Shown here: in pieces, positions 1 through 62,252 of the stretch
Layout of the letters: each line of letters starts with the position of its first letter
Position numbering within the stretch: position 1 is the stretch's first letter
NCBI GenBank assembly: GCA_028820455.1
Contig: JAPPJC010000057.1
Coordinates: 43,608-105,859, forward strand
Source: Acidimicrobiaceae bacterium
GTDB lineage: Bacteria > Actinomycetota > Acidimicrobiia > Acidimicrobiales > Aldehydirespiratoraceae
Reading direction: 5' to 3'
Length of the DNA: 62,252 nt
Program-made: the position numbers and the translations under genes
Notes under the pieces: generated by a model
Database searches by the model: none
What the model was told of the DNA's origin: nothing
The model's input: the letters and a program-made list of their open reading frames with translations, nothing else

Positions 1-144
1 TCCCGGCGTGGTGAATCGAACTGCTGGGGTGGGCTTGCGTGTGCTGTGGGTGGTATGACATGTGAGCCTCCATCCCGGCGTGGTGAATCGAACTGCTGGG
101 GTGGGCTTGCGTGTGCTGTGGGTGGTACGTCCGATGGGGAGTTT
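1..144. repeat. 72-nt in-frame tandem duplication inside the DprA-like C-terminal tail
   Basis: nt 1-55 recur at 73-127 (tcccggcgtggtgaatcgaactgctggggtgggcttgcgtgtgctgtgggtggta). On the minus strand this encodes PPTAHASPPQQFDSPRR twice. Confidence 0.9.
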
Positions 145-1136
145 GTGTTGTCAAGAAGCGATTCTATGTCGTCTGGGCTTGATACGGGTGTTGCGCCCCG
201 CTGTTGGAGGGGCTCGTTGCCGGGGCCTTCTCCTTCGCCTCGCCACACTGCTATGTGACCGTAGCCGTTCTTGAGTGTTTCGGTGGCCCCGGACCAGGTG
301 CCTCCGCTGCCGTGGTCGCTGGCAACCACCACGGTGAGTTCGGTCTGTGCGTAGATGAGCTTGTTGCGTCCCATGGCGTTACCCACGTTGAACGGTGCTT
401 TGGGACTGTAGGGAGTGCACATGACGACTCTGTCGTCGTATATCGCTCGCCGTATATCGGGGTGTTTGAGTTTACGAACCAGCGATTCGGCCAGTATCCC
501 GACGACAGACCCACCGGCCTCGAATGCCGAGTCCATAGCGAGCTGATCCACACCCCGAGCACCCCCGGACACCAACGGCAAGCCACGCCAAGCGGCGATC
601 CGTGCGATCTCCCTGGAAACCTCACCCCCTGCTTCGGACACGTTACGGCTGCCGACTACTCCCAACCCGGGAGTGTCAAGCAGATCTATAGCACCAGCGG
701 CATGTATCAGTGGCGGTGCCTTAGTTCCAAGCCGCTTCAGCCACGTCTGAGGGTAGTCCTCATCGAAAGCCGTGAGCGTTCGGATGCCCGATTGGTTCAG
801 CTGATCCACTTCGAAAGCCAGAGCCGTGACCCGGTTGATGAGTTTTGTGATACGCTTGGCGAGGTTCCCGGGCAGGTTGTAATCTCCGATGAGCTGTTCC
901 TCGTCGCAGCCCAACAGCACACCCGGATTCTTTCCCGCGTGGGCCTGTTCTTCGTTTGCTGTGCTGTTATCCGCACTGGACTCAGGCTTGAGCTGCTGCT
1001 GACCGAGCAACAAATCAGATCCCGGTCCGATGAGATCAAGTAGTTTCCAGAACTCAGACGGCTTCAACGGTTGCAGGCCTTTGGCACTGAGGCGGCTGAC
1101 AAGCAGGATAGTAGCAAGCGAGTTGTCGTGTGTCAT
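1..1136 (-). CDS. DprA/Smf-like (SLOG/Rossmann) protein, partial because the 3' end runs off the window. Likely PsyrA/ShosA-type partner of the upstream RecQ-PRTase.
   Basis: Absent from the ORF track because there is no stop inside the window. My translation from ATG 1136..1134: MTHDNSLATILLVSRLSAKGLQPL...LGVVGSRNVSEAGGEVSREIARIAAWRGLPLVSGGARGVDQLAMDSAFEAGGSVVGILAESL...GNAMGRNKLIYAQTELTVVVASDHGSGGTWSGATE. The GSRN, SGGARGVD and RNKLIY blocks are DprA/Smf signatures. ATGA start/stop overlap with the upstream gene at 1133-1136. Confidence 0.75.
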   Translation of the reverse strand, partial: MTHDNSLATILLVSRLSAKGLQPLKPSEFWKLLDLIGPGSDLLLGQQQLKPESSADNSTANEEQAHAGKNPGVLLGCDEEQLIGDYNLPGNLAKRITKLINRVTALAFEVDQLNQSGIRTLTAFDEDYPQTWLKRLGTKAPPLIHAAGAIDLLDTPGLGVVGSRNVSEAGGEVSREIARIAAWRGLPLVSGGARGVDQLAMDSAFEAGGSVVGILAESLVRKLKHPDIRRAIYDDRVVMCTPYSPKAPFNVGNAMGRNKLIYAQTELTVVVASDHGSGGTWSGATETLKNGYGHIAVWRGEGEGPGNEPLQQRGATPVSSPDDIESLLDNTNSPSDVPPTAHASPPQQFDSPRRDGGSHVIPPTAHASPPQQFDSPRR

Positions 1137-3271
1137 CGGCCCGACCTCCCAGCGGTGTCCGCCAAAGCGAATGGGAAAACCGGGCCCGAGCCTGCTTGAC
1201 GCAACAGCGAACCGACAACGGTCAGAGTCCAACGAGAGTCAACCATGTCATCCACCAGAAGCACAGCACCGGTCGGTAGTTCACTGTTGGTCTTGTTGCC
1301 ACTCAACCGGTCATTCCTGATCTTGAACGCACCCCGCACGTTATCGTACTGCTGTTGACTGTTCTGCATCGTCTTTTGGGGCTGGGTGTGCCTGACTTTG
1401 ATGAGCACATCCATACAATCTAGCCCGAGCGACGGCGCGAGCCGCGATGCGAAATCCGAAACCAGTTCGGGGTGACGTAGTGAAGGCACGTACGTTACCC
1501 ACTCGGGTGTCGGGTCGGGTTGCCAGCGGTCTCGGATCAGATTGCACGCCGCATCCACCAGCTGGTCACTGAACTTGCCGTCGTGCTGTTTGTCTGTACG
1601 CACGAGTTGACCCCATCCGCCGTCACCCCACCTGGAGAGAGCACGCCCTTCTTCAAGACGGTACTCATCTGGGATGTTCCCATAGTCTGGGAATTTCTTG
1701 CGTGGCTCGATAATCCGCTCGGACTTGCGTAGAAAGTCAACGGCCTGCTGCACAGAGGCCGAGTCGAAGAGCCGATCCAAGTTCTCGCCGGTGCAGTTAT
1801 CGCAAATCCCGCACGGCTCTGAATCGTGATCATCGAGGTAGGCACGCAGCAACTGCATACGGCACTGGTCGCTATCTATATAATCAAGCATCTGCTGCTG
1901 TTCTGTTCTACGCAGTGCTGTGACCGAAGCGACCCGCTGATGATCGAACTCCCACGGTGACAACGTGCGCAACCATCGACTGCCGTCTCGTTCAACAGCT
2001 CCTTCTATCTCAAGGATCTTCAACAAACCCGAGAGCTGACCCTGTCTGACGTTCACTTCTTTGAATAACTCCCGATTCGACATGGACACAGCCCGATGTT
2101 CCATCAATCTCACCACCTGCTCTGCAAGATCAGCCGGAGGGAAAGCCGAGTCTATGAAATAGTCCTGGATGTCTGTGTCCTCACTTCCCCGCAGCAGGAT
2201 ACCCCACGATTCCGCAAGAGCACGACCGGCACGCCCAACCTGCTGGTAGTAAGCCACAGGCGAGCCCGGGGACTGGTAGTGGATCACGAACGCGAGGTCG
2301 GGCTTGTCGAATCCCATGCCCAGAGCCGATGTGGCCACCACAACCTTCACCTCATTCGACAGTAATTCCTGTTCTATGATTTCCCTGTCCTCGTTGCCGC
2401 TACTACCGCTATAGTGCACTGCATTCACTCCTCTGGATTCAAGCCAGGCAGCGACCCGTTCGGTGTCGGCGACGGTCAGGCAGTAGATGATACCGGTGCC
2501 AGGCAGTTCCCCGATGACGGTGGCGAGCCACATGAGCCGCTCCTCCTGAGACGGCTTCTTCAGTACATGAAGTCGCAGACCCCGACGAGCAAGTGGCCCC
2601 CTCATAGACACAAAATCCGCTCCCAGCTGAGCTTTCACATCATCGACAACCCGGTCATTGGCAGTGGCTGTGCAACACAGTACCGGCACCCCAGCTGGTA
2701 GCAGTTCCAGCACCCGCACCAGACGCCGATAGTCGGGGCGAAAATCGTGACCCCAGTCGGAGATGCAGTGGGCTTCGTCGATCACCAGCATACCACTACG
2801 CCGACCGACGATCGGTAGCATTTTCTTGCGGAATCGTTGGTTCGCCAACCGTTCCGGTGAGATCAACAACACGTCTACTCTGTCCTCGTTGATCTGTTCT
2901 TCGAGCTCACGCCATTCATCGCGATTCGTGCTGTTGATGCTGACAGCTAGAACCCCTACCCGCTTGGCAGCCTCAATCTGGTTGCGCATCAACGCCAGCA
3001 ACGGCGACACCAGCAACGTAGGACCGAAGCCCCGTTCTCTCAGCAGTCGTGTAGCGATGAAATAAACCGCGCTCTTGCCCCAGCCGGTCCGCTGCACCAA
3101 AAGCACTCGCTTGCGGTCTCTGACAAGAGCCAGAATCGACTCCAGCTGGTCGGGCCGGAACACGCTGTCGGAGTTGTTGGTCAGCTGCTGTAGCAGTTTC
3201 AGTGCCTCTGCCTCTATCGTTTTCGTTTCCAATGTTTTTGCCTTTGTCATCTTAAGTCTCCACTGTGTCAT
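1133..3271 (-). CDS. RecQ-family DNA helicase fused to a C-terminal ComFC-like phosphoribosyltransferase domain (PsyrT/ShosT-like)
   Basis: 712-aa ORF. Walker A is TGWGKSAVYF. VIDEAHCISDWGHDFRPDY is the DEAH box plus RecQ-specific segment. RecQ zinc module is DQC...CGICDNC. The C-terminal ~150 aa read VRHTQPQKTMQNSQQQYDNVRGAFKI...GAVLLVDDMVDSRWTL, which is the ComF/PRTase pattern. Confidence 0.85.
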   Translation of the reverse strand: MTQWRLKMTKAKTLETKTIEAEALKLLQQLTNNSDSVFRPDQLESILALVRDRKRVLLVQRTGWGKSAVYFIATRLLRERGFGPTLLVSPLLALMRNQIEAAKRVGVLAVSINSTNRDEWRELEEQINEDRVDVLLISPERLANQRFRKKMLPIVGRRSGMLVIDEAHCISDWGHDFRPDYRRLVRVLELLPAGVPVLCCTATANDRVVDDVKAQLGADFVSMRGPLARRGLRLHVLKKPSQEERLMWLATVIGELPGTGIIYCLTVADTERVAAWLESRGVNAVHYSGSSGNEDREIIEQELLSNEVKVVVATSALGMGFDKPDLAFVIHYQSPGSPVAYYQQVGRAGRALAESWGILLRGSEDTDIQDYFIDSAFPPADLAEQVVRLMEHRAVSMSNRELFKEVNVRQGQLSGLLKILEIEGAVERDGSRWLRTLSPWEFDHQRVASVTALRRTEQQQMLDYIDSDQCRMQLLRAYLDDHDSEPCGICDNCTGENLDRLFDSASVQQAVDFLRKSERIIEPRKKFPDYGNIPDEYRLEEGRALSRWGDGGWGQLVRTDKQHDGKFSDQLVDAACNLIRDRWQPDPTPEWVTYVPSLRHPELVSDFASRLAPSLGLDCMDVLIKVRHTQPQKTMQNSQQQYDNVRGAFKIRNDRLSGNKTNSELPTGAVLLVDDMVDSRWTLTVVGSLLRQAGSGPVFPFALADTAGRSGR

Positions 3272-3353
3272 TTCTCAGAGCATCCTTGCTTAAGGTCTCA
3301 ATTCTGGATTATGTGGGTCACTCGTTACTGTCAGATTGTAGGCAACCCCTGTG

Positions 3354-3420
3354 ACAGAACCCACGGGGTAGCTCACCACCAGCTGCTCGAATGCACGTCA
3401 CAGCTGTGATAGGCAACAGG
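3354..3420. repeat. recQ-upstream leader/promoter-region segment, copy A of a dispersed repeat (copy B at 27242-27317)
   Basis: cagaacccacggggtagctcaccaccagctgctcgaatgcacgtcacag...ctgtgat aligns with cagaatccacgaggtagctcatcacgatctgcttgaatacacggcacag...ctgtgat at 27242. Copy B carries a 12-nt insertion. Confidence 0.7.
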
Positions 3421-3462
3421 CGATGGGTGTCGGTGCTGGAGGCCTGCCACAGGTACTCCAGC

Positions 3463-3569
3463 AACATACGCTGCGTGTGTCACACCCCTCATTACACCAT
3501 GCGTTCGGGGGTGGGAAGGAGCTTGCAGACCTCCAACATACGCTGCGTGTGTCACACCCCTCATTACAC
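3463..3569. repeat. Two 35-nt direct repeats with a 72-nt period in the recQ / gp37-like divergent intergenic region
   Basis: aacatacgctgcgtgtgtcacacccctcattacac occurs at 3463-3497 and again at 3535-3569. Confidence 0.85.
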
Positions 3570-3628
3570 TGCTGAGTAGATAATCTTTAGTAAGTCTGAT
3601 GGGGAACAGGAGAGGAGAGATAGAAAGC

Positions 3629-4375
3629 ATGGCTGATCGTACGGGCATTGAATGGACCGAAACAACTTGGAACCCCACCACTGGATGCAACCGTGTCTCA
3701 CCCGGCTGTGACAACTGCTACGCGCTCACCATGGCGAAACGCCTCAACGCGATGGGCAACATCAGATACCAAAACGACGGTGATCCCAACTCCAGTGGCC
3801 CCGGTTTCAAACTGACACTACACGACGACCTGCTGGAACGACCGTATCGATGGAGAACACCACGTGTGGTCTTCGTTAACTCCATGAGCGATCTCTTCCA
3901 CCCAGATGTGCCGCTAGAGTTCATTCAACGTGTTTTCGGTGTCATGACCGACACTTCGAGACACACCTATCAGATCCTCACAAAACGGTCAAAACGTCTA
4001 ACTCTGCTGGCGGACAAGTTGAACTGGTCGTCCAATATTTGGATGGGTGTAAGCGTCGAGTCGAAACGCTACGCCTTCCGAATCGACCATCTGCGCTCCG
4101 TTGATGCCGCGGTGCGTTTCATCAGTGCCGAGCCCTTGCTGGAGGCACTCCCGGATCTTGATCTTTCATCGATTCACTGGCTTATCGCAGGCGGTGAAAG
4201 TGGCCACAACGCCCGTCCTCTACGAGAAGAATGGGTTATTGATCTACGCGATCAGTGTGCAGCCGCAGGAGTAGCTTTCTTCTTCAAGCAATGGGGAGGT
4301 CGAACCTCAAAAGCGAACGGACGTGAACTAAACGGTTCATACCATGACGATATGCCCACTATTCAAAGTTCATAA
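3629..4375 (+). CDS. Phage Gp37/Gp68 family (DUF5131, three-Cys motif) protein
   Basis: MADRTGIEWTETTWNPTTGCNRVSPGCDNCYALTMAKRL is the characteristic N-terminus with the CxxxxCxxC motif. aggagaggagag lies upstream of ATG 3629, so I prefer this start over the track start at 3599. Confidence 0.8.
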   Translation: MADRTGIEWTETTWNPTTGCNRVSPGCDNCYALTMAKRLNAMGNIRYQNDGDPNSSGPGFKLTLHDDLLERPYRWRTPRVVFVNSMSDLFHPDVPLEFIQRVFGVMTDTSRHTYQILTKRSKRLTLLADKLNWSSNIWMGVSVESKRYAFRIDHLRSVDAAVRFISAEPLLEALPDLDLSSIHWLIAGGESGHNARPLREEWVIDLRDQCAAAGVAFFFKQWGGRTSKANGRELNGSYHDDMPTIQSS

Positions 4376-4539
4376 CGATTGAACAAGAGTCATCGATCTG
4401 CGCTACTGCCGTATTGGATTGAAAGTAAAAAGCACTTTGACCTCGAGACGTTTTCCTGGGTCTACAGTACGGGCACTGGAAACAAAACCAGAATTCAATA
4501 GCATCATTCAAACATGCAAATGCGAAAACAAAGGCAGAG

Positions 4540-5067
4540 ATGCTGATTCTGCTTCCTCACACAACAATCCCAAGGCTAGCAGGATGGGATTCAGCAATGG
4601 GGTTAGATGAGGAACTATCGTCTTCTGTAACAGAATTCTACGGATCAAGGGTTTGGAAACATATTCATGAGAAGAGAAGTCATCAGGAGCTCACTGCTGC
4701 TGAAACACGAGAGCTTTATACGGAATTATTCCGCTATAGGCTTGAAAACGTGCTGGGCTATAACAGGACACTCACAATAGAAATGGGCAACGAACGTGGA
4801 GTCCCAGTGTACGTACTGGTATTTGCCACCGATCATGACGCTGGCGTTCGGATCATGTCATCGGTCTTCGAGCAAGCACGTAAACAAGCAGCAGAATACA
4901 GGGCTGAAATAACCGAAAGACGCGAGAGAGAAGAGTTAACAAAAGCAGGAATTCGTCCTCTATTTGAACTCCCGAATGAAACACCTCGACACTTCGAAAC
5001 AACACATACCGAAGGCTCTCCGTCCATACCTGATTGGCTTATGGAGCATATAATTTCAGACATCTAG
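4540..5067 (+). CDS. Hypothetical protein. Possibly a 5'-truncated TcmP-like partner of the Gp37/Gp68 protein (weak inference).
   Basis: Track ORF. An internal ATG at 4597 (MGLDEEL) is a plausible start. The segment VPVYVLVFATDHDAGVRIMSSVF resembles the C-terminal part of partner proteins usually adjacent to Gp37/Gp68 genes, but I see no N-terminal motif. Confidence 0.35.
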   Translation: MLILLPHTTIPRLAGWDSAMGLDEELSSSVTEFYGSRVWKHIHEKRSHQELTAAETRELYTELFRYRLENVLGYNRTLTIEMGNERGVPVYVLVFATDHDAGVRIMSSVFEQARKQAAEYRAEITERREREELTKAGIRPLFELPNETPRHFETTHTEGSPSIPDWLMEHIISDI

Positions 5068-5881
5068 ATGCTCCGATGCACAGCAGAATCGATTTCAATC
5101 AGCATCCTAGCATGGTGTATGTGTCTCATTGAGGAGTGAAGCAACCGTCTCTATAAAAGCGATCTCATCTATCGAGGCCGCAGCAAACCCGGATCACACG
5201 AACTGCGGATCAATTTGTCGACTACATTCACGACGATAAACCGCACTCGTTGTAACCGACAATATCGTCGGGCTCACGCTGGTCGAGCAAGGCAGCTGCT
5301 CAAAACGTTGCACAATGTCGTCGAGATCCCTTCCACAGCGACGACGGCGTTCGAAATCGGGGCGTGCCCGAATGACACCACAACTGCCTCGGCGCGGCAT
5401 AGGTGAAACCTCAACCACGGAGGGCTCGTCGATGTGATCGGCTTAGGGTTCGGTGTGCTGACTTTACGGCTCTTCGCGATCTAGGGTGTGTCCTTGATGC
5501 TTGTTTGGTCAGTACATCAATAGGGAGGAGGAGTACTTCAGTGTAGGCATCGATGCTTGGCTGTTTGGAGATGGTGAGACTGAGCTCCTCGATCGCGGAA
5601 CGAAGGGCTATGTCAAGTGCTGTTCCAGCTAATACGATTGGAGCGGCCGGAACAACTGTATCGTCTGAATTCGGCATCCGTAACTGGTTAAACAGATCCT
5701 TTGAAGAGACAGCGCGAGCATTGGAAGATTCGACAAGCCGTGGTTTCACCTGACCAGAGCTGACCACGCTGATCCATTGACGGGTTGCTGGTCGGCTCGG
5801 GTTATTTGATGAGTGTCTTGTTTGTCCAGATGTGGGTTAAGTACTAGTGGTTTGTTGGGATATGTGGTCGCTCGCTGTGTG

Positions 5882-6595
5882 TCACAGGTAGCCGAGTCTT
5901 GTGAGTGTTTCGGCTGCTGTGTGAGGGTAATGTCGCACGGTTGAGGCAGCTTGAGCGTGTTTCCATTCTTGGAGCGAGGCCAGCACGGCTGTCTTCCAGC
6001 CCTGTTTGAAATTGGTATAGAGCTTCTCACGTTCAAGGAACAGCAGAAAGTCCTCGAACGTCGGGCGGAACTGCTGGCCTCCCACAGGAAAGTGTAATGA
6101 GTATAAATCTGGTGCTGGCTGGCCACTAGAACCGTATATCCAAGCCATCTCCGGTGAATTGGCGTGGAGATGCACGTGTGCAGCAGCCCCGTCCTTGGTG
6201 TTTCTGCGACGGTCGTATTCCACACGCACCAGCGGCCGTGGCTTTTTCCGGCCTCTTGTGATGTCAACCCAAAGACTAATAGTTGAACGCTCGACCCGCA
6301 GTCGGGTGTTTTCGTCGTCCATCTCAACAATAAATTTGACATGCAGCAGCAACGCTGGCACATTGGGATCTTCGTCCTCGCGAATCAGCGGAAGTTCTTT
6401 GAAGCGAGGTGTCCCGCTTCTAGCAGTATGAACTATCATGTGGTCATTACTTCCAGTGGTGTCTATAACAAACTGCATATTTGTATGGATAGTCGAGTCC
6501 ACAAGGTTGTTGAGTTTGTCTGCGAACTCTTTGGCCGCTTTCTGTAGCGACATCTCAGACACAGCTATATAACCCAATCCTGGTAGATCAGCCAA
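5882..6595 (-). CDS. Hypothetical protein (no motif recognised)
   Basis: 237-aa ORF in the same direction as the small ORF 6565-6735. The true start may be the internal ATG at 6553 (MSLQKAAKEF). Confidence 0.45.
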   Translation of the reverse strand: MADLPGLGYIAVSEMSLQKAAKEFADKLNNLVDSTIHTNMQFVIDTTGSNDHMIVHTARSGTPRFKELPLIREDEDPNVPALLLHVKFIVEMDDENTRLRVERSTISLWVDITRGRKKPRPLVRVEYDRRRNTKDGAAAHVHLHANSPEMAWIYGSSGQPAPDLYSLHFPVGGQQFRPTFEDFLLFLEREKLYTNFKQGWKTAVLASLQEWKHAQAASTVRHYPHTAAETLTRLGYL

Positions 6596-6735
6596 AGCTC
6601 CCGCAGCCGAGCGTTCGTCAAAGTATCGTCTTTTCCTTCAGCTATGAAATCTTCAAGAGTGTAGTGTTCTTCTGCAACGACACGTTTGACCTCATTCACT
6701 ATCTCTTCATCGGTGAATATTCGCACCTCAGCCAT
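6565..6735 (-). CDS. Small 56-aa hypothetical protein upstream of 5882-6595
   Basis: Not in the track (under 60 aa). ATG 6735 is preceded by GGAGGA. Translation: MAEVRIFTDEEIVNEVKRVVAEEHYTLEDFIAEGKDDTLTNARLRELWLIYQDWVI. Confidence 0.4.
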   Translation of the reverse strand: MAEVRIFTDEEIVNEVKRVVAEEHYTLEDFIAEGKDDTLTNARLRELWLIYQDWVI

Positions 6736-6846
6736 CTCTGATCCTCCTCATATGGCTAGTGAACTAATGCACAGTTTAGCATAGTATATAGCATGAGGTA
6801 GCGAATTATATCATATCTTGCGAACTTTCAATGATCTCCTGTTAGG

Positions 6847-6885
6847 TGTGATAACCGCATACGTTGTATCTGGGTTGAAGGGGTG
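6847..6885 (+). repeat. Copy 1 of the ~45-nt dispersed boundary element, abutting the vapC stop
   Basis: tgtgataaccgcatacgttgtatctgggttgaaggggtg. It diverges from the other copies after the G-run. Confidence 0.65.
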
Positions 6886-7278
6886 TTAAGGCTCGATGCG
6901 GCTGATTGTGGGGATTCGGTCGATGCTCCGGTCGAATGACGCGATGTTACGGACACCGGTGGTTTCGGCTACTGCGGCGATGTATGCGTCGCTGAAGTCG
7001 ATTCGGTGGATCTCGTAGATCTCGACAGCTCGCATCAGCAGTGTCAGGTCGGCGGTTTGGATGTTGCGGAATGTCGATATGGATCGTGCGAGTTCGGCCG
7101 TTTGGTTTCGGGGAACCTTGTAGAAAGATTCGAGTACGTAGACAACTTCGGCTAAGATCAGATCTTCTAGGATAAGTTTCTTCGTGGTAGCGAGGTAGGT
7201 AGTAGCCCGTGCTGCTAGTTCAGGGGGATCGCCTGTGAGGTGTCGGATGAGTATGCTGGTATCGAGCAGGGCTGTCAT
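6886..7278 (-). CDS. vapC: PIN-domain toxin VapC
   Basis: MTALLDTSILIRHL... is a PIN N-terminal Asp motif. DAYIAAVAE and a C-terminal FD follow. ATGA overlap with the vapB stop at 7275-7278. Confidence 0.85.
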   Translation of the reverse strand: MTALLDTSILIRHLTGDPPELAARATTYLATTKKLILEDLILAEVVYVLESFYKVPRNQTAELARSISTFRNIQTADLTLLMRAVEIYEIHRIDFSDAYIAAVAETTGVRNIASFDRSIDRIPTISRIEP

Positions 7279-7523
7279 CGTGCCCGTTCGGCCCACCGGT
7301 TCCGTGTGGTTCGGCGTATATCGCTCCATTTCGCGCTACGTTTGTCTGTTGGTACCTCCACGATACCGGCCATCTCTAGCAAGTCGGGGGTGCGGGCGAT
7401 GATCGCTCGATGTTGTTCGACTCTGAACATGATCTGATCCCCGGTTGATAAAGACAGTGCCTCACGCACCGGTTTAGGAATCGTCACCTGGCCTTTTGAT
7501 GTGATTGTCGCTGGAATGTCCAT
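7275..7523 (-). CDS. vapB: AbrB/SpoVT-type antitoxin VapB
   Basis: MDIPATITSKGQVTIPKPVREAL is the swapped-hairpin AbrB/MazE motif. Translationally coupled to vapC. Confidence 0.85.
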   Translation of the reverse strand: MDIPATITSKGQVTIPKPVREALSLSTGDQIMFRVEQHRAIIARTPDLLEMAGIVEVPTDKRSAKWSDIRRTTRNRWAERAR

Positions 7524-8004
7524 AACATTCCTCCTTACATTCTGCTTGATGCAAGGATACAGGGTGGCTGGTGTTCACCACGAGTGAAAGCTGATGCGTC
7601 TGGCCCGAGACGCCCGAAGGATGAACCGGTTGGGACGACAGATTACATTGGAGCATACTATGAGAATCATGTCTTGTTCGATCCTGAAGGGTGTGGCACA
7701 TGCGATAGCTGTTCTAGTGTTGTTAGCGGGGTTCTGTGATGGTAGAAACATCGTCGTTGGCACAAACCCCGGCTAATGCTAACGAGCTCTGTGGCGATCT
7801 TGACGGTGCGACCGAGTTTCCCGATGTTTCCAGCAGAGACTACGGTGCTGACTATATTTTGTGTGCTCGTGCTGTGGGATTGACCAAAGGCAAGAATGAC
7901 TGGACGTTTATCGTTTGCCTTCAGAACATCATTCTGATGCTTTCATACGAATCACCGATGCTTTTCGTGATCCCAGGACACCGGTAGTGATTGCGACAAT
8001 TCTC

Positions 8005-10977
8005 TTAACGTAGAATACCGATCTCACCTGGTGTCCACACGATGTCCGCCAAGAATCCCCAGCAGGTTATGAGACCGTCGGCGCGCAGACCGCATGCACG
8101 TGAGCTGCCCGCTGATACAGCGGAGTATTGTCCATCGGATGGGTCTGTCTCATAGTCGTCTTTGCCCCAGCAGTTGATGGTACGGTTGGTTCTGAGTCCG
8201 CAGGAGTGTCCATCGCCGGCGGCGACAGCGAGGAAATGTCCGTCGGGTGCCTCTGTTGCTCCGTAATGGTTCGCGCCCCAGCAGGTTATGACACCGTTGG
8301 TGCGCAGAGCACATGAGTGGCCGTCTCCTGCCGCCACAGCGGTGTATTGCCCGTCGGGTGGGTCTGTTAGACCGTTGTAATCGCCGCCCCAGCAGTTGAT
8401 GGTACCGTCGGTGCGCAGACCGCAGGTATGTGAGCTGCCTGCTGACACTGCGGTGTACTGCCCATCGGGTGATTCTGCCTGACCGTAGTACTCTGGGTGC
8501 CAGCAGTTACTGGCACAAATGTTGCTACCCCAGCAGTTGATGGCACCGTCGGTGCGCAGAGCACATGAGTGGCTGTCTCCGGTCGTTACAGCGGTGTATT
8601 GCCCGTCGGGTGGGTCTGCTTTGCCGTGGTAGTTGTTTCCCCAGCAGTTGATGGTACCGTCGGTGCGCAGACCACATGAATGGGTGCCTTCATTTAAGGA
8701 GAAGTCATCGTATCTGCTAACGGCCACAGCGGTGTATTGCCCGTCGGGTGGGTCTGCTTTGCCGTGGTAGTTGTCGCTCCAGCAGTTGACGATACCGTCG
8801 GTGCGCAAACCACACAAGTAGTTACCGCCTGCTGACACTGCGGTGTACTGTCCATCGGGAGTGCTTGCCCGCCCGTCGCTATTGTTGCCCCAGCAGACGG
8901 CGGTACCTTCGATACTGAGTGCGCAGGAAACGCGAGATCCGGCGGTGATCGCGGTGTATTGTCCATCAGGTGGGTTTGTTTGGCCGTATGTGTTGTAGCC
9001 CCAGCAGGTGATAGTGCGATCAATTCGCAACGCGCAGGAATGATCGTAGCCGATGGCTACAGCGGTATGGTACCCATCGGGTGGTCTAGCCCAGTCGTTT
9101 GAGGGGTTGTCGGGGTCGGGGTAGTTGCCCCAACAATCAATGGTGTAGTCGATTCTTACAGCGCACGAATAGTAGCCACCGGCTGCTACATCGATGAACC
9201 GGCCAACAACAGGAGCGTTGATTTGACTCCTGATGTTCTCGCCGTCACCCCAACAGGTGATAGTAAGGTCGACACGTAAAGCGCATGTATGCTCAGCGCC
9301 TGCGGCAACGGCGGTGTAACTGCCGGATGGTGGATCGGTTCGTTTATCGTCCGCTAAACCCCAACAGACGATGGTGTCATCGGTGCGCAGCGCACATGAA
9401 TGATACCGACCTGCGGTAATGTCGCTGTATTGTCCATCTGGCACCTCGGAGAAATTGGGATCCCAGCAGTTGATGGTACGGTTGATGTGCAAAGCGCACG
9501 TGTGGTTCCAGCCAGCAGCGAAAGAGGTGTAATGTCCCTCAGGTGCGACAGCATCGACCACTTCATCGTAATCATGGGTGTAGTACAGATAGTAGCCCTC
9601 ACAACTGACGGTGCTATCCTGGCGAAGCACACAGGTGTAGGTCTCGCCGACAGCGATGAATTCGCCTCCGTCAGTCGCTGGGACGGACACATCGAGAAAA
9701 TCCCATTCTGTGTCTTCGACCGCTGATTCGCCACCGAGTTCGGAATCGAGTTCGAGGATGCCTGGGCCGAATTGCCCGCTTGGTGCGTCAATGTCAACGC
9801 AATCGATGGTACCGTCCGTGCGCAGCGCACAACCGCCGATCCTGAAATCGGGGGTCCTGTACGTAGAGACAGCCACGTACTCGCCACTGAACACTTCAGC
9901 CACCCCATCGGAAATCAAACCCCAGCAAATAAGAGAGCGATCAATGCGCACGCCACAAGTGTGATAGTCGCCTGCGCTGATTGCAAGATATTCGTGATCT
10001 GGAACCCTGACCACATACTTGCTACCGCCGCTACCCCAGCATGCTACGGTGCGATCAATGCGCAACGCACATGAATGCTCACGCCCACTTGTGACAGCGG
10101 TGAATGCCCCACTCGGTGCATCTGTGCTTCCATTGTGGTTGTAGCCCCAGCAGGTGACAGTTCTGTCGATGCGCACTCCGCACGTGTGATTATGACCCGC
10201 ACTGACTGCTACGAACTCATCTGAAGGCACTTCGATGGGTTCATCGACGAGCACATCGGTGGATTCATCGATTGCGTCCCGAAATCGGATGTCCCAGCAA
10301 GCGACTGTCCTATCTATGCGAATCCCACACACATGGAAACCACCGACAGTCACTGCTACAAACTCCCCATCGGGAACGTCAGCCTCATTGTAGGAGTCAG
10401 AGCCCCAACACGTGATGGTTCTGTTACTGCGCACTGCACAGGAGGTGTGATTGTTTGTACTAACACCGATGAAAACACCGTCAGGCGGATTGTCTTGGCC
10501 ATCACCTTGTTTGTTCCAGCAAGCGATGGTGTTGTCAACCCGCAGCGCGCACACACCGCCGTTACCGGCTGAGATGATGCCCCCACCGTCGAAAGCAGGG
10601 TTGAAAGCACCCGACACATCAACTGGCTCGGATATCTCCACGAATTCGGTATCCGAATCAGTTACAGCTGTTGTGGTTGGTTGTTCAGAAACGGCGGTCG
10701 TGGTTGGTCGTTCAGAAGTATCAGAAGTAGTTGTGGTTGGTTGCTCAGAAGCTGTATCGGAGTCAATATCTTGTGATTTGAGCAGACCAGCTTCAGACTC
10801 AGTCTCAGTTCCCGTTTCCTCAATTCCCGTTTCGGCCTCTGACTCGTTTTGCCGTGTCACAACATCATCAGCACTACACCCCGATGCGAGCAACATCGAT
10901 ACAGCAAACATTGATAAAGTGCGTATAGTTGTTATCTTCTTCTCATTTCTTCCGGGTATCGATCTGGAGCACGACAT
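8005..10977 (-). CDS. Secreted lipoprotein with many RCC1-like beta-propeller repeats
   Basis: Over 15 repeats of the H(S/T)C(A/G)LR.D.T(I/V).CWG pattern. Lipobox LLASGC follows the internal Met at 10911 (MFAVSMLLASGCSAD), which is the likely true start. Confidence 0.85.
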   Translation of the reverse strand: MSCSRSIPGRNEKKITTIRTLSMFAVSMLLASGCSADDVVTRQNESEAETGIEETGTETESEAGLLKSQDIDSDTASEQPTTTTSDTSERPTTTAVSEQPTTTAVTDSDTEFVEISEPVDVSGAFNPAFDGGGIISAGNGGVCALRVDNTIACWNKQGDGQDNPPDGVFIGVSTNNHTSCAVRSNRTITCWGSDSYNEADVPDGEFVAVTVGGFHVCGIRIDRTVACWDIRFRDAIDESTDVLVDEPIEVPSDEFVAVSAGHNHTCGVRIDRTVTCWGYNHNGSTDAPSGAFTAVTSGREHSCALRIDRTVACWGSGGSKYVVRVPDHEYLAISAGDYHTCGVRIDRSLICWGLISDGVAEVFSGEYVAVSTYRTPDFRIGGCALRTDGTIDCVDIDAPSGQFGPGILELDSELGGESAVEDTEWDFLDVSVPATDGGEFIAVGETYTCVLRQDSTVSCEGYYLYYTHDYDEVVDAVAPEGHYTSFAAGWNHTCALHINRTINCWDPNFSEVPDGQYSDITAGRYHSCALRTDDTIVCWGLADDKRTDPPSGSYTAVAAGAEHTCALRVDLTITCWGDGENIRSQINAPVVGRFIDVAAGGYYSCAVRIDYTIDCWGNYPDPDNPSNDWARPPDGYHTAVAIGYDHSCALRIDRTITCWGYNTYGQTNPPDGQYTAITAGSRVSCALSIEGTAVCWGNNSDGRASTPDGQYTAVSAGGNYLCGLRTDGIVNCWSDNYHGKADPPDGQYTAVAVSRYDDFSLNEGTHSCGLRTDGTINCWGNNYHGKADPPDGQYTAVTTGDSHSCALRTDGAINCWGSNICASNCWHPEYYGQAESPDGQYTAVSAGSSHTCGLRTDGTINCWGGDYNGLTDPPDGQYTAVAAGDGHSCALRTNGVITCWGANHYGATEAPDGHFLAVAAGDGHSCGLRTNRTINCWGKDDYETDPSDGQYSAVSAGSSRACGLRADGLITCWGFLADIVWTPGEIGILR

Positions 10978-11261
10978 TATTCTCTATCATACCAACTGGA
11001 TGGGCTGCAGAGTTTGTGGCCTGTTTCCAGTGATCTCCAAATGTTGAGGACGACTACTTTCAATCTCGGATCGGGTTTGTTCAGTGGCGAACTTGCTGGG
11101 AAACTTACGATCTTCGCGTCGGGAAAACAATCGAATACTGTCTGCCACTTCGGAGCGGCGTTGTGGTGGCCTTCGTCAATGAGGATCAGATCAGAGAAAT
11201 CTTCAGCGAAATTCGTAAGCCAGTGATCAACTCGTTGGGCAAGCTGATGGATATTGGTCAC
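10977..11261 (-). pseudogene. Fragment of a DEAD/DEAH (ResIII-type) helicase
   Basis: Only 94 aa remain. DLILIDEGHHNAAPKWQTVFDCFPDAKIV is a helicase motif II region with no motif I and no C-terminal domain. Confidence 0.55.
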
Positions 11262-11323
11262 AACGCTGTGTGTGTGTCGGTGGCGTCTTCCAAGTTCGCA
11301 TCAGAGTCCGAAACGGCTCTAGG

Positions 11324-11372
11324 TGTGATGACCGTGGACGTTGTATCCGGGTTGAGGGGGTAGTGGGGTGAG
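11324..11372 (+). repeat. Copy 2 of a ~45-nt dispersed boundary element
   Basis: tgtgatgaccgtggacgttgtatccgggttgagggggtagtggggtgag. Compare the copies at 6847 and 38044. Confidence 0.75.
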
Positions 11373-11603
11373 CATGATAGGTAAGTGCCGAACGTGTCAG
11401 GGTTGGGCAGCATCGGCTGTTGAGACTCAGGTGCTGATGGAGCGATAAACACGGTGGCAGCGGGGTTGGCACCACAGGTAATGAGCTCACTGGTTGCGGC
11501 TGGAGACACTCAGGCCACCCCCGAATAACATGGCAAGTGCGCGGAGTGCACAGTAACCGAAAACACTTCACTATCGTAAACGGCGTGGACTGTGCTTGGG
11601 TTG

Positions 11604-13487
11604 TTATCTTGTGGGCTTAGTGGAGTTAGCGGGTGTAGAGAGCCACGAATGGGCATCAGCGCATCCAAGCTCCATCGCCCTGTTGATGATACCTCCTACG
11701 AGTTCGTCGGATGCACGACCATGAAGCCGGCGAACCAACTTGCCTAATAGGCGGCGGCTAGGAGACCACAGACTGACGTTCCAGTCGGCGTCTGTGTGTT
11801 CACAAAGATGAAGCAGGAGTCGTGCTATTTCATCGGGATTCTTTTCAACAATCTCAGATTCATTCAGGTTGTACAGCAGTTTGTTTTGAGCCCGTAGACT
11901 AGCAGGGCGTTCGCAGGACATCCGGATGGCTTCCAGAGTGTTTGATCCCAGTTTCACTGTCAGTTCGGCAAAAGCACCTGCCTCAAGGCTTTGCAGCTGG
12001 TCTGGGATACCCTGCAATCGTTGTTGCCAGTATTGTTTGAGCCAGCCATCCCATACCTGGTTGATGGCGTTGTCATCCAATTCGGTGAAGGTTTCACTCA
12101 TAGCACAGATGAAGAGCACCCTGTTTTCATTTGACAATGCTGATGTAAGCTCAAGAAGCCACTCCGGCTTGCGGATGAGTTGATCAAAGTACATGCATAT
12201 GCCAAGCAGGTGAGAGCGGAGGAGGCTTATTTTAGCGGACCGGCCAAGTGGAGATGGTTCTGAGCCCTGATCGGGGTGGCCACCACAAACACGTCGGGTG
12301 ACTTCTAGGTACATTCTGTCGAGACCGGCTTCAAGCAGTCTATTGTTTGGCTTTCCCCAATACAGATAAGCACTCCAACATCTCCATGCCCTGTCGTCTT
12401 GCGGCTTGCTGTCAGGCTGGCCATTTGCAGCGGATGAAATCTCAAAGTCGAGCAAAGGCAGCACATGCTTTTCCGTCCACGCAGAGTCCGCACTGTCCAG
12501 CAACTGCAACCTAGTTACCAGTATGACCTCAACCATCCGACTGGCTTCCCGCGGAGCGTTCAACATGTCTTCCAAGTGAGATCGAACGTCTTGTGGCAAT
12601 CCAGACCATTCAGCACGGGCCTGTGAGCATTCTATGGCTATTGATTCCATCCAGAACTGAGTGATCACACCGACAGCATGATTGATCGCGTCCATGAGTG
12701 GATCCCATGTAGGCGGCGATATCTCATCAGTGACTACCGGTCCTATAGGGTTCGATATGATCATTTTCCAAAGATCTGTAGCGGCCCCACGCAGATTCCG
12801 ATGGAAGATGATATCCAGACTGTCACGAGCAGTGCTGACTTGTCGGCGAATGATTTCAGCCCACAATTTGAATGTCCTTTGCAATTTGAATATCCTTTGC
12901 GCTTCGGAGGTATCCAGCATGTCTGGGAGGATTCGCATGTGTCTGCGGAGCTGCTCGAATTGTTCGCAGTCAAGGGATATACTACCGAATGCTTCCAAAA
13001 CGGCCTCTACAACCACGAACTTCCGGTGATTATCTAGAATGTCGGATCTGTCTTCTATCAGAGCTGCCAGTAACTTCAAGGATGCTTTCGTGTCTTCGGT
13101 GGTGAGCATTGAGATCGAATGCTTAGCGTCATACCAGAAATCTGATAGGGGACTCGCATCCGGTGCTGACAAGAATATCTCTAGTGCTTTAGTCGTATCG
13201 GAGTTGATCAAACTGATGAACTCCTCGACCGGTATGATCGAAAGGGGAGCAACCTGACCAGATTCTCCTCTCCAAATATGAAAATCAGGATGAGAGGAGT
13301 CCTCGAAATCTGGATACTTTTCCCTGATCTCGGCAAGTGCCTGCTCTAATTTGGAACGTCGTCCACTGGTGTGCCGTCTATCAGCGGACATGTTTTCCTC
13401 TGCTCCAGGTGCACTGCCGTCTGTATGCGTATGCTCCTGTATCCAGCGAAGGACACTAAAGACCGAGTACGCTTCTATTCTAGACAT
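11604..13487 (-). CDS. Large hypothetical alpha-helical-repeat protein
   Basis: The track ORF is 11604-13553. ATG 13487 (MSRIEAY) overlaps the stop of the upstream ORF (13480) by 8 nt, suggesting translational coupling. No catalytic motif recognised. Confidence 0.55.
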   Translation of the reverse strand: MSRIEAYSVFSVLRWIQEHTHTDGSAPGAEENMSADRRHTSGRRSKLEQALAEIREKYPDFEDSSHPDFHIWRGESGQVAPLSIIPVEEFISLINSDTTKALEIFLSAPDASPLSDFWYDAKHSISMLTTEDTKASLKLLAALIEDRSDILDNHRKFVVVEAVLEAFGSISLDCEQFEQLRRHMRILPDMLDTSEAQRIFKLQRTFKLWAEIIRRQVSTARDSLDIIFHRNLRGAATDLWKMIISNPIGPVVTDEISPPTWDPLMDAINHAVGVITQFWMESIAIECSQARAEWSGLPQDVRSHLEDMLNAPREASRMVEVILVTRLQLLDSADSAWTEKHVLPLLDFEISSAANGQPDSKPQDDRAWRCWSAYLYWGKPNNRLLEAGLDRMYLEVTRRVCGGHPDQGSEPSPLGRSAKISLLRSHLLGICMYFDQLIRKPEWLLELTSALSNENRVLFICAMSETFTELDDNAINQVWDGWLKQYWQQRLQGIPDQLQSLEAGAFAELTVKLGSNTLEAIRMSCERPASLRAQNKLLYNLNESEIVEKNPDEIARLLLHLCEHTDADWNVSLWSPSRRLLGKLVRRLHGRASDELVGGIINRAMELGCADAHSWLSTPANSTKPTR

Positions 13488-14277
13488 CTCTGTTTTCCCC
13501 GTCATACTGTCTCCAACTAGCAAGCAGATGATCCACAAAACGATCAAGAGCATCAGCAGATATCGTGGGTACCAATTCAGCCATCAGATGATATACCTCA
13601 TGGTGGAGGTGGATATCGTCTAACAGGTTGAGCTCTACTATCATCTGCATGCGATGATCAGCAGATCGCGAGGCATCGTGTTCGAGGCCGTGCACTGCAA
13701 TACGCCGGAGCAACGGCACATCGGACTTCAAAGCCCTGTCAATCCATAGTCTAGCATCTTGAGGATCGACCACGATCAGACGGATAAGAGAATCCCGAGC
13801 GAAGTCGATCACATCATCTGCGACTGTTCTGATGCTGTCTTGTGAGTGTCGCTCAATAGCACTTCTCTTAAAAGACATTCTGTCAGATAGGTTCTCTGTA
13901 CTATTGAGATGGAAAGATGCGAGTTGCTGGAAAGCTCTTGTGATATGTTCACAGGCGATCTCCAAGAGATGTACCGGGGCAACATCAATCCAAGCTTGCA
14001 CTAAACTGTTCATCTGTATCTCACCATCATTTTCCTGGCGAAGAAATGAGTCGTAGCCACTATCAGATATGCGCAGTTGCGGCGGTAGGTTGGATACAAG
14101 TGTCGGCTTCGGCTGAAAATCAAAACGTAGAATCTGCTGCCACAACACCAATCCTGCATACTTGTGCGAATCGCTAGGACAGCGTTCCAAAACTCGCAGC
14201 AACAGTAGCTGTGAACGTGACACATCCAACTGGTTGCTGCTTTGAAGAGAGTGATCTCTTCCATCCTGAGCTACCAC
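13480..14277 (-). CDS. Hypothetical helical protein, probably 5'-truncated
   Basis: The ORF opens with a GTG right at the junction with an opposite-strand gp37-like fragment. HEAT-like segments (VPLLRRIAVHGLEHD...). Confidence 0.4.
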   Translation of the reverse strand: MVAQDGRDHSLQSSNQLDVSRSQLLLLRVLERCPSDSHKYAGLVLWQQILRFDFQPKPTLVSNLPPQLRISDSGYDSFLRQENDGEIQMNSLVQAWIDVAPVHLLEIACEHITRAFQQLASFHLNSTENLSDRMSFKRSAIERHSQDSIRTVADDVIDFARDSLIRLIVVDPQDARLWIDRALKSDVPLLRRIAVHGLEHDASRSADHRMQMIVELNLLDDIHLHHEVYHLMAELVPTISADALDRFVDHLLASWRQYDGENRDV

Positions 14278-14396
14278 TGGAGCTCATACAACGGGTCTTC
14301 TCCGTGATGTCTGACACTCTACGGCATACCTCCTACCAGGTGCTCACCAAGCGTTCCAAACGGCTCACAGTATTCGCTAAACAATGGAGGAGGTAG
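14247..14396 (+). pseudogene. Diverged internal fragment of a second Gp37/Gp68-family gene
   Basis: [44 protein letters not shown] aligns with [43 protein letters not shown] of the 3629-4375 protein. Both the N- and C-terminal parts are absent. Confidence 0.8.
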
Positions 14397-14546
14397 AACC
14401 CTAAAAGTTGGTGGCTGTGAATTGGGCTGCGTCTACTATGATGGTATGTCTGCGATGACACGAAATAAGAGGGTATCCACCCGTGGAGATCCACGGTATA
14501 ATCTCATTAGGTCACTGTTCATGCGGTGTCATGAGGAAGGAAGCAA

Positions 14547-14786
14547 GTGGAAAGGATTGTGCGTATATCCGAGCGAGGTCGAATAACGATCCCCAAGTCT
14601 CTGCGAGACCGCTTCGGTTTGGATCACGAAGCGGAGGTTGATATCATTCCCACCGAACAGGGTCTACTGCTTCAGAAGCGGACATCAGCTCAGCATCCAG
14701 TGGAGCGTGTCTACGGCATCCTCGACGGTGTGGTTGTTGATGGAGTGGATGTTGACGATTATATTGAGGATATCCGGGGACAGTGA
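14547..14786 (+). CDS. vapB: AbrB/SpoVT-type antitoxin VapB
   Basis: RISERGRITIPKSLRDRFGL motif. 4-nt overlap with the downstream PIN gene. Confidence 0.8.
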   Translation: MERIVRISERGRITIPKSLRDRFGLDHEAEVDIIPTEQGLLLQKRTSAQHPVERVYGILDGVVVDGVDVDDYIEDIRGQ

Positions 14787-15178
14787 TCACGGCTGTTGAC
14801 ACGAATATGTTGCTCGATGTCTTCACAGCAGACAAGACTCATGGTCTGGAGTCAATGCAACAGCTACGCAGAATTTGCGATATGGGAACCGTCGTCATAT
14901 GCGATATCGTTTATGCTGAGCTGGTTCCGGCGTTCGGTGAACAGGCTGTGTTGGACTCGGCCTTGCGTGAGATCAGCGTCTCTCTTTCCCCGATCAATAA
15001 GGAGATCGCCTATGAAGCGGGGCTGCGCTGGCAGCGATACCGTGAATCTGGTGGCCCTCGAACACGGATCATCACCGATTTTTTGATAGGAGCGCATGGT
15101 ATCGTCGCAGCAGATGCCTTCCTCACGCGAGATCGAGGCTTCTACACGGCTTATTTCCCCGAGTTGCAGCAACCCTGA
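14783..15178 (+). CDS. vapC: PIN-domain toxin VapC
   Basis: MITAVDTNMLLDVF..., a later DFLIGAH, and the typical length of 131 aa. Confidence 0.8.
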   Translation: MITAVDTNMLLDVFTADKTHGLESMQQLRRICDMGTVVICDIVYAELVPAFGEQAVLDSALREISVSLSPINKEIAYEAGLRWQRYRESGGPRTRIITDFLIGAHGIVAADAFLTRDRGFYTAYFPELQQP

Positions 15179-15542
15179 GTGCCAACACTGCCAACACTGG
15201 GCAAGATCTATTGAATCTTGAGGTATTGCGCCCAGGCGGTTAAGAGGCCTCACACCCGGCAACGGTAGCGGCAGCCCACCCTGAAGTCAGCATGCGGGCT
15301 TTATGGGTCATATGGCAGAATCTCACACGGTAGAACCGTTATCAGCATTGAGCCTTCAGCGTAGGATTCTTCTTCGTGTAGCTACTGTTGAAGCGTTCGT
15401 TGTTTTTGGTATACTTGGTGTTGCCGAGAGCATTAGCTTGCGGAAGTAGGCCCGGCTCCCCTCCGGACGGTGGGCGGCCGGGTTTTGCGTGTCCAGCCGG
15501 ATTTGTCGAACCGGATCGACTATATCGAAACTGATTCGTGGA

Positions 15543-16073
15543 CTAAGCTCGCCACACACGAGACATCACACCTGCATCTCTTAGCGTCTGTCTCCAGTGT
15601 CCACCTCGACCCCATGCCCAGGCCACAGCATCAGACACCCAGAGCAGAGGTTCACTGGCTCCTTCAAGATGGGAGTACTCGAAAGGCGGCCGCCCTTTGT
15701 GTCGCAAGACTCTGTGGATGATTGTCCTATCTCGGTTGTCCTGACTACGACGAGATTCCAAAACCAGCCGTGTCACATCACAGTAGCTCAGATGAGCGAC
15801 CATCTCTTCAAGTGTTACAGCGCGGGCAGCGATCTGATCGCGGTCCACTGTTGTGCAGAGCATTGAGTTCAAGCCGAGGGCAGTGATCCTGGAGAGAAGG
15901 AATCGTCGCCGTTTGTTGTTTTCATGGCGGAAATGAATGCGCCGTTGCCCTTGGATTCTCAGTGACCGCAGAGTCCGGCGGGTGTCCACAAGCTCGCTTG
16001 CGGGGATAAGCGTTGCACAGATAAGGTATTCATGGCCACGAACGGATTCATCAACGAAAGCGTGCAAGCTCAC
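15543..16073 (-). CDS. Hypothetical protein (DUF3800-like N-terminal FVDES motif; weak)
   Basis: 176-aa ORF beginning MSLHAFVDESVRGHEYLICATL. Two small same-strand ORFs lie upstream (16107-16292 and 16268-16540). Confidence 0.4.
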   Translation of the reverse strand: MSLHAFVDESVRGHEYLICATLIPASELVDTRRTLRSLRIQGQRRIHFRHENNKRRRFLLSRITALGLNSMLCTTVDRDQIAARAVTLEEMVAHLSYCDVTRLVLESRRSQDNRDRTIIHRVLRHKGRPPFEYSHLEGASEPLLWVSDAVAWAWGRGGHWRQTLRDAGVMSRVWRA

Positions 16074-16831
16074 AGTCGTAGAGATGCCTAACAGCTCAAA
16101 CTCTGATCATTCCAGGCCAGAATGAAAGCACTTCGCTTCTTCATCCTCCTTACGGGCTTCCATTTCATAGCTATCTGCTAGCGTCCGCAAGATCGTTGCT
16201 GTACGCGGCCACTGAGATCCCATACGTTTTGCCTCACGCGAATACTCGGCCGCGAGTTCTCGTCTAGTCAGCGGATGTCTTCTGTATAACATTCTTGCTC
16301 ACGGAGATCTCCCACAAGCGATAATCCGGCAGGCACCCACGATGTGGCCTTCGTCGATCTCACGATGCCATCCCATACCGACTGTGCAGTCCCTTCACTC
16401 GCAGACATATCGATCTCTACCAAACCCGGTGTGGCCTCCAAGATCGACTGTCGGATGAGAGGTGGCAGTTTATAGTTCACCGATACTTGGCCCGCCCACG
16501 CTGTGAGTTGTAACCGCTCTACTCCAGCCAGTATAGACATCGTTCATCTCCATCCATAATCTATTAACCGAGACCTGATGAGTTCACTCTAAGATATTCT
16601 AATATTTTAGAATCTTATTCATGATTCAACTGTTTTTATTGTTATTCTCTCTATTTAAGGATCCTCTGTGACATTTGATCGCACGTCCACAGATGATGTA
16701 GCTAACAGCATGTTCACAACGAACTTCTCGAGTGTCATCCACGGGAGATTCTAGGGACTATAGGCCAACAAAGATTGATGAGTTGTTTCACAACCGCTGC
16801 AAGGAGAAAAACATATGCGTCTGAAAGCACT

Positions 16832-17053
16832 ATGGACAAAGTTGTGGGGGGGGGGGGGGGAGGCTCAAAGGCAGGGGAGCTTCTTTCTATCGGAGAGTGG
16901 TTAAAGTCCTCCGTCAAAGAGGTCAAAGAGAGAGTCGGCAAAGTGATAACAAAGGTTCGGTGGCTGTTGCATCTCAGCATCATGCTATTGATCCTCAGTA
17001 TCGTACTAATTTTTATGGGGATTATATATTTAGGTCTAAACATATTTAGTTAG
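16832..17053 (+). CDS. Small protein with a Gly run and a C-terminal transmembrane helix. Putative only.
   Basis: MDKVVGGGGGGSKAGELL...LLHLSIMLLILSIVLIFMGIIYLGL. A better SD (AAGGAG) serves ATG 16815, which is in another frame upstream of the G-tract. Confidence 0.3.
   Translation: MDKVVGGGGGGSKAGELLSIGEWLKSSVKEVKERVGKVITKVRWLLHLSIMLLILSIVLIFMGIIYLGLNIFS
16846..16860. repeat. Homopolymeric G15 tract
   Basis: Counted directly: 15 consecutive G in an AT-rich segment. It lies inside overlapping small ORFs. Confidence 0.95.
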
Positions 17054-17230
17054 ACGAAATGAGTGTATGAGGTTTTCTGTGGGTAGTGGGTTTATCGGAT
17101 TTTTCTTGTTAGCTTTAGTGTCATACCCCGTGTGTGCTATAGGGGTATGAGCAGGGCACCAGGTAAATCCGACAGAAAAGGAGTGAGCTTGCTGGAACTA
17201 GCTGGACTGTTCCCCCCGATGAACAAGTTG

Positions 17231-17640
17231 CTAATTGTGTGTTTCGCATGGGTTGTATCCGATGGTGGATGCGGAGGTGGCCCCTTTTGAGTGTGCTGTG
17301 GTTCTGTGTTGATTGTAGTAGTGCTGGAAGCCTTTGTGGGCTGTTGTGCGTTGTTTTTGTGAGGTCCAGGGTCGCGTGTAGGCCCATTCTTCGAGTAGGA
17401 TCCGGTGGAAGCGTTCGACAGTCCCCACCGTCTGGTATGGAGGCTAGTTTTTTGACGTCTACGTGAACAAGCTCACCGGGTCGTTCGCGTACGTAACGTT
17501 TTGGGGGTGTCCGTGTGGCACGACCGGCGCGTCTGAGCAGACCCAGGCCAGCGTTGTTGAGGATCTTCTGCACTGTGGAAGCCACTAAAGGCGATTTCGT
17601 GTCCGATCCACGCCGCACCCCGACGGCGGTGCTGGCGTAG
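17231..17640 (-). mobile_element. IS481-family transposase remnant lacking the catalytic core
   Basis: STVQKILNNAGL...KRYVRERPGELVHVDVKKLASIPDGG (N-terminal part) jumps to another frame with GTVERFHRILLEEWAYTRPWTSQKQR...YYNQHR (the C-terminal end of the rve domain). The DDE core in between is missing. Confidence 0.7.
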
Positions 17641-17683
17641 TTCTATCACTTCAGCTTGTTTAGTGAAGAAGCACTTCTAGCCG

Positions 17684-17783
17684 CGATACGGTTACGTCGC
17701 AGCAGCCGCACAACCGATAGTTTGTGATTCTGGCATAGTACCAACTCACGATTAGGGCATTCCTGCTAGGGCATTCCTGCGTG
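17684..17783 (+). repeat. Copy A (degenerate) of a ~95-nt direct repeat (copy B at 54154-54244)
   Basis: gatacggttacgtcgcagcagccgcacaaccgatagtttgtgattctggcatagtaccaactcacgat..ggcattcctgcgtg compared with ctatacggctacgtcgcagcggccgtacggtcgacagtttgtgattctggcatagtgccaactcacgat..ggcattcctgcgtg. Confidence 0.85.
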
Positions 17784-18048
17784 CTTCAGCACCTTGACTT
17801 TCCGAACAGATTGCTAACCCGCTGAGGCCGACAGATCATGGGTGTTCTCATCGCTCACTACGGTCATCGCATGTAACCAGCCTTTTTCTTCAGAGGCTGG
17901 CAACCGCAATTAGATCCTACGGCCCCCGCAAGTAACCGACCACAGGAGAACCAGAGAACCAGAGCTATTTATCGGCGTGGTCGCGAGTATCCTTACGTCG
18001 GTTAGAATAGTCTGGCCTACTACCGTTTGATACCTGGAGGGATTGTTT

Positions 18049-19830
18049 ATGTCTTTTGAGAGTCCTCAGCATGATCTTAGCTATTTGATGAGAAATATCG
18101 GTAACGGAAAGATCCAGTTGCCGGATTTCCAGCGGGAATGGAAATGGGATGACGATCGTATCGTTAGTTTGCTCGCTTCGATTTCGATGGGGTATCCGAT
18201 CGGGGTTCTGATGGCTCTCGATGTTGGTGGTGATGTCAATTTCGCTGCTAAACCCTTGGCTGGTGTTGACGAGGAGAATGCGCTTGCGACTCCCGAGCGT
18301 TTGTTGCTTGATGGTCAGCAGAGGATGACTTCTTTGTTCCAGGCTCTTGTTTCGGGTCAGCCTGTTAACACGCGTGATCAACGTGGTAAACCAGTGAGAC
18401 GCTGGTATTACCTTGATATCAACAAGGCTTTAGCGAATCCGTCTGACCGCGAGGAAGCGATCTTGTCGGTGCCGGAGGATCGTATCGTCCGGGGAGACTT
18501 CGGTAGGCGCATTGTGCATGACTTATCAACACTTAATGGCGAATGCATGTCGGACATATTTCCGCTGAATCGGGTCTTTGATGTTTCATTCAGGCAGACG
18601 TGGACATTCCATTATCTGCAGATCGATCCGATAGGAACACACGAACGGATGTCGAGATTGGGTCGATTCCAGGAAGAAGTCCTAACTCATTTTGAAAGGT
18701 ACAAGATACCTGTCATCGTTTTGACGAAGGACACTCCTCGGGAGGCTGTCTGCACTGTATTCGAAAAGGTCAACACCGGGGGAGTACCACTTGATGTTTT
18801 CGAGTTACTCACAGCGACGTTCGCTTCTGAAGGCTTCAACCTCAAAAACGATTGGGACAAACATTGGGACAGACTCCGTCGCAAGGATGTACTGGGTAAC
18901 CTCAAGAGCAGCGATTTTCTCCAAGCCGTAAGCTTGGTTGCGACCTGGGATCGCAAGCGGAACTGGCCAGGTGCAAAGAGCGACGCTCCAGGCGTGTCCT
19001 GCAAGCGTAAGGATATTCTGCGTTTTATGCTTGATGAATACGCGCGGTGGGCTGGCCGTGTTGCTGAGGGCTTTGAATGGGCTGCGACTTTCTTGGCGGA
19101 AGAAGGTATTTCCGATGCTCGTAATCTACCGTATCGAACTCAACTCGTGCCTTTGGCTGCTGTGAGAGTTGTTCTTGGTGCCGATATCGATAACCACGGT
19201 ACGATCAAGCGCATCCGACAGTGGTTTTGGTGTGGAGTGCTCGGTGAACAGTACGGTGGTGCTATCGAGACTCGTATTGCGCGGGATTTGGAACAGATCA
19301 TCGACTGGATCAAACACGATGGTGAAGCACCTGGAACCGTGACCACAGCAAGCTTCAACTCTTCGCGTCTTCTTACCCTGAAAACACGCAACTCCGCCGC
19401 GTACAAGGGAATCTATGCTCTCCTCATGCGTAACGGATGTCTTGACTGGCAGAAACACAAAACGCTCTCAAAAGAGTCATCTCTGGGGTTCCGAGTTGAT
19501 ATTCACCACATTTTTCCCAAGTCGTGGTGCAACAAGCACGGCATTGACAGCAACCACCGCGAAAGCATTGTCAACAAGACAGCCATTTCGTCTGACACGA
19601 ACAGAAGCATCGGTGGCCGCGCTCCCAGCGACTATCTCTCAACTCTCGAGAAAAAAGCAGGCATATCCGCGGATCATCTGGACGAGATACTAGCAACACA
19701 CGCTATTGACGCCAGTACGTTACGAGGAGACGACTTCAACCGATTCTTCGAACACCGCAAAAGACAACTCATCAAAACCATAGAACATGCAATGGGTAAA
19801 CCAGTGAACATCAACGACGAAAACACTTAG
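18049..19830 (+). CDS. GmrSD-family DUF262 (ParB-like) + DUF1524 (His-Me/HNH) protein, a putative type IV modification-dependent nuclease
   Basis: N-terminus IQLPDFQREWKWDDDRIVSLLASISMGYPIG is the DUF262 DGQQR-type region (LLLDGQQRMTSL). C-terminus VDIHHIFPKSW...NKTAISSDTNRSIG is DUF1524. GGAGG lies 8 nt before ATG 18049. Confidence 0.85.
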   Translation: MSFESPQHDLSYLMRNIGNGKIQLPDFQREWKWDDDRIVSLLASISMGYPIGVLMALDVGGDVNFAAKPLAGVDEENALATPERLLLDGQQRMTSLFQALVSGQPVNTRDQRGKPVRRWYYLDINKALANPSDREEAILSVPEDRIVRGDFGRRIVHDLSTLNGECMSDIFPLNRVFDVSFRQTWTFHYLQIDPIGTHERMSRLGRFQEEVLTHFERYKIPVIVLTKDTPREAVCTVFEKVNTGGVPLDVFELLTATFASEGFNLKNDWDKHWDRLRRKDVLGNLKSSDFLQAVSLVATWDRKRNWPGAKSDAPGVSCKRKDILRFMLDEYARWAGRVAEGFEWAATFLAEEGISDARNLPYRTQLVPLAAVRVVLGADIDNHGTIKRIRQWFWCGVLGEQYGGAIETRIARDLEQIIDWIKHDGEAPGTVTTASFNSSRLLTLKTRNSAAYKGIYALLMRNGCLDWQKHKTLSKESSLGFRVDIHHIFPKSWCNKHGIDSNHRESIVNKTAISSDTNRSIGGRAPSDYLSTLEKKAGISADHLDEILATHAIDASTLRGDDFNRFFEHRKRQLIKTIEHAMGKPVNINDENT

Positions 19831-19932
19831 ATAGAGATCCCCACCATAACCCCAGCCCCCGAAGGTGCCCACACCGAACCCACCGTAGCCTGCACGATGA
19901 GTCTACGAGAACTCTCAATCGTGGAGCAGCAA

Positions 19933-20226
19933 ATGCGAATCAAAAGTGTCCACTTACGGAATTACAAGCGTTTCACTGACCTGAGAGTGGAGGAACTACC
20001 CGCGACTGCCCGCCTTGTCGTCCTGCTAGGCCCCAATGGAAGCGGAAAGTCCTCACTCTTCGATGCGTTCCTCTTCAAGAGCCAGAATGTTCCCCAAATC
20101 CGGAACTTTAACATAGATGACTACTACCAGAAGCAATGGGATGCGACACAGCAGCACAAATCGTATCAAGTCTGGGACAGCCTTAGCTTTGTGTTTCCAG
20201 TTGGTTCGTTGAATTATGAATGTTAA
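19933..20226 (+). pseudogene. N-terminal fragment of an AAA/ABC-type (OLD/RecF-like) ATPase
   Basis: MRIKSVHLRNYKRFTDL...LLGPNGSGKSSLFDAF gives a Walker A only. The ORF ends after ~100 aa at an AT-rich junction next to the drmC 3' end. Confidence 0.6.
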
Positions 20227-20381
20227 CAACTGAATATGCGTCAATTGAAGAGGAGGAGAGTAACAAGACTACGAGATCTCATTGTCATGAAATTAGACGT
20301 GTAGCCATACGGAAAAACCACTCCCCACTACTATCAGGCTACAGATGGTGCCTCAAGGTAGAAAGCTTGGAGGTCTTGTGT

Positions 20382-21164
20382 TCAGGCTGGTTCAAGGGTG
20401 CCTTGTTCGATCAATAGTTCCAGGTGGCGGCTCAGTCTTGCCGGTAGAGGGCCTGCTTTGATGAGGACACCGAGTTCGATGTTGTCGTTAATACCGGCAC
20501 TGGTGAGGTTGGCACTGGTGATCAGAGCGGATGACTGGTCAGCGATCACGCATTTGGCGTGGAGACGAGCTGTTGTGGCGAAGAATGCTTCACGAATTTC
20601 CTGTGGCCACCGGTAGAACCTAGCGGTGTCTTGGATGGGGTTGAACGGGTGGTCTGGTCCGAAGACCAGCCGACCTCCAGGATCGTCGGGGGTTTCGAGG
20701 ATCAGTATCACCTCAACTCCCTTCGCTATTGCGTCGACGAGGCTGGCCGTGAGTTCGCCAACGTCGTGGGTGGTGAAGGACACCAGGATAAGACTTTGCG
20801 TTGCGTTAGTGACGAGCGTGGTGAGTACTGACCTTGTTGAGCGAAGTCCAGCGATTTGTGTTGAAGGGCCTGTCCATACAAGGCTGGTGTCGTGTTCGGT
20901 TCGCATGGTTGCAGCAGTTGCGGCTGCAGTGCTTGCAGCGGCAGCCACGGTGGCTCCAGTCACCTCCGGGGTGTGAGCCCATGCCTGTGCGATCTTCTGG
21001 GCATGTTCACGATAGTTGACGGCGGGGTTGGCGTCGATCAACACAGACTGTGAGGCGGGTGACCATCCAGGTACATCCGCGATTGCACCGACTCCTGTGG
21101 TGAGCAGTTCTTCGGGAACGTAGATCGCAGCTTCTACAATAGCGTCTGTGAGTAAATCGTTCAT
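20382..21164 (-). CDS. drmC: DISARM DrmC, phospholipase D (HKD) family nuclease
   Basis: The HKD motif is RLHAKCVIADQSSALITSANLTSAGINDNIELG. ATGA overlap with the drmB stop at 21161-21164. Confidence 0.85.
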   Translation of the reverse strand: MNDLLTDAIVEAAIYVPEELLTTGVGAIADVPGWSPASQSVLIDANPAVNYREHAQKIAQAWAHTPEVTGATVAAAASTAAATAATMRTEHDTSLVWTGPSTQIAGLRSTRSVLTTLVTNATQSLILVSFTTHDVGELTASLVDAIAKGVEVILILETPDDPGGRLVFGPDHPFNPIQDTARFYRWPQEIREAFFATTARLHAKCVIADQSSALITSANLTSAGINDNIELGVLIKAGPLPARLSRHLELLIEQGTLEPA

Positions 21165-23029
21165 GTGAAGTAAGCGTTGTCCGTGTGACCGAGAATGGGG
21201 ACAGCTGCTGCGCGATCAAGGTAACGGTTGCTGGCTTCGCAGGATGTTTCGGATGCGAACAAGCAAGCATGACAAGCAGCGTGATGGAGCGTGTCGCCTA
21301 CGTCACCGGCGTTGTGGTTTGCGCACATGGGATCGGTGGAGCAGAGTTCAGCACGGTTCACTGCGTCCTGGAGCACCGCTGCAAGGCGGGCCGGTTCGGC
21401 TAGTGCTACCAGGCCACCGAGGGTGCCTTCAGAGTCGGGGGATCCTGTGTAAAGCAGCACTCCTGCCATCGGTGGACCTTCCGCATCGCCGGGCTCGCGG
21501 CAGTAAAGACGTTCACGAATCGATGCTGCGGAATAGCCACACTCCAACGCAACCTGATGTATCAGCAGGTGTGAAACAGTGTGCAGCAGCACAAAACGGG
21601 CTGGTGGCATTCCTGTCTCTGAGTCCAGTTTGCGGCGTGCTCGCCATTTCTGGGTGGCTTGCCGCAAATTCAGGTAGCGTCCACTGTCCTGGTACTGTTT
21701 TTCCCACTGCTCGACTCTGCTCTCGGACAGCCTGATGAGAATCCCTTCGCCCCGCACTTCCGCGGCTGGTAGCCATGACTGCGGGGTATCCCAGATTTGC
21801 GCTATACGGTCGTGGTCGGCTTCGTTGGGACCGTCTATGCGGGTGAATCCACACAGTGCTTGCACCTCCCGTAGGCGATCGACGGCGACAGGATGGTCGA
21901 GCGTTTGTTTGAATCCGTCGGGAATGTCCAGGGCTCGGACTTTGAAATCATCGGATTTCGGCGGCACAGCCTTGGTGAAAGCCGTCCACTCCGGGCCTCG
22001 CAGGTCGCTGGTGCCAATTATGTCTGTTTCACTGTTGCTGCGATCACGCTGATCCTCGATAGCCGTCCACACGTCGCCGTTGTTATATCGCATAAGCCAT
22101 CGCAGCGGTTTTTCACCGGCACCTCTTTTGAGCCGTTTGATGATGAACTTCAGTTCGCTGCGATCTTCAATGTCTTCAAGGAGGTCCCAGTGTTCTGAGA
22201 CTTTCTGGTCGATCTCGCCGGTAACTGTGGGAATCGTAAGAGCGGAACGATGGACAGCAAACCAAGCGTTGGACGCTCCCAGAAGCAAGGCACGAGTCGG
22301 TTCGCCGCAGCCGCCATCAAAACGCTGCAAATGAGGGTGGCGGCCTCTACATTGAGGGAGATGTTCGAGCGCATCGGGACCGAACGCTTCATGTACAAGC
22401 CGGTCACAGCCGCAGGTTTTGCACACAACACGCACATCGGTGGCCCGACTAGCTTTGCCCACATCCTTTAGCTCCAAGATCGAAGCAGCGGAGCATGGAG
22501 TGTCACGATGAACGTACTGTTCCCACGGGAAGTCGTCGAGATGACCCGCAGGACACGCAATCAAGAACCGGGCAGGCACTGCACTGGGGCGACGACCGTG
22601 ACATTTGTCATGGAAGTAGCGAGCTTTGTCGGGCCGGTAAGGGTTGATGTCAAGCTTGAAACGTCGACGGTCTATAGGCGCGAGCAAGTTGCATCGTGTG
22701 CAGCGAAGCCACCGCGGAAACGGATGCACTGGCACACCGATGCGCGCCCACTCATCGAAAGGACTTGCTGTCTCCTCCTGCCAAGGTGGAGTGCGGAACT
22801 CCGCTACACGGTGGCAACCCGGCACTGAGCGAACGGCACCGAGGAGTCGGGATTCGAGGAGTCGTTCTGTGTGTTCGATGCGCCACTCGTCGGTGCCCGC
22901 AAGCACAACCGACAGCTGTGGCAAGTCCATGACCGCTCCCGGACCGTAGGTGTGGATCATCTGGGATGGACGGATTCCACCGACACGCCGCTGTTTGGGT
23001 GTTCTCTTCTTAGATCCAGCCGGGCTCAT
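21161..23029 (-). CDS. drmB: DISARM DrmB, DUF1998 (MrfA-type Zn-binding) protein
   Basis: C-terminal LHHAACHACLFASETSCEASNRYLDRAA is the DUF1998 hallmark. Position is between the helicase and the PLD gene. Confidence 0.85.
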   Translation of the reverse strand: MSPAGSKKRTPKQRRVGGIRPSQMIHTYGPGAVMDLPQLSVVLAGTDEWRIEHTERLLESRLLGAVRSVPGCHRVAEFRTPPWQEETASPFDEWARIGVPVHPFPRWLRCTRCNLLAPIDRRRFKLDINPYRPDKARYFHDKCHGRRPSAVPARFLIACPAGHLDDFPWEQYVHRDTPCSAASILELKDVGKASRATDVRVVCKTCGCDRLVHEAFGPDALEHLPQCRGRHPHLQRFDGGCGEPTRALLLGASNAWFAVHRSALTIPTVTGEIDQKVSEHWDLLEDIEDRSELKFIIKRLKRGAGEKPLRWLMRYNNGDVWTAIEDQRDRSNSETDIIGTSDLRGPEWTAFTKAVPPKSDDFKVRALDIPDGFKQTLDHPVAVDRLREVQALCGFTRIDGPNEADHDRIAQIWDTPQSWLPAAEVRGEGILIRLSESRVEQWEKQYQDSGRYLNLRQATQKWRARRKLDSETGMPPARFVLLHTVSHLLIHQVALECGYSAASIRERLYCREPGDAEGPPMAGVLLYTGSPDSEGTLGGLVALAEPARLAAVLQDAVNRAELCSTDPMCANHNAGDVGDTLHHAACHACLFASETSCEASNRYLDRAAAVPILGHTDNAYFT

Positions 23030-23096
23030 ATCGAGTTCCGTTCAGCGGTCCAAGCTTTCGACCAAACGAACACAGCACTGTGGTGATGACTGAAAC

Positions 23097-26000
23097 TCAT
23101 CGGCGACTCCGTTTGACAACCTGGTCCTCGGCTTCGGCAACTTCGATGGCTTCGTCTATATCCTCATCGTCAACCGTGACCGGACGGGTGTCGGCTGCAA
23201 CCGGGCCACGACGACCGGTTGAACTTGGGGTGTCGTCGGGTTGATTTATGATAATCTCGGGATGGGTGTTGGATTCATAGGTTTGGTCTTCTTCAAAGAT
23301 TTGTAGGTTTACCTGTACTTCGGTATCGCGAAGTGAGTTCGGGCAAGTCCACATGTTCCAGTCGCCAGCTTCGGGTTTGTCGAGCAGTGCTACATCCTCT
23401 GCGGTGCGCTCAGCGTAAGACAACTCTGGGCGTAGCACAGCTTCACGATCCCAAGCATCAAGGCGTTTGTTGGCCATGTCGGTTACTAGCTCAGCAGTGA
23501 AGATATTGCCGGTGACGCCTTGCGCGCGCTCGGCAATCGCTTGGACGTGCGCGGCTATTCGTTGGTCTGGGCGGTTAATCTTACGCGCCGACCAGTTCGG
23601 ATTCCAGTTTTGATCGCTGTGGCGCACCGCCGACACGAGAATCCCGGTGAGGCCCTTGTCGAGGGCTCGTTCTGAGAATGGTGTGACTGAGAGCGATTCA
23701 ACATGGCGGTAGAAGGTAGCGTGATAGTGGCTGAAAGTCTCGTAGTGTGACAAGTCTCGGGGTCGTGCCCAGTTATACAGTGTGATCACCAGGCCCGGGC
23801 CTTTGGGATCGCGCCCAACCCTGGAAGTGGCCTGAATATATTCGGCGGTGGCTTTGGGCTGGCCGACTACAACCATTGAAGCGAGTCGTGACACGTCAAC
23901 ACCGACGGAGATCATGTTCGTAGCCAACAACAGGTCGATGGGGCGGTCATTGTTTTCAGCATTGGCGGGGTCGTGTGTGACAAACAGCTGATGCAGGATT
24001 GATTTGATGTCATCTGCGGAGACACGTGATGTGAGTTCCTTGAGCTCGACGGTCGGGCGGTTGGCGAGACCACGGGTGAAGCGTGTACGGCGGAGTTTGG
24101 TGCGCAGCTCATCTTCGGCCATGCGGCGCATACCGGCGAGCTCGCGAACCGAGTTGAAATATCCGACGGTGGTCATCCACGGATCTGCAGCGGCGGCGTT
24201 GTCACCGAGTTCGTTCCATATGGCTTTGGCAGCGGCCATGACAGAGGAGAAAACCCGCAACTCCACCTGTTTGAGCCGTTCTCCGTGTGCACAGATTCCG
24301 AGGTAGAGTCGTCCGGGGGTTTGCGGGCTCGGCCGGACTTGTTCAGCGAAGAACGAACGCCGCACATCAAGCACTGGAGGCGGGAATATGCGCAGGTCAC
24401 GCCAAAACACCGACCAGGCCTGCTGACGGGCTCTTCGTGTCGTAGCGGTTGACGCAACCACTTTGGGCCGCACTTCACGCCCGTTGTAGTTCCAGGTGGC
24501 GAGCCGGTCGATTGCCGTTTCGTACAATCCCGCCATGGTGCCCAACGGTCCGGTCACGAGATGCATTTCGTCTTGGATGATCAGATCCGGCGGACGAAGT
24601 CGTAGCGATGGCAGTGTTCTCGCTGGAGGATGGCTGGCCTGAGATTTGTGGGCGTCACGTTCCATCCAATGCGTCTGGTGGGAGCGGTCGAGGTCGGGAT
24701 TTCGGTATCCGTGTCTTTCACAGTACGATTCGACCCGTCCGAATAGTGTGGAGGTAGCTCCGTTCCAGGGCAGCTGAGCGAACTTGTCGATAGTGCCGAT
24801 AATGAACGACGGAAGCAGCCGGTATATCTCCTCGTCGACGGTGACGACGGGGATTCCCTCGCCTGCTGTGTGTACTTCGGTGAACACGCATTCCTTGGCA
24901 TTTCCGCAGAAAATCAGGAAACGTGCCAGCACGGAGTCGTACCGGCAGTCGTTTCCTATGTCGATCTCGTTTCCGCACCACGGACAGTCGGTGAGCTGAA
25001 CGGGGGTCGCCTGCCCCCGGCTGTAACCACCCATGCGGGCTTCCTCAGCGAATCGTTGAGCGTCACGGGACATGTTCGGTGACACCGACCCGCCGACCCA
25101 CATCCCAAGCCGGAACGGGGTGCCACTATAACGGGTATCGGTTTTGGCCCGATGCTGACGGAGTCGTTCCGCAGCGCAGATCAATGTCGCAGCCCGCTGA
25201 AATTGTTGTGCTGTCAGCAAGCGCAGGGTGTAACGCATGAGCACAGCCACACCGTCGCGCCCGTCCACGCTGTCCTGTTTGTCCACACCGTCGCGCCCGT
25301 CCACGCTGTCCTGTTTGCCTCCTATTACACCTTGCAGTCGTCGGGTGGCCAGAGTGTAAGCGACAAGTCCGAGGTAGGCTTCGGTTTTGCCGCCACCGGT
25401 TGGGAAGAACAGCAAATCAGCCAGTGCTCCTTGGTGACTGCGTTCGGGGTGAGCGGGATCGGTGAGCGATGGAATGCACAGCAATATGAAGGCCAGCTGG
25501 AATGGTCGCCATGACCGGTTTTCCGATATGTCAGCGTTCCGTACGGCCTGCTGTAAGCTCAGGCTGGAATCCAGGTGCCGGGCACCGATGGCGACTGTGT
25601 GAACACGCTGTTGCCACATCGCCTGGTTGGCAAACTGGAACGCGTTGAGAGCGTCGGGATCTGAGCACACAAGTTCGATTCCCTCCATGACAGCGTCAGC
25701 TATACGACGTGCTTGAGCAATCGTGTCATGGGCGACTCGCTCGTGTCCTTCAAGGCGGGCAGCAGCGTCACCGATGCGCGCTAGTTCCTCGTCGAGCCAC
25801 ACCCGGTAACCTTCAGCTAGTGGCAGCAAAGCCGCACGCAATTGTTCTGGTTCCAGCTCCGATAGTGTTTTCATGTCGGTGACCAGTCCTGTCAGCTGTG
25901 GCGAAGTTTCAGGTTTTGGAGCATCGGTCCGCCACACTTCGTATTGGGGAACGACCGCGGTGCAGCACCGCACAGCACGACGGGGATCACCATCTGCTTT

Positions 26001-26813
26001 TTCAACCTTGGTGCCGACCCCGTGTCCCACAGCGAATTCCACTACATCTCGGTACTGTAAATCGAGCTGGGTGCTCTCGGTTTCGCGGTTCGAATTGCGT
26101 CTTGTATTGGACGTGTACATGTTACGACCTAAAAACACAGCAGCATTTCCGTCTGCCAACAGATCGAGCCTTACCTGGAACATCCACCGGCTGTCCTTGT
26201 TGCGTCGACCTGGTTCCTGCCTGTTCGACAAGAACACCGTCACCAGCCACGGCCCATCGTCGGAGCTGGTCACCCGTCCTCGCAACTCGATCCCCTCCCC
26301 GTTGACCGACAGCGGTCCGAATTCGCCGTTTTTCAAAGGAATCACAATGTCAACTTGTTGAGGCTTGCGAACCCACACCGCTGCACGGGAACCGTCATTC
26401 TGCGTATGGAACTCCCGCGAATACTGTCCCCAACTGCAGCGGGCGATCAAACGCTTGGCCGTGGCGTCAGCTACAACGGACAACCCCATTGACGACTGGG
26501 CCAGTACCAACTTCGTGGTACAGCCATCCCGATCATCTCCAGCGTTGGCCCCGTCATCTGGTTCTGGGCCTATACTGTCGTCACGTTCGGGATCGCTGGC
26601 GACAGTCCCTTCAGGAGCGAGCATTCCCACCAGGTAACGGTCCCGCACCCGCCCTGGTGAAGACCACTTACCGTCAGGGAACTGATAGCCGATTATGACC
26701 TCGTTCTCACCGTCGAGCGGACCCAGCAAATCTGCTGTGATACGGGACACAAGGTCCGCACGCAAATCCCAAGGACTCGGAACCGAAGTAGAAGTATCAG
26801 CGGATTTCGTCAT
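23097..26813 (-). CDS. drmA: DISARM DrmA, large SF2 helicase
   Basis: Walker A FFPTGGGKTEAYLG, DExH box IIQDEMHLVTGP, helicase-C LLATNMISVGVDVSRL and QATSRVGR. 1238 aa. Confidence 0.9.
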   Translation of the reverse strand: MTKSADTSTSVPSPWDLRADLVSRITADLLGPLDGENEVIIGYQFPDGKWSSPGRVRDRYLVGMLAPEGTVASDPERDDSIGPEPDDGANAGDDRDGCTTKLVLAQSSMGLSVVADATAKRLIARCSWGQYSREFHTQNDGSRAAVWVRKPQQVDIVIPLKNGEFGPLSVNGEGIELRGRVTSSDDGPWLVTVFLSNRQEPGRRNKDSRWMFQVRLDLLADGNAAVFLGRNMYTSNTRRNSNRETESTQLDLQYRDVVEFAVGHGVGTKVEKADGDPRRAVRCCTAVVPQYEVWRTDAPKPETSPQLTGLVTDMKTLSELEPEQLRAALLPLAEGYRVWLDEELARIGDAAARLEGHERVAHDTIAQARRIADAVMEGIELVCSDPDALNAFQFANQAMWQQRVHTVAIGARHLDSSLSLQQAVRNADISENRSWRPFQLAFILLCIPSLTDPAHPERSHQGALADLLFFPTGGGKTEAYLGLVAYTLATRRLQGVIGGKQDSVDGRDGVDKQDSVDGRDGVAVLMRYTLRLLTAQQFQRAATLICAAERLRQHRAKTDTRYSGTPFRLGMWVGGSVSPNMSRDAQRFAEEARMGGYSRGQATPVQLTDCPWCGNEIDIGNDCRYDSVLARFLIFCGNAKECVFTEVHTAGEGIPVVTVDEEIYRLLPSFIIGTIDKFAQLPWNGATSTLFGRVESYCERHGYRNPDLDRSHQTHWMERDAHKSQASHPPARTLPSLRLRPPDLIIQDEMHLVTGPLGTMAGLYETAIDRLATWNYNGREVRPKVVASTATTRRARQQAWSVFWRDLRIFPPPVLDVRRSFFAEQVRPSPQTPGRLYLGICAHGERLKQVELRVFSSVMAAAKAIWNELGDNAAAADPWMTTVGYFNSVRELAGMRRMAEDELRTKLRRTRFTRGLANRPTVELKELTSRVSADDIKSILHQLFVTHDPANAENNDRPIDLLLATNMISVGVDVSRLASMVVVGQPKATAEYIQATSRVGRDPKGPGLVITLYNWARPRDLSHYETFSHYHATFYRHVESLSVTPFSERALDKGLTGILVSAVRHSDQNWNPNWSARKINRPDQRIAAHVQAIAERAQGVTGNIFTAELVTDMANKRLDAWDREAVLRPELSYAERTAEDVALLDKPEAGDWNMWTCPNSLRDTEVQVNLQIFEEDQTYESNTHPEIIINQPDDTPSSTGRRGPVAADTRPVTVDDEDIDEAIEVAEAEDQVVKRSRR
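25247..25318. repeat. Perfect 36-nt in-frame tandem duplication inside drmA
   Basis: ccacaccgtcgcgcccgtccacgctgtcctgtttg occurs twice, head to tail. It encodes KQDSVDGRDGVD / KQDSVDGRDGVA. Confidence 0.9.
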
Positions 26814-27115
26814 CTGTTTTGAATATCAAAAAGGGACTGCTGGGATGGACTTGTGTGTGTCGTGGGTGGTATGTCCGATGGGGAGTTTGTGCTGTCAAGA
26901 AGTGATTCTATGTCGTCTGGACTCGACACGGGTGTTGCGCCTCGCTGCTGGAGGGGGCTTGTTGTCGGGGCCTTCCCCTTCGTCTCGCCACACTGCTATT
27001 CGTCCGTAGTCGTTCTTGAGTGTCTCGAAGGCTCCAGAGCAGGTGACTCCACTGCCGTGGTCGCTGGCACAACCGCCACGGTGAGTTCGGGCTGTGCGTA
27101 GATGAGCTTGACCAA
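26810..27115 (-). pseudogene. Degraded 3' remnant of a second DprA-like gene whose stop overlaps the drmA ATG
   Basis: 26833-27115 aligns with 90-365 (roughly 85% by eye) with +1 and +2 indels. The remnant reads ...SDIPPTTHTSPSQQSLFDIQNR then TGA within aacagATGAcg, where ATG is the drmA start. Confidence 0.8.
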
Positions 27116-27241
27116 CTTAGAATCCCAACCATCAGGCTATATCACCAGCGTAACTCCACCGCCACACTCCGCGAATACTAGTAGAACAACAATGCACTAA
27201 CAACCTTTAAACAACCCCATCAACCTAAATATGTAATTACC

Positions 27242-27317
27242 CAGAATCCACGAGGTAGCTCATCACGATCTGCTTGAATACACGGCACAGGTATAATCGC
27301 AACTGTGATGTACAGGG
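27242..27317. repeat. Copy B of the recQ-upstream segment (copy A at 3354-3420)
   Basis: See the alignment under copy A. It lies about 130 nt beyond the DprA-tail remnant, so the recQ and dprA 5' body is deleted here. Confidence 0.7.
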
Positions 27318-27383
27318 TTTTTCCTGGAAACCACAGAAGTCAACTAATTTCAACTTGAGACCCTATGGATTTTGAAAATCGGA

Positions 27384-28646
27384 TTAATGCTCAAGCCATG
27401 GCTCAAAAGCGTGAGCCCAGCGTATTAAATGGTCGCTAGGAATGCCCAGACCTTCTGGGAGACGAGGTAGCACCCGTTGAACTCTTTCGGCAGTAGCGAG
27501 CATAATGGAACACAAGTCAGAGAGTGATCTTTTCTCGGCTTGACGAAGTTCCCAGGCTCGCGCAAGGGCAAAATGGCGTTTAAGTTCGTGATAATTTAAA
27601 TCGCTTGGAAGTTTCTTGTCATAGTTACAAACATTACATCCGCAAGCAAATGTGTTGTCTCGCTCGATAAGTGCTGTAGCAGTAGCGGTGGGTAAATAGG
27701 TATGAAGTTTTCGTACGTAGTAGCGCGCAGGTGCAGCACCTGTTGAGTCTAATGTCGGCCAATCTCTTGACTCACTGTATCCCAGTCCGTTATTAAAACC
27801 ATCCAACCCTAACTTTCCCAATAGAATACTAAAACAACCCCCATATAGATTCATGAGATCGTATTCTGTTTTGAGACCACAAACCACACGTATTAGCTGC
27901 TGAAGTTTACCAACTTCCACCTTGTGTTCTCTAAAACTGGGAATCCAAAAGAAAACTCTCGATGATAAACTACTAGGAACTTGCTCAATAGCCTCCTGAA
28001 GTGATGATATATCCATCATGGATACAATCGGTGATATCTGTTCAGGGTCATCAACTTTTTGGGCAGCATCCCAGATTCTGCGCATGACATCCCACCATCT
28101 GTCCGAAAAATCTCGCACAGCAAAATATGGGCACAAGATATATTTTGGCTCACGCTTGTTACTTCTATCAGGCGACGACTGTTCGATAGTGCCAGGTGCC
28201 TCGTTATGCGCTTTTCTTAATAGCTGATCATAACGCTCGAGTTTCTCTGTGATACTATCAGCTCGACTCCCGTATTGCCGTTGAAAATCAATAAAGGATG
28301 CGACGACCTCGTTGCAAACATCTACAGAGTAAAACTCAGCAGGAAAATAAGCACCTTGGTTATCTTCCGAATCAGGAGAGCTGATAAGACGAGAATCAAC
28401 TGTTGTTCCCATGAAAGATGCGAGAGTATAATGCGATTTTCTAGGGTGTTGCAAATGTTCCTGAAATAGCGGCGTTCTTGGTTCAATAATATAATCTAAT
28501 TGTGAAGACAGCACAAAAGCAGCTGTGGCATCCTCATAGTAGGATGCAATCGTCGAAGGAACAGTCAAAATCTCAAAACAGTCTCTTACATCGGGATCAC
28601 GAAAACTTTTTTGATCAGCGTTCCCGTATGCAAGGCAATGCAACAT
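27384..28646 (-). CDS. TGT/DpdA-like (queuine/archaeosine transglycosylase fold) protein; inferred
   Basis: 420 aa. NLYGGCFSILLGKLGLDGFNNGLGYSESRD resembles the TGT LMGVG...GIDMFDCV strand region. About 50 aa later, FACGCNVCNYDKKLPSDLNYHELKRHF matches the TGT zinc motif CxCxxC followed by Y..H. TAATG 1-nt overlap with the upstream gene. Confidence 0.5.
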   Translation of the reverse strand: MLHCLAYGNADQKSFRDPDVRDCFEILTVPSTIASYYEDATAAFVLSSQLDYIIEPRTPLFQEHLQHPRKSHYTLASFMGTTVDSRLISSPDSEDNQGAYFPAEFYSVDVCNEVVASFIDFQRQYGSRADSITEKLERYDQLLRKAHNEAPGTIEQSSPDRSNKREPKYILCPYFAVRDFSDRWWDVMRRIWDAAQKVDDPEQISPIVSMMDISSLQEAIEQVPSSLSSRVFFWIPSFREHKVEVGKLQQLIRVVCGLKTEYDLMNLYGGCFSILLGKLGLDGFNNGLGYSESRDWPTLDSTGAAPARYYVRKLHTYLPTATATALIERDNTFACGCNVCNYDKKLPSDLNYHELKRHFALARAWELRQAEKRSLSDLCSIMLATAERVQRVLPRLPEGLGIPSDHLIRWAHAFEPWLEH

Positions 28647-29068
28647 TATATATTCCTTCCTGCTGATGCATAGTGCACATCGGACTTGATGAGACGTTGA
28701 CGGATGCGCTGTGTTGGTTTAGCACGTCTAGCTTCTTTTATGATTCGAGTTGAACCGTTTGCAACTGCAATCACCCCAATGCCAAAATTAGCCGCCTCCG
28801 ACGATCTTGCTTCGATAACTCTTTTTTCAGGTACTGCTATATACACAAAATCCACACAATATCGATGCAAAAAAGCTTGCACAATGAGGTGTCGAGAATG
28901 ATAAAGTTTTGCTTCTACAGCTATCAGCTCAGTCGGTGTTGTTACTAGAATATCCATGCTAGCTTGACCATGGCATCGCACCTCTATTCTACTAGTAGCC
29001 AGATCGCCCCACAGCTCACACACATGGGCCCGAAATTCAGTCACAAGATCAGCTTCCGATTTATACAT
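28646..29068 (-). CDS. PD-(D/E)xK (restriction endonuclease / Hjc-like fold) protein
   Basis: MDILVTTPTELIAVEAKL is a D-x13-E-x-K core preceded by a conserved E (SEADLVTEF). The preferred start ATG 29068 (MYKSEADL) overlaps the upstream stop by 8 nt. Confidence 0.55.
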   Translation of the reverse strand: MYKSEADLVTEFRAHVCELWGDLATSRIEVRCHGQASMDILVTTPTELIAVEAKLYHSRHLIVQAFLHRYCVDFVYIAVPEKRVIEARSSEAANFGIGVIAVANGSTRIIKEARRAKPTQRIRQRLIKSDVHYASAGRNI

Positions 29069-29651
29069 CGCTGGATTCCGATTCGATATGAAGTCTTGGC
29101 TTAATTTTTTTATTCTGAATGATCCAATAGACACTTAAAGCTACATATACGACTATTGACTCAAAAAGTAGCAATAATATGATCCAATCAAGGCAACTAT
29201 AACCTGCTGATTTATCGAGCAGCCGTATTGCCAAATTACCTACTGCAGCTACGCACAATATGATTGCAATAGGCATAAGTGCTAGTCTTATATGCTGAAC
29301 ACGATACATTCCTCGTCTGTATGTTTCGCATGCTGATAATTCATAGCAGCATTCTCTAATATCTTTGAATAATCCTGGATCATTAAGTATCAATTCCAAT
29401 TGTGCATGTTTACGTTTCTCATCATTGGTTTCTAAATGAATTTTCCAAATCGGTTGCAAACTCTCATGAATGAGTTTTATAGCCCGCCGACTAATATTAC
29501 CTTGGAACTTGATCAATTTTCTTTCGTGTTCAGAATGAGTTGCGCGAGACTCACGTCGATCCCTGCGAAACAGCAATATAGCAGATACGATGGATGTTAT
29601 TGCACTAACTGGAATTGCGATATAGTTTAAAAAATGCCAGAAATTGCCCAT
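29061..29651 (-). CDS. Membrane protein (N-terminal TM helix plus 2-3 C-terminal TM helices)
   Basis: FLNYIAIPVSAITSIVSAILLF, ALMPIAIILCVAAVGNLAI and DWIILLLLFESIVVYVALSVYWII are hydrophobic spans. Confidence 0.55.
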   Translation of the reverse strand: MGNFWHFLNYIAIPVSAITSIVSAILLFRRDRRESRATHSEHERKLIKFQGNISRRAIKLIHESLQPIWKIHLETNDEKRKHAQLELILNDPGLFKDIRECCYELSACETYRRGMYRVQHIRLALMPIAIILCVAAVGNLAIRLLDKSAGYSCLDWIILLLLFESIVVYVALSVYWIIQNKKIKPRLHIESESSDV

Positions 29652-29668
29652 AGAAATAAACTGACTAT

Positions 29669-30211
29669 TCAGAATTGTGTGCCCATAATTTTGTCGCGAA
29701 TCACAGAATTCTTAGCATAATCAGGATAGCGTGTGTATACATGAAATATTAGATCCTGCAATGTTAGATCCCCATATTCATCTTTGAGGTTGCTGATCCT
29801 TTTTTGAAGTTTCGGATGCTGGTTGGCCAAATAGTTTGCAATAGTTCGCCCATTTTCAGTGAGAGAAAACTGGCGTTCATACGAAATTTCAGTCGTTGTG
29901 TCTGAATAAAGCAACTCTTCAGCACTGTCAAGTACTGAGTCTGTAAGTTTTCGAAATTCTTCTATTAGCCCAGCCTCTTTTAAAATATCTACAGCTTCGT
30001 ATACTTCCTTGGAGTACGGGCCATAATTATATGCTTCAAAATGAAATCGCTCCTCTATATGAGACTGGTAGTCACATTCTTGTTCGATAAGGAATAGAAA
30101 TTTCTCTAGCCGTGTGATTCCTTCTATTCGATTGCTTGCATGCTCCCAACGTGTTGGAGCTGCTAGTAGCAACAGGATTAGATCTGAGCCGATAAGTTTT
30201 TCAGCATCCAT
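29669..30211 (-). CDS. Winged-helix protein of the YwgA / Panacea (DUF4065, SocA-antitoxin-like) type
   Basis: ITRLEKFLFLIEQE...FHFEAYNYGPYSKEVYEAVDILKEAGLIEE has the L.K..fL ... yGPYS ... L...Gli pattern. GGAGAA precedes ATG 30211. Starts 38 nt after the drmMI stop. Confidence 0.5.
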   Translation of the reverse strand: MDAEKLIGSDLILLLLAAPTRWEHASNRIEGITRLEKFLFLIEQECDYQSHIEERFHFEAYNYGPYSKEVYEAVDILKEAGLIEEFRKLTDSVLDSAEELLYSDTTTEISYERQFSLTENGRTIANYLANQHPKLQKRISNLKDEYGDLTLQDLIFHVYTRYPDYAKNSVIRDKIMGTQF

Positions 30212-30249
30212 CAGGATTCTCCTAATATCTTCAATTTTAGCTATTTATC

Positions 30250-33200
30250 TTATTCTAGCAATGATTTCTGGTAAATTTTATGTATTGTTATATCTTTACG
30301 TATTCTAGAATATTTCTTCTTGACTGGTTTGTGTAGTTCTGCGTCTAATTCAGCAGCGTGGCGTTTCTTGTTCAACTCCAGCAGCCGGTCCAGTACTTCA
30401 TCGGCAGCTTGGGGAGAGAAAGTGAATCGGATGCCCTGGCCACGCACATGATGGAAGTCATGCTCAAGATCAAGGTCATACCACTTGTAGGCATCACGCA
30501 CTGCTAGATCGAGCTCAACATGCAGATCACGCAGTTTTCGGATTGTGCTATCGGAACGTACATCCTGGTTATGCACCAGGTTATAAACGTCGGTCAGTCC
30601 CAACTTGCGGTCGCGCATAAGCTGGGCACGGTGGTTATCGAGCACCTTCCCAACATTTTCAACAGTTGCATGATAGGAGGGTTGTGGGAAGGTTTCGAAC
30701 ACGTCTGAAGGTGTGTAACGAGTACGGGTTTCTAACGACGAAGCGTAGCGCACTGCCCAACGGTAGTGAAAGCCGGATGTGAGAATGCCGAAGTGGAAGT
30801 TATCGTCGTATGCGAACACAACCGTCGAGTCTGCAAACACTTGATCGTTCTTCACGAACACAGGTTTTAGAGTGTCGCCAACTCGCGATATCACTAGAAC
30901 CCGCTTCAAGGGCTTAATCGTTCGATACAGCTTTGGACGTTTCTCAGCATATACCCAATAAAGTTGTGGTAAAGGCTTCCGTTTTTTGAATTCTCCGTTT
31001 AGTTTACGTTCCTGTCGTACAGGCTTGACCTTTTCTTCTACGATTGCGAAGCACTCAGGATACTGCCGGGCTTTGTTTTCGGGCCAGTCGAAGAAATTGA
31101 TAACCCATCGGGGAGCAGTTAGCGTAGGTGACTGGTTGAGGTTCTGGCCACCAAGGTAGGGGAACAACACGTCGGCATTACGAGGATCCTTGTTAATAAG
31201 AGCCTGTGCTTTTTCGGGACTCATGGTAAAACCATCAGTTCCGAGAAGGTAAGAACCGATGAATGATTTATTGGCATTGGCGTTGAGACACTGTTTGCGC
31301 CATCCTGATCTTGACACTGGGTAGAGCATTTCGTCGATGCCTACTACAGATCGGCCGTCCAACATACGTTCTCCACGCCACGGATAGGCGGTGCCCCAGA
31401 CTTTGGCGATCTCCAACGATGTGTCGCCGGGCCATGTTGTTGATGAAACAGCGCGGTGGATCGTCCATCCAGTGTCGATGATCTGAGTGAGGCCTACCTC
31501 GCTGGTATCTCCCTGTGCAATGGTGTTGGTTGCGAGGAAACCGAAGGATTTAGCGACTTTGGTAGCGTTCAGAAAGAAGTATGCCACGAGGTCTGCTGAT
31601 CCTCTCTTGCGGTTGGCTATCCAAGTGATTAGGTGGTTGCGGTAGTCGGTTCCGATTGCTCCAGTGATCTTCTGGCCACCCATGAATGGTGGGTTGCCGA
31701 CTATTGCATCAAAACCTGGAGTGCTGGTACTACTGAAGACTTCAGGGAACGCGATCGGCCAATGCAAGGGTCTACGTGATGGTGCTCCATCAGGACATTC
31801 GGTGTTTAGACGTTTGTAGCCCCTCTGCTTCGCACGGTCCAGCGCGGCGGCTTGAGAAGGAGTATCGAGAGCCTCAATGAGTTGGACAATGATTTGTGCA
31901 TCGACATCCGGAAGGTTGGTGAGTGCCTTCTCGTAGTCTGTACCGCCAGCGGTGTTCAACGCGATGCCTATCAGGATATCGGCTATCGTGGCGAGAATCG
32001 ACAGGCGGTTCTCGCTACGCTGGTGGAGAACTTGTTTACGTTCGATGTCGGCGGGTCTTATGGTTTCGATGCTGTGCAGTTCACGCCTCATCTCCAGTGC
32101 TTCACGCACGAGACGTTCTACGGACTCGACTGCTACACCGCCAGCTGTGAAACCCGGGATCGGTGTCGGCCGTGCCCTACCGGCGGTCACATCGTAGTGA
32201 AGATAGCAGAGCTGATCGAGGTTGCTGATACCCAGGAGGCTGTCCCCGGACTTGATGGCGTGATCCAGGAACGTGAAGGGCCGGTCTTTGGCTACCGTGG
32301 TGATCCACATCGACAGTTTGGCCATTTCTGCGGCCATGGGGTTTATGTCCACTCCGTAGCAGCAGCGTTCGGCTATCAGCCGTCGGGCTTCGACCACGAT
32401 GTCCAGCCTGTTCGGGTCGTCTGCTGCGGTGGCGGTCTCCTGGGTGCGCTGGTTGTCTTCCGCTTGTCGTGCTTCGATGAGCCGGTCGGCGAGATAACGG
32501 CAGGCGGCTACGAGGATGGCACCAGAACCCACAGTGGGGTCGCAGACTTTCAAAGCGAGAATGTCGTCCGGTTTGCGGATGCGCCACTGGTTGGTGTCGG
32601 GTGTGTCCTGCGGGCCGGGTGAGTAGCACAACGGAGCGAGGGTGTGCTTGACTACCTCCTCAGCGAGTTCTCTGGTGGTGTAGGCGGTGCCACTGTCGCG
32701 TCGGGAAGTGGTTTCGGTTACATACACAGTGTCTTTTAGGAACACCAGCGGCCGGTCACGTAAATCCAGCCTCAACAGGTTGGCGAACGGTTCGATCCGA
32801 GCAGCCATCGTCTGGTCGCCTTGGCAGGCTTGGATCAGGGTTGCTCTGCGGTGACGGTCGAGGGGCTCAGCGAGGAGCTTCCCGACTTGATTCTTGGTCC
32901 CCACCCTCCGGCCAGCTTTCGCAGCTTCTTTGTTGCTGAGCCAGGCAACGAGGGCTTTCGTGCCGTCCATGCGTTTGGCTTCGAGTTCTGGTAGGGCGAT
33001 CTTGGGTTCCTCGCCGGGCTTTCTACCACGTAAACCGACCACGACGTGCTCAGCGGTGACAGCGTCATGGTCGAGAAGACGTTCGTATATGTGGCCGATC
33101 TGCTCCACGTCGACGTTCCGGTACGACAAGCGTCGGGTGTCGGTTGTGCCACGACTGTCACGGAATCGCAGCACCAGCAGCGAGTCGAGGATGGCTAAAA

Positions 33201-34485
33201 CGTCGAGGTCGGTCACGGCTATGGGCGTGCTAGTAGTGGTGTGCCAGGTGCTACCGGCAGCGCGGCCTTCCAGGAACGGGAACCGGTCGGGATCGAAGAG
33301 GCTGCCACCGTAGGCCGGCACCGACAAATCGTGGTGGTGGACTCCGCTGTGCAGAGCCCTGCTGGTGGCCAGCAGACGGTGCCATGCCGTTGTGCGTGTT
33401 TCGAGGGCTTCGGGGTTCTGGTAGCGTTCCTTCTCCAGGGTTTCCCGCAGCGTGCGGACGGAGTACAGGTCCTGGTAGTGGCGATTGTCGATGGGCAGCA
33501 GATCGTTCTCCTCGGCGATGAGTAGGAACACGACCCGCATCATCACGGTGACAGCCGCTTCGTAAACCTCGTTCGGGGTGACACCGTCCAGCAGGGTGCC
33601 GTCACGGTCCCGGTTGGCCCTCGATATGGCGTTCACCAGAAGCTCGACGGCTTGTCGTACTTGCATACCGAGCTGGTCGGTAACCTCGGCCTGGGAACTA
33701 GCGGATTCCTTGAGGAGCGTTTCGGGTGTGTTCTCCTGGGATGCACCTGTAAAACGCCACGAGCGCAGCATCGAACGGAACGAGTCGAGCAGCACGGACT
33801 CGGTAGCGAATTCCGAAGCCCGCCAGGTGCCCCAACCCGTGGCACCCTGCTCGGGTGCGTGAACTAGAGTCAAATGGTCCCCGTCGGTGACCAGTGCTAA
33901 TGGAACACGGTAGTGGCGACATGACAGCGCAGCACGCTGCACCCACGTCGCTGGCCATGTGTCATCGGGCGGTCGAGTCCGCGGATCAGTTCCGACTGGC
34001 AGGGAGAAAATCAGCACCCGTGGACTGTTCGTCTGATCTCCGCCGGTGCCGTAATCAGCGGTGCCGTGAGTTGATGTTGGTTCCGTGAGCAGATCAACAG
34101 CAACTCTTGTGGTTGGCTGATATACGCCTGTGGGTTTGACTGTGATCTCGTGTCGTGTGACTCCTTGAGCGAAGCCAGAAGGCAAGTCAGTGTTGCTCAG
34201 ATAGTCGTCACCCCATCCGAGCACGTCTTGTAGGAGCCAGTCGATGTAGTCGCTGCGGTCATCGGTGAGCCGTGCCGATCCGGATACGCCGTCACCGTAC
34301 CAGCGGGCCTTGTGCTCGGCCCGCAACTCCGGCTTTGGTTTGTCGAGACCGTTGGGAAACGCGCGTTTGAGCACAGGAAGTGAAAACCAAGGCGTCTCGG
34401 CATCAGTGAGGTTGAGCCAATCCTCATGCTGTTCAACGACACGCCGCCGCACAGCCACTACAGTCTCCCTTCCCCTCGCCACCAA
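30250..34485 (-). CDS. drmMI: DISARM class 1 DrmMI, large N6-adenine DNA methyltransferase
   Basis: SAM motif I is VCDPTVGSGAILVAA. Catalytic motif IV is AIVGNPPFMGGQK. 1411 aa, directly downstream of the SNF2 gene. Confidence 0.85.
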   Translation of the reverse strand: MVARGRETVVAVRRRVVEQHEDWLNLTDAETPWFSLPVLKRAFPNGLDKPKPELRAEHKARWYGDGVSGSARLTDDRSDYIDWLLQDVLGWGDDYLSNTDLPSGFAQGVTRHEITVKPTGVYQPTTRVAVDLLTEPTSTHGTADYGTGGDQTNSPRVLIFSLPVGTDPRTRPPDDTWPATWVQRAALSCRHYRVPLALVTDGDHLTLVHAPEQGATGWGTWRASEFATESVLLDSFRSMLRSWRFTGASQENTPETLLKESASSQAEVTDQLGMQVRQAVELLVNAISRANRDRDGTLLDGVTPNEVYEAAVTVMMRVVFLLIAEENDLLPIDNRHYQDLYSVRTLRETLEKERYQNPEALETRTTAWHRLLATSRALHSGVHHHDLSVPAYGGSLFDPDRFPFLEGRAAGSTWHTTTSTPIAVTDLDVLAILDSLLVLRFRDSRGTTDTRRLSYRNVDVEQIGHIYERLLDHDAVTAEHVVVGLRGRKPGEEPKIALPELEAKRMDGTKALVAWLSNKEAAKAGRRVGTKNQVGKLLAEPLDRHRRATLIQACQGDQTMAARIEPFANLLRLDLRDRPLVFLKDTVYVTETTSRRDSGTAYTTRELAEEVVKHTLAPLCYSPGPQDTPDTNQWRIRKPDDILALKVCDPTVGSGAILVAACRYLADRLIEARQAEDNQRTQETATAADDPNRLDIVVEARRLIAERCCYGVDINPMAAEMAKLSMWITTVAKDRPFTFLDHAIKSGDSLLGISNLDQLCYLHYDVTAGRARPTPIPGFTAGGVAVESVERLVREALEMRRELHSIETIRPADIERKQVLHQRSENRLSILATIADILIGIALNTAGGTDYEKALTNLPDVDAQIIVQLIEALDTPSQAAALDRAKQRGYKRLNTECPDGAPSRRPLHWPIAFPEVFSSTSTPGFDAIVGNPPFMGGQKITGAIGTDYRNHLITWIANRKRGSADLVAYFFLNATKVAKSFGFLATNTIAQGDTSEVGLTQIIDTGWTIHRAVSSTTWPGDTSLEIAKVWGTAYPWRGERMLDGRSVVGIDEMLYPVSRSGWRKQCLNANANKSFIGSYLLGTDGFTMSPEKAQALINKDPRNADVLFPYLGGQNLNQSPTLTAPRWVINFFDWPENKARQYPECFAIVEEKVKPVRQERKLNGEFKKRKPLPQLYWVYAEKRPKLYRTIKPLKRVLVISRVGDTLKPVFVKNDQVFADSTVVFAYDDNFHFGILTSGFHYRWAVRYASSLETRTRYTPSDVFETFPQPSYHATVENVGKVLDNHRAQLMRDRKLGLTDVYNLVHNQDVRSDSTIRKLRDLHVELDLAVRDAYKWYDLDLEHDFHHVRGQGIRFTFSPQAADEVLDRLLELNKKRHAAELDAELHKPVKKKYSRIRKDITIHKIYQKSLLE

Positions 34486-34507
34486 ACGACACGCCGCCGC
34501 ATAGCCG

Positions 34508-37500
34508 TTAACATTCCTGTTGGGGAACGAGGAATTCCACAGCTACGGGGAACCAGTTGACGTCTCGGACTCTGTAGCGACTCTTGAGGATTTCGACTTC
34601 CTTCTCGATATCGCTGTCGATCTGTTCAACACGATCGCGCAGTGCTCGCACATCGGCATCGAATTGTTCGCGTTCATCGCTGTCGAATAGCCGCAACTGT
34701 TCAGAGTTCGATTCCTCCAGCTCGTCAAGACGATGCCAGATGCTCAACTGAAGGTCTTTCAATGTACCTCTCAAGCGTTTCTCTTCATTTTCCCGTTTTG
34801 CGTCAATCGCCCGGCCGCGCTGACTACGCACCTCTTCAGCTCGCACTTCTAGTGTCCTTTGCAGGGCTGGTTGCACGCGACCCCATTGATCCGTGTATCG
34901 GGCACACACGTGGTCCGGCACAGACTGCGAACAAGCAGACGTGACGGCTGCGCGGGTTTCGCCGACGTTGAGGCGTCTCTGACGGCCACCCACTCGAACA
35001 GCTGCCGGTTCTATCACCTCATCGAGAGTTGACCCATCAGAGCCGTTGACAACAACACGAGCATGTGCTACCACAACCGGCTCGTCTATGTCGGCATACC
35101 GCACAGCGACCCGGTTGATTTTTCTGTCAACAGCGGCACCCCAAACCTGTGCTCGTAGAGTTCTCAAACAGCGGGCAACCAGCGGATGTCCGACATGCAG
35201 GTAGGCGACATCCTGATGTCCAGTGGCGATTTGCGGATCAAAAGTGACCGGCAAACGGAAATCCTCAACCTCGTTCTGCAACCCTACGAGCGTTTCACCC
35301 CATGTGCCAGCCAGGTCGTCAATCTCGAACACCGGTACGCCGCCATCGGGTCGTTCAAGTGTCGAATATCGCAGTGGCGGTTGACCCTCTATCCGCAACG
35401 CCACTTCTACGGCCCGTTGCACGTTCTCGGGTTTCAGATCGAGTTCCTCGACACTGGTGTTGTACTGTTCACGGACCCGCTCAATGTCGGCAGAGAACTG
35501 AGCTTTGAGCTTTTGTAGATCGACCCTGGCTTGGTCTCGTCGTATTTCCATCAAATCGTCGATGTCGAGGCTGTGGTTCCCTTCGCGCAGCATACGGGCC
35601 TCGATCCGCTCAGCCAACACCGACGACACCGAGCCGAGATCGTCACGAATGTCGTCTATCTTCCTCGCTAGACGCAACAGGAACGAATGGTCATAACCGA
35701 GATGGTCATCGTCATCACCATCACCGTTGGTTGAAGCGAAATGGAATATGTCAACTGTCTCGGATTTCTGACCGTGCCGGTCGATCCGGCCGTTGCGCTG
35801 CTCCATCCGGTTCGGGTTGAACGGAACCTCCATGTGCACCAGCCGGTGACACGCCCGGTGCAAGTCAATGCCTTCAGAGGCCGCGTCGGTGGCTAGTAAC
35901 ACACGCACTTTCGTCTTACGGGGGTTGTAGTTGAACTCCCTGATGATCCGTTCACGCTCATCGGTGTCAAGACTTCCGTGGAACACCTCAACCCGTCCTC
36001 TCATCGAAGGCCAACCATGGGGCTTTGCTGCCAGCATTTCTTCGAGGTAGTTGAGCGTGGCCCGGTACTCCGTGAACACAATGATCCGTTCATCGTTCCA
36101 TTCGCCGTCTGGGAAGCAAGTCTCACCGATCCAATCCAAAAGCCGTTTCGTCTTGGCATCAGCTCGGCGCCAACGTTCCTCGATCAAGGCACTCATCCGA
36201 TCGAGGATCCACGTAGCCTGGTCGGCATCCACTGTTCCTGTGTCGCCCGTCGTGTTCGCTGCACTCACTGTTCTTGCACGCATTCTTGCCAGCACCTCTA
36301 GTTCTGCATCAGCACCAAAACTGGCGAGTGCGCCCGCAGCCAGGGCTAGAGCTTCCTGCTCTTGGACGGACACAGGGACGGTGTCATCTGCTTCGTTTTC
36401 CAAAGCAGCTTCGGCTTGTTGTAACGCACGCTTAGTGGTACGGCGGTGAGCTGCGACGTTGAGAGTATGAATATGGTGTGCGAGAGTGTATTTGAACGCA
36501 GCCGGTGATGACAAGAGACGCTTCTTCAACAGCAGTACGATGAACCTGGATGCTGCACGCTCGGTTGGTGTGCTCGCCGCGCTCATACGCAGAGCCGCGT
36601 AGCGGTCCAACAGTTTGAACAGTTCTCGATCCTCGGGTGTGAAATCTACCTCGATAGCGAAGATTCTCCGTTTCGGGAAACGCTTTTCACCATCGGGCAG
36701 CATCGTTCGTAGATGCGACTTGAGACGTCGCACCATCACAGCGTCACGTTCCCCTTTGCTCGGAGGTACGCCTTTGGTGAACCGATTCTGGTCGAGCATT
36801 TCGAGCAGTGCTTGGAACGATTCATGGTAGCCGTTGTGCGGTGTCGCTGTCAGAAACAGTCTATGCTCGAAGTGTGGTGTAAGACGCCGCATTACTTTCG
36901 TGCGCAACGAATCTCGAGCGTAACGGCCTACCGCTGATGGAGCGATCCGATGGGCTTCATCCACGATAAGCAAGTCAAAAGCTCGTGGGAAAATATTGGG
37001 ATCCGGTGGAAGGAACTCATCGAACCAGCGCATCTGAGCCTCGAACTTGATCCATTCCATTGATACGACGAGCCGCGGATGGGAACGGAACGGGTTGACA
37101 CCCACCCCACGTTCACGTCTGAGCCGACGGACATGTTCAGTGTCGATAATCTCAAAAGCCAGGCCGAACTGTTCACGCATCTCTCGCTGCCATTTCCGGC
37201 AAAGACTCGGAGGACAGACCACCAAGATCTTCTGCGCCTGGTTACGCAGCACAAGCTCCTGTGCTATCAGGCCAGCCTCAACGGTCTTGCCCAAGCCGAC
37301 ATCATCAGCGATCAGCAAGCTAACACGGGGCATCCGCAACGCTTTCACCAGCGGTAGAAGCTGGTAGTCTTCAATGTCGATGCCCGACCTGAACGGAGAC
37401 TGGAACGCTTTCGGATTTGTTGAGGCGACGGCACCCCACCGGACAGCGTCGAGAAACCCGGCAAAGACCTCCGCTTCATCCAAACCCTCTTCAGGGTCGG

Positions 37501-37753
37501 GAAGCTCCGACTGAGGTCGAATCTCGGTTCCCGGTTCAGTCTCCCAGAAAACGCTCAACGGCGACGGACTGCCCTTGTCATCGATCGGCACAAGACCAAC
37601 CAGATAATGACGTGTCCACCCGTTCGGGCTCATCGGGTCGTCTGGACGCGATGACCGACATATGGATTCAACCACCCAGTAACGATCCCGCACCCTGACA
37701 AGGTTCCCCTGCTCAGGCACAGCAATCGCTCCCTCCGACTCAAGATAAGTCAT
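34508..37753 (-). CDS. drmD: DISARM class 1 DrmD, SNF2-family helicase
   Basis: LIADDVGLGKTVEAG, LLIVDEAHRIAP, LLATDAASEGIDLH and FNPNRMEQRNGRIDRHGQ are SNF2 motifs I, II, V and VI. Confidence 0.9.
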   Translation of the reverse strand: MTYLESEGAIAVPEQGNLVRVRDRYWVVESICRSSRPDDPMSPNGWTRHYLVGLVPIDDKGSPSPLSVFWETEPGTEIRPQSELPDPEEGLDEAEVFAGFLDAVRWGAVASTNPKAFQSPFRSGIDIEDYQLLPLVKALRMPRVSLLIADDVGLGKTVEAGLIAQELVLRNQAQKILVVCPPSLCRKWQREMREQFGLAFEIIDTEHVRRLRRERGVGVNPFRSHPRLVVSMEWIKFEAQMRWFDEFLPPDPNIFPRAFDLLIVDEAHRIAPSAVGRYARDSLRTKVMRRLTPHFEHRLFLTATPHNGYHESFQALLEMLDQNRFTKGVPPSKGERDAVMVRRLKSHLRTMLPDGEKRFPKRRIFAIEVDFTPEDRELFKLLDRYAALRMSAASTPTERAASRFIVLLLKKRLLSSPAAFKYTLAHHIHTLNVAAHRRTTKRALQQAEAALENEADDTVPVSVQEQEALALAAGALASFGADAELEVLARMRARTVSAANTTGDTGTVDADQATWILDRMSALIEERWRRADAKTKRLLDWIGETCFPDGEWNDERIIVFTEYRATLNYLEEMLAAKPHGWPSMRGRVEVFHGSLDTDERERIIREFNYNPRKTKVRVLLATDAASEGIDLHRACHRLVHMEVPFNPNRMEQRNGRIDRHGQKSETVDIFHFASTNGDGDDDDHLGYDHSFLLRLARKIDDIRDDLGSVSSVLAERIEARMLREGNHSLDIDDLMEIRRDQARVDLQKLKAQFSADIERVREQYNTSVEELDLKPENVQRAVEVALRIEGQPPLRYSTLERPDGGVPVFEIDDLAGTWGETLVGLQNEVEDFRLPVTFDPQIATGHQDVAYLHVGHPLVARCLRTLRAQVWGAAVDRKINRVAVRYADIDEPVVVAHARVVVNGSDGSTLDEVIEPAAVRVGGRQRRLNVGETRAAVTSACSQSVPDHVCARYTDQWGRVQPALQRTLEVRAEEVRSQRGRAIDAKRENEEKRLRGTLKDLQLSIWHRLDELEESNSEQLRLFDSDEREQFDADVRALRDRVEQIDSDIEKEVEILKSRYRVRDVNWFPVAVEFLVPQQEC

Positions 37754-38043
37754 CTAAGTACACCACCGGGTCATCATACGGCTGCCCTCAAGATACATCC
37801 ATCCAGTCTACTTCTCAGAGTGTTCAATATGGCAGACCACATGGCAGACAAGCGGCAACCTGGTAGCCACTGGCACTACCATTCGCAGTAGGAGCCCAGA
37901 CTGTGCCGTTTATGAACATCGATCGAGTCACCCTACACCCTAGTCCAACGATATATATCTCTCCAAATGACCCACTCTCTCTGATCTCGTGTATTCCTAC
38001 AGTGTCAATCATTCATCTTAATATAATTTTTGGAACAACTAAC

Positions 38044-38093
38044 TGTGATAACCGTAGACGTTATATCTGGGTTGAGGGGGTAGTAGGGGTGAG
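38044..38093 (+). repeat. Copy 3 of the ~45-nt dispersed boundary element, between the Lamassu-like and DISARM operons
   Basis: tgtgataaccgtagacgttatatctgggttgagggggtagtaggggtgag. It contains a small hairpin (aacc..aga / tct..ggtt) followed by G-tracts. Confidence 0.75.
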
Positions 38094-38266
38094 TCCTCTG
38101 GTTGGGTGCCGAACCACGTATATTCTCAAGCCCCGACACAGCGGCACAGGATCGGCCGCGGTTGTCGAACACTTGTGCACAGCAGCGGCACGACGTCTCG
38201 CTCTTGATGTGGCATCAACCGCTATTGCGACGTACTAACACCGGTGGGTTTGCTGTAAAACCAGAG

Positions 38267-40411
38267 TCATCCAAGCTGGACTAGGAGCTGTTCGATGTCG
38301 GTTTCGTAACTTGGGTATGCTGTTTTCACTGTCGGGCCCTGTCGGTGCCAGCCTATGAATTCGTGAACGACTGTACGGTCTTCGGCATCTCTGGGTGCGA
38401 GTTTACGACGCAGAAGGTCGGCGAACCGGCGGTCGTGTGTTGAGACGATGAGTTGTTTGCGAGTTCGTAGAAACCGACAGAGATCGGCGAATCCAAGAAC
38501 GTTTATATCATCCATGGCCTGCAACGGGTCGTCAAGCATGACAAACGGCAACGGTCGGCCACTAGCTCCCAAACCCATTGCCAGAAAGCAGGACAACGCC
38601 GCGGCGTTCGCTTGTGAGGATGAGAACACAACGAGAGGGTCAGCCTCTACCTCAGCAGCGGCGTCACTGACCATCGCATGTGATTCCCCTCTGCGGTAAT
38701 ATCTTTCATGCTGAAATCTGATGTCCGTGAAAGTCGGATGAGGGTCAAGGCGGCTATAGATGTCCGCCACGAGTGGCTCAATCGTTTCGAATAGCCGTTC
38801 TGTGACTTTGATTCTGGCCTCGGTTGTAGCTGCAAGCAGGGATTTGTGGTCCTTTTCATGTGCTTCGGCTTCACCAAGGGCCTTGCGGATGTGTTCGAGG
38901 TTTCGTTTTTTCTCTGTGAGCTCGGAGCGTGACCGCTCTAAGTCACCTAGTCGCTGTAATCCAACGACAGCATGATGGTATACCTCGAGCGATGAAGCGA
39001 ATCGGTTCAGCCATTTGATGATCGACGGAAGTGATCGTACGACCTCATCGGGCACGACCTCATCGGGTATGAGGGCATCAAATCTTACTGGCTCGGATGT
39101 TTCCCGACAGATATCCGACAGTTGAGTCTTCAGCTGTGATTTTCGTTGTTGGAGTTCTTTCCAAATCCTGTGAGCCTGCTGCACGACATCCAAGTGAACC
39201 TTTGATTCGTTCCTTCTCTCTTGGGCGAGTTTCACCTGAGCTGCCGCTTCATTGACAGCCTCACGGTGTTGGATCAGTTCCGCTGTGCCAGTGGATATTT
39301 CATGAAGACGCGCCTCAACTCGTTCTGGGTCAATTGATTGCTCGCACACTGGACAACATTCACCGAGAAGCGGTATAGCAGCCGCTGCTAGTCTTGCTAC
39401 ACGTTGAGAGTCCCGCTCAGCACTCCTCAATAGTTCCTGCGCGTTCCCAAGATCTGCCTCCAGTTTTTCAACTACAGTGGTATGTTCTTCGAGCACCTGA
39501 ACGGCTTCATCGGTTTGTTCGTCACTGGGTCTGGCATCCAACCCATCCAACTCGGCTTGTACTTCGTTCAACGTGCTCCATCCGTCTTTGAGTGAGCGAG
39601 ACAACTGTCGGCAGTTCTGCGCAAAGATGAACGCTTCGGCGGTGTCTGGTACAGTTGGAAGTTCTACCTGGATATGTGGGGGTGTTTCTTTGATCAGCCT
39701 GGACAGTTCCTCGGTGTATGCTTCTATTGGTTTCAGTTGAGCGACTTCCTGCTCTGACTTTTTAACTAATACTGAAGCTATCTCAACAGATTCCTCGGCT
39801 TCCTTGAATTCATCCCGAGCCTGTTTTGTGTACTTGGCTGCTTTGTTTGCAGCTTCTCGGGCTTCATCTTCGAATCTTTGAAGATCGCGAAGTCCGAGAA
39901 GGATACTAATCTGGTCGTATCGATCCTTAGCCGATGCCTGCAAAACTGAACGTACTTCGTCTTGTTCCAAGAGCCCGGAAACCATGAAGATTTTGTCCAA
40001 CGCCTCTGGATGATGTGGTAGCAGTGTTAGGGCTAGCCACTCTTTAGCCTCGCGACCGTAAAGCTTAGCAGGTGCCGCCCCGCTGATTTCAAATGTGGTG
40101 TTCTTGTAGTTGCCTGTTCTGCTTAGAGTTATTCGTTTACCGTTGAGTAACACATCAGCCACAACGCGTGCTTTCTTCTGACTTTTATAGACATTAACGA
40201 TATGTTCAGTGTTCTTACGTCGCCGGACTGCGCTCAGGCGTTCGATAGATCCTAGAAAGAGCCATTGCAGCGCGTCAAAAAAGCTAGTCTTACCTGTGCC
40301 GTTAGGTCCGTGAAGTAACACAACCGAGCCATCCAAATCGAACAGCATGGAATCCCGTACACCGCGGAATCTGGTTATTTCAAGTGTTAAAAACCGAAAG
40401 TCGGATGGCAT
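38267..40411 (-). CDS. lmuB: SMC/Rad50-like ABC ATPase with coiled coil and CxxC zinc hook (LmuB-like)
   Basis: Walker A LLHGPNGTGKTSFFDAL. Long heptad-rich middle with LLGECCPVCEQSI. Signature-like FSSSQANAAALS. Walker B FVMLDDPLQAMD. Confidence 0.75.
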   Translation of the reverse strand: MPSDFRFLTLEITRFRGVRDSMLFDLDGSVVLLHGPNGTGKTSFFDALQWLFLGSIERLSAVRRRKNTEHIVNVYKSQKKARVVADVLLNGKRITLSRTGNYKNTTFEISGAAPAKLYGREAKEWLALTLLPHHPEALDKIFMVSGLLEQDEVRSVLQASAKDRYDQISILLGLRDLQRFEDEAREAANKAAKYTKQARDEFKEAEESVEIASVLVKKSEQEVAQLKPIEAYTEELSRLIKETPPHIQVELPTVPDTAEAFIFAQNCRQLSRSLKDGWSTLNEVQAELDGLDARPSDEQTDEAVQVLEEHTTVVEKLEADLGNAQELLRSAERDSQRVARLAAAAIPLLGECCPVCEQSIDPERVEARLHEISTGTAELIQHREAVNEAAAQVKLAQERRNESKVHLDVVQQAHRIWKELQQRKSQLKTQLSDICRETSEPVRFDALIPDEVVPDEVVRSLPSIIKWLNRFASSLEVYHHAVVGLQRLGDLERSRSELTEKKRNLEHIRKALGEAEAHEKDHKSLLAATTEARIKVTERLFETIEPLVADIYSRLDPHPTFTDIRFQHERYYRRGESHAMVSDAAAEVEADPLVVFSSSQANAAALSCFLAMGLGASGRPLPFVMLDDPLQAMDDINVLGFADLCRFLRTRKQLIVSTHDRRFADLLRRKLAPRDAEDRTVVHEFIGWHRQGPTVKTAYPSYETDIEQLLVQLG

Positions 40412-40414
40412 TGC

Positions 40415-40987
40415 TCAAGTCCTCTCCCGTGTTCGGTATATACCAACGGCTCGATCTGCTTTCTCTTTTGTTATTCCGTGTTCCGCCAAGGCCGACGATA
40501 ACAGCTCAAGGGGATCCATAGCAAATGTTCTATCTCCGAGTTCTGGAAAATCCAGAAAAGATACAAGAGCCCGGCGGACCGCACGCTCTGTCGCAGAGAC
40601 ACCGACACGTACAATACGCCGGAACTGTCGCATGTCATAACGGATCTCGAATATTGTTCTCGTAATCGTTCTCGTGATGGCATCTTGTTCACCGAGTTTT
40701 TCACGAGTCAGTAAAACCAGGTACATTTCCCACGATTTAGGGCCCAGCTCTACTCTTGAATCGCGGATAGCGTCTTGCATGATTCCTGCCAGAGCTGACT
40801 CTGCTGTTTCTATGTCTCTTATAGTTGCTGTTGCGGTTAATCCCAGAATAGAATACTTGTTTTCAGCAAGCAGAACGGTTATGCCATTTTGCGGGATCTT
40901 CTTGACCTGATAGCCAGCATTCGACAGCACATCCTGTGCTAGGAAGATGAGATCATCGTCCGGTTGAAAGACTAAAGTGGAACTCAT
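40415..40987 (-). CDS. Small middle-component protein (LmuC-like by position)
   Basis: 190 aa. ATGA overlap with the SIR2 gene and 3 nt before the ATPase start. No motif of its own. Confidence 0.5.
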   Translation of the reverse strand: MSSTLVFQPDDDLIFLAQDVLSNAGYQVKKIPQNGITVLLAENKYSILGLTATATIRDIETAESALAGIMQDAIRDSRVELGPKSWEMYLVLLTREKLGEQDAITRTITRTIFEIRYDMRQFRRIVRVGVSATERAVRRALVSFLDFPELGDRTFAMDPLELLSSALAEHGITKEKADRAVGIYRTRERT

Positions 40988-42345
40988 TCTGTAATCTCCG
41001 ACACGTACACAAACTCAGGTGTACCGGCTAATGGGCCAACCATAACGTCCTCATCCATAAGATCAGTGACAATGTCTTGTTGCAAATCTTCAGGTGGCGC
41101 AATCCGCCTATCCACACCCGCGACAAGGAACTTTCGTGCATGTGGGGTTGTTCCATTATCAGCTCGTATAGATCCAAGCCGCACCTGTGCTTCACGGGCC
41201 AGGACTTCAGGCCTTACAGTCTCTACAGCAGCTAATATTATATACTCGATGTTGGCTACTAAGACTCTGCCACCAGCACAGAACTCCATACTGCCGTCAG
41301 TTGCCTTGAATCCGAGGTAAATGAATGTATCCCTAAAGGGTATTTCACCTTTCTTGAGGACTTCGAATGGCAGTGGAACCGCGCAATCTCGGAACCATCG
41401 CAACGCCTCCAGAGATGTCAGTGCTAGAATGCTGGATTGTGCTTTAGCAAATGCCCGACCCGCCTCAGTTGTGTTCAGAGCATTGCATATTTGATCAAGA
41501 CTTGAAATGACACATAAAGCAGCCAACTCGTCAAAGAATTCGTCAGCAGGGATGCCGAGGTGTTGTTCTTGCGGCATTTCTGGTAATAGACAGTACCACT
41601 GAGAACCACTACAGCTGGATCTTAGATCGGGATTTACTAGGAATATGTTATCAAGTGATCCCTCATTCTCATTTTGAATAATCTCTTGTGTGCAAGCACG
41701 GACGTAGGGTGCAACATCGCTCACCCCTACGAAAACAATCCGACGACTGGCTATTCGTGTGTTCACAGCGTAACGGGCCCAGGGGCGGGTTGAATCAAGC
41801 TCTTCAGTGGTTATACGAATTGTGTCGGGACGATTAGCACATCCATGAACCTTCATCAGCGCATTGCCTTGTATTTCCTGACTCTCTTCATGCGATGCAA
41901 CCACAGGAAGATCCTCATCAGAATTGAGAGAACGTTCGATGCAAGTGTCCCAATTCGAGGTGATGACATCAATATAACCCTCAAGAAGCAGTAGAGCAAG
42001 AACTTTGTGGCTATAGTTGGGAACTGCAGTGGTGTAGTCGGATGCTGCCACGACTATGCGTTTCATGAGATCAAGACCTCCGTCTATTTCTGCCGCAGCA
42101 TCTGCAACAGAGGTCAAACTTGAAGGATCGGTACCGTCCAGAGTGCCCTGTTCTAAATCTTCGCTGAGTTTTGCATGGCACATTTTAGCGATGTCCGCTC
42201 CGCCGGGCAGGCGACTTGGAGGTGCTTGACTAACACCAGCACCCGCATATACCGCAAGCGGCTCCGCACGTGCAGAATTCGCCAGCTTTACGACGGTAGG
42301 TTGTGACGATCTTTGCACATCGTACATCGGACGCGGCTTATACAT
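40984..42345 (-). CDS. lmuA: SIR2-family (SIR2_2-type) effector protein (LmuA-Sir2-like)
   Basis: AVYAGAGVSQAPPSRLPGG (GAGxS), DVITSNWDTCIE (TxNYD-like) and LMKVHGC (KxHG) appear in the canonical order. Confidence 0.7.
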   Translation of the reverse strand: MYKPRPMYDVQRSSQPTVVKLANSARAEPLAVYAGAGVSQAPPSRLPGGADIAKMCHAKLSEDLEQGTLDGTDPSSLTSVADAAAEIDGGLDLMKRIVVAASDYTTAVPNYSHKVLALLLLEGYIDVITSNWDTCIERSLNSDEDLPVVASHEESQEIQGNALMKVHGCANRPDTIRITTEELDSTRPWARYAVNTRIASRRIVFVGVSDVAPYVRACTQEIIQNENEGSLDNIFLVNPDLRSSCSGSQWYCLLPEMPQEQHLGIPADEFFDELAALCVISSLDQICNALNTTEAGRAFAKAQSSILALTSLEALRWFRDCAVPLPFEVLKKGEIPFRDTFIYLGFKATDGSMEFCAGGRVLVANIEYIILAAVETVRPEVLAREAQVRLGSIRADNGTTPHARKFLVAGVDRRIAPPEDLQQDIVTDLMDEDVMVGPLAGTPEFVYVSEITE

Positions 42346-42352
42346 AGCAATA

Positions 42353-42724
42353 TCATATTAGACGGAACAAGCATTTTGACAGCCGCTTCAGGGTCGATAT
42401 CCCATTCGAGGACAAGAATTTGAAGCCTGTCATGGTGTCGTACACTTCCGTGCCACCACCATACAAAGCACCGACTACGAACTGCTCAGCGACACCTTGC
42501 GCGGTGTCCGTCCCTTCTAAATCTACCCGCACATGATCTACGAGCGTATGAAGCTCCGAACCCAGCGTGCTAATCAACATATCCTGGGGTATTTTGCAAA
42601 GCTTGTCGAATACTTCATTCAACTGTGATGTCGCTACTTCGACAACCGATTGAATGGTTTCACGATCTTGTTGACTCTTAGGGAGATGACTGATACCGAA
42701 AATGGTTCGAAGTGCTGAAAGCAA
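42353..42724 (-). CDS. Hypothetical protein, first gene of the SIR2 operon
   Basis: 123-aa ORF ending 7 nt before the SIR2 start, on the same strand. Confidence 0.4.
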   Translation of the reverse strand: MLSALRTIFGISHLPKSQQDRETIQSVVEVATSQLNEVFDKLCKIPQDMLISTLGSELHTLVDHVRVDLEGTDTAQGVAEQFVVGALYGGGTEVYDTMTGFKFLSSNGISTLKRLSKCLFRLI

Positions 42725-42980
42725 TTTGCGCTATTGGGCGTATTCTCTGGCGAACATACCTTTAGCGAAGGCCCAGCAAGTCGGAGACTTACAGGTAAGG
42801 AAGACAACCGGATACAATCTGGGAGTTGTCTGGTACGCTCATACAATTGAAGAGGCTAGACTGCAAGGAATAAGTCTGAGTAAGGCGATCCAGAGGCACT
42901 AACCTCAACATCAGGCCCGTACATCCAGATGTGATCGGGAAAAGACCGTGAATGACCTCCAATGTCTTCACGGTCGCTGC

Positions 42981-43298
42981 TCAGCAGTCCACAGCTGCTC
43001 GCAACGCTGCACACGCCTTGACGAGCTGATGAGGTTGGAGTGTGCAGATATGGTCAACAAGATATGCTTTCGGGACGACTCTGAGGTTGTCGAAACTGGC
43101 GACACAGTCTGCTGGCATACCGTCTTCACAACCGAGCCTCAATTCAGTGGGAATGCCTCGGATTGTTCGGGTCACGGGTACTGTTAGAACGCTGTTAAGG
43201 ATTCCGATAGCCGATGATCACGTCGTGATGAGAAACGGGCGTCGGCCGACGCGCTCGATCTCACCCCACCAGACCTGCCCACGCTGATGAGTGGTCAC
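42981..43298 (-). pseudogene. mazF: MazF/PemK-family toxin with an in-frame TGA
   Basis: GTG 43298 overlaps the antitoxin stop (GTGA). Reads VTTHQRGQVWWGEIERVGRRPFLITT, then a stop at 43218-43220, then SSAIGILNSVLTVPVTRTIRGIPTELRLG...NLRVVPKAYL. Total of 105 codons, a typical MazF length. Confidence 0.7.
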
Positions 43299-43549
43299 CA
43301 GGGTTCATCGAGAATGGCTTCGCGTAGTGAGGCGATAGCTGCGAGTTCCTCGGTCTCGGTCGGTGGCCTACGTGTGTAGCCATCAATGATAGCACGGTCT
43401 ATGTGTTGTTGTCGTTCCAGTTCGGTGATGATCTCGATACCGGCTCGAACGGCAGCAGCTCGGCTTTCATACACGCCACGTGAGACGATATCGTCAAGCT
43501 CGGAGAGTAGCAGTGCGGGCAAACGAACAGCGATCTGATCAGTAGTCAT
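43295..43549 (-). CDS. Ribbon-helix-helix (CopG/MazE-like) antitoxin
   Basis: TDQIAVRLPALLLSELDDIVSRGVYESRAAAVRAGIE is an RHH motif. Located upstream of, and overlapping, mazF. Confidence 0.75.
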   Translation of the reverse strand: MTTDQIAVRLPALLLSELDDIVSRGVYESRAAAVRAGIEIITELERQQHIDRAIIDGYTRRPPTETEELAAIASLREAILDEPW

Positions 43550-43785
43550 GACTCAATTCTACATGTTGCAGGAGTGAACCGTCCGCTCCGCGGGAATATG
43601 GGCTTGTCGATCGGTTGGCCGGTCCGGTTCGCTTTGTTCTCTGCCAGTGTTTGACGTTCATCGAGGGCTTTGATGAACAACAAGTAGGTGAGCTGTTCCA
43701 TGACCTCAAGTGGATTGGAGATTCCACCCGACCAGAAATCGTTCCAAACAGAGTCGATCTTGGACTTGAGCTCACCGGTGACCAT
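43546..43785 (-). pseudogene. hsdM: N-terminal fragment of a type I R-M methyltransferase HsdM
   Basis: MVTGELKSKIDSVWNDFWSGGISNPLEVMEQLTYLLFIKALDERQ is the HsdM_N pattern. The reading frame ends after ~80 aa at the mazEF module. Confidence 0.65.
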
Positions 43786-44080
43786 CACCCCATTATAGAA
43801 TCCGGCAATGTCAAACAGACGATATAGTATCGACGATACAGCAACGAAAGGCAACAGATCATGATTCTTCAGATCACAACCATAGTATTGAGTGTACTAA
43901 CTGCTAGCGTTTCCGCCGGTGGGTTTTCCCGGCCCGTCCTCCGAACCGCACGTGCGACTTCCACATGTGATACGTGACAAGGAGAAAAATATGGCTGTGA
44001 TCTGGTTTTGAGCACCTATCAGTTCTTATGAAGCATAAACTACTATAAAGTGCAGAGAATGCCTTTGGGAGGTGGTGACA

Positions 44081-45799
44081 ATGTTCGTAGACCAGATTGA
44101 AATAAACAACTTCAGAGGCGTCCGCAACTTGAGCCTCAAACTCGATGATACGACCGTACTGATCGGTGAAAACAATACTGGCAAATCAACGATTTTGGCG
44201 GCACTAGAGGCTTGCTTGAGACGTAAACCGACGCGCGGAGGAAGCACTTTCTCGGAGTATGACTATCACTTGCCCGAGAAAGACAGCCAACCAACAGAAA
44301 GTGCTGGAATTGAGATAACGCTACGGTTCGTTGAAAGATACACAAACGAGTGGCCGGACGGTGTGGTACAAACGCTGGCTGCTGTGGTCCAAGTATGCAA
44401 CGACGGCAGACAGTCGGTAGTTTTTCGCGTCCGAGGTTCATACGACGATTCCCTGGAAGATTTCGTTGCTTCATGGGATTTTCTCGACCTTGAAGGCAAT
44501 GAACTGGTCGGTGTTGGAAACTCCTTGAACTCTACAGCCTTGCAGCAATTAGCACCTGTTTTTTATCTCTCGGCTCTGCGCGACTCTGCACGGGAATTCC
44601 GACCGCGGGGGCAGTTTTGGAGCCCTTTTGTGCGCTCCTTGAAGATGGACCCCGATGTCAGGCGGGAACTCGAATATGAATTCGCCGAGTTGAACAAGAG
44701 AGTCTTGGACGCTAACGAGTCATTCAGCGTGGTGGAGAAGAGGTTGGGTAAGACTGCGAAGATGGTTCCCCTGGCCAGCGATGATGCTGTCGGGATTGAA
44801 GCGATACCTAGTCGGGTCTTTGATATCATGTCTCGTACTCAAGTGTTACTTTCGTCGACGACTGGAGCGCGACTGCCCATCGGCAGACATGGTGAAGGCA
44901 CACAAAGTTTAGCGGTGATTTGCCTGTTCGACGCTTTTTTGCGTAGCCGGTTGGAGGATGCCTATCGCGAACACGCTTCGCCCATTTTAGCCCTTGAAGA
45001 ACCCGAAGCTCATCTACATCCTTCAGCCATTCATTCGGTGGCGGCCTTGTTGCAGGAGCTTCCCGGTCAAAAAATCGTTGCTACACATTCAGGTGACTTG
45101 CTTGGTGCATGTCCAATCACCTCGTTACGTCGGCTCCGGCGTAAAAATGGTGAAATAACCGTTTATCATTTGGAAGAAGGTGTACTGAATGAGGACCAAA
45201 AACGAAAAATAAACCATCACATCCGCGCTAGCCGAGGAAGTGTCCTCTTCGCCCGATGTTGGCTGCTGGTGGAGGGAGAATCAGACCGTCTGATTCTTGA
45301 AGGATGTGCAAGAACGCTGAATCGCGATTTGCCGAACGAGGGCATCAGTTGCATCGAATATCAGCAGATCGCCAGTGTAGATATTCTAACCAAGTTCGCC
45401 GATCAGATGGGCATCGAGTGGTTTGTTGTCGCGGATAAGGACTCAGCAGGTGACAGGTACGTGAGAAGTGCAAAGCGACAAATCGGAGACAGAGAAGAAG
45501 CGCGTCATATAAGTCAGTTGCATCACGGCAACCTTGAAGTTTTTCTATGCAACGAAGGGTACGGCCACATTTACGAAAGGAACGTGTCCCGTCAGAAGGA
45601 ATCCAAAATAACCCACCAGAGAGGAGATCCAGGTTATTGGACGCAAGTGGTCGAAGCCCAGCGTGGAGGTTCCAAGACGAAAAACGCGGTAGAGGTCGTC
45701 GAGGAGATGAAAAAACGTGGGTCCGAAGGCGTCCCTCAGCAGATGAGAGATATCATTGAGTTCGCGTTGAATTTGGCAGAGGAGGCTAGAGATGGTTGA
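44081..45799 (+). CDS. gajA: Gabija GajA, OLD-family ATPase + Toprim nuclease
   Basis: MFVDQIEINNFRGVRNL...LIGENNTGKSTILAALE (Walker A), LALEEPEAHLHPSA (Walker B region) and the Toprim motif CWLLVEGESDRLIL. GGGAGG precedes ATG 44081. Confidence 0.8.
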   Translation: MFVDQIEINNFRGVRNLSLKLDDTTVLIGENNTGKSTILAALEACLRRKPTRGGSTFSEYDYHLPEKDSQPTESAGIEITLRFVERYTNEWPDGVVQTLAAVVQVCNDGRQSVVFRVRGSYDDSLEDFVASWDFLDLEGNELVGVGNSLNSTALQQLAPVFYLSALRDSAREFRPRGQFWSPFVRSLKMDPDVRRELEYEFAELNKRVLDANESFSVVEKRLGKTAKMVPLASDDAVGIEAIPSRVFDIMSRTQVLLSSTTGARLPIGRHGEGTQSLAVICLFDAFLRSRLEDAYREHASPILALEEPEAHLHPSAIHSVAALLQELPGQKIVATHSGDLLGACPITSLRRLRRKNGEITVYHLEEGVLNEDQKRKINHHIRASRGSVLFARCWLLVEGESDRLILEGCARTLNRDLPNEGISCIEYQQIASVDILTKFADQMGIEWFVVADKDSAGDRYVRSAKRQIGDREEARHISQLHHGNLEVFLCNEGYGHIYERNVSRQKESKITHQRGDPGYWTQVVEAQRGGSKTKNAVEVVEEMKKRGSEGVPQQMRDIIEFALNLAEEARDG

Positions 45800-47729
45800 T
45801 CTGTCTTCGCTCAATGCCAATCAGCTCGAGTCCGTGCAGTGGAGCAAAGGTCCGCTTTTGGTGCTGGCTGGGCCTGGATCGGGCAAGACCAGAGTTCTCA
45901 CTTATCGCGTCGCCCGCATGGTGGAGGAAAGCCCGGGGAAACACTTTCGGATTTTGGGTTTGACCTTCACCCACAGGGCGGCTTCGGAAATGAGAACACG
46001 CATCGAGGGTCTCGTCTCGGATTCCCGGGACAGGATCCTGCTAACGACGTTCCATTCCTTTTGCGCGAACCTGTTACGCCAACACGGGCATCACATCGGC
46101 TTGCGTCCCGATTTCACAATCCTGGCACAGACGATCGACAGGCAAGCCGTACTAGATGAAGCGATTGAAGAGACAAGAAAGGACCACTCCGAGGTTTCTT
46201 ACAGAGGTGAGCAACTGTTGCCAGCGGTAAACCGGCTGCTGGACAATTGCGTATCCACAGACACGGCATTGCAGGAACTCAACAATCGCAACGTCGACAA
46301 AGCGGAGGTGTTGGCGGCCATATACGCGAATTATCTACGGTTGATGATCGAAAACAACCAGTTGGATTTCGGATGTCTGATCGCCGAAACGCTGGGTCTG
46401 CTCGAAAGGAACCCCAACGTGCGGCGGCTCATCCATCGCATCTACCCTTACGTGTGTGTCGATGAATTCCAAGACACCAATCTCGCTCAGTACCGCATTT
46501 TGACCAACCTCGTCAACCCGTCCACCAAGAACCTTTTCGTGGTCGCCGACGATGACCAGATCATCTACCAGTGGAACGGTGCCGACCCGAAACGTCTTCA
46601 GGCTCTCCACACCGATTTCGGAGTTACGGTGTTACAGCTCCCCGAAAATTACCGTTGCCCACCCAAAGTGGTGGAAGCCGCCAACAACCTCATCAATCAC
46701 AACCTGACGCGAGGCTTCGACAAAGCCGCCCCGATAGCCCACAAACCCGAAGGCGACGCGAAAGATGTGATCAGAGTCGAAAACTTCGGGTGTTTCCAAG
46801 ATGAAGCCGACTGGATCGCAAACGATATCGGATCGAATCGGACTACCGAACAATCCGATTGTGTCGTGCTGGCACGCACACGAAAGCTCCTGAAACCAGT
46901 TGTGGACGCATTGCAAGCCAGAGGAATAGACGCCTACATCGCTTTGCGGAAGGGTGAATTCCTCAGCAACCAAATGGTTTGGCTGCATTCGGTCCTCAGA
47001 TTGGCCAACACCCGACAGGACCGCGAACAACTTCGCCGGGTGTGCAAGTCGTTCTTTGACCTTGCTGATATGAATCTGCAGGTTCCAGACATCATATCCG
47101 ACGCAGCCACAACAGACGGCGACTACCTTCGCGCCTGGCGACGAAGCGTTTTGAATAAGACACAGCTAGATGCCCGCACCAGGACTTTCCTGAAAGAGTC
47201 GATTCCGGTCCTTTCCGAAAAACTCGATTTTCGGACGTTCATCCAAGCTGCTTTCGATTGGTTCGACGAATTGGAACCACCCGATGTAGAACCGGACATG
47301 ACACCACGGTCAAATGGCAACGAATCGGAATTCTCCGAAGAAAAGAACACATGGCACGATTTGGTCGCGGAAGTAGAAAGCGAACTCGGTGGAGACCAAG
47401 TAACGTTGAATGCACTCTTGCAGGGCCTGGACCTCCGCTGTAAAACCCCGCTTCCATCAAAAGACGCCATACCCTGCCACACCATCCATGCGGCGAAAGG
47501 CACCGAATTCAACCATGTCTATCTCGTTGGATTGGTGGAGGACCAGCTGCCCAGCTACTGGGCGGTCAAAAAAGGGCCCGACAGCCACGAAATCCAAGAA
47601 GAAAGGCGAAACTGTTTCGTGGCGATTACCCGGGTCCAAAACAGCTTGACTCTGACTTACTCGAATGAAGTCTTCGGCTGGCACAAATCACCCTCTCGAT
47701 TCCTTCAAGAGATGGGACTGGTTGCTTGA
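45792..47729 (+). CDS. gajB: Gabija GajB, UvrD/Rep-family helicase
   Basis: LLVLAGPGSGKTRVLTYRVA (motif I), VCVDEFQDTN (motif II), VLARTRK, HAAKGTEFNHVYL and VAITRVQ. 8-nt overlap with gajA. Confidence 0.8.
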   Translation: MVDLSSLNANQLESVQWSKGPLLVLAGPGSGKTRVLTYRVARMVEESPGKHFRILGLTFTHRAASEMRTRIEGLVSDSRDRILLTTFHSFCANLLRQHGHHIGLRPDFTILAQTIDRQAVLDEAIEETRKDHSEVSYRGEQLLPAVNRLLDNCVSTDTALQELNNRNVDKAEVLAAIYANYLRLMIENNQLDFGCLIAETLGLLERNPNVRRLIHRIYPYVCVDEFQDTNLAQYRILTNLVNPSTKNLFVVADDDQIIYQWNGADPKRLQALHTDFGVTVLQLPENYRCPPKVVEAANNLINHNLTRGFDKAAPIAHKPEGDAKDVIRVENFGCFQDEADWIANDIGSNRTTEQSDCVVLARTRKLLKPVVDALQARGIDAYIALRKGEFLSNQMVWLHSVLRLANTRQDREQLRRVCKSFFDLADMNLQVPDIISDAATTDGDYLRAWRRSVLNKTQLDARTRTFLKESIPVLSEKLDFRTFIQAAFDWFDELEPPDVEPDMTPRSNGNESEFSEEKNTWHDLVAEVESELGGDQVTLNALLQGLDLRCKTPLPSKDAIPCHTIHAAKGTEFNHVYLVGLVEDQLPSYWAVKKGPDSHEIQEERRNCFVAITRVQNSLTLTYSNEVFGWHKSPSRFLQEMGLVA

Positions 47730-47759
47730 AAAACCACCGATACTCCATCAGAACACTAG

Positions 47760-48145
47760 TGGTGTCAGTACGACGGATGAGTCCGCGACGACTACGAAAC
47801 GATCTGAGCTTCTTCGGTTTGCTGTTCGAGTCGCTTGTGATACGCGACCTGCGTGTGTACGCCCAAAAGAATGACAGTCGGGTGTCTTATTTCTGGGATA
47901 CCGCCTCACTCGAGGTAGACGCCGTGATCGAGCGTGGTGACAGCGAATGGATGGCCGTGGAGATCAAACTCGGCGGAGAACAGCTGATTGAATAGGGAGC
48001 CAGAACCCTACGGCGTCTCCGCAGAAGAATCGACATCGAAAAAATGGGTGAACCGTCAGCCATGATCGTCATCACCGCCACCGGTCACAGCTTCAAACAC
48101 AACGACAACGTCAGAGTGATCCCCATAGGTATGCTCGGCCCATGA
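47760..48145 (+). pseudogene. C-terminal fragment of a DUF4143-type AAA ATPase with an in-frame TAG
   Basis: FGLLFESLVIRDLRVYAQ...YFWDTASLEVDAVIERGDSEWMAVEIKLGGEQLIE, then a TAG at 47993, then GARTLRRL...AMIVITATGHSF...VRVIPIGMLGP. The N-terminal ATPase domain is missing. Confidence 0.55.
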
Positions 48146-48420
48146 ATGATTCCGCGATGCCGGTGGGTGTGATGGACATCTCAGTGGTACTCGCCGATGA
48201 GGGTATCAGTGCTTTGGAGGTCACCTTGCGTACCCCGGTCGCGTTCCGAACGGTTGATGGACGCTCTCGCACCATTGTTTCCCGACGTTTCACTCGTTCC
48301 CCCCCGGGAGAGTCGATCTTGATGATGTGGACGGTTATTTGAGGCGTCCGAGTGCTACCGCGGTCGGTGCTGGTGGCTGTTGTTGGAGGTGAACGTCGGT
48401 GATACCAACCCCCAGCCGTG
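48142..48420 (+). pseudogene. eda: KDPG-aldolase (Eda-like) remnant with an internal deletion or frameshift
   Basis: VVLADEGISALEVTLRTPVAFRTV resembles the Eda N-terminal block. A second frame gives FPPGRVDLDDVDGYLRRPSATAVGAGG, resembling the C-terminal block. The middle of the enzyme is absent. Confidence 0.4.
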
Positions 48421-48645
48421 GACATGGTCGACACCTCAGGAGCCGGTGACGGATTCTTCGGGACATACCTCGCACACCGACTCTCAGATATCGATCCTTT
48501 CAAGGCCATCGGATCGAAGTCGCAGCCCGTGTCGTGCGTTCCAACGGGACACTCGGATATCTGGCCAGCATGATGACGACGGATGACGACTGAACTTCCT
48601 TAGGGGCTGTTACACTGGAGAAAAAGAGTCGGAAAGGACATCACC

Positions 48646-49146
48646 TTGTCAAGGAAACACGTTAACCCCCTGTTGTGCGGGCTGTATTTGTTCGCCTTCG
48701 GTCTCCTAATCATCGCATGCAGCGACAGCTCTAACCCCAACATCAGACAACTCACCAACAACGACGCTGATGACGTGAGACCAGTGTGGTCGCCTGATGG
48801 AACACAAATCGCATTCCAGAGTATGCGTGATGGAATTGGTGAGATATTCGTGATGGATGCCGATGGTTCCAACATCAGACAACTCACCAACAACAACGCT
48901 AGTGACTGGATACCAGCGTGGTCACCCGATGGAACACAAATCGCATTCCAGGGTAGTCGTGATGGAGATTATGAGATATTCGTGATGAATGCCGATGGTT
49001 CCAATGTCAGGCAACTCACCAACAACAACGCTAATGACTTGAAACCTGTGTGGTCTCCTGATGGAACACAAATCGCCTTCGAGGGTAGTCGTGATGGAGA
49101 TTCTAAGATATTTGTGGTAGATGTCGATGGCTCCAATGCCAACTGA
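48646..49146 (+). pseudogene. Lipoprotein with TolB-type PD40 repeats, decaying at the 3' end
   Basis: Lipobox IIACS. Three repeats read RPVWSPDGTQIAFQ..RDG..EIFVMDADGSNIRQLTNN. A fourth repeat continues past TGA 49144 and is frameshifted (LTNNDSNDRD..). Confidence 0.6.
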
Positions 49147-49540
49147 CTCACCAACAACGACTCTAATGACCGGGACTAGTGTGGTCACCCGACGGAACAC
49201 GCAAGTAGCGACTGCCATGGGAGAGTGTTGCCTTGTCACGACTGGTTGGCATATACTCGGTTAGCCTGGACTGCTGCAACGGCTTGACATTGCACATTAG
49301 CGAACATCAAGCATTGGAACGTCAAGCATCAGCGGTCCTGGTGTGACTTGTCGAATTGTCGCCAACGGACTCGCCCCACATTTCAAGGGCCGGGTTGTCA
49401 TGCATGTTTGAGCCAAATTGTTAGATGAATCGAGTCCGAACGGTTAGATGTGACAACGGTGGGCGGGTGGTTAGTATGGGATTGTGGCTGATGATGGAGC
49501 GTATATTCCCAGGGTGGTCGACGCCCAGATCGGCGATAAG

Positions 49541-49690
49541 CTCCGTATCTTCTACGCTTTCAAACAAGTAGAGAACAAAAGAGGCACAGCAGAAAGAGTG
49601 TCCACCGGTTGGGTTGGGAGACCATGCTCAAGGGTCTGCTCGATTGCGGTGTGACCATCACCGGCACCTGGCCGATACGCGCTGAATTGT
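49541..49690 (+). pseudogene. C-terminal fragment of a DUF1156-type DNA methylase, frameshifted
   Basis: LRIFYAFKQVENKRGTAERVSTGW, then a GTTGG duplication, then ETMLKGLLDCGVTITGTWPIRAEL. Immediately preceded by GAYIPRVVDAQIGDKL, which looks like the N-terminus of a DUF4143 ATPase, so the junction is chimeric. Confidence 0.5.
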
Positions 49691-49714
49691 TGTGTCACCA
49701 TAAACCGGCAATGT

Positions 49715-50206
49715 TCAATCTGACGTTCGAGCGGAACGTACTCGCTCTTGCACGATATCGGCTACGACTTCCGGGTCTTCGTGTTCCCAGAATCGCAGCA
49801 CCGTCCATCCGGCAGCTTCCAAACGGGCGTTGGTGTCGGCATCACGTGCGATGTTGGACGCGATTTTGTCAGCCCAGAATTCGTGGTTGGTAGTTGGCTG
49901 AGTGTGATGTGAAGAGCATCCGTGCCAGTAGCAGCCGTCCACGAACACGGCAACTCGGGCCTTGCGGAACACCATGTCAGCAGTTCGCCTAAGGTCTGCC
50001 AGAGGCCGTTCGGAAACTCGGAACCTCAGGCCCCGCCGGTGCACGGCAGAACGTACCGCGAGCTCCGGCTTGGTGTCACGACTACGGTTGTTCTTCATTG
50101 ATTTGCGGGTGGCAGGCGATGAAGCCCAAGACCTGCTAGCCGAATCCTCGTTCACGATTCCAACGATAACACCCAGTCCGCCCGTTCTCACGGGGATTCC
50201 ACACAT
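49715..50206 (-). CDS. vsr: Very-short-patch repair endonuclease Vsr
   Basis: SSPATRKSMKNNRSRDTKPELAVRSAVHRRGLRFR...ADMVFRKARVAVFVDGCYWHGC...FWADKIASNIARDADTNARLEAAGWTVLRFWEHE is canonical Vsr. The start is uncertain; the track ORF extends to 50398. Confidence 0.85.
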   Translation of the reverse strand: MCGIPVRTGGLGVIVGIVNEDSASRSWASSPATRKSMKNNRSRDTKPELAVRSAVHRRGLRFRVSERPLADLRRTADMVFRKARVAVFVDGCYWHGCSSHHTQPTTNHEFWADKIASNIARDADTNARLEAAGWTVLRFWEHEDPEVVADIVQERVRSARTSD

Positions 50207-50413
50207 CTCTCCACAGACATGGCGACAATGAAGGACACTATAGCAGAATTTCCATTTCTTCGCAATGAGGAGACAAACGAGACGGACCTGCTTCATCGCG
50301 CAGTCGGACTGTCTCCCCTGAATCTGCGACACATCAAGGCATCTCACCCCGGTGGTACCTGGTATGACTGGCAACTGAATCTGCGTGCAGAATGCCACCT
50401 GAAGAGCACGAGT

Positions 50414-52483
50414 TCAATTTTTTTGTTTGGCACGCTGAAATTCTTGGCGTTTCTCCAGGTACTCCAAGTAAGCCTGCTTGGCATTGCGGATCAGCTCCTC
50501 ATAGTTTACTATCCGACTTCCAGGTGAGATAGAGTCAAGCGCACTTTTGAGTCGCTGCGGATTACTGTCCTGTTCAGCCACGCGTCGTCCAAGTACGAAT
50601 ATAACCTCAACCGATGGATTATCATCACCTTCGGTCTTCGCCAGATTCACAACTTTGTCCACATATGTCTGCCCCTGCGCTACAAGGTCGGGCAGTTTCA
50701 TCACCCTACCAGCTCGTTTGAGTTCCACGATTATATGCTTACCGGCTGCTGTCTTGTAGCTGATATCAACACGACTGAGTTTCTTTTTTTCAGACATATT
50801 GTCAATTATGACGCCCTCCTTCATGAGACGCGACTCCATACGCTTACTACCCGCGGCACGCTCCCATGATGGATCAAGCAACCACAGGTGGTCAAAGAGA
50901 TATTGTTGCAGTACTTTCTCCTTGGTATTTTCATCAACCGCCTTAGTGAGGACTTTGATGGCTTCCAATCTTGAGGATATTATGTCCAAATACAACTCTG
51001 CCTCAAGCGCGTCCTGATCAGCTAAGAGCTTCAGCAATGCTTGTGGATCGTCGATCGAATCGGCCAGTTCAGCTGTCGAACCGCGTAAAGCCATACGTTC
51101 AAAGGCGTAGATGCTGTGCTTGAGCAGTTCCTTCTTGTCGTCTTCGGTGTCGAAGTGCGCCTTGCTGATGTGGCGGATCATTCGTTTTGCCTGGTTCTGG
51201 TGGCCGTTGAGAAGACCTGTCATCCATTCCTCCAAGGCAGGATTGGTCTCAGTGATTCGCTTCACATCTGCTTCGGCACGCCACTCCTTCCAATCTCTGT
51301 CCACCTGGTTCAGGATCTTTCTCATGTGCTTTTTCAGTGCTATCACACGAGGGTCGTCCTCTCGCACACGTTGCCGATCACTCGTGGCGAGGTCGTCATC
51401 ATCGGTGACGTCTAGGAAGTCGGCGTTGACCTGTCCAGTTATGTACTTCGTGTAGATACGGCCATCGCTGAGACTCTCCGCGATGTTCTCATGGAATAAA
51501 CGTCCACGGGCCAGAAGCACGATTCCGTTCATGTTGCCCGTTTCTTCATTGTTCAGAAGTTGCGGGTTGCGAGCCGTGCCGATCCAGCCTCTTATCAGCC
51601 AATCGGGATTATCGCCAACCTTTGTGGCCGCGATTTTTGTATCCTTTTCAAGTTTGGGAAAACTGTCACGCCAACTCCAGTTGTCCTCTACTTCTGGGGT
51701 AAGTAATCTGTGTTCTCCATTTTCTTGATCCAGATCATGGCCTCCGATGGTCCACACGAATTGAGAAACAGCCAAGTCACCACGTTCCGCAATTGAAATA
51801 GCCTCTCCGTTCACGAACATCTTAAACTGATGTCTTTCTCCTATGACGGAGAACCGACGCGCTAGTCTCTTGCGGAGAGCCGCAGCCGTGAGTCTCAGTC
51901 TTGAACGCTTGAGTTTTCGCAGATTGATTTTTGTGCCTTGTGTGAGTTCTTGCAGGTCGACCTGCAATGCTTCCGGATGATACGCATCTCGGTTCTTTGC
52001 CGCCTCCGCGATTGCCTCTGTGTCCAACCGGCACCCATGAGTTGTCCCATCATTGGATGATCGGATTTCTATGATCCGTGCAATGGAGAAGAGCGAAAGC
52101 TTGCCGAGCCCCTTACGTCCCATCACCTGACGTCCTTTCGCTGTCTTGTCGCCATATTGTTCGTTTTCTTCACGACGTGCATACCCGACCCTCAGGTATT
52201 TGTCATTCATATCGTCCACGGTCATCCCGACACCGTCATCCGATATCTCAATACTGTCCTCATGCTGGTTGAGGTTGATATGGACGTTCTCAGCGTCGGC
52301 GTCCCACGCGTTCGCGACCGCTTCCGCGAGCACGGCTGCGACGTTGCTGTACAGTTTGATGCCGAGATGATCGAGGACGTTGAGATCAACACTCATCTCA
52401 TATGTGGGACTCTCGTCAAATCCAGGTAACGAGTTCATAACCGGAAGCATAGCCTGATATTGAGGATTAAAGTGCACAACCAC
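50414..52483 (-). CDS. GHKL (HATPase_c_3 / paraMORC-type) ATPase with a C-terminal PD-(D/E)xK-like domain
   Basis: Bergerat motifs AEAVANAWDA (ExxxNxxD), ISDDGVGM (DxGxG) and GRKGLGKLS (GxxGxG). The C-terminal RVDISYKTAAGKHIIVELKRAG is D...ExK. Confidence 0.75.
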   Translation of the reverse strand: MVVHFNPQYQAMLPVMNSLPGFDESPTYEMSVDLNVLDHLGIKLYSNVAAVLAEAVANAWDADAENVHINLNQHEDSIEISDDGVGMTVDDMNDKYLRVGYARREENEQYGDKTAKGRQVMGRKGLGKLSLFSIARIIEIRSSNDGTTHGCRLDTEAIAEAAKNRDAYHPEALQVDLQELTQGTKINLRKLKRSRLRLTAAALRKRLARRFSVIGERHQFKMFVNGEAISIAERGDLAVSQFVWTIGGHDLDQENGEHRLLTPEVEDNWSWRDSFPKLEKDTKIAATKVGDNPDWLIRGWIGTARNPQLLNNEETGNMNGIVLLARGRLFHENIAESLSDGRIYTKYITGQVNADFLDVTDDDDLATSDRQRVREDDPRVIALKKHMRKILNQVDRDWKEWRAEADVKRITETNPALEEWMTGLLNGHQNQAKRMIRHISKAHFDTEDDKKELLKHSIYAFERMALRGSTAELADSIDDPQALLKLLADQDALEAELYLDIISSRLEAIKVLTKAVDENTKEKVLQQYLFDHLWLLDPSWERAAGSKRMESRLMKEGVIIDNMSEKKKLSRVDISYKTAAGKHIIVELKRAGRVMKLPDLVAQGQTYVDKVVNLAKTEGDDNPSVEVIFVLGRRVAEQDSNPQRLKSALDSISPGSRIVNYEELIRNAKQAYLEYLEKRQEFQRAKQKN

Positions 52484-52786
52484 GAGGTCGGTTCACTTCG
52501 AGGTTCAGGTTTTTTTATATATAGGTCTTGCTTCGCCTGAGGGTTCTGGGTCTTCATGCTTGCTACACGTACCGCATCACACAATTCAACACATTTCACA
52601 TGTCAATCTCAAGTTATTTAAGTATATTAAAGTTATTTGAATATAATAAAATGAAATTTAGATTTCATATGATATAATTTATGTGTGGTTCCTTATTGAC
52701 ATCCGAAATATGATTCTTGGGCCAGGGGTTTGTCTTGTTGTAGGAAAGTGTCAGGAACTCGAGAAAACCCTCTCGCCGAGACGTGC

Positions 52787-53350
52787 ATGATGACCAGAGT
52801 CGCTGTGTTCATCGACTACCAGAACATGTACCACGGTGCCCGCAGGGCATTTGCCGACCTGAAAGTACTCTCACCCATCTTCGGGCACGTCCACCCGGTT
52901 GCCCTAGGCCGACTCCTGACAGGGCTAGGCCGCTCAGCAGACCCCAACCGCAAGCTTGTAGCTACAACCGTGTATAGAAGCCAACCCGGTAGAAGAAGCC
53001 CGCGTAAGCTGGCAGTGACAACAGCCCGGCAGATCGCCAGATGGCATCAGCATCCATCGTTCACCGTCAAAACCTTGCCTCTGCGCTACCAAAAACCTGA
53101 AACACCCGGAGAACGATGGCGAGCCGAAGAAAAAGGCATTGACGTGATGCTCGCTTTGGATTTAGTCCTCGGAGCACATTGAGACCAATTCGACACAGCT
53201 GTTGTGGTATCATGCGACACGGATCTCCGTCCGGCTCTAATCGAAGTACTGCACGCGAACAAACGCATCGAAACCGCTTCATGGGTAGCTCCACCGAGAA
53301 CTTTCACTGCTTTGCGACTGCCAGGCCATAGCATCTGGACCATTACATGA
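52787..53350 (+). pseudogene. NYN-domain (LabA/DUF88-like) ribonuclease with an in-frame TGA
   Basis: MMTRVAVFIDYQNMYHGA...EEKGIDVMLALDLVLGAH, then a stop at 53180-53182, then DQFDTAVVVSCDTDLRPAL. Both NYN acidic blocks are present and are split by the stop. Confidence 0.7.
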
Positions 53351-53659
53351 CCAGGAAACATTTCCTGCGTGTGCAAGATGACACCGACTACCTGCTCACC
53401 TGACTCAGAATTCAAAATGACACAAAATCACCCCAAACGTCGGGTAGCGATGCCCTGTACATCCGTTATAATCGTATTATTCTTCCCCACCCCTCCGGCG
53501 TCAAGCCGGGGCTGGTGGGTGCTATATCAGTGGTTCGGATAACGGTGCATGGATCGCAGTCCAGAGGCGGTCTAACGGCAGGCAAAGAATAAGAGACTTT
53601 CATGATCGGCTTTCCGGCTTCCCCACGACTGCGCAGGTTTCCTAGGAGAGGCTAATAGT

Positions 53660-53901
53660 CGAAAACAATCCATTCTCGCTTACTTATCTCTTACGGCATT
53701 GAAAGTTTCTGGGCATTGTTGAAACGCGGTTATTACGGTGTGTGTCATCATATGCCAGTGAAACACTTGAACAATTATGTGAATGAGTTCGCTGGTCGCC
53801 ACAATCTACGTAGTCTGCTACACTTGAGAAGAGGCTTGGGCTGCCTGATGTGGAGATCACCTTCAACTCGAACGTTAGAAGGCATACTAGAGGGTACGTA
53901 G
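53660..53901 (+). mobile_element. IS1595-family transposase 3' fragment
   Basis: GIESFWALLKRGYYGVCHHMPVKHLNNYVNEFAGRHNLRS is the C-terminal signature. Nothing upstream of about 53660 is in frame. Confidence 0.65.
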
Positions 53902-53960
53902 CGCATGAGAGTATCTAGAGTCTTGGTAGTTTTTTGCTCTAAAGAATAATATTTACACCT

Positions 53961-54079
53961 GAGGACAGAATTGAGGATTCTGTGACATTAGCTGACCTCG
54001 ACAACAGCATTCGCAGCAGTTCTGCTGTGTCTGAGGACAGAATTGAGGATTCTGTGACATTAGCTGACCTCGACAACAG
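53961..54079. repeat. Direct repeat of a 47-nt unit with a 72-nt period
   Basis: gaggacagaattgaggattctgtgacattagctgacctcgacaacag occurs at 53961-54007 and at 54033-54079. Confidence 0.9.
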
Positions 54080-54197
54080 TGTTGGTAATGGCCCTGATGT
54101 ATCCGAAGACGAGATCGCTGTGCGTTACTACAGTGACGAGTCGTTTTTAGCTGCTATACGGCTACGTCGCAGCGGCCGTACGGTCGACAGTTTGTGA
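53982..54197 (+). CDS. Small hypothetical protein with a 24-aa internal repeat
   Basis: Track ORF with a GTG start. Its 3' end is conserved in the remote repeat copy (AIRLRRSSRTTDSL there). Confidence 0.3.
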   Translation: MTLADLDNSIRSSSAVSEDRIEDSVTLADLDNSVGNGPDVSEDEIAVRYYSDESFLAAIRLRRSGRTVDSL

Positions 54198-54244
54198 TTC
54201 TGGCATAGTGCCAACTCACGATGAGACTAAGGCATTCCTGCGTG
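54154..54244 (+). repeat. Copy B (intact) of the ~95-nt direct repeat (copy A at 17684-17783)
   Basis: It spans the stop of ORF 53982-54197 (..AAIRLRRSGRTVDSL) and the GTG start of ORF 54208-54402. Confidence 0.85.
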
Positions 54245-54402
54245 ACTACGAAAACCTGACCCGTCAGCAACAAGACAGGTTCGATAGTAAGCGTGAAGAA
54301 TTTGTAGCAGATCTACTCGAAATGGAGAAAGACCCGAGTAGGGGATTCCGCAACGAGTTTCCAGGGCTCATTTCAGCATTCACGGTGAGTCTGACATTTT
54401 GA
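54208..54402 (+). CDS. Small hypothetical protein, 10 nt downstream of the 53982-54197 ORF
   Basis: GTG start, (M)PTHDETKAFLRDYENLTRQQQDRF. The homologous stretch at 17.7 kb carries a stop (PTHD*). Confidence 0.3.
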   Translation: MPTHDETKAFLRDYENLTRQQQDRFDSKREEFVADLLEMEKDPSRGFRNEFPGLISAFTVSLTF

Positions 54403-54854
54403 AAAACACGTTGGATGCCTGCGAACGCGAGAAGAACAGGCCTGTTGATCTTCATCTACTTGTCGGAGGTCGGCGGTTCCGGCCGTGCCTGGAAGATGTC
54501 ATTGAGTTCTGTGTACTAGAACGCCTGGTTAATCCTAGAGACGATTGACAAAACGCGTTAGAGAATTCACGTGCTTTGTACTTTAAGCAACTTCACGACG
54601 TTCCCCTGACGTGGTTGCTGAAGTCCTGAAACGTGACAGATGTAACTTGACGACTAATCCGCCGTTGAATCCATCAAATCTGTAGTCTATTGATCTTCAT
54701 ATCGGCTGTGAGCACGTTGAAGAACGTCTGGTGGAGTCCCTGATATCCGACATCGTGGATGACTCCACCCAATGTTGTTCTGTAACCTCAGATGAAGTCA
54801 GTAAAGGACTCGTAGCAGTTCCAGGGGTCGGGAAAACCGGTTATAAGTGGAACC

Positions 54855-55466
54855 TCATCTCTCAAATAGACGCTTCATCCAGTTGATGAAACTCTCTGCT
54901 AAGGAGGCTTGCGTGTCGAAATCACCTGCTTGGATTGCAGTGCCCATATGACGTGGCCTCGGTCGAGCCGCCAGCCATGCGTGTACTTGTGCCTTGATGA
55001 GCGGAGAGGGTCGGTGTGGATCGGGTATGGATTTGATGTAGTCCTGCGCGAGGGGCCACACGACGTCGTTTTGAGGGATCATCGCAGCTACGAAGTCCTC
55101 AAGTTGTCCTTCGTTCTGGTTATCCGGCATTATCCATACTCCAACCCTGGGCATGCCCTGGATGACTGATCCCGTCGGATCCAGGTCCGGTTGTACGGCG
55201 GTATCGGCGCGGCTCAACTGATTTCTAACCGCCTGCCATCGTGCCGCGATGTCGTTGTTGGCATCCAAAACAACACCAAGCGCAGTCCTGCCCGACACTT
55301 CTACCTCGTTTCGAATGCTTCTCAATAGGCGGTCCTTGCCATTTTTGTCGATAATGGAAAAGTCGCAGGAAAAGCCAGCGTGCTCACACAATTCGCGGAT
55401 CACACGTTCGTCGTCACGGCCTTCGACTAACAGCACCCGTTCAGAAACAGGATTTGGTCGTATCAC
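54855..55466 (-). CDS. Toprim-like (DUF3226/DUF4435-type) partner of the upstream ATPase
   Basis: ERVLLVEGRDDERVIREL ... ALGVVLDANND is a Toprim E-G-x-D-D plus DxD/N pattern. 7 nt after the ATPase stop. Confidence 0.55.
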   Translation of the reverse strand: MIRPNPVSERVLLVEGRDDERVIRELCEHAGFSCDFSIIDKNGKDRLLRSIRNEVEVSGRTALGVVLDANNDIAARWQAVRNQLSRADTAVQPDLDPTGSVIQGMPRVGVWIMPDNQNEGQLEDFVAAMIPQNDVVWPLAQDYIKSIPDPHRPSPLIKAQVHAWLAARPRPRHMGTAIQAGDFDTQASLAESFINWMKRLFER

Positions 55467-55473
55467 GTGGTAG

Positions 55474-56649
55474 CTACCTCACCTCGATACCCTGCGCGGC
55501 GGATACGCTGAGATCTTCAGCGAAGTATTCGGTCGCACGGACGCTGTCACCTCTGCGTTCTAAACGGATAAGGCCTGCTTCGGTGCTTTCGTTTTCTTGT
55601 GCAGCAGCTGCGAAACCGACAATACAATCCCAACTGTGTGTAGTAGCGATTACCTGAACATTGTGATTCTCAGCAGCACGAAACACGAATCCCCAAAACT
55701 CGCTCTGAAGTGAATGGTGAACCCCGTTCTCCGCCTCATCAATCAAGAGAAACCCGCCTGTGGCGTTCGCTAGAGCGATAGCCATACTGAACAGGCGCAC
55801 GGCACCATCGCCGAGGCTACGCAGTGGAACCCGTCGGCCTGTCTTCAACTTGACAACAACCCGACGCCCAAACGTCTGCCGCGCTCCCGGTACTACTGCT
55901 ACGCCATCGATTCCTTGGTTAGACGCGAGCTGGAGTGCGTCGAGAGCCGAGGATTCACTTTGAGTCAAAGCAATTTCGCCCCATAGTCTGTCCAACTCCC
56001 GATTGTTTAGTAGTCCAGGCCCTAGACAATGGTAATTCACAAGATCGGGTCGATCTCCTGTACTAGGTCCGCGTGCTGCTCGCGACCATGGAATGTATGG
56101 AGGACGCTTTGTATTGATCGTATTGTCGAAGACCAACAAGCACTCGGTGAACTCATTGAACGAAGTCTTCAGAACGGGGCCGTCAACCACGTCTAGTCTT
56201 CTACTTTGTGTGAGTATCGCATCGGGTAGGTCATCGACAGATGATATTTCTACATGAAGCCGGGGCTGGTCTTCATCGTCGGGTCCGATTGAAAATGTCG
56301 TCCCGACAACCGGATCTCTGCCATGGAACAATGCTTCAAAGCTCAGAGACTCCGCAAAATCATTTTCCTCGTCCCGACGTCTTACGATCTCTTCATTTCG
56401 TGTCAGGATATCACCAAGTGATGACAAGTTGCCACGATCAGCAAAAATCCGCACCGCGTCCAAAACAGTTGTCTTACAAGTACCGTTACGACCTGTCAAC
56501 AGTGTCACTCGACCCAAACGACTGATCTCCAAATGGTCGATACCACGAAAGCCGCTTATCCGCAACGATGGTAACTGTAAAGGGTTGTCCTCAATTTGGT
56601 CGATCATACGGCTCTTCGTCTGTCTTGGTGTTTCATCGTAATGTATCAT
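55474..56649 (-). CDS. AAA_21/ABC-type ATPase (AriA-like)
   Basis: LRISGFRGIDHLEI..VTLLTGRNGTCKTTVLDAVRIF (Walker A), FLLIDEAENGVHHS (Walker B) and ATTHSWD (H-loop). Confidence 0.7.
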   Translation of the reverse strand: MIHYDETPRQTKSRMIDQIEDNPLQLPSLRISGFRGIDHLEISRLGRVTLLTGRNGTCKTTVLDAVRIFADRGNLSSLGDILTRNEEIVRRRDEENDFAESLSFEALFHGRDPVVGTTFSIGPDDEDQPRLHVEISSVDDLPDAILTQSRRLDVVDGPVLKTSFNEFTECLLVFDNTINTKRPPYIPWSRAARGPSTGDRPDLVNYHCLGPGLLNNRELDRLWGEIALTQSESSALDALQLASNQGIDGVAVVPGARQTFGRRVVVKLKTGRRVPLRSLGDGAVRLFSMAIALANATGGFLLIDEAENGVHHSLQSEFWGFVFRAAENHNVQVIATTHSWDCIVGFAAAAQENESTEAGLIRLERRGDSVRATEYFAEDLSVSAAQGIEVR

Positions 56650-57041
56650 AGCTACGATTGGCTAGCTACCGTCTTGCCGCGGATGAATTATTCACATACT
56701 AGGGGGATGTCGAATGATTCCGCTGGAGTGCCCTTTTTGGTGGATCTGAGGTTGGGAGGGCGACAGCACACTCTGGCATGATGTCCATTGTGATGTGAGA
56801 GTGTTTGTTCTTACACTTTAAACTGAGTACATTATGATAATGCTTCTACTGAACCGGAAATCACTGATTGGATGACCAGACTGGAGAATCTTGGCCACAC
56901 TCAACGTTGTAGCCGTCGCTGAACTGGTCGATAGTGATTGAACATATGTCCCAGACTAGAAATCCTAACCACGGACACAGACACTCGTTTGGCTGTTCAG
57001 GGTTGGGGATGACTCCATTGAGGCCGTCATCTCGGGTATGG

Positions 57042-58109
57042 ATGATGTGCAGCATACGAGCAACAAGCTGCATAGTAGTGTTGACTGCGTTGTCTTTCAT
57101 CCTCGGGGCGTGTGCAAGCAATGAAGTCAACTCATATACAGAGCCAAGCATTGAGAACAGTGAGTCGGAGTTGACAGCACCCTCCGATACGGCCGGGGTC
57201 ATCGTAACAACAACAAAGCCGTCAGCCACAGATGCGGCCGCAGCACCTGATACGACGGTGCCTGAGGTGACACCAGAGGTGACGGTGCCTGCGTCGCCTG
57301 ATACGACGGTGCCTGAGGTGACAGTGCAGGCGATGATGCTGCGTTGTTCGGTCAGTGAGGTAACATCAGTGTCCGATCTGACATCTGGGACTGCGTTATC
57401 CGATCCTACTGTTTCGCTACCCGGGGAATCGTATGAGTTTGGGCCGCCCCCTGGTGAGGCACTGGCAATAGTTGGGGTCTCCTGGGACGACATGCTGAAC
57501 ATCCGCGATGTGCCTGGTGGTGAACTCATCGCCAGGATTGAAAATCTCGGGGGTGGAGAAGGTGGAGGAAGCGACTTACTGTATTATGTCTACGCAGCGT
57601 CGTCTGAGGAGGTCATCGCCATGGTTTACCCGATAGTTGCCACCGGCAGAACCCGCCGACTGCCTACGACGATCTGGCACGAAGTTAGCGTCGGTGACAT
57701 CGTGGGCTGGGCGAGTGGTGCCTATCTCGCGCCCCTGGGGGTGTGGTGCCAAGACGAGACCGCTCGCGTCGTGGAGGCTCTGGGTGGGGTCCCCGTAGCT
57801 GATACTCTGGAGGAACTGGGCGTGGAGGTTTCGAAGGTATTCACATCCAACGGTGAGACGCGGTCACGGGTAACGATCTCGACTGGTCCGGGCATCTTTG
57901 AAGGTCAGGGCGGTATCGTCCTGGACGTGATCGGTTTACCCGACGACTCTACTAGAGGCTACCGTATCGAGGTTGGGGCCAGCCCTGGCGTTGAGGATTG
58001 GATGCAAGTCCCGGTTGCCGACGCGGGGCCATTTACGCTTCAATACGTCATCACAACCCCCATTTGTTACAACTTCCGAGGTACAAGCGAGGAAGGCTTC
58101 TGCAACTAG
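57042..58109 (+). CDS. Secreted lipoprotein with a Thr/Pro-rich linker and an SH3b-like segment
   Basis: MMCSIRATSCIVVLTALSFILGAC has a lipobox. It includes DMLNIRDVPGGELIARI. The competing minus-strand ORF 56861-57529 is low-complexity. Confidence 0.6.
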   Translation: MMCSIRATSCIVVLTALSFILGACASNEVNSYTEPSIENSESELTAPSDTAGVIVTTTKPSATDAAAAPDTTVPEVTPEVTVPASPDTTVPEVTVQAMMLRCSVSEVTSVSDLTSGTALSDPTVSLPGESYEFGPPPGEALAIVGVSWDDMLNIRDVPGGELIARIENLGGGEGGGSDLLYYVYAASSEEVIAMVYPIVATGRTRRLPTTIWHEVSVGDIVGWASGAYLAPLGVWCQDETARVVEALGGVPVADTLEELGVEVSKVFTSNGETRSRVTISTGPGIFEGQGGIVLDVIGLPDDSTRGYRIEVGASPGVEDWMQVPVADAGPFTLQYVITTPICYNFRGTSEEGFCN

Positions 58110-58381
58110 ATCCACAATACGGCCCTAGCATCGTCCAAGGATCGGGAACGTGGAGCTATTGTTAGAGCTGGAATCGCGGAGAGCTATATTTTCTTATCGC
58201 GAAAATGTGTCATATAGCACCAAAAACGCGACAAGGATTCTTCTGGTTCGAATTCGCCCATCTCAGACACGAAACCACCCCAGATCGCGAAGTACCGCTA
58301 AAGGCGCGTATCCCGCAAAACTCATCAAGAATCATAGTATGGTAGATATAGCAATCCCTTTTCTACCCTAATGAGGCCCAG

Positions 58382-58501
58382 GTGAGCCTCAACATCAAAA
58401 ACGACGAGACCTGCCAGCTGGCAAGTGAGTTGGCGAGCCTTACCGGTGAGACGAAGACAGGCGCGATCATAACGGTGCGCTCGGTGGACCAGTCACGCTA
58501 G
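58382..58501 (+). pseudogene. Truncated VapB-type (Rv0623-like) antitoxin fragment
   Basis: My translation from the GTG: VSLNIKNDETCQLASELASLTGETKTGAIITVRSVDQSR. It resembles the N-terminal MALNIKD.E...LA.ELA..TGE motif. No toxin gene follows. Confidence 0.35.
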
Positions 58502-58743
58502 CCGACAACGACAGATCGATCAGGAACCGTTCAGCAGCAACTAGCAGACTCTGAAGTAGTATGAATGCAGGGAGTTTGCTGCTACTTTTCTAGTCAGTCT
58601 TTATAACGCCTTAGTAGACTCTTACTGATATGAGCACTCGCTTAATATGAATACTTGAGACTGAACACTCAATATGGCAAAAATCCAAGTTGCAACTAGC
58701 CAGCATGTATATTTTAGCTATTTAGATGATATTTTAGTGTATT

Positions 58744-59763
58744 GTGAATAAACATCAGCAGAAACTTAAAAGATTATTGAATCTCACTACCACATTACTG
58801 GAATCACGTACCCCGTTGACTGCAAAACAATTACGTGAACGTCTTGCTGATGAAGCCTATTCCTCCGATAAAAGCGATACAGCGTTTCGACGTACGTTTG
58901 AACGTGACAAGAAAGACCTCATTTCCATGGGGGTGCCCATAGAAGTCCGAAAACATGCTTATAGCGAATTACCGGTCGATCATTACTACATAGACCAGTC
59001 GGTTTACGCGGAACGTGATTTACGCTTCACCTCCGGTGAGCTGTCGGCCTTACTACTTGCTGCCAGGCAGGTGCGTCTTCCAGGTGCGACGAAAGCATTC
59101 TTGAAAACAGGGATACCCGATCACCAGGAACTCAAATCCACTGGAGTTGCTGAAGGGTCTACCCCTTATGAGCAAACCGAAGCAGGACTTGTTGTCGACC
59201 TACCCTTCAATGACACTGTTTCAACTTTAGCTTCTTGTGCAGCTAGACGCAAAGCTATTCGGTATCGCTACCGCAAAGCTGACGGTTCTACGTCTTCGAG
59301 AGAAGTCGAGCCTTGGCAGATTTCGTTTAAAGAAGGCCGTTGGTATATGGTGGGGTGGGATCGCCATAGAAGACATGAGAGAAATTTTCGAATAGACCGT
59401 ATAAGGCATCCGATAGTAGAAATCGGTGGATTCACAAGTCCTGTAGGCCAGACAGCAGGCATTCAAGCTATGAAGCCTTGGGAATTCGGGAGTGGAGAAC
59501 CTGTCGAGGTGAAGATATGGGTAGATGCCGAGTTGGCCGGTTGGGCTTCTCAGAAGTCGGGTACCAGTGGCTGCCTTCAAGCTGATGATTCACTGATATT
59601 GAAACTGAGAGTACGCAATAGGCCAGCACTGCGTACTTTTGTGTTGAGTATGTTAGAACACGCTAAAATCCTTGAACCCCAGTGGATCAAAGACGAACTG
59701 GTGGCATGGCTGGAGTTCTTTGTCGTAGATAGACCTTCTCAGGTTGATGTCACCGAGGAATGA
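58744..59763 (+). CDS. pafB: HTH + WYL domain regulator (PafB-like)
   Basis: REVEPWQISFKEGRWYMVGWDRHRRHERNFRIDRI is the WYL core. Followed by a second WYL gene. Confidence 0.7.
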   Translation: MNKHQQKLKRLLNLTTTLLESRTPLTAKQLRERLADEAYSSDKSDTAFRRTFERDKKDLISMGVPIEVRKHAYSELPVDHYYIDQSVYAERDLRFTSGELSALLLAARQVRLPGATKAFLKTGIPDHQELKSTGVAEGSTPYEQTEAGLVVDLPFNDTVSTLASCAARRKAIRYRYRKADGSTSSREVEPWQISFKEGRWYMVGWDRHRRHERNFRIDRIRHPIVEIGGFTSPVGQTAGIQAMKPWEFGSGEPVEVKIWVDAELAGWASQKSGTSGCLQADDSLILKLRVRNRPALRTFVLSMLEHAKILEPQWIKDELVAWLEFFVVDRPSQVDVTEE

Positions 59764-59767
59764 AAAC

Positions 59768-60841
59768 ATGAAAGCCTCGTTGAACGCAACCCAACGCGCA
59801 GCTCGCCTGCTTGGATTCATCCCTTGGGTAGCAGAACAGGAAAGTGTTCTGCTCGATGACATAGTATCCCGGTTCGACTACCCGCGCCATCAGCTGATAG
59901 CCGATCTTATGGTTTTATCTTCTGAAGACGCATTTGTGGATGATGACTTGTCTGACACGTTTACAAACGTGGTTTCCATCGACTGGCTTCCGGAGAATGA
60001 CCGGGTTTCGATCAGCTGCCCGAAATGGCTTTCTGATCCTATGCGATTGAACGGAGATGAAGCGGCTCGATTAATGGCTGTGGGTCAAGCCTCACTCAGT
60101 GTTGACGGAGAACCGGGGTCACAGTCGCTGTTGTTGCGCGCGTTGACGAAATTGCAGCTCATGTTGAATGACAAAAAACGAGGGCTCAACACTCGCTCTG
60201 AGTATTTTGAATATGCCCGAAATCCATACAAGAGATCTGCTTCAGAAAGCGCAGAAGAGGATTTTGATTTCACCATCAAAATCAGCTTGAAGGGTGCAGC
60301 AAAAACGATTTTAGAAGATTTGAGGCAAGCCATCACGGAATGTAAGCGTATTGAGATTGAATACTATTCATATGCTCGTGACCACTTTTCAGTTCGTACG
60401 ATAGATCCTTTGAAGGTGTTCTATGGTAGGGGTGCCTGGTATTGTGGTGGATGGTGCCATATAGCCAATAATGAGCGTTTATTTCGGGTTGATCGGATTC
60501 GGTCGTTGAAAGTTACCGATGTGACAGTAGCAACAGATCATTCTGAGTGGCCAACACAAGTACTTGATCCGGCACGGATATTTGATACGGAAAGGCACCA
60601 AAAGTCAGTCACCCTACGTCTTGATAGGGAAGTATGGTGGGCTGTTGAACAGCTTCCCCTGCAGAAACGTCGTGAACTTGATGATGGACGGCTAGAAGTT
60701 GATTTAGTGGTGTCGGAACTTCCATGGCTTGCCCGCCTGCTTTTACAGTTAGGTCCACATGTAGGGTTGATCACCGAAGACCCGTGTATGGCGAGTCTAT
60801 GTTCTACCACAGCAGAAAGTATTCTGAAGTTGTATCGGTGA
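59768..60841 (+). CDS. pafC: WYL domain regulator (PafC-like)
   Basis: RTIDPLKVFYGRGAWYCGGWCHIANNERLFRVDRIRSL. ATG 59768 with GAGGAA upstream lies 5 nt after the pafB-like stop. Confidence 0.7.
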   Translation: MKASLNATQRAARLLGFIPWVAEQESVLLDDIVSRFDYPRHQLIADLMVLSSEDAFVDDDLSDTFTNVVSIDWLPENDRVSISCPKWLSDPMRLNGDEAARLMAVGQASLSVDGEPGSQSLLLRALTKLQLMLNDKKRGLNTRSEYFEYARNPYKRSASESAEEDFDFTIKISLKGAAKTILEDLRQAITECKRIEIEYYSYARDHFSVRTIDPLKVFYGRGAWYCGGWCHIANNERLFRVDRIRSLKVTDVTVATDHSEWPTQVLDPARIFDTERHQKSVTLRLDREVWWAVEQLPLQKRRELDDGRLEVDLVVSELPWLARLLLQLGPHVGLITEDPCMASLCSTTAESILKLYR

Positions 60842-60893
60842 TGTTTAAAACATCGGTTAAAACATCGGAACGGCCGTATGAGCAGAGGGGCTT

Positions 60894-61643
60894 ATGACAC
60901 AAATCTTACCTGAAGACGACAAAAAACCCTGTGAACGCCTGCAAACGTCTCATATATCCCCAGATTCTGAAGATCAAGACCATCCAACTGAGAGAGGCGA
61001 AGCTTCTGACCCGGGTCTTGCTGATGCTGTTTTTTGTGAGCATGATGATTCCCAGGAGAAGCCCAGAGGGTTTTACTTGAAAATTCTCAGATCCAAGCGT
61101 GATTTAGTGGTCTTGGCAACTGCAACCGTGGTACTATCGCTGCTTTTGAAGGCTTTTGTCGTACAAGCCTTCTATATACCCTCGGAGTCTATGATCCCAA
61201 CTCTATTGATCAATGACAGGGTACTCGTCGAAAAAATCAGCTACCGTTTCAGAGACATAAAAAGAGGCGACATTGTTGTGTTCAACAAGCCAACCCCCGG
61301 TTACCACATAAGCGAGCTGATTAAAAGGGTTGTAGCTGTAGGTGGTGACACTTTTGAAATACAAGACGGCATCATATACGTCAACGATGAGCCCCTAGAC
61401 GAATCATACTTGCCTGCTGATGTGGATACTCTTCCGAAGTGGCCTATTCCTGATTGCGGCAACCCGGCCAGACGAGACTATTGCGAGGTACCTTTGGGTA
61501 AAATACTTGTGCTGGGTGATAATCGTGAACACAGTCGTGACGGCCGGTTTTACGGTCCAGTGGATACGGATTCTGTAATCGGCAGGGCTTTTGTTAAGGT
61601 GTGGCCGTTGGATCGCGTTGGCTTTTTCAGTGGCGGCTTTTAG
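60894..61643 (+). CDS. lepB: Signal peptidase I
   Basis: IPSESMIPTLLINDRVLVEKISY (catalytic Ser box), KRVVAVGGDT (Lys box) and VLGDNREHSRDGRFYGPV. Confidence 0.9.
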   Translation: MTQILPEDDKKPCERLQTSHISPDSEDQDHPTERGEASDPGLADAVFCEHDDSQEKPRGFYLKILRSKRDLVVLATATVVLSLLLKAFVVQAFYIPSESMIPTLLINDRVLVEKISYRFRDIKRGDIVVFNKPTPGYHISELIKRVVAVGGDTFEIQDGIIYVNDEPLDESYLPADVDTLPKWPIPDCGNPARRDYCEVPLGKILVLGDNREHSRDGRFYGPVDTDSVIGRAFVKVWPLDRVGFFSGGF

Positions 61644-61748
61644 AGGCTGTCGCGTTGCCATGTACTGGTTGTGGGGTTGTGGTTTGGGTTTGGTTGTGCT
61701 GGGTTGATTGTGGTCTAACTGTTGTAGAGGTGTTGTTATAGTGTGATT

Positions 61749-62252
61749 ATGACTGATAGTAGTAAGGTAACGGGCTTGTTGTTGATTGTGTTTGTGGTGC
61801 TGTTGGCTGGTTGTTCTGCAAGTACGAGTTCTCCTACATCGCCGCAGGCCACGGCTGGTGGTGGCAGTGTTGCGACTACCCGGGGTAGTGCGGGTACGTT
61901 ACCCGGTGGTGCTGTCGATGATCGTGCTCTTGTTGCTGTTGCTACCGGCGGTTATCATTCGTGTGTGTTGGATGGTAGTGGGCGTGTGACCTGTTGGGGT
62001 GACAATAGGTCGGGTCAGTTGGATGCGCCTGGTGGTTCTTATACTGCTGTTAGTGCTGGAGCGTTGCATTCTTGTGCGTTGGATGATAGTGGAGGTGTGA
62101 CCTGTTGGGGTCGTAATGAATATGGCGAGTCGGATGCGCCTGATGGTTCTTATACTGCTGTTGCTACCGGCGATTATCATTCGTGTGTGTTGGATGGTAG
62201 TGGGCGTGTGACCTGCTGGGGTGACAACAGTTTCGGCGAGTTGGATGCGCCT
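61749..62252 (+). CDS. RCC1-repeat lipoprotein, partial (runs off the window)
   Basis: My translation: MTDSSKVTGLLLIVFVVLLAGCSAS... then repeats of YHSCVLDGSGRVTCWGDN..G. It is a paralogue of the 8005-10977 protein. Not in the track because there is no stop. Confidence 0.8.
   Translation, partial: MTDSSKVTGLLLIVFVVLLAGCSASTSSPTSPQATAGGGSVATTRGSAGTLPGGAVDDRALVAVATGGYHSCVLDGSGRVTCWGDNRSGQLDAPGGSYTAVSAGALHSCALDDSGGVTCWGRNEYGESDAPDGSYTAVATGDYHSCVLDGSGRVTCWGDNSFGELDAP

Follow-up and report, generated by a model that had tools for sequence, protein, structure and literature searches.

In ShosTA, the toxin is a PRTase, and its DprA-like antitoxin binds ssDNA and RecA (PMC11961720, PMC12961424). In PsyrTA (RqlHI) relatives, the toxin gene precedes the antitoxin gene and the two overlap by 4 nt (ATGA). 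DISARM, whose class 1 is exemplified by the system of Serratia sp. SCBI (bioRxiv 10.1101/2021.12.28.474362), belongs to the systems in which other defence genes can be ‘embedded’, as described for BREX, DISARM, type I RM and Hma systems (Payne et al., bioRxiv 10.1101/2024.01.29.577857); the main text of the latter study does not mention PsyrTA. The window analysed here, a stretch of 62 252 nucleotides from an Acidimicrobiaceae bacterium, carries a class 1 DISARM operon in which all five genes (drmD, drmMI, drmA, drmB and drmC) are intact, a psyrTA module at its left edge and a psyrA relic directly in front of drmA (Table 1). We consider that this relic is the dead remnant of an embedded PsyrTA (RqlHI-type) toxin–antitoxin module that was copied out of the operon and then gutted, a reading to which we give a probability of roughly 0.8.

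Table 1. Features of the window discussed in the text (positions are those of the window).
Feature	Position	Strand	Remarks
psyrA (DprA-like), intact, runs off the window edge	1..1136	-	PADLOC PsyrA 276 bits, 1.3e-82; PF02481 108 bits
psyrT (RecQ-like helicase, C-terminal PRTase-like domain), intact	1133..3271	-	PADLOC PsyrT 924.5 bits, 9.3e-279, model positions 5-686 of 689
Upstream segment of intact psyrTA, duplicated in the relic	3355..3425	-	Alignment to 27242-27310
drmC (PLD)	20382..21164	-	PADLOC DrmC 195 bits; Pfam PLDc_2
drmB (DUF1998/MZB)	21161..23029	-	PADLOC DrmB 243 bits; Pfam MZB
drmA, 1238 aa, intact	23097..26813	-	PADLOC DrmA 935 bits
First 41 nt of drmA, repeated as a dead stub behind intact psyrA just beyond the left window edge	26773..26813	-	Scaffold read
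ATGA overlap	26810..26813	-	psyrA-remnant stop and drmA start
Surviving terminal ORF, GTG start, 39 codons (MSSPDDIESLLDSTNSPSDIPPTTHTSPSQQSLFDIQNR)	26810..26929	-	TGA overlaps drmA ATG
psyrA (DprA-like antitoxin) 3' remnant	26814..27110	-	Corresponds to codons 259-380 of intact psyrA, without the 24-codon insertion of the latter; 88%, three-frame translation
Filler, 131 nt, about 40% GC	27111..27241	.	Stands for 2991 nt (364-3354): psyrT and the first 258 psyrA codons
psyrT-upstream fragment	27242..27310	-	Homologous to 3355-3425
Cargo between drmMI and the relic: four low-GC ORFs	27384..30211	-	180 aa (SocA/Panacea-like, PDC-M19A), 196, 162 and 420 aa
drmMI (N6-adenine methylase, 1411 aa)	30250..34485	-	PADLOC DrmMI 1544 bits; C-terminus ...YQKSLLE*
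drmD (SNF2 helicase)	34508..37753	-	PADLOC DrmD 1137 bits

As in other class 1 systems, the five DISARM genes lie on the same strand in the canonical order, and DrmA aligns with its relatives over residues 1-1238 (72-79%). The operon differs in that 3.4 kb of foreign material, namely the four low-GC ORFs and the relic, separates drmMI from drmA, and in that a putative coupling of the relic to drmA takes the place of the usual drmMI–drmA ATGA. Both the relic and the four ORFs, all on the minus strand, fit the definition of embedded defence cargo (Payne et al., 2024): they are nested in the same orientation between core genes, and one of the ORFs matches PDC-M19A, a candidate family of that study. 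Homologues of the four ORFs are absent from all 62 related DISARM loci and from three further ones. The embedding of varied defence cargo in DISARM having already been described, the relic is a further case, with the difference that the embedded system is seen here after its loss, while a relocated copy and a reciprocal scar record the event. The last kilobase or so of drmMI also shows a lowered GC content in the GC profile.

The pair at the left edge of the window matches both PADLOC models of PsyrTA nearly end to end and, judged from its domains, would comprise the two components expected of such a module, a RecQ-PRTase toxin and a DprA-like antitoxin. In PsyrT, the Pfam families DEAD, Helicase_C and RecQ_Zn_bind score above their cut-offs, while the Pribosyltran match (19.7 bits) stays below its own (26.3). 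The sequence-only reading had described a PsyrTA/ShosTA-type pair. The likeness to ShosTA extends to the DprA-like antitoxin and to a PRTase-type domain in the toxin, and ShosA is the second-best PADLOC match for PsyrA; however, its score (85 bits) is far below that of the PsyrA model, and ShosT lacks the RecQ helicase part, so the pair is PsyrTA and not ShosTA. As in PsyrTA relatives, psyrA immediately follows psyrT, with the ATGA overlap at 1133-1136. On the full scaffold, psyrA encodes 380 aa, with a 24-codon insertion in its tail, and its C-terminal peptide reads …PPQQSLFDIQNR.

The relic in front of drmA repeats two parts of this module in the same order and orientation, and on the same minus strand as the psyrTA and DISARM genes. 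The degraded copy of the psyrA 3' end, put at about 85% identity by eye in the sequence-only reading, is 88% identical in blastn (241/275, E=1e-89; 26836-27110 versus 92-363), with three gap positions, from a +2 insertion at about 27068-27069 and a +1 in a G-run at about 26953. A search for repeats found the same pairs again as families D9, D10 and D16, and the sequence is not of low complexity. The second piece, noticed earlier as lying about 130 nt further on (the gap is exactly 131 nt), comes from upstream of psyrT: its 49-nt core (27242-27290 versus 3355-3403) is 84% identical (E=2e-8, blastn), and the local alignment of 27242-27310 with 3355-3425 matches at 55/71 positions, with a score of 72 compared with a maximum of 35 in 300 shuffles. 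The loss of roughly 3 kb between the two pieces, also proposed from the sequence alone, amounts to 2991 nt replaced by 131 nt. Blastn gives no significant match to this filler, either within the window or among the 62 related loci, and the filler aligns only weakly, and possibly degenerately, with the intact 5' leader. What is left is thus the 3' third of a psyrA gene, without psyrT and 258 psyrA codons; the remnant contains two frameshifts and one in-frame stop, holds no complete reading frame with the DprA Rossmann core and is a pseudogene fragment. In its first 50 codons, the out-of-frame part, the changes on the ghost lineage are ten nonsynonymous and three synonymous, with conserved Gly and Trp residues among those changed; this part has decayed neutrally since the two copies split.

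Promoter and terminator scans gave no site in the relic or in the psyrT upstream region, and Rfam and tRNA scans of the entire window revealed no RNA genes. A promoter capture, in which the retained upstream fragment would drive drmABC, was considered and found to be without support because the TANNNT box, which is conserved between the intact copy and relatives, is not part of the retained piece: its position is just 3' of the fragment, and it is not recognisably kept in the relic.

The two junctions carry the argument. In the relic, the remnant frame ends ...SQQSLFDIQNR-TGA within aacagATGAcg, on the drmA ATG at 26813, as the sequence-only reading had seen together with the ATGA of the intact psyrT/psyrA pair. 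On the full scaffold, the intact psyrA ends ...QQSLFDIQNR-TGA within the same aacagATGAcg, which is followed by the first 41 nt of drmA. The homology between the two copies thus runs on past the ATGA (26873-26773 versus the scaffold beyond the window edge, 90/101) and, but for a 72-nt insertion in the intact copy, is unbroken between psyrA codon 259 and drmA nucleotide 41. The stub (L001 13275-13315: ATGACGAAATCCGCTGATACTTCTACTTaGGTTCtGAcTCC) meets a stop at codon 10 and is followed by 315 non-coding nt, a convergent gene and then Pup-proteasome genes. The earlier suggestion that a drmA-like gene might follow beyond the left edge was therefore right as to the presence of drmA sequence there, but what remains is a 41-nt stub and no gene. 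DrmA relatives without psyrTA natively have the same N-terminus, MT.x.D.ST.VPSPWDLRADLV, and the stub therefore derives from drmA; conversely, the psyrA tail ...LF(D/E)(I/L)QN(R/K)*-TGAC is native to the stand-alone psyrA relative L072.

Reciprocal scars of one psyrA|drmA junction at both loci, a psyrA relic before drmA and, 27 kb from it, a drmA stub behind the intact copy, show that an arrangement psyrT-psyrA-drmA-drmB-drmC once existed in this lineage, the module having been inside the operon and later moved out. The order of events can be proposed as follows. A PsyrTA module would have become embedded in the variable drmMI–drmA slot of the class 1 DISARM operon, on the strand of the latter, the insertion being joined exactly at an (A/G)TGAC native to both partners, so that the TGA on the drmA ATG, normally the stop of drmMI, would have become that of psyrA. 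Next, some 3.4 kb of DNA, beginning about 150 nt upstream of psyrT and reaching drmA nucleotide 41, would have been copied to a site 26.7 kb away, at the edge of the defence island. Finally, the embedded original would have been gutted, with 2991 nt giving way to the 131-nt filler, two frameshifts and then a G:C-to-A:T-biased decay. The outcome would be the psyrA tail before a live drmA and the drmA stub behind a live psyrTA that we observe, the relic presumably now being only a leader of drmA whose open terminal frame may keep a translational coupling. Such a move is ordinary defence-island turnover. No repeats or target duplications that could mark mobile-element ends were detected beside the relocated segment. 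A 36-nt repeat is present upstream of psyrT, on that side only.

We then compared the locus with a non-exhaustive set of relatives, made up of species representatives and some metagenome contigs. PsyrT and PsyrA were searched for (tblastn, E<=1e-5) in the 8-10 kb neighbourhood of drmA in 65 related loci, 62 with 10-kb flanks and three further closest loci, and neither gene was found in any of them. Reciprocally, none of the four nearest psyrTA loci has a drmA, all four being stand-alone two-gene modules. In the closest DISARM relatives, the order is drmD-drmMI-drmA-drmB-drmC and the drmMI stop overlaps the drmA start as ATGA or GTGA. The recQ-PRT/dprA-like/drmA/drmB/drmC order proposed earlier as the ancestral operon did exist in this lineage, as the drmA 5' stub shows, but it is not the ancestral layout of DISARM. 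In other loci, the drmMI–drmA slot holds unrelated same-strand cargo: a UvrD-like helicase, DUF4209, small paired ORFs, a MORC-like ATPase and Schlafen-like, HNH and M78-HTH proteins. A genome with an intact psyrTA–drmA arrangement was not found, the best non-self PsyrA being 69% identical and the best DrmA 79%, with adjacency in none; one apparent match (P0001) was discarded, being the window's own truncated protein, and a PsyrA search of JGI metagenome contigs returned only two distant matches (35-41% identity).

These surveys bear on whether PsyrTA could be a functional accessory of the DISARM core, co-transcribed with drmA and translationally coupled to it. The common strand and the psyrA/drmA ATGA overlap in both copies would agree with such a composite system, and an embedded system may share the regulation of its host. 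Yet the same ATGA serves to couple drmMI and drmA in canonical relatives, the partnership has been dissolved in this genome with both systems still intact, and no paper connecting PsyrTA and DISARM was found. With adjacency in 0/65 drmA and 0/4 psyrTA loci, the functional link drawn in the sequence-only reading fails, since none of the related loci surveyed shows the two side by side; we see no sign of a conserved functional link and regard a composite system as very unlikely. For annotation, this means that the operon-like closeness of two defence systems, even down to an ATGA overlap, is no evidence of a shared mechanism.

The similarity could also be an artefact of chance, low complexity or a chimeric metagenome assembly. 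The source is indeed a metagenome scaffold, and the psyrA tail contains a 72-nt tandem repeat that has given rise to an assembly-loop artefact, bases 1-19 of the window. However, two assemblies agree from window base 20 on, the match reaches an E value of 1e-89 on non-repetitive coding sequence, and a 12% divergence with frameshifts cannot result from mis-joining. In independent Logan contigs of the same sponge-metagenome run, both junctions are confirmed at similar depths of about 8.5-11x, which add up at the shared 33-mer (20x), and a contig with a matching loose end confirms the drmA stub; an artefact is barely credible. The difference of 12% between the copies nevertheless means that the second copy could come from a related strain and not from a duplication within the genome. 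In a rival history, the intact psyrTA and the stub would be the last remnant of a second, related DISARM and PsyrTA island, acquired horizontally or by a large duplication, whose drmA-C and drmD-MI were later deleted, while the resident island lost its own psyrTA. The stub does stand at the island edge, adjoining the core Pup-proteasome genes. On the other hand, no other DISARM remnant flanks the intact copy on either side at the DNA or protein level, the ghost lineage accounts for most of the divergence, as it should if one copy decayed, and more deletions are needed than for a 3.4-kb copy-out; we therefore judge two islands distinctly unlikely.

A copy-out followed by gutting of the embedded original makes the locus a clean natural record of cargo turnover inside a multi-gene defence operon. 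The insertion of the cassette would have been precise, at the very stop/start overlap by which drmMI and drmA are coupled, and the cassette would later have been copied elsewhere with 41 nt of its neighbour before the original was gutted. More generally, class 1 DISARM operons of Acidimicrobiia and other lineages have a variable cargo slot at the drmMI–drmA junction, which is useful for guilt-by-embedding searches.

It should be noted that neutral decay does not seem to describe the terminal part of the relic, so that ‘dead remnant’ may be an incomplete account. The ATGA at 26810-26813, like that of the intact copy, has the features of a putative coupled gene pair, and the last 39 codons, from the GTG at 26929, which has a GAGG 10 nt upstream, to the TGA at 26810, might be kept as a translated leader ORF that hands ribosomes to drmA, with the PsyrA C-terminal tail peptide and its QQSLF possibly under selection. 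In favour of this, two frameshifts lie in the 150 nt upstream and none in the last 140 nt. In the conserved motifs of the ORF, the differences from the intact copy are synonymous only (three against no nonsynonymous ones in QQSLFDIQNR), and the ratio of nonsynonymous to synonymous changes on the ghost lineage is 10:3 upstream compared with 0:3 in the conserved block that is in frame (Fisher p=0.036; Poisson P(0 | 4 expected)=0.018), these being small counts from a partition chosen after the data were seen. The drmA gene here also has no GGAG-like motif within 20 nt, whereas 8/9 relatives have one 6-8 nt upstream, but non-SD initiation is common in Actinomycetota. Moreover, there are four nonsynonymous changes in the linker between the motifs, and translational coupling does not need amino-acid conservation. 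On balance, a leader ORF is a serious but unlikely possibility. A stronger form, which we find rather improbable, is that the relic was retained because drmA lost its own ribosome-binding site and would now depend on the 39-codon ORF, the QQSLF tail peptide perhaps being under purifying selection and able to act as a stand-alone micro-protein. Gene conversion was rejected as the cause of the conserved tail because synonymous differences are as frequent there as elsewhere. If a leader ORF does operate, a pseudogene fragment would have been exapted to keep a downstream defence gene translated. Finally, QQSLF is a motif found throughout the PsyrA family and resembles a beta-clamp-binding pentapeptide.

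The region is a defence island (Table), with further LmuB-like, SIR2/ThsA-like, Dsr1-like and GmrSD/HEC-05-like genes, and Pup-proteasome genes lie immediately left of the window on the source scaffold (ENA metagenome scaffold ROBB21-1_SAMN13943214_METAG-scaffold_317, 105 kb), which is identical to the window from base 20 onward. The class 1 DISARM locus is complete, the canonical order being drmD, drmMI and then drmA-B-C; the psyrT–psyrA pair at the left edge is equivalent to RqlH/RqlI and kin to ShosTA. The only public run containing the window sequence is a sponge metagenome, the source of the Logan contigs used here. In a one-genome-per-GTDB-species scan, the best-matching relatives of the window genes are Acidimicrobiia MAGs, many of them sponge-derived, and the host is most likely a sponge-associated member of the Actinomycetota. 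It should be noted that a 35-nt stretch of the conserved psyrA/DprA motif region (…RNKLIYAQ…, window 337-384) is matched by Logan contigs at 513x depth; a far more abundant member of that sponge sample carries a near-identical sequence.

Table. Genes bearing on the finding, all on the minus strand, and repeats of the island.
Feature	Window position	Strand	Support or description
PsyrA	<1-1136	minus	PADLOC 276 bits; PF02481 108 bits
PsyrT	1133-3271	minus	PADLOC 924 bits over 5-686/689; Pfam DEAD, Helicase_C, RecQ_Zn_bind; PRTase match sub-threshold
drmC	20382-21164	minus	PADLOC, Pfam
drmB	21161-23029	minus	PADLOC, Pfam
drmA	23097-26813	minus	PADLOC
drmMI	30250-34485	minus	PADLOC
drmD	34508-37753	minus	PADLOC
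72-nt-period duplication	1-127		psyrA tail; bases 1-19 are an assembly loop through it
72-nt-period duplication	3462-3569		upstream of psyrT; 36-nt core with palindrome GTGTGACACAC
72-nt-period duplication	53959-54102
36-nt duplication	25247-25317		in frame within drmA; KQDSVDGRDGVD twice
50-nt element	6842-6891, 11319-11368, 38039-38088		CTAGGTGTGATGACCGTGGACGTTGTATCCGGGTTGAGGGGGTAGTGGGG; three intergenic copies, 78-86%
94-nt repeat	17662-17755, 54132-54225		82% identity
Transposase-like ORF fragment	17121-17618	minus	beside the 94-nt repeat

A decayed remnant of the psyrA 3′ end lies directly before drmA. When the window was compared with itself by blastn, 26836-27110 aligned with 92-363 over 241/275 positions (88%, E=1e-89), with indels of +2 (an insertion near 27068-27069) and +1 (in a run of G near 26953), and 27242-27290 aligned with 3355-3403, upstream of psyrT (84%, E=2e-8). 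The second block could be extended to 27242-27310 against 3355-3425 (55/71; score 72, compared with at most 35 for shuffles). A repeat search of the window also recovered the relic/intact pairs (families D9, D10 and D16). The 131 nt between the blocks (27111-27241), for which relatives were sought and none was detectable, stand in place of 2991 nt of the intact locus. The relic translates as LIYAQPELTVAV, then after a shift ASDHGSGVTCSGAFETLKNDYGRIAVWRDEGEGPDNKP, and after a further shift LQQRGATPVSSPDDIESLLDSTNSPSDIPPTTHTSPSQQSLFDIQNR and a stop, the TGA of which lies inside aacagATGAcg and overlaps the drmA ATG. Alignment and translation show the coordinates, identity estimate, indels and ATGA coupling of the sequence-only reading to be essentially right.

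The intact pair bears the reciprocal scar. On the full scaffold, intact psyrA encodes 380 residues ending in ...PPQQSLFDIQNR before a TGA within the same aacagATGAcg, and is followed by ATGACGAAATCCGCTGATACTTCTACTTaGGTTCtGAcTCC, the opening 41 nt of drmA, in which codon 10 is a stop. The alignment of 26873-26773 with 13215-13315 of the scaffold locus beyond the window edge (L001; 90/101) spans the psyrA/drmA overlap. The relic/intact homology therefore runs from psyrA codon 259 across the overlap and into drmA, contiguous but for 72 nt inserted in the intact copy. The break at window 91/92 is only apparent, reflecting this insertion and an assembly loop at the edge, where the repeat core has twice the flank depth and bases 1-19 differ from the ENA scaffold. 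Both junctions are supported by Logan contigs (two loci at about 8.5-11x, sharing a 33-mer at 20x). Beyond the stub lie 315 nt without coding sequence, then a gene for 577 aa in convergent orientation, then core genes, and a search for further DISARM fragments around the intact copy found none; the drmA-like sequence predicted beyond it thus exists as this 41-nt stub, with no other part of DISARM. The reciprocal scar confirms the earlier proposal that psyrT-psyrA-drmA-B-C once formed a single operon in this lineage.

Relatives without psyrTA conserve the DrmA N-terminus (MTKSADTSTSVPSPWDLRADLV) as MTE[LP]SDASTAVPSPWDLRADLV, and so the stub is drmA-derived. The PsyrA tail is equally native: 113/119 homologues end in Q-x-x-[LF]-F (mostly QQSLF) plus a few residues, usually six, and a stand-alone relative (L072) ends in ...RPLFELQNK and a stop, with DNA (CCCCTTTTCGAGCTGCAAAACAAGTGAC) that is clearly a homologue of GTCCCTTTTCGATATCCAGAACAGATGAC here. 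In the DISARM loci most closely related to this one, drmMI ends and drmA begins within a shared ATGA or GTGA that is followed by C. Thus the cassette joined drmA at a shared (A/G)TGAC, psyrA taking over the place of drmMI as upstream partner of the stop/start overlap. The bacterial β-sliding-clamp binding motif is QL[SD]LF, and both the psyrA tail (window 20-40, minus) and the DrmMI C-terminus (30250-30275) seem to resemble it. Class 1 DrmMI proteins (loci L002-L057) end in Q[GE]SLL plus four residues, QxxLL-stop or LGGLFQ.., and that of the window in YQKSLLE-stop; this likeness raises the idea of a DISARM methylase that might be clamp-tethered.

We surveyed one genome per GTDB species and obtained 62 drmA loci, each taken with flanks of 10 kb. 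Neither PsyrT nor PsyrA, nor any of the four ORFs between drmMI and the relic, had a tblastn match there at E<=1e-5. The three closest DrmA proteins (78-81% identity, in a collection of 5.8 billion proteins) belong to class 1 loci, canonical or degraded, that lack psyrTA, and the nearest PsyrA relatives (69% identity; L066-L068), like L072, are encoded in stand-alone psyrT-psyrA pairs with unrelated genes downstream. The operon had been proposed as an ancestral DISARM layout denoting a functional link with PsyrTA; neither claim is supported, as no RecQ-PRTase/DprA-like gene was found upstream of drmA in the related loci and the nearest psyrTA loci stand alone. A literature search found no paper connecting the two systems. 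Damage is seen among the closest DrmA relatives: in L069, drmMI (locus 6346-8004) is broken in two by about 1.4 kb and an ISL3 transposase interrupts drmC, and in L071 (3867-4937) most of drmMI is gone, so that drmD abuts drmA.

More than 0.5 kb separates the drmMI and drmA matches in about 25 of the 51 loci with both, a few of these being alignment truncations. The cargo examined there is varied and same-strand (L014, L015, L022, L023, L025, L026, L036, L042, L045, L047 and L054): UvrD-like helicases, a DUF7380/DUF4209 protein, six tandem pairs of small ORFs (L026), MORC-like HATPase proteins, Schlafen-AlbA_2 proteins (AlbA_2 with HATPase_c_4), a DUF222-HNH protein and an HTH-Peptidase_M78 protein. 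Same-orientation defence genes embedded in DISARM, BREX and type I RM systems are known (bioRxiv 10.1101/2024.01.29.577857), and the present feature is an instance of known embedded-cargo turnover, caught after cargo departure. Here the junction holds four ORFs of 180, 196, 162 and 420 aa, with a GC content of 38-48% compared with 55-62% in the DISARM genes; the first is SocA/Panacea-like and matches the embedded-candidate family PDC-M19A, and the second has a hydrophobic N-terminus. The low-GC block (27384-31000) comprises these ORFs and the last ~1 kb of drmMI, a pattern pointing to a recombinational exchange of a cassette in which a crossover fell within drmMI.

We polarised 24 differences in 70 alignable codons using L072, L066 and L067 as outgroups. 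In codons 1-50, out of frame in the relic, its lineage accumulated ten nonsynonymous and three synonymous changes (one of each in the intact lineage); in codons 51-70, in frame, the counts were zero and three (zero and two in the intact lineage). The ratio in codons 1-50 is about neutral and conserved Gly and Trp residues are destroyed, which suggests that the embedded copy was inactive over practically the entire period after the two copies diverged. This decay fits a copy-out of about 3.4 kb with quick loss of the original thereafter. That the intact pair instead descends from a second island, horizontally acquired and later reduced, is improbable, as nothing else supports such a history and no other DISARM fragment was found.

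Between relic and intact copy, the 20 conserved codons that share the frame of the terminal TGA (LQQRGATPVSSPDDIESLLD) show six differences, all synonymous, and QQSLFDIQNR likewise shows three, also all synonymous. The contrast within the relic lineage (10:3 versus 0:3; Fisher p=0.036) and the absence of nonsynonymous change where four were expected (Poisson P=0.018) both rest on small numbers and a partition chosen after the data were seen. A 39-codon ORF survives from GTG 26929 to TGA 26810, with GAGG 10 nt 5′ of the GTG. The 20 nt upstream of drmA (CTTTTTGATATTCAAAACAG-ATG) hold no GGAG-like motif, whereas in 8/9 relatives GGAG or GGGAGA lies 6-8 nt before the start, within the tail of drmMI. 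Together these features make it plausible, if still rather unlikely, that translation of drmA relies on an upstream ORF ending at the ATGA, which would keep the relic tail open.

Several short exact or near-exact tandem duplications occur on the contig (Table), three of them with a 72-nt period. One copy of the 50-nt intergenic element is upstream of drmD, and the element may serve as a common regulatory site or represent a small repeat element. The 94-nt repeat and the adjacent transposase-like fragment are likely IS remnants, and could have mediated rearrangements of the island.
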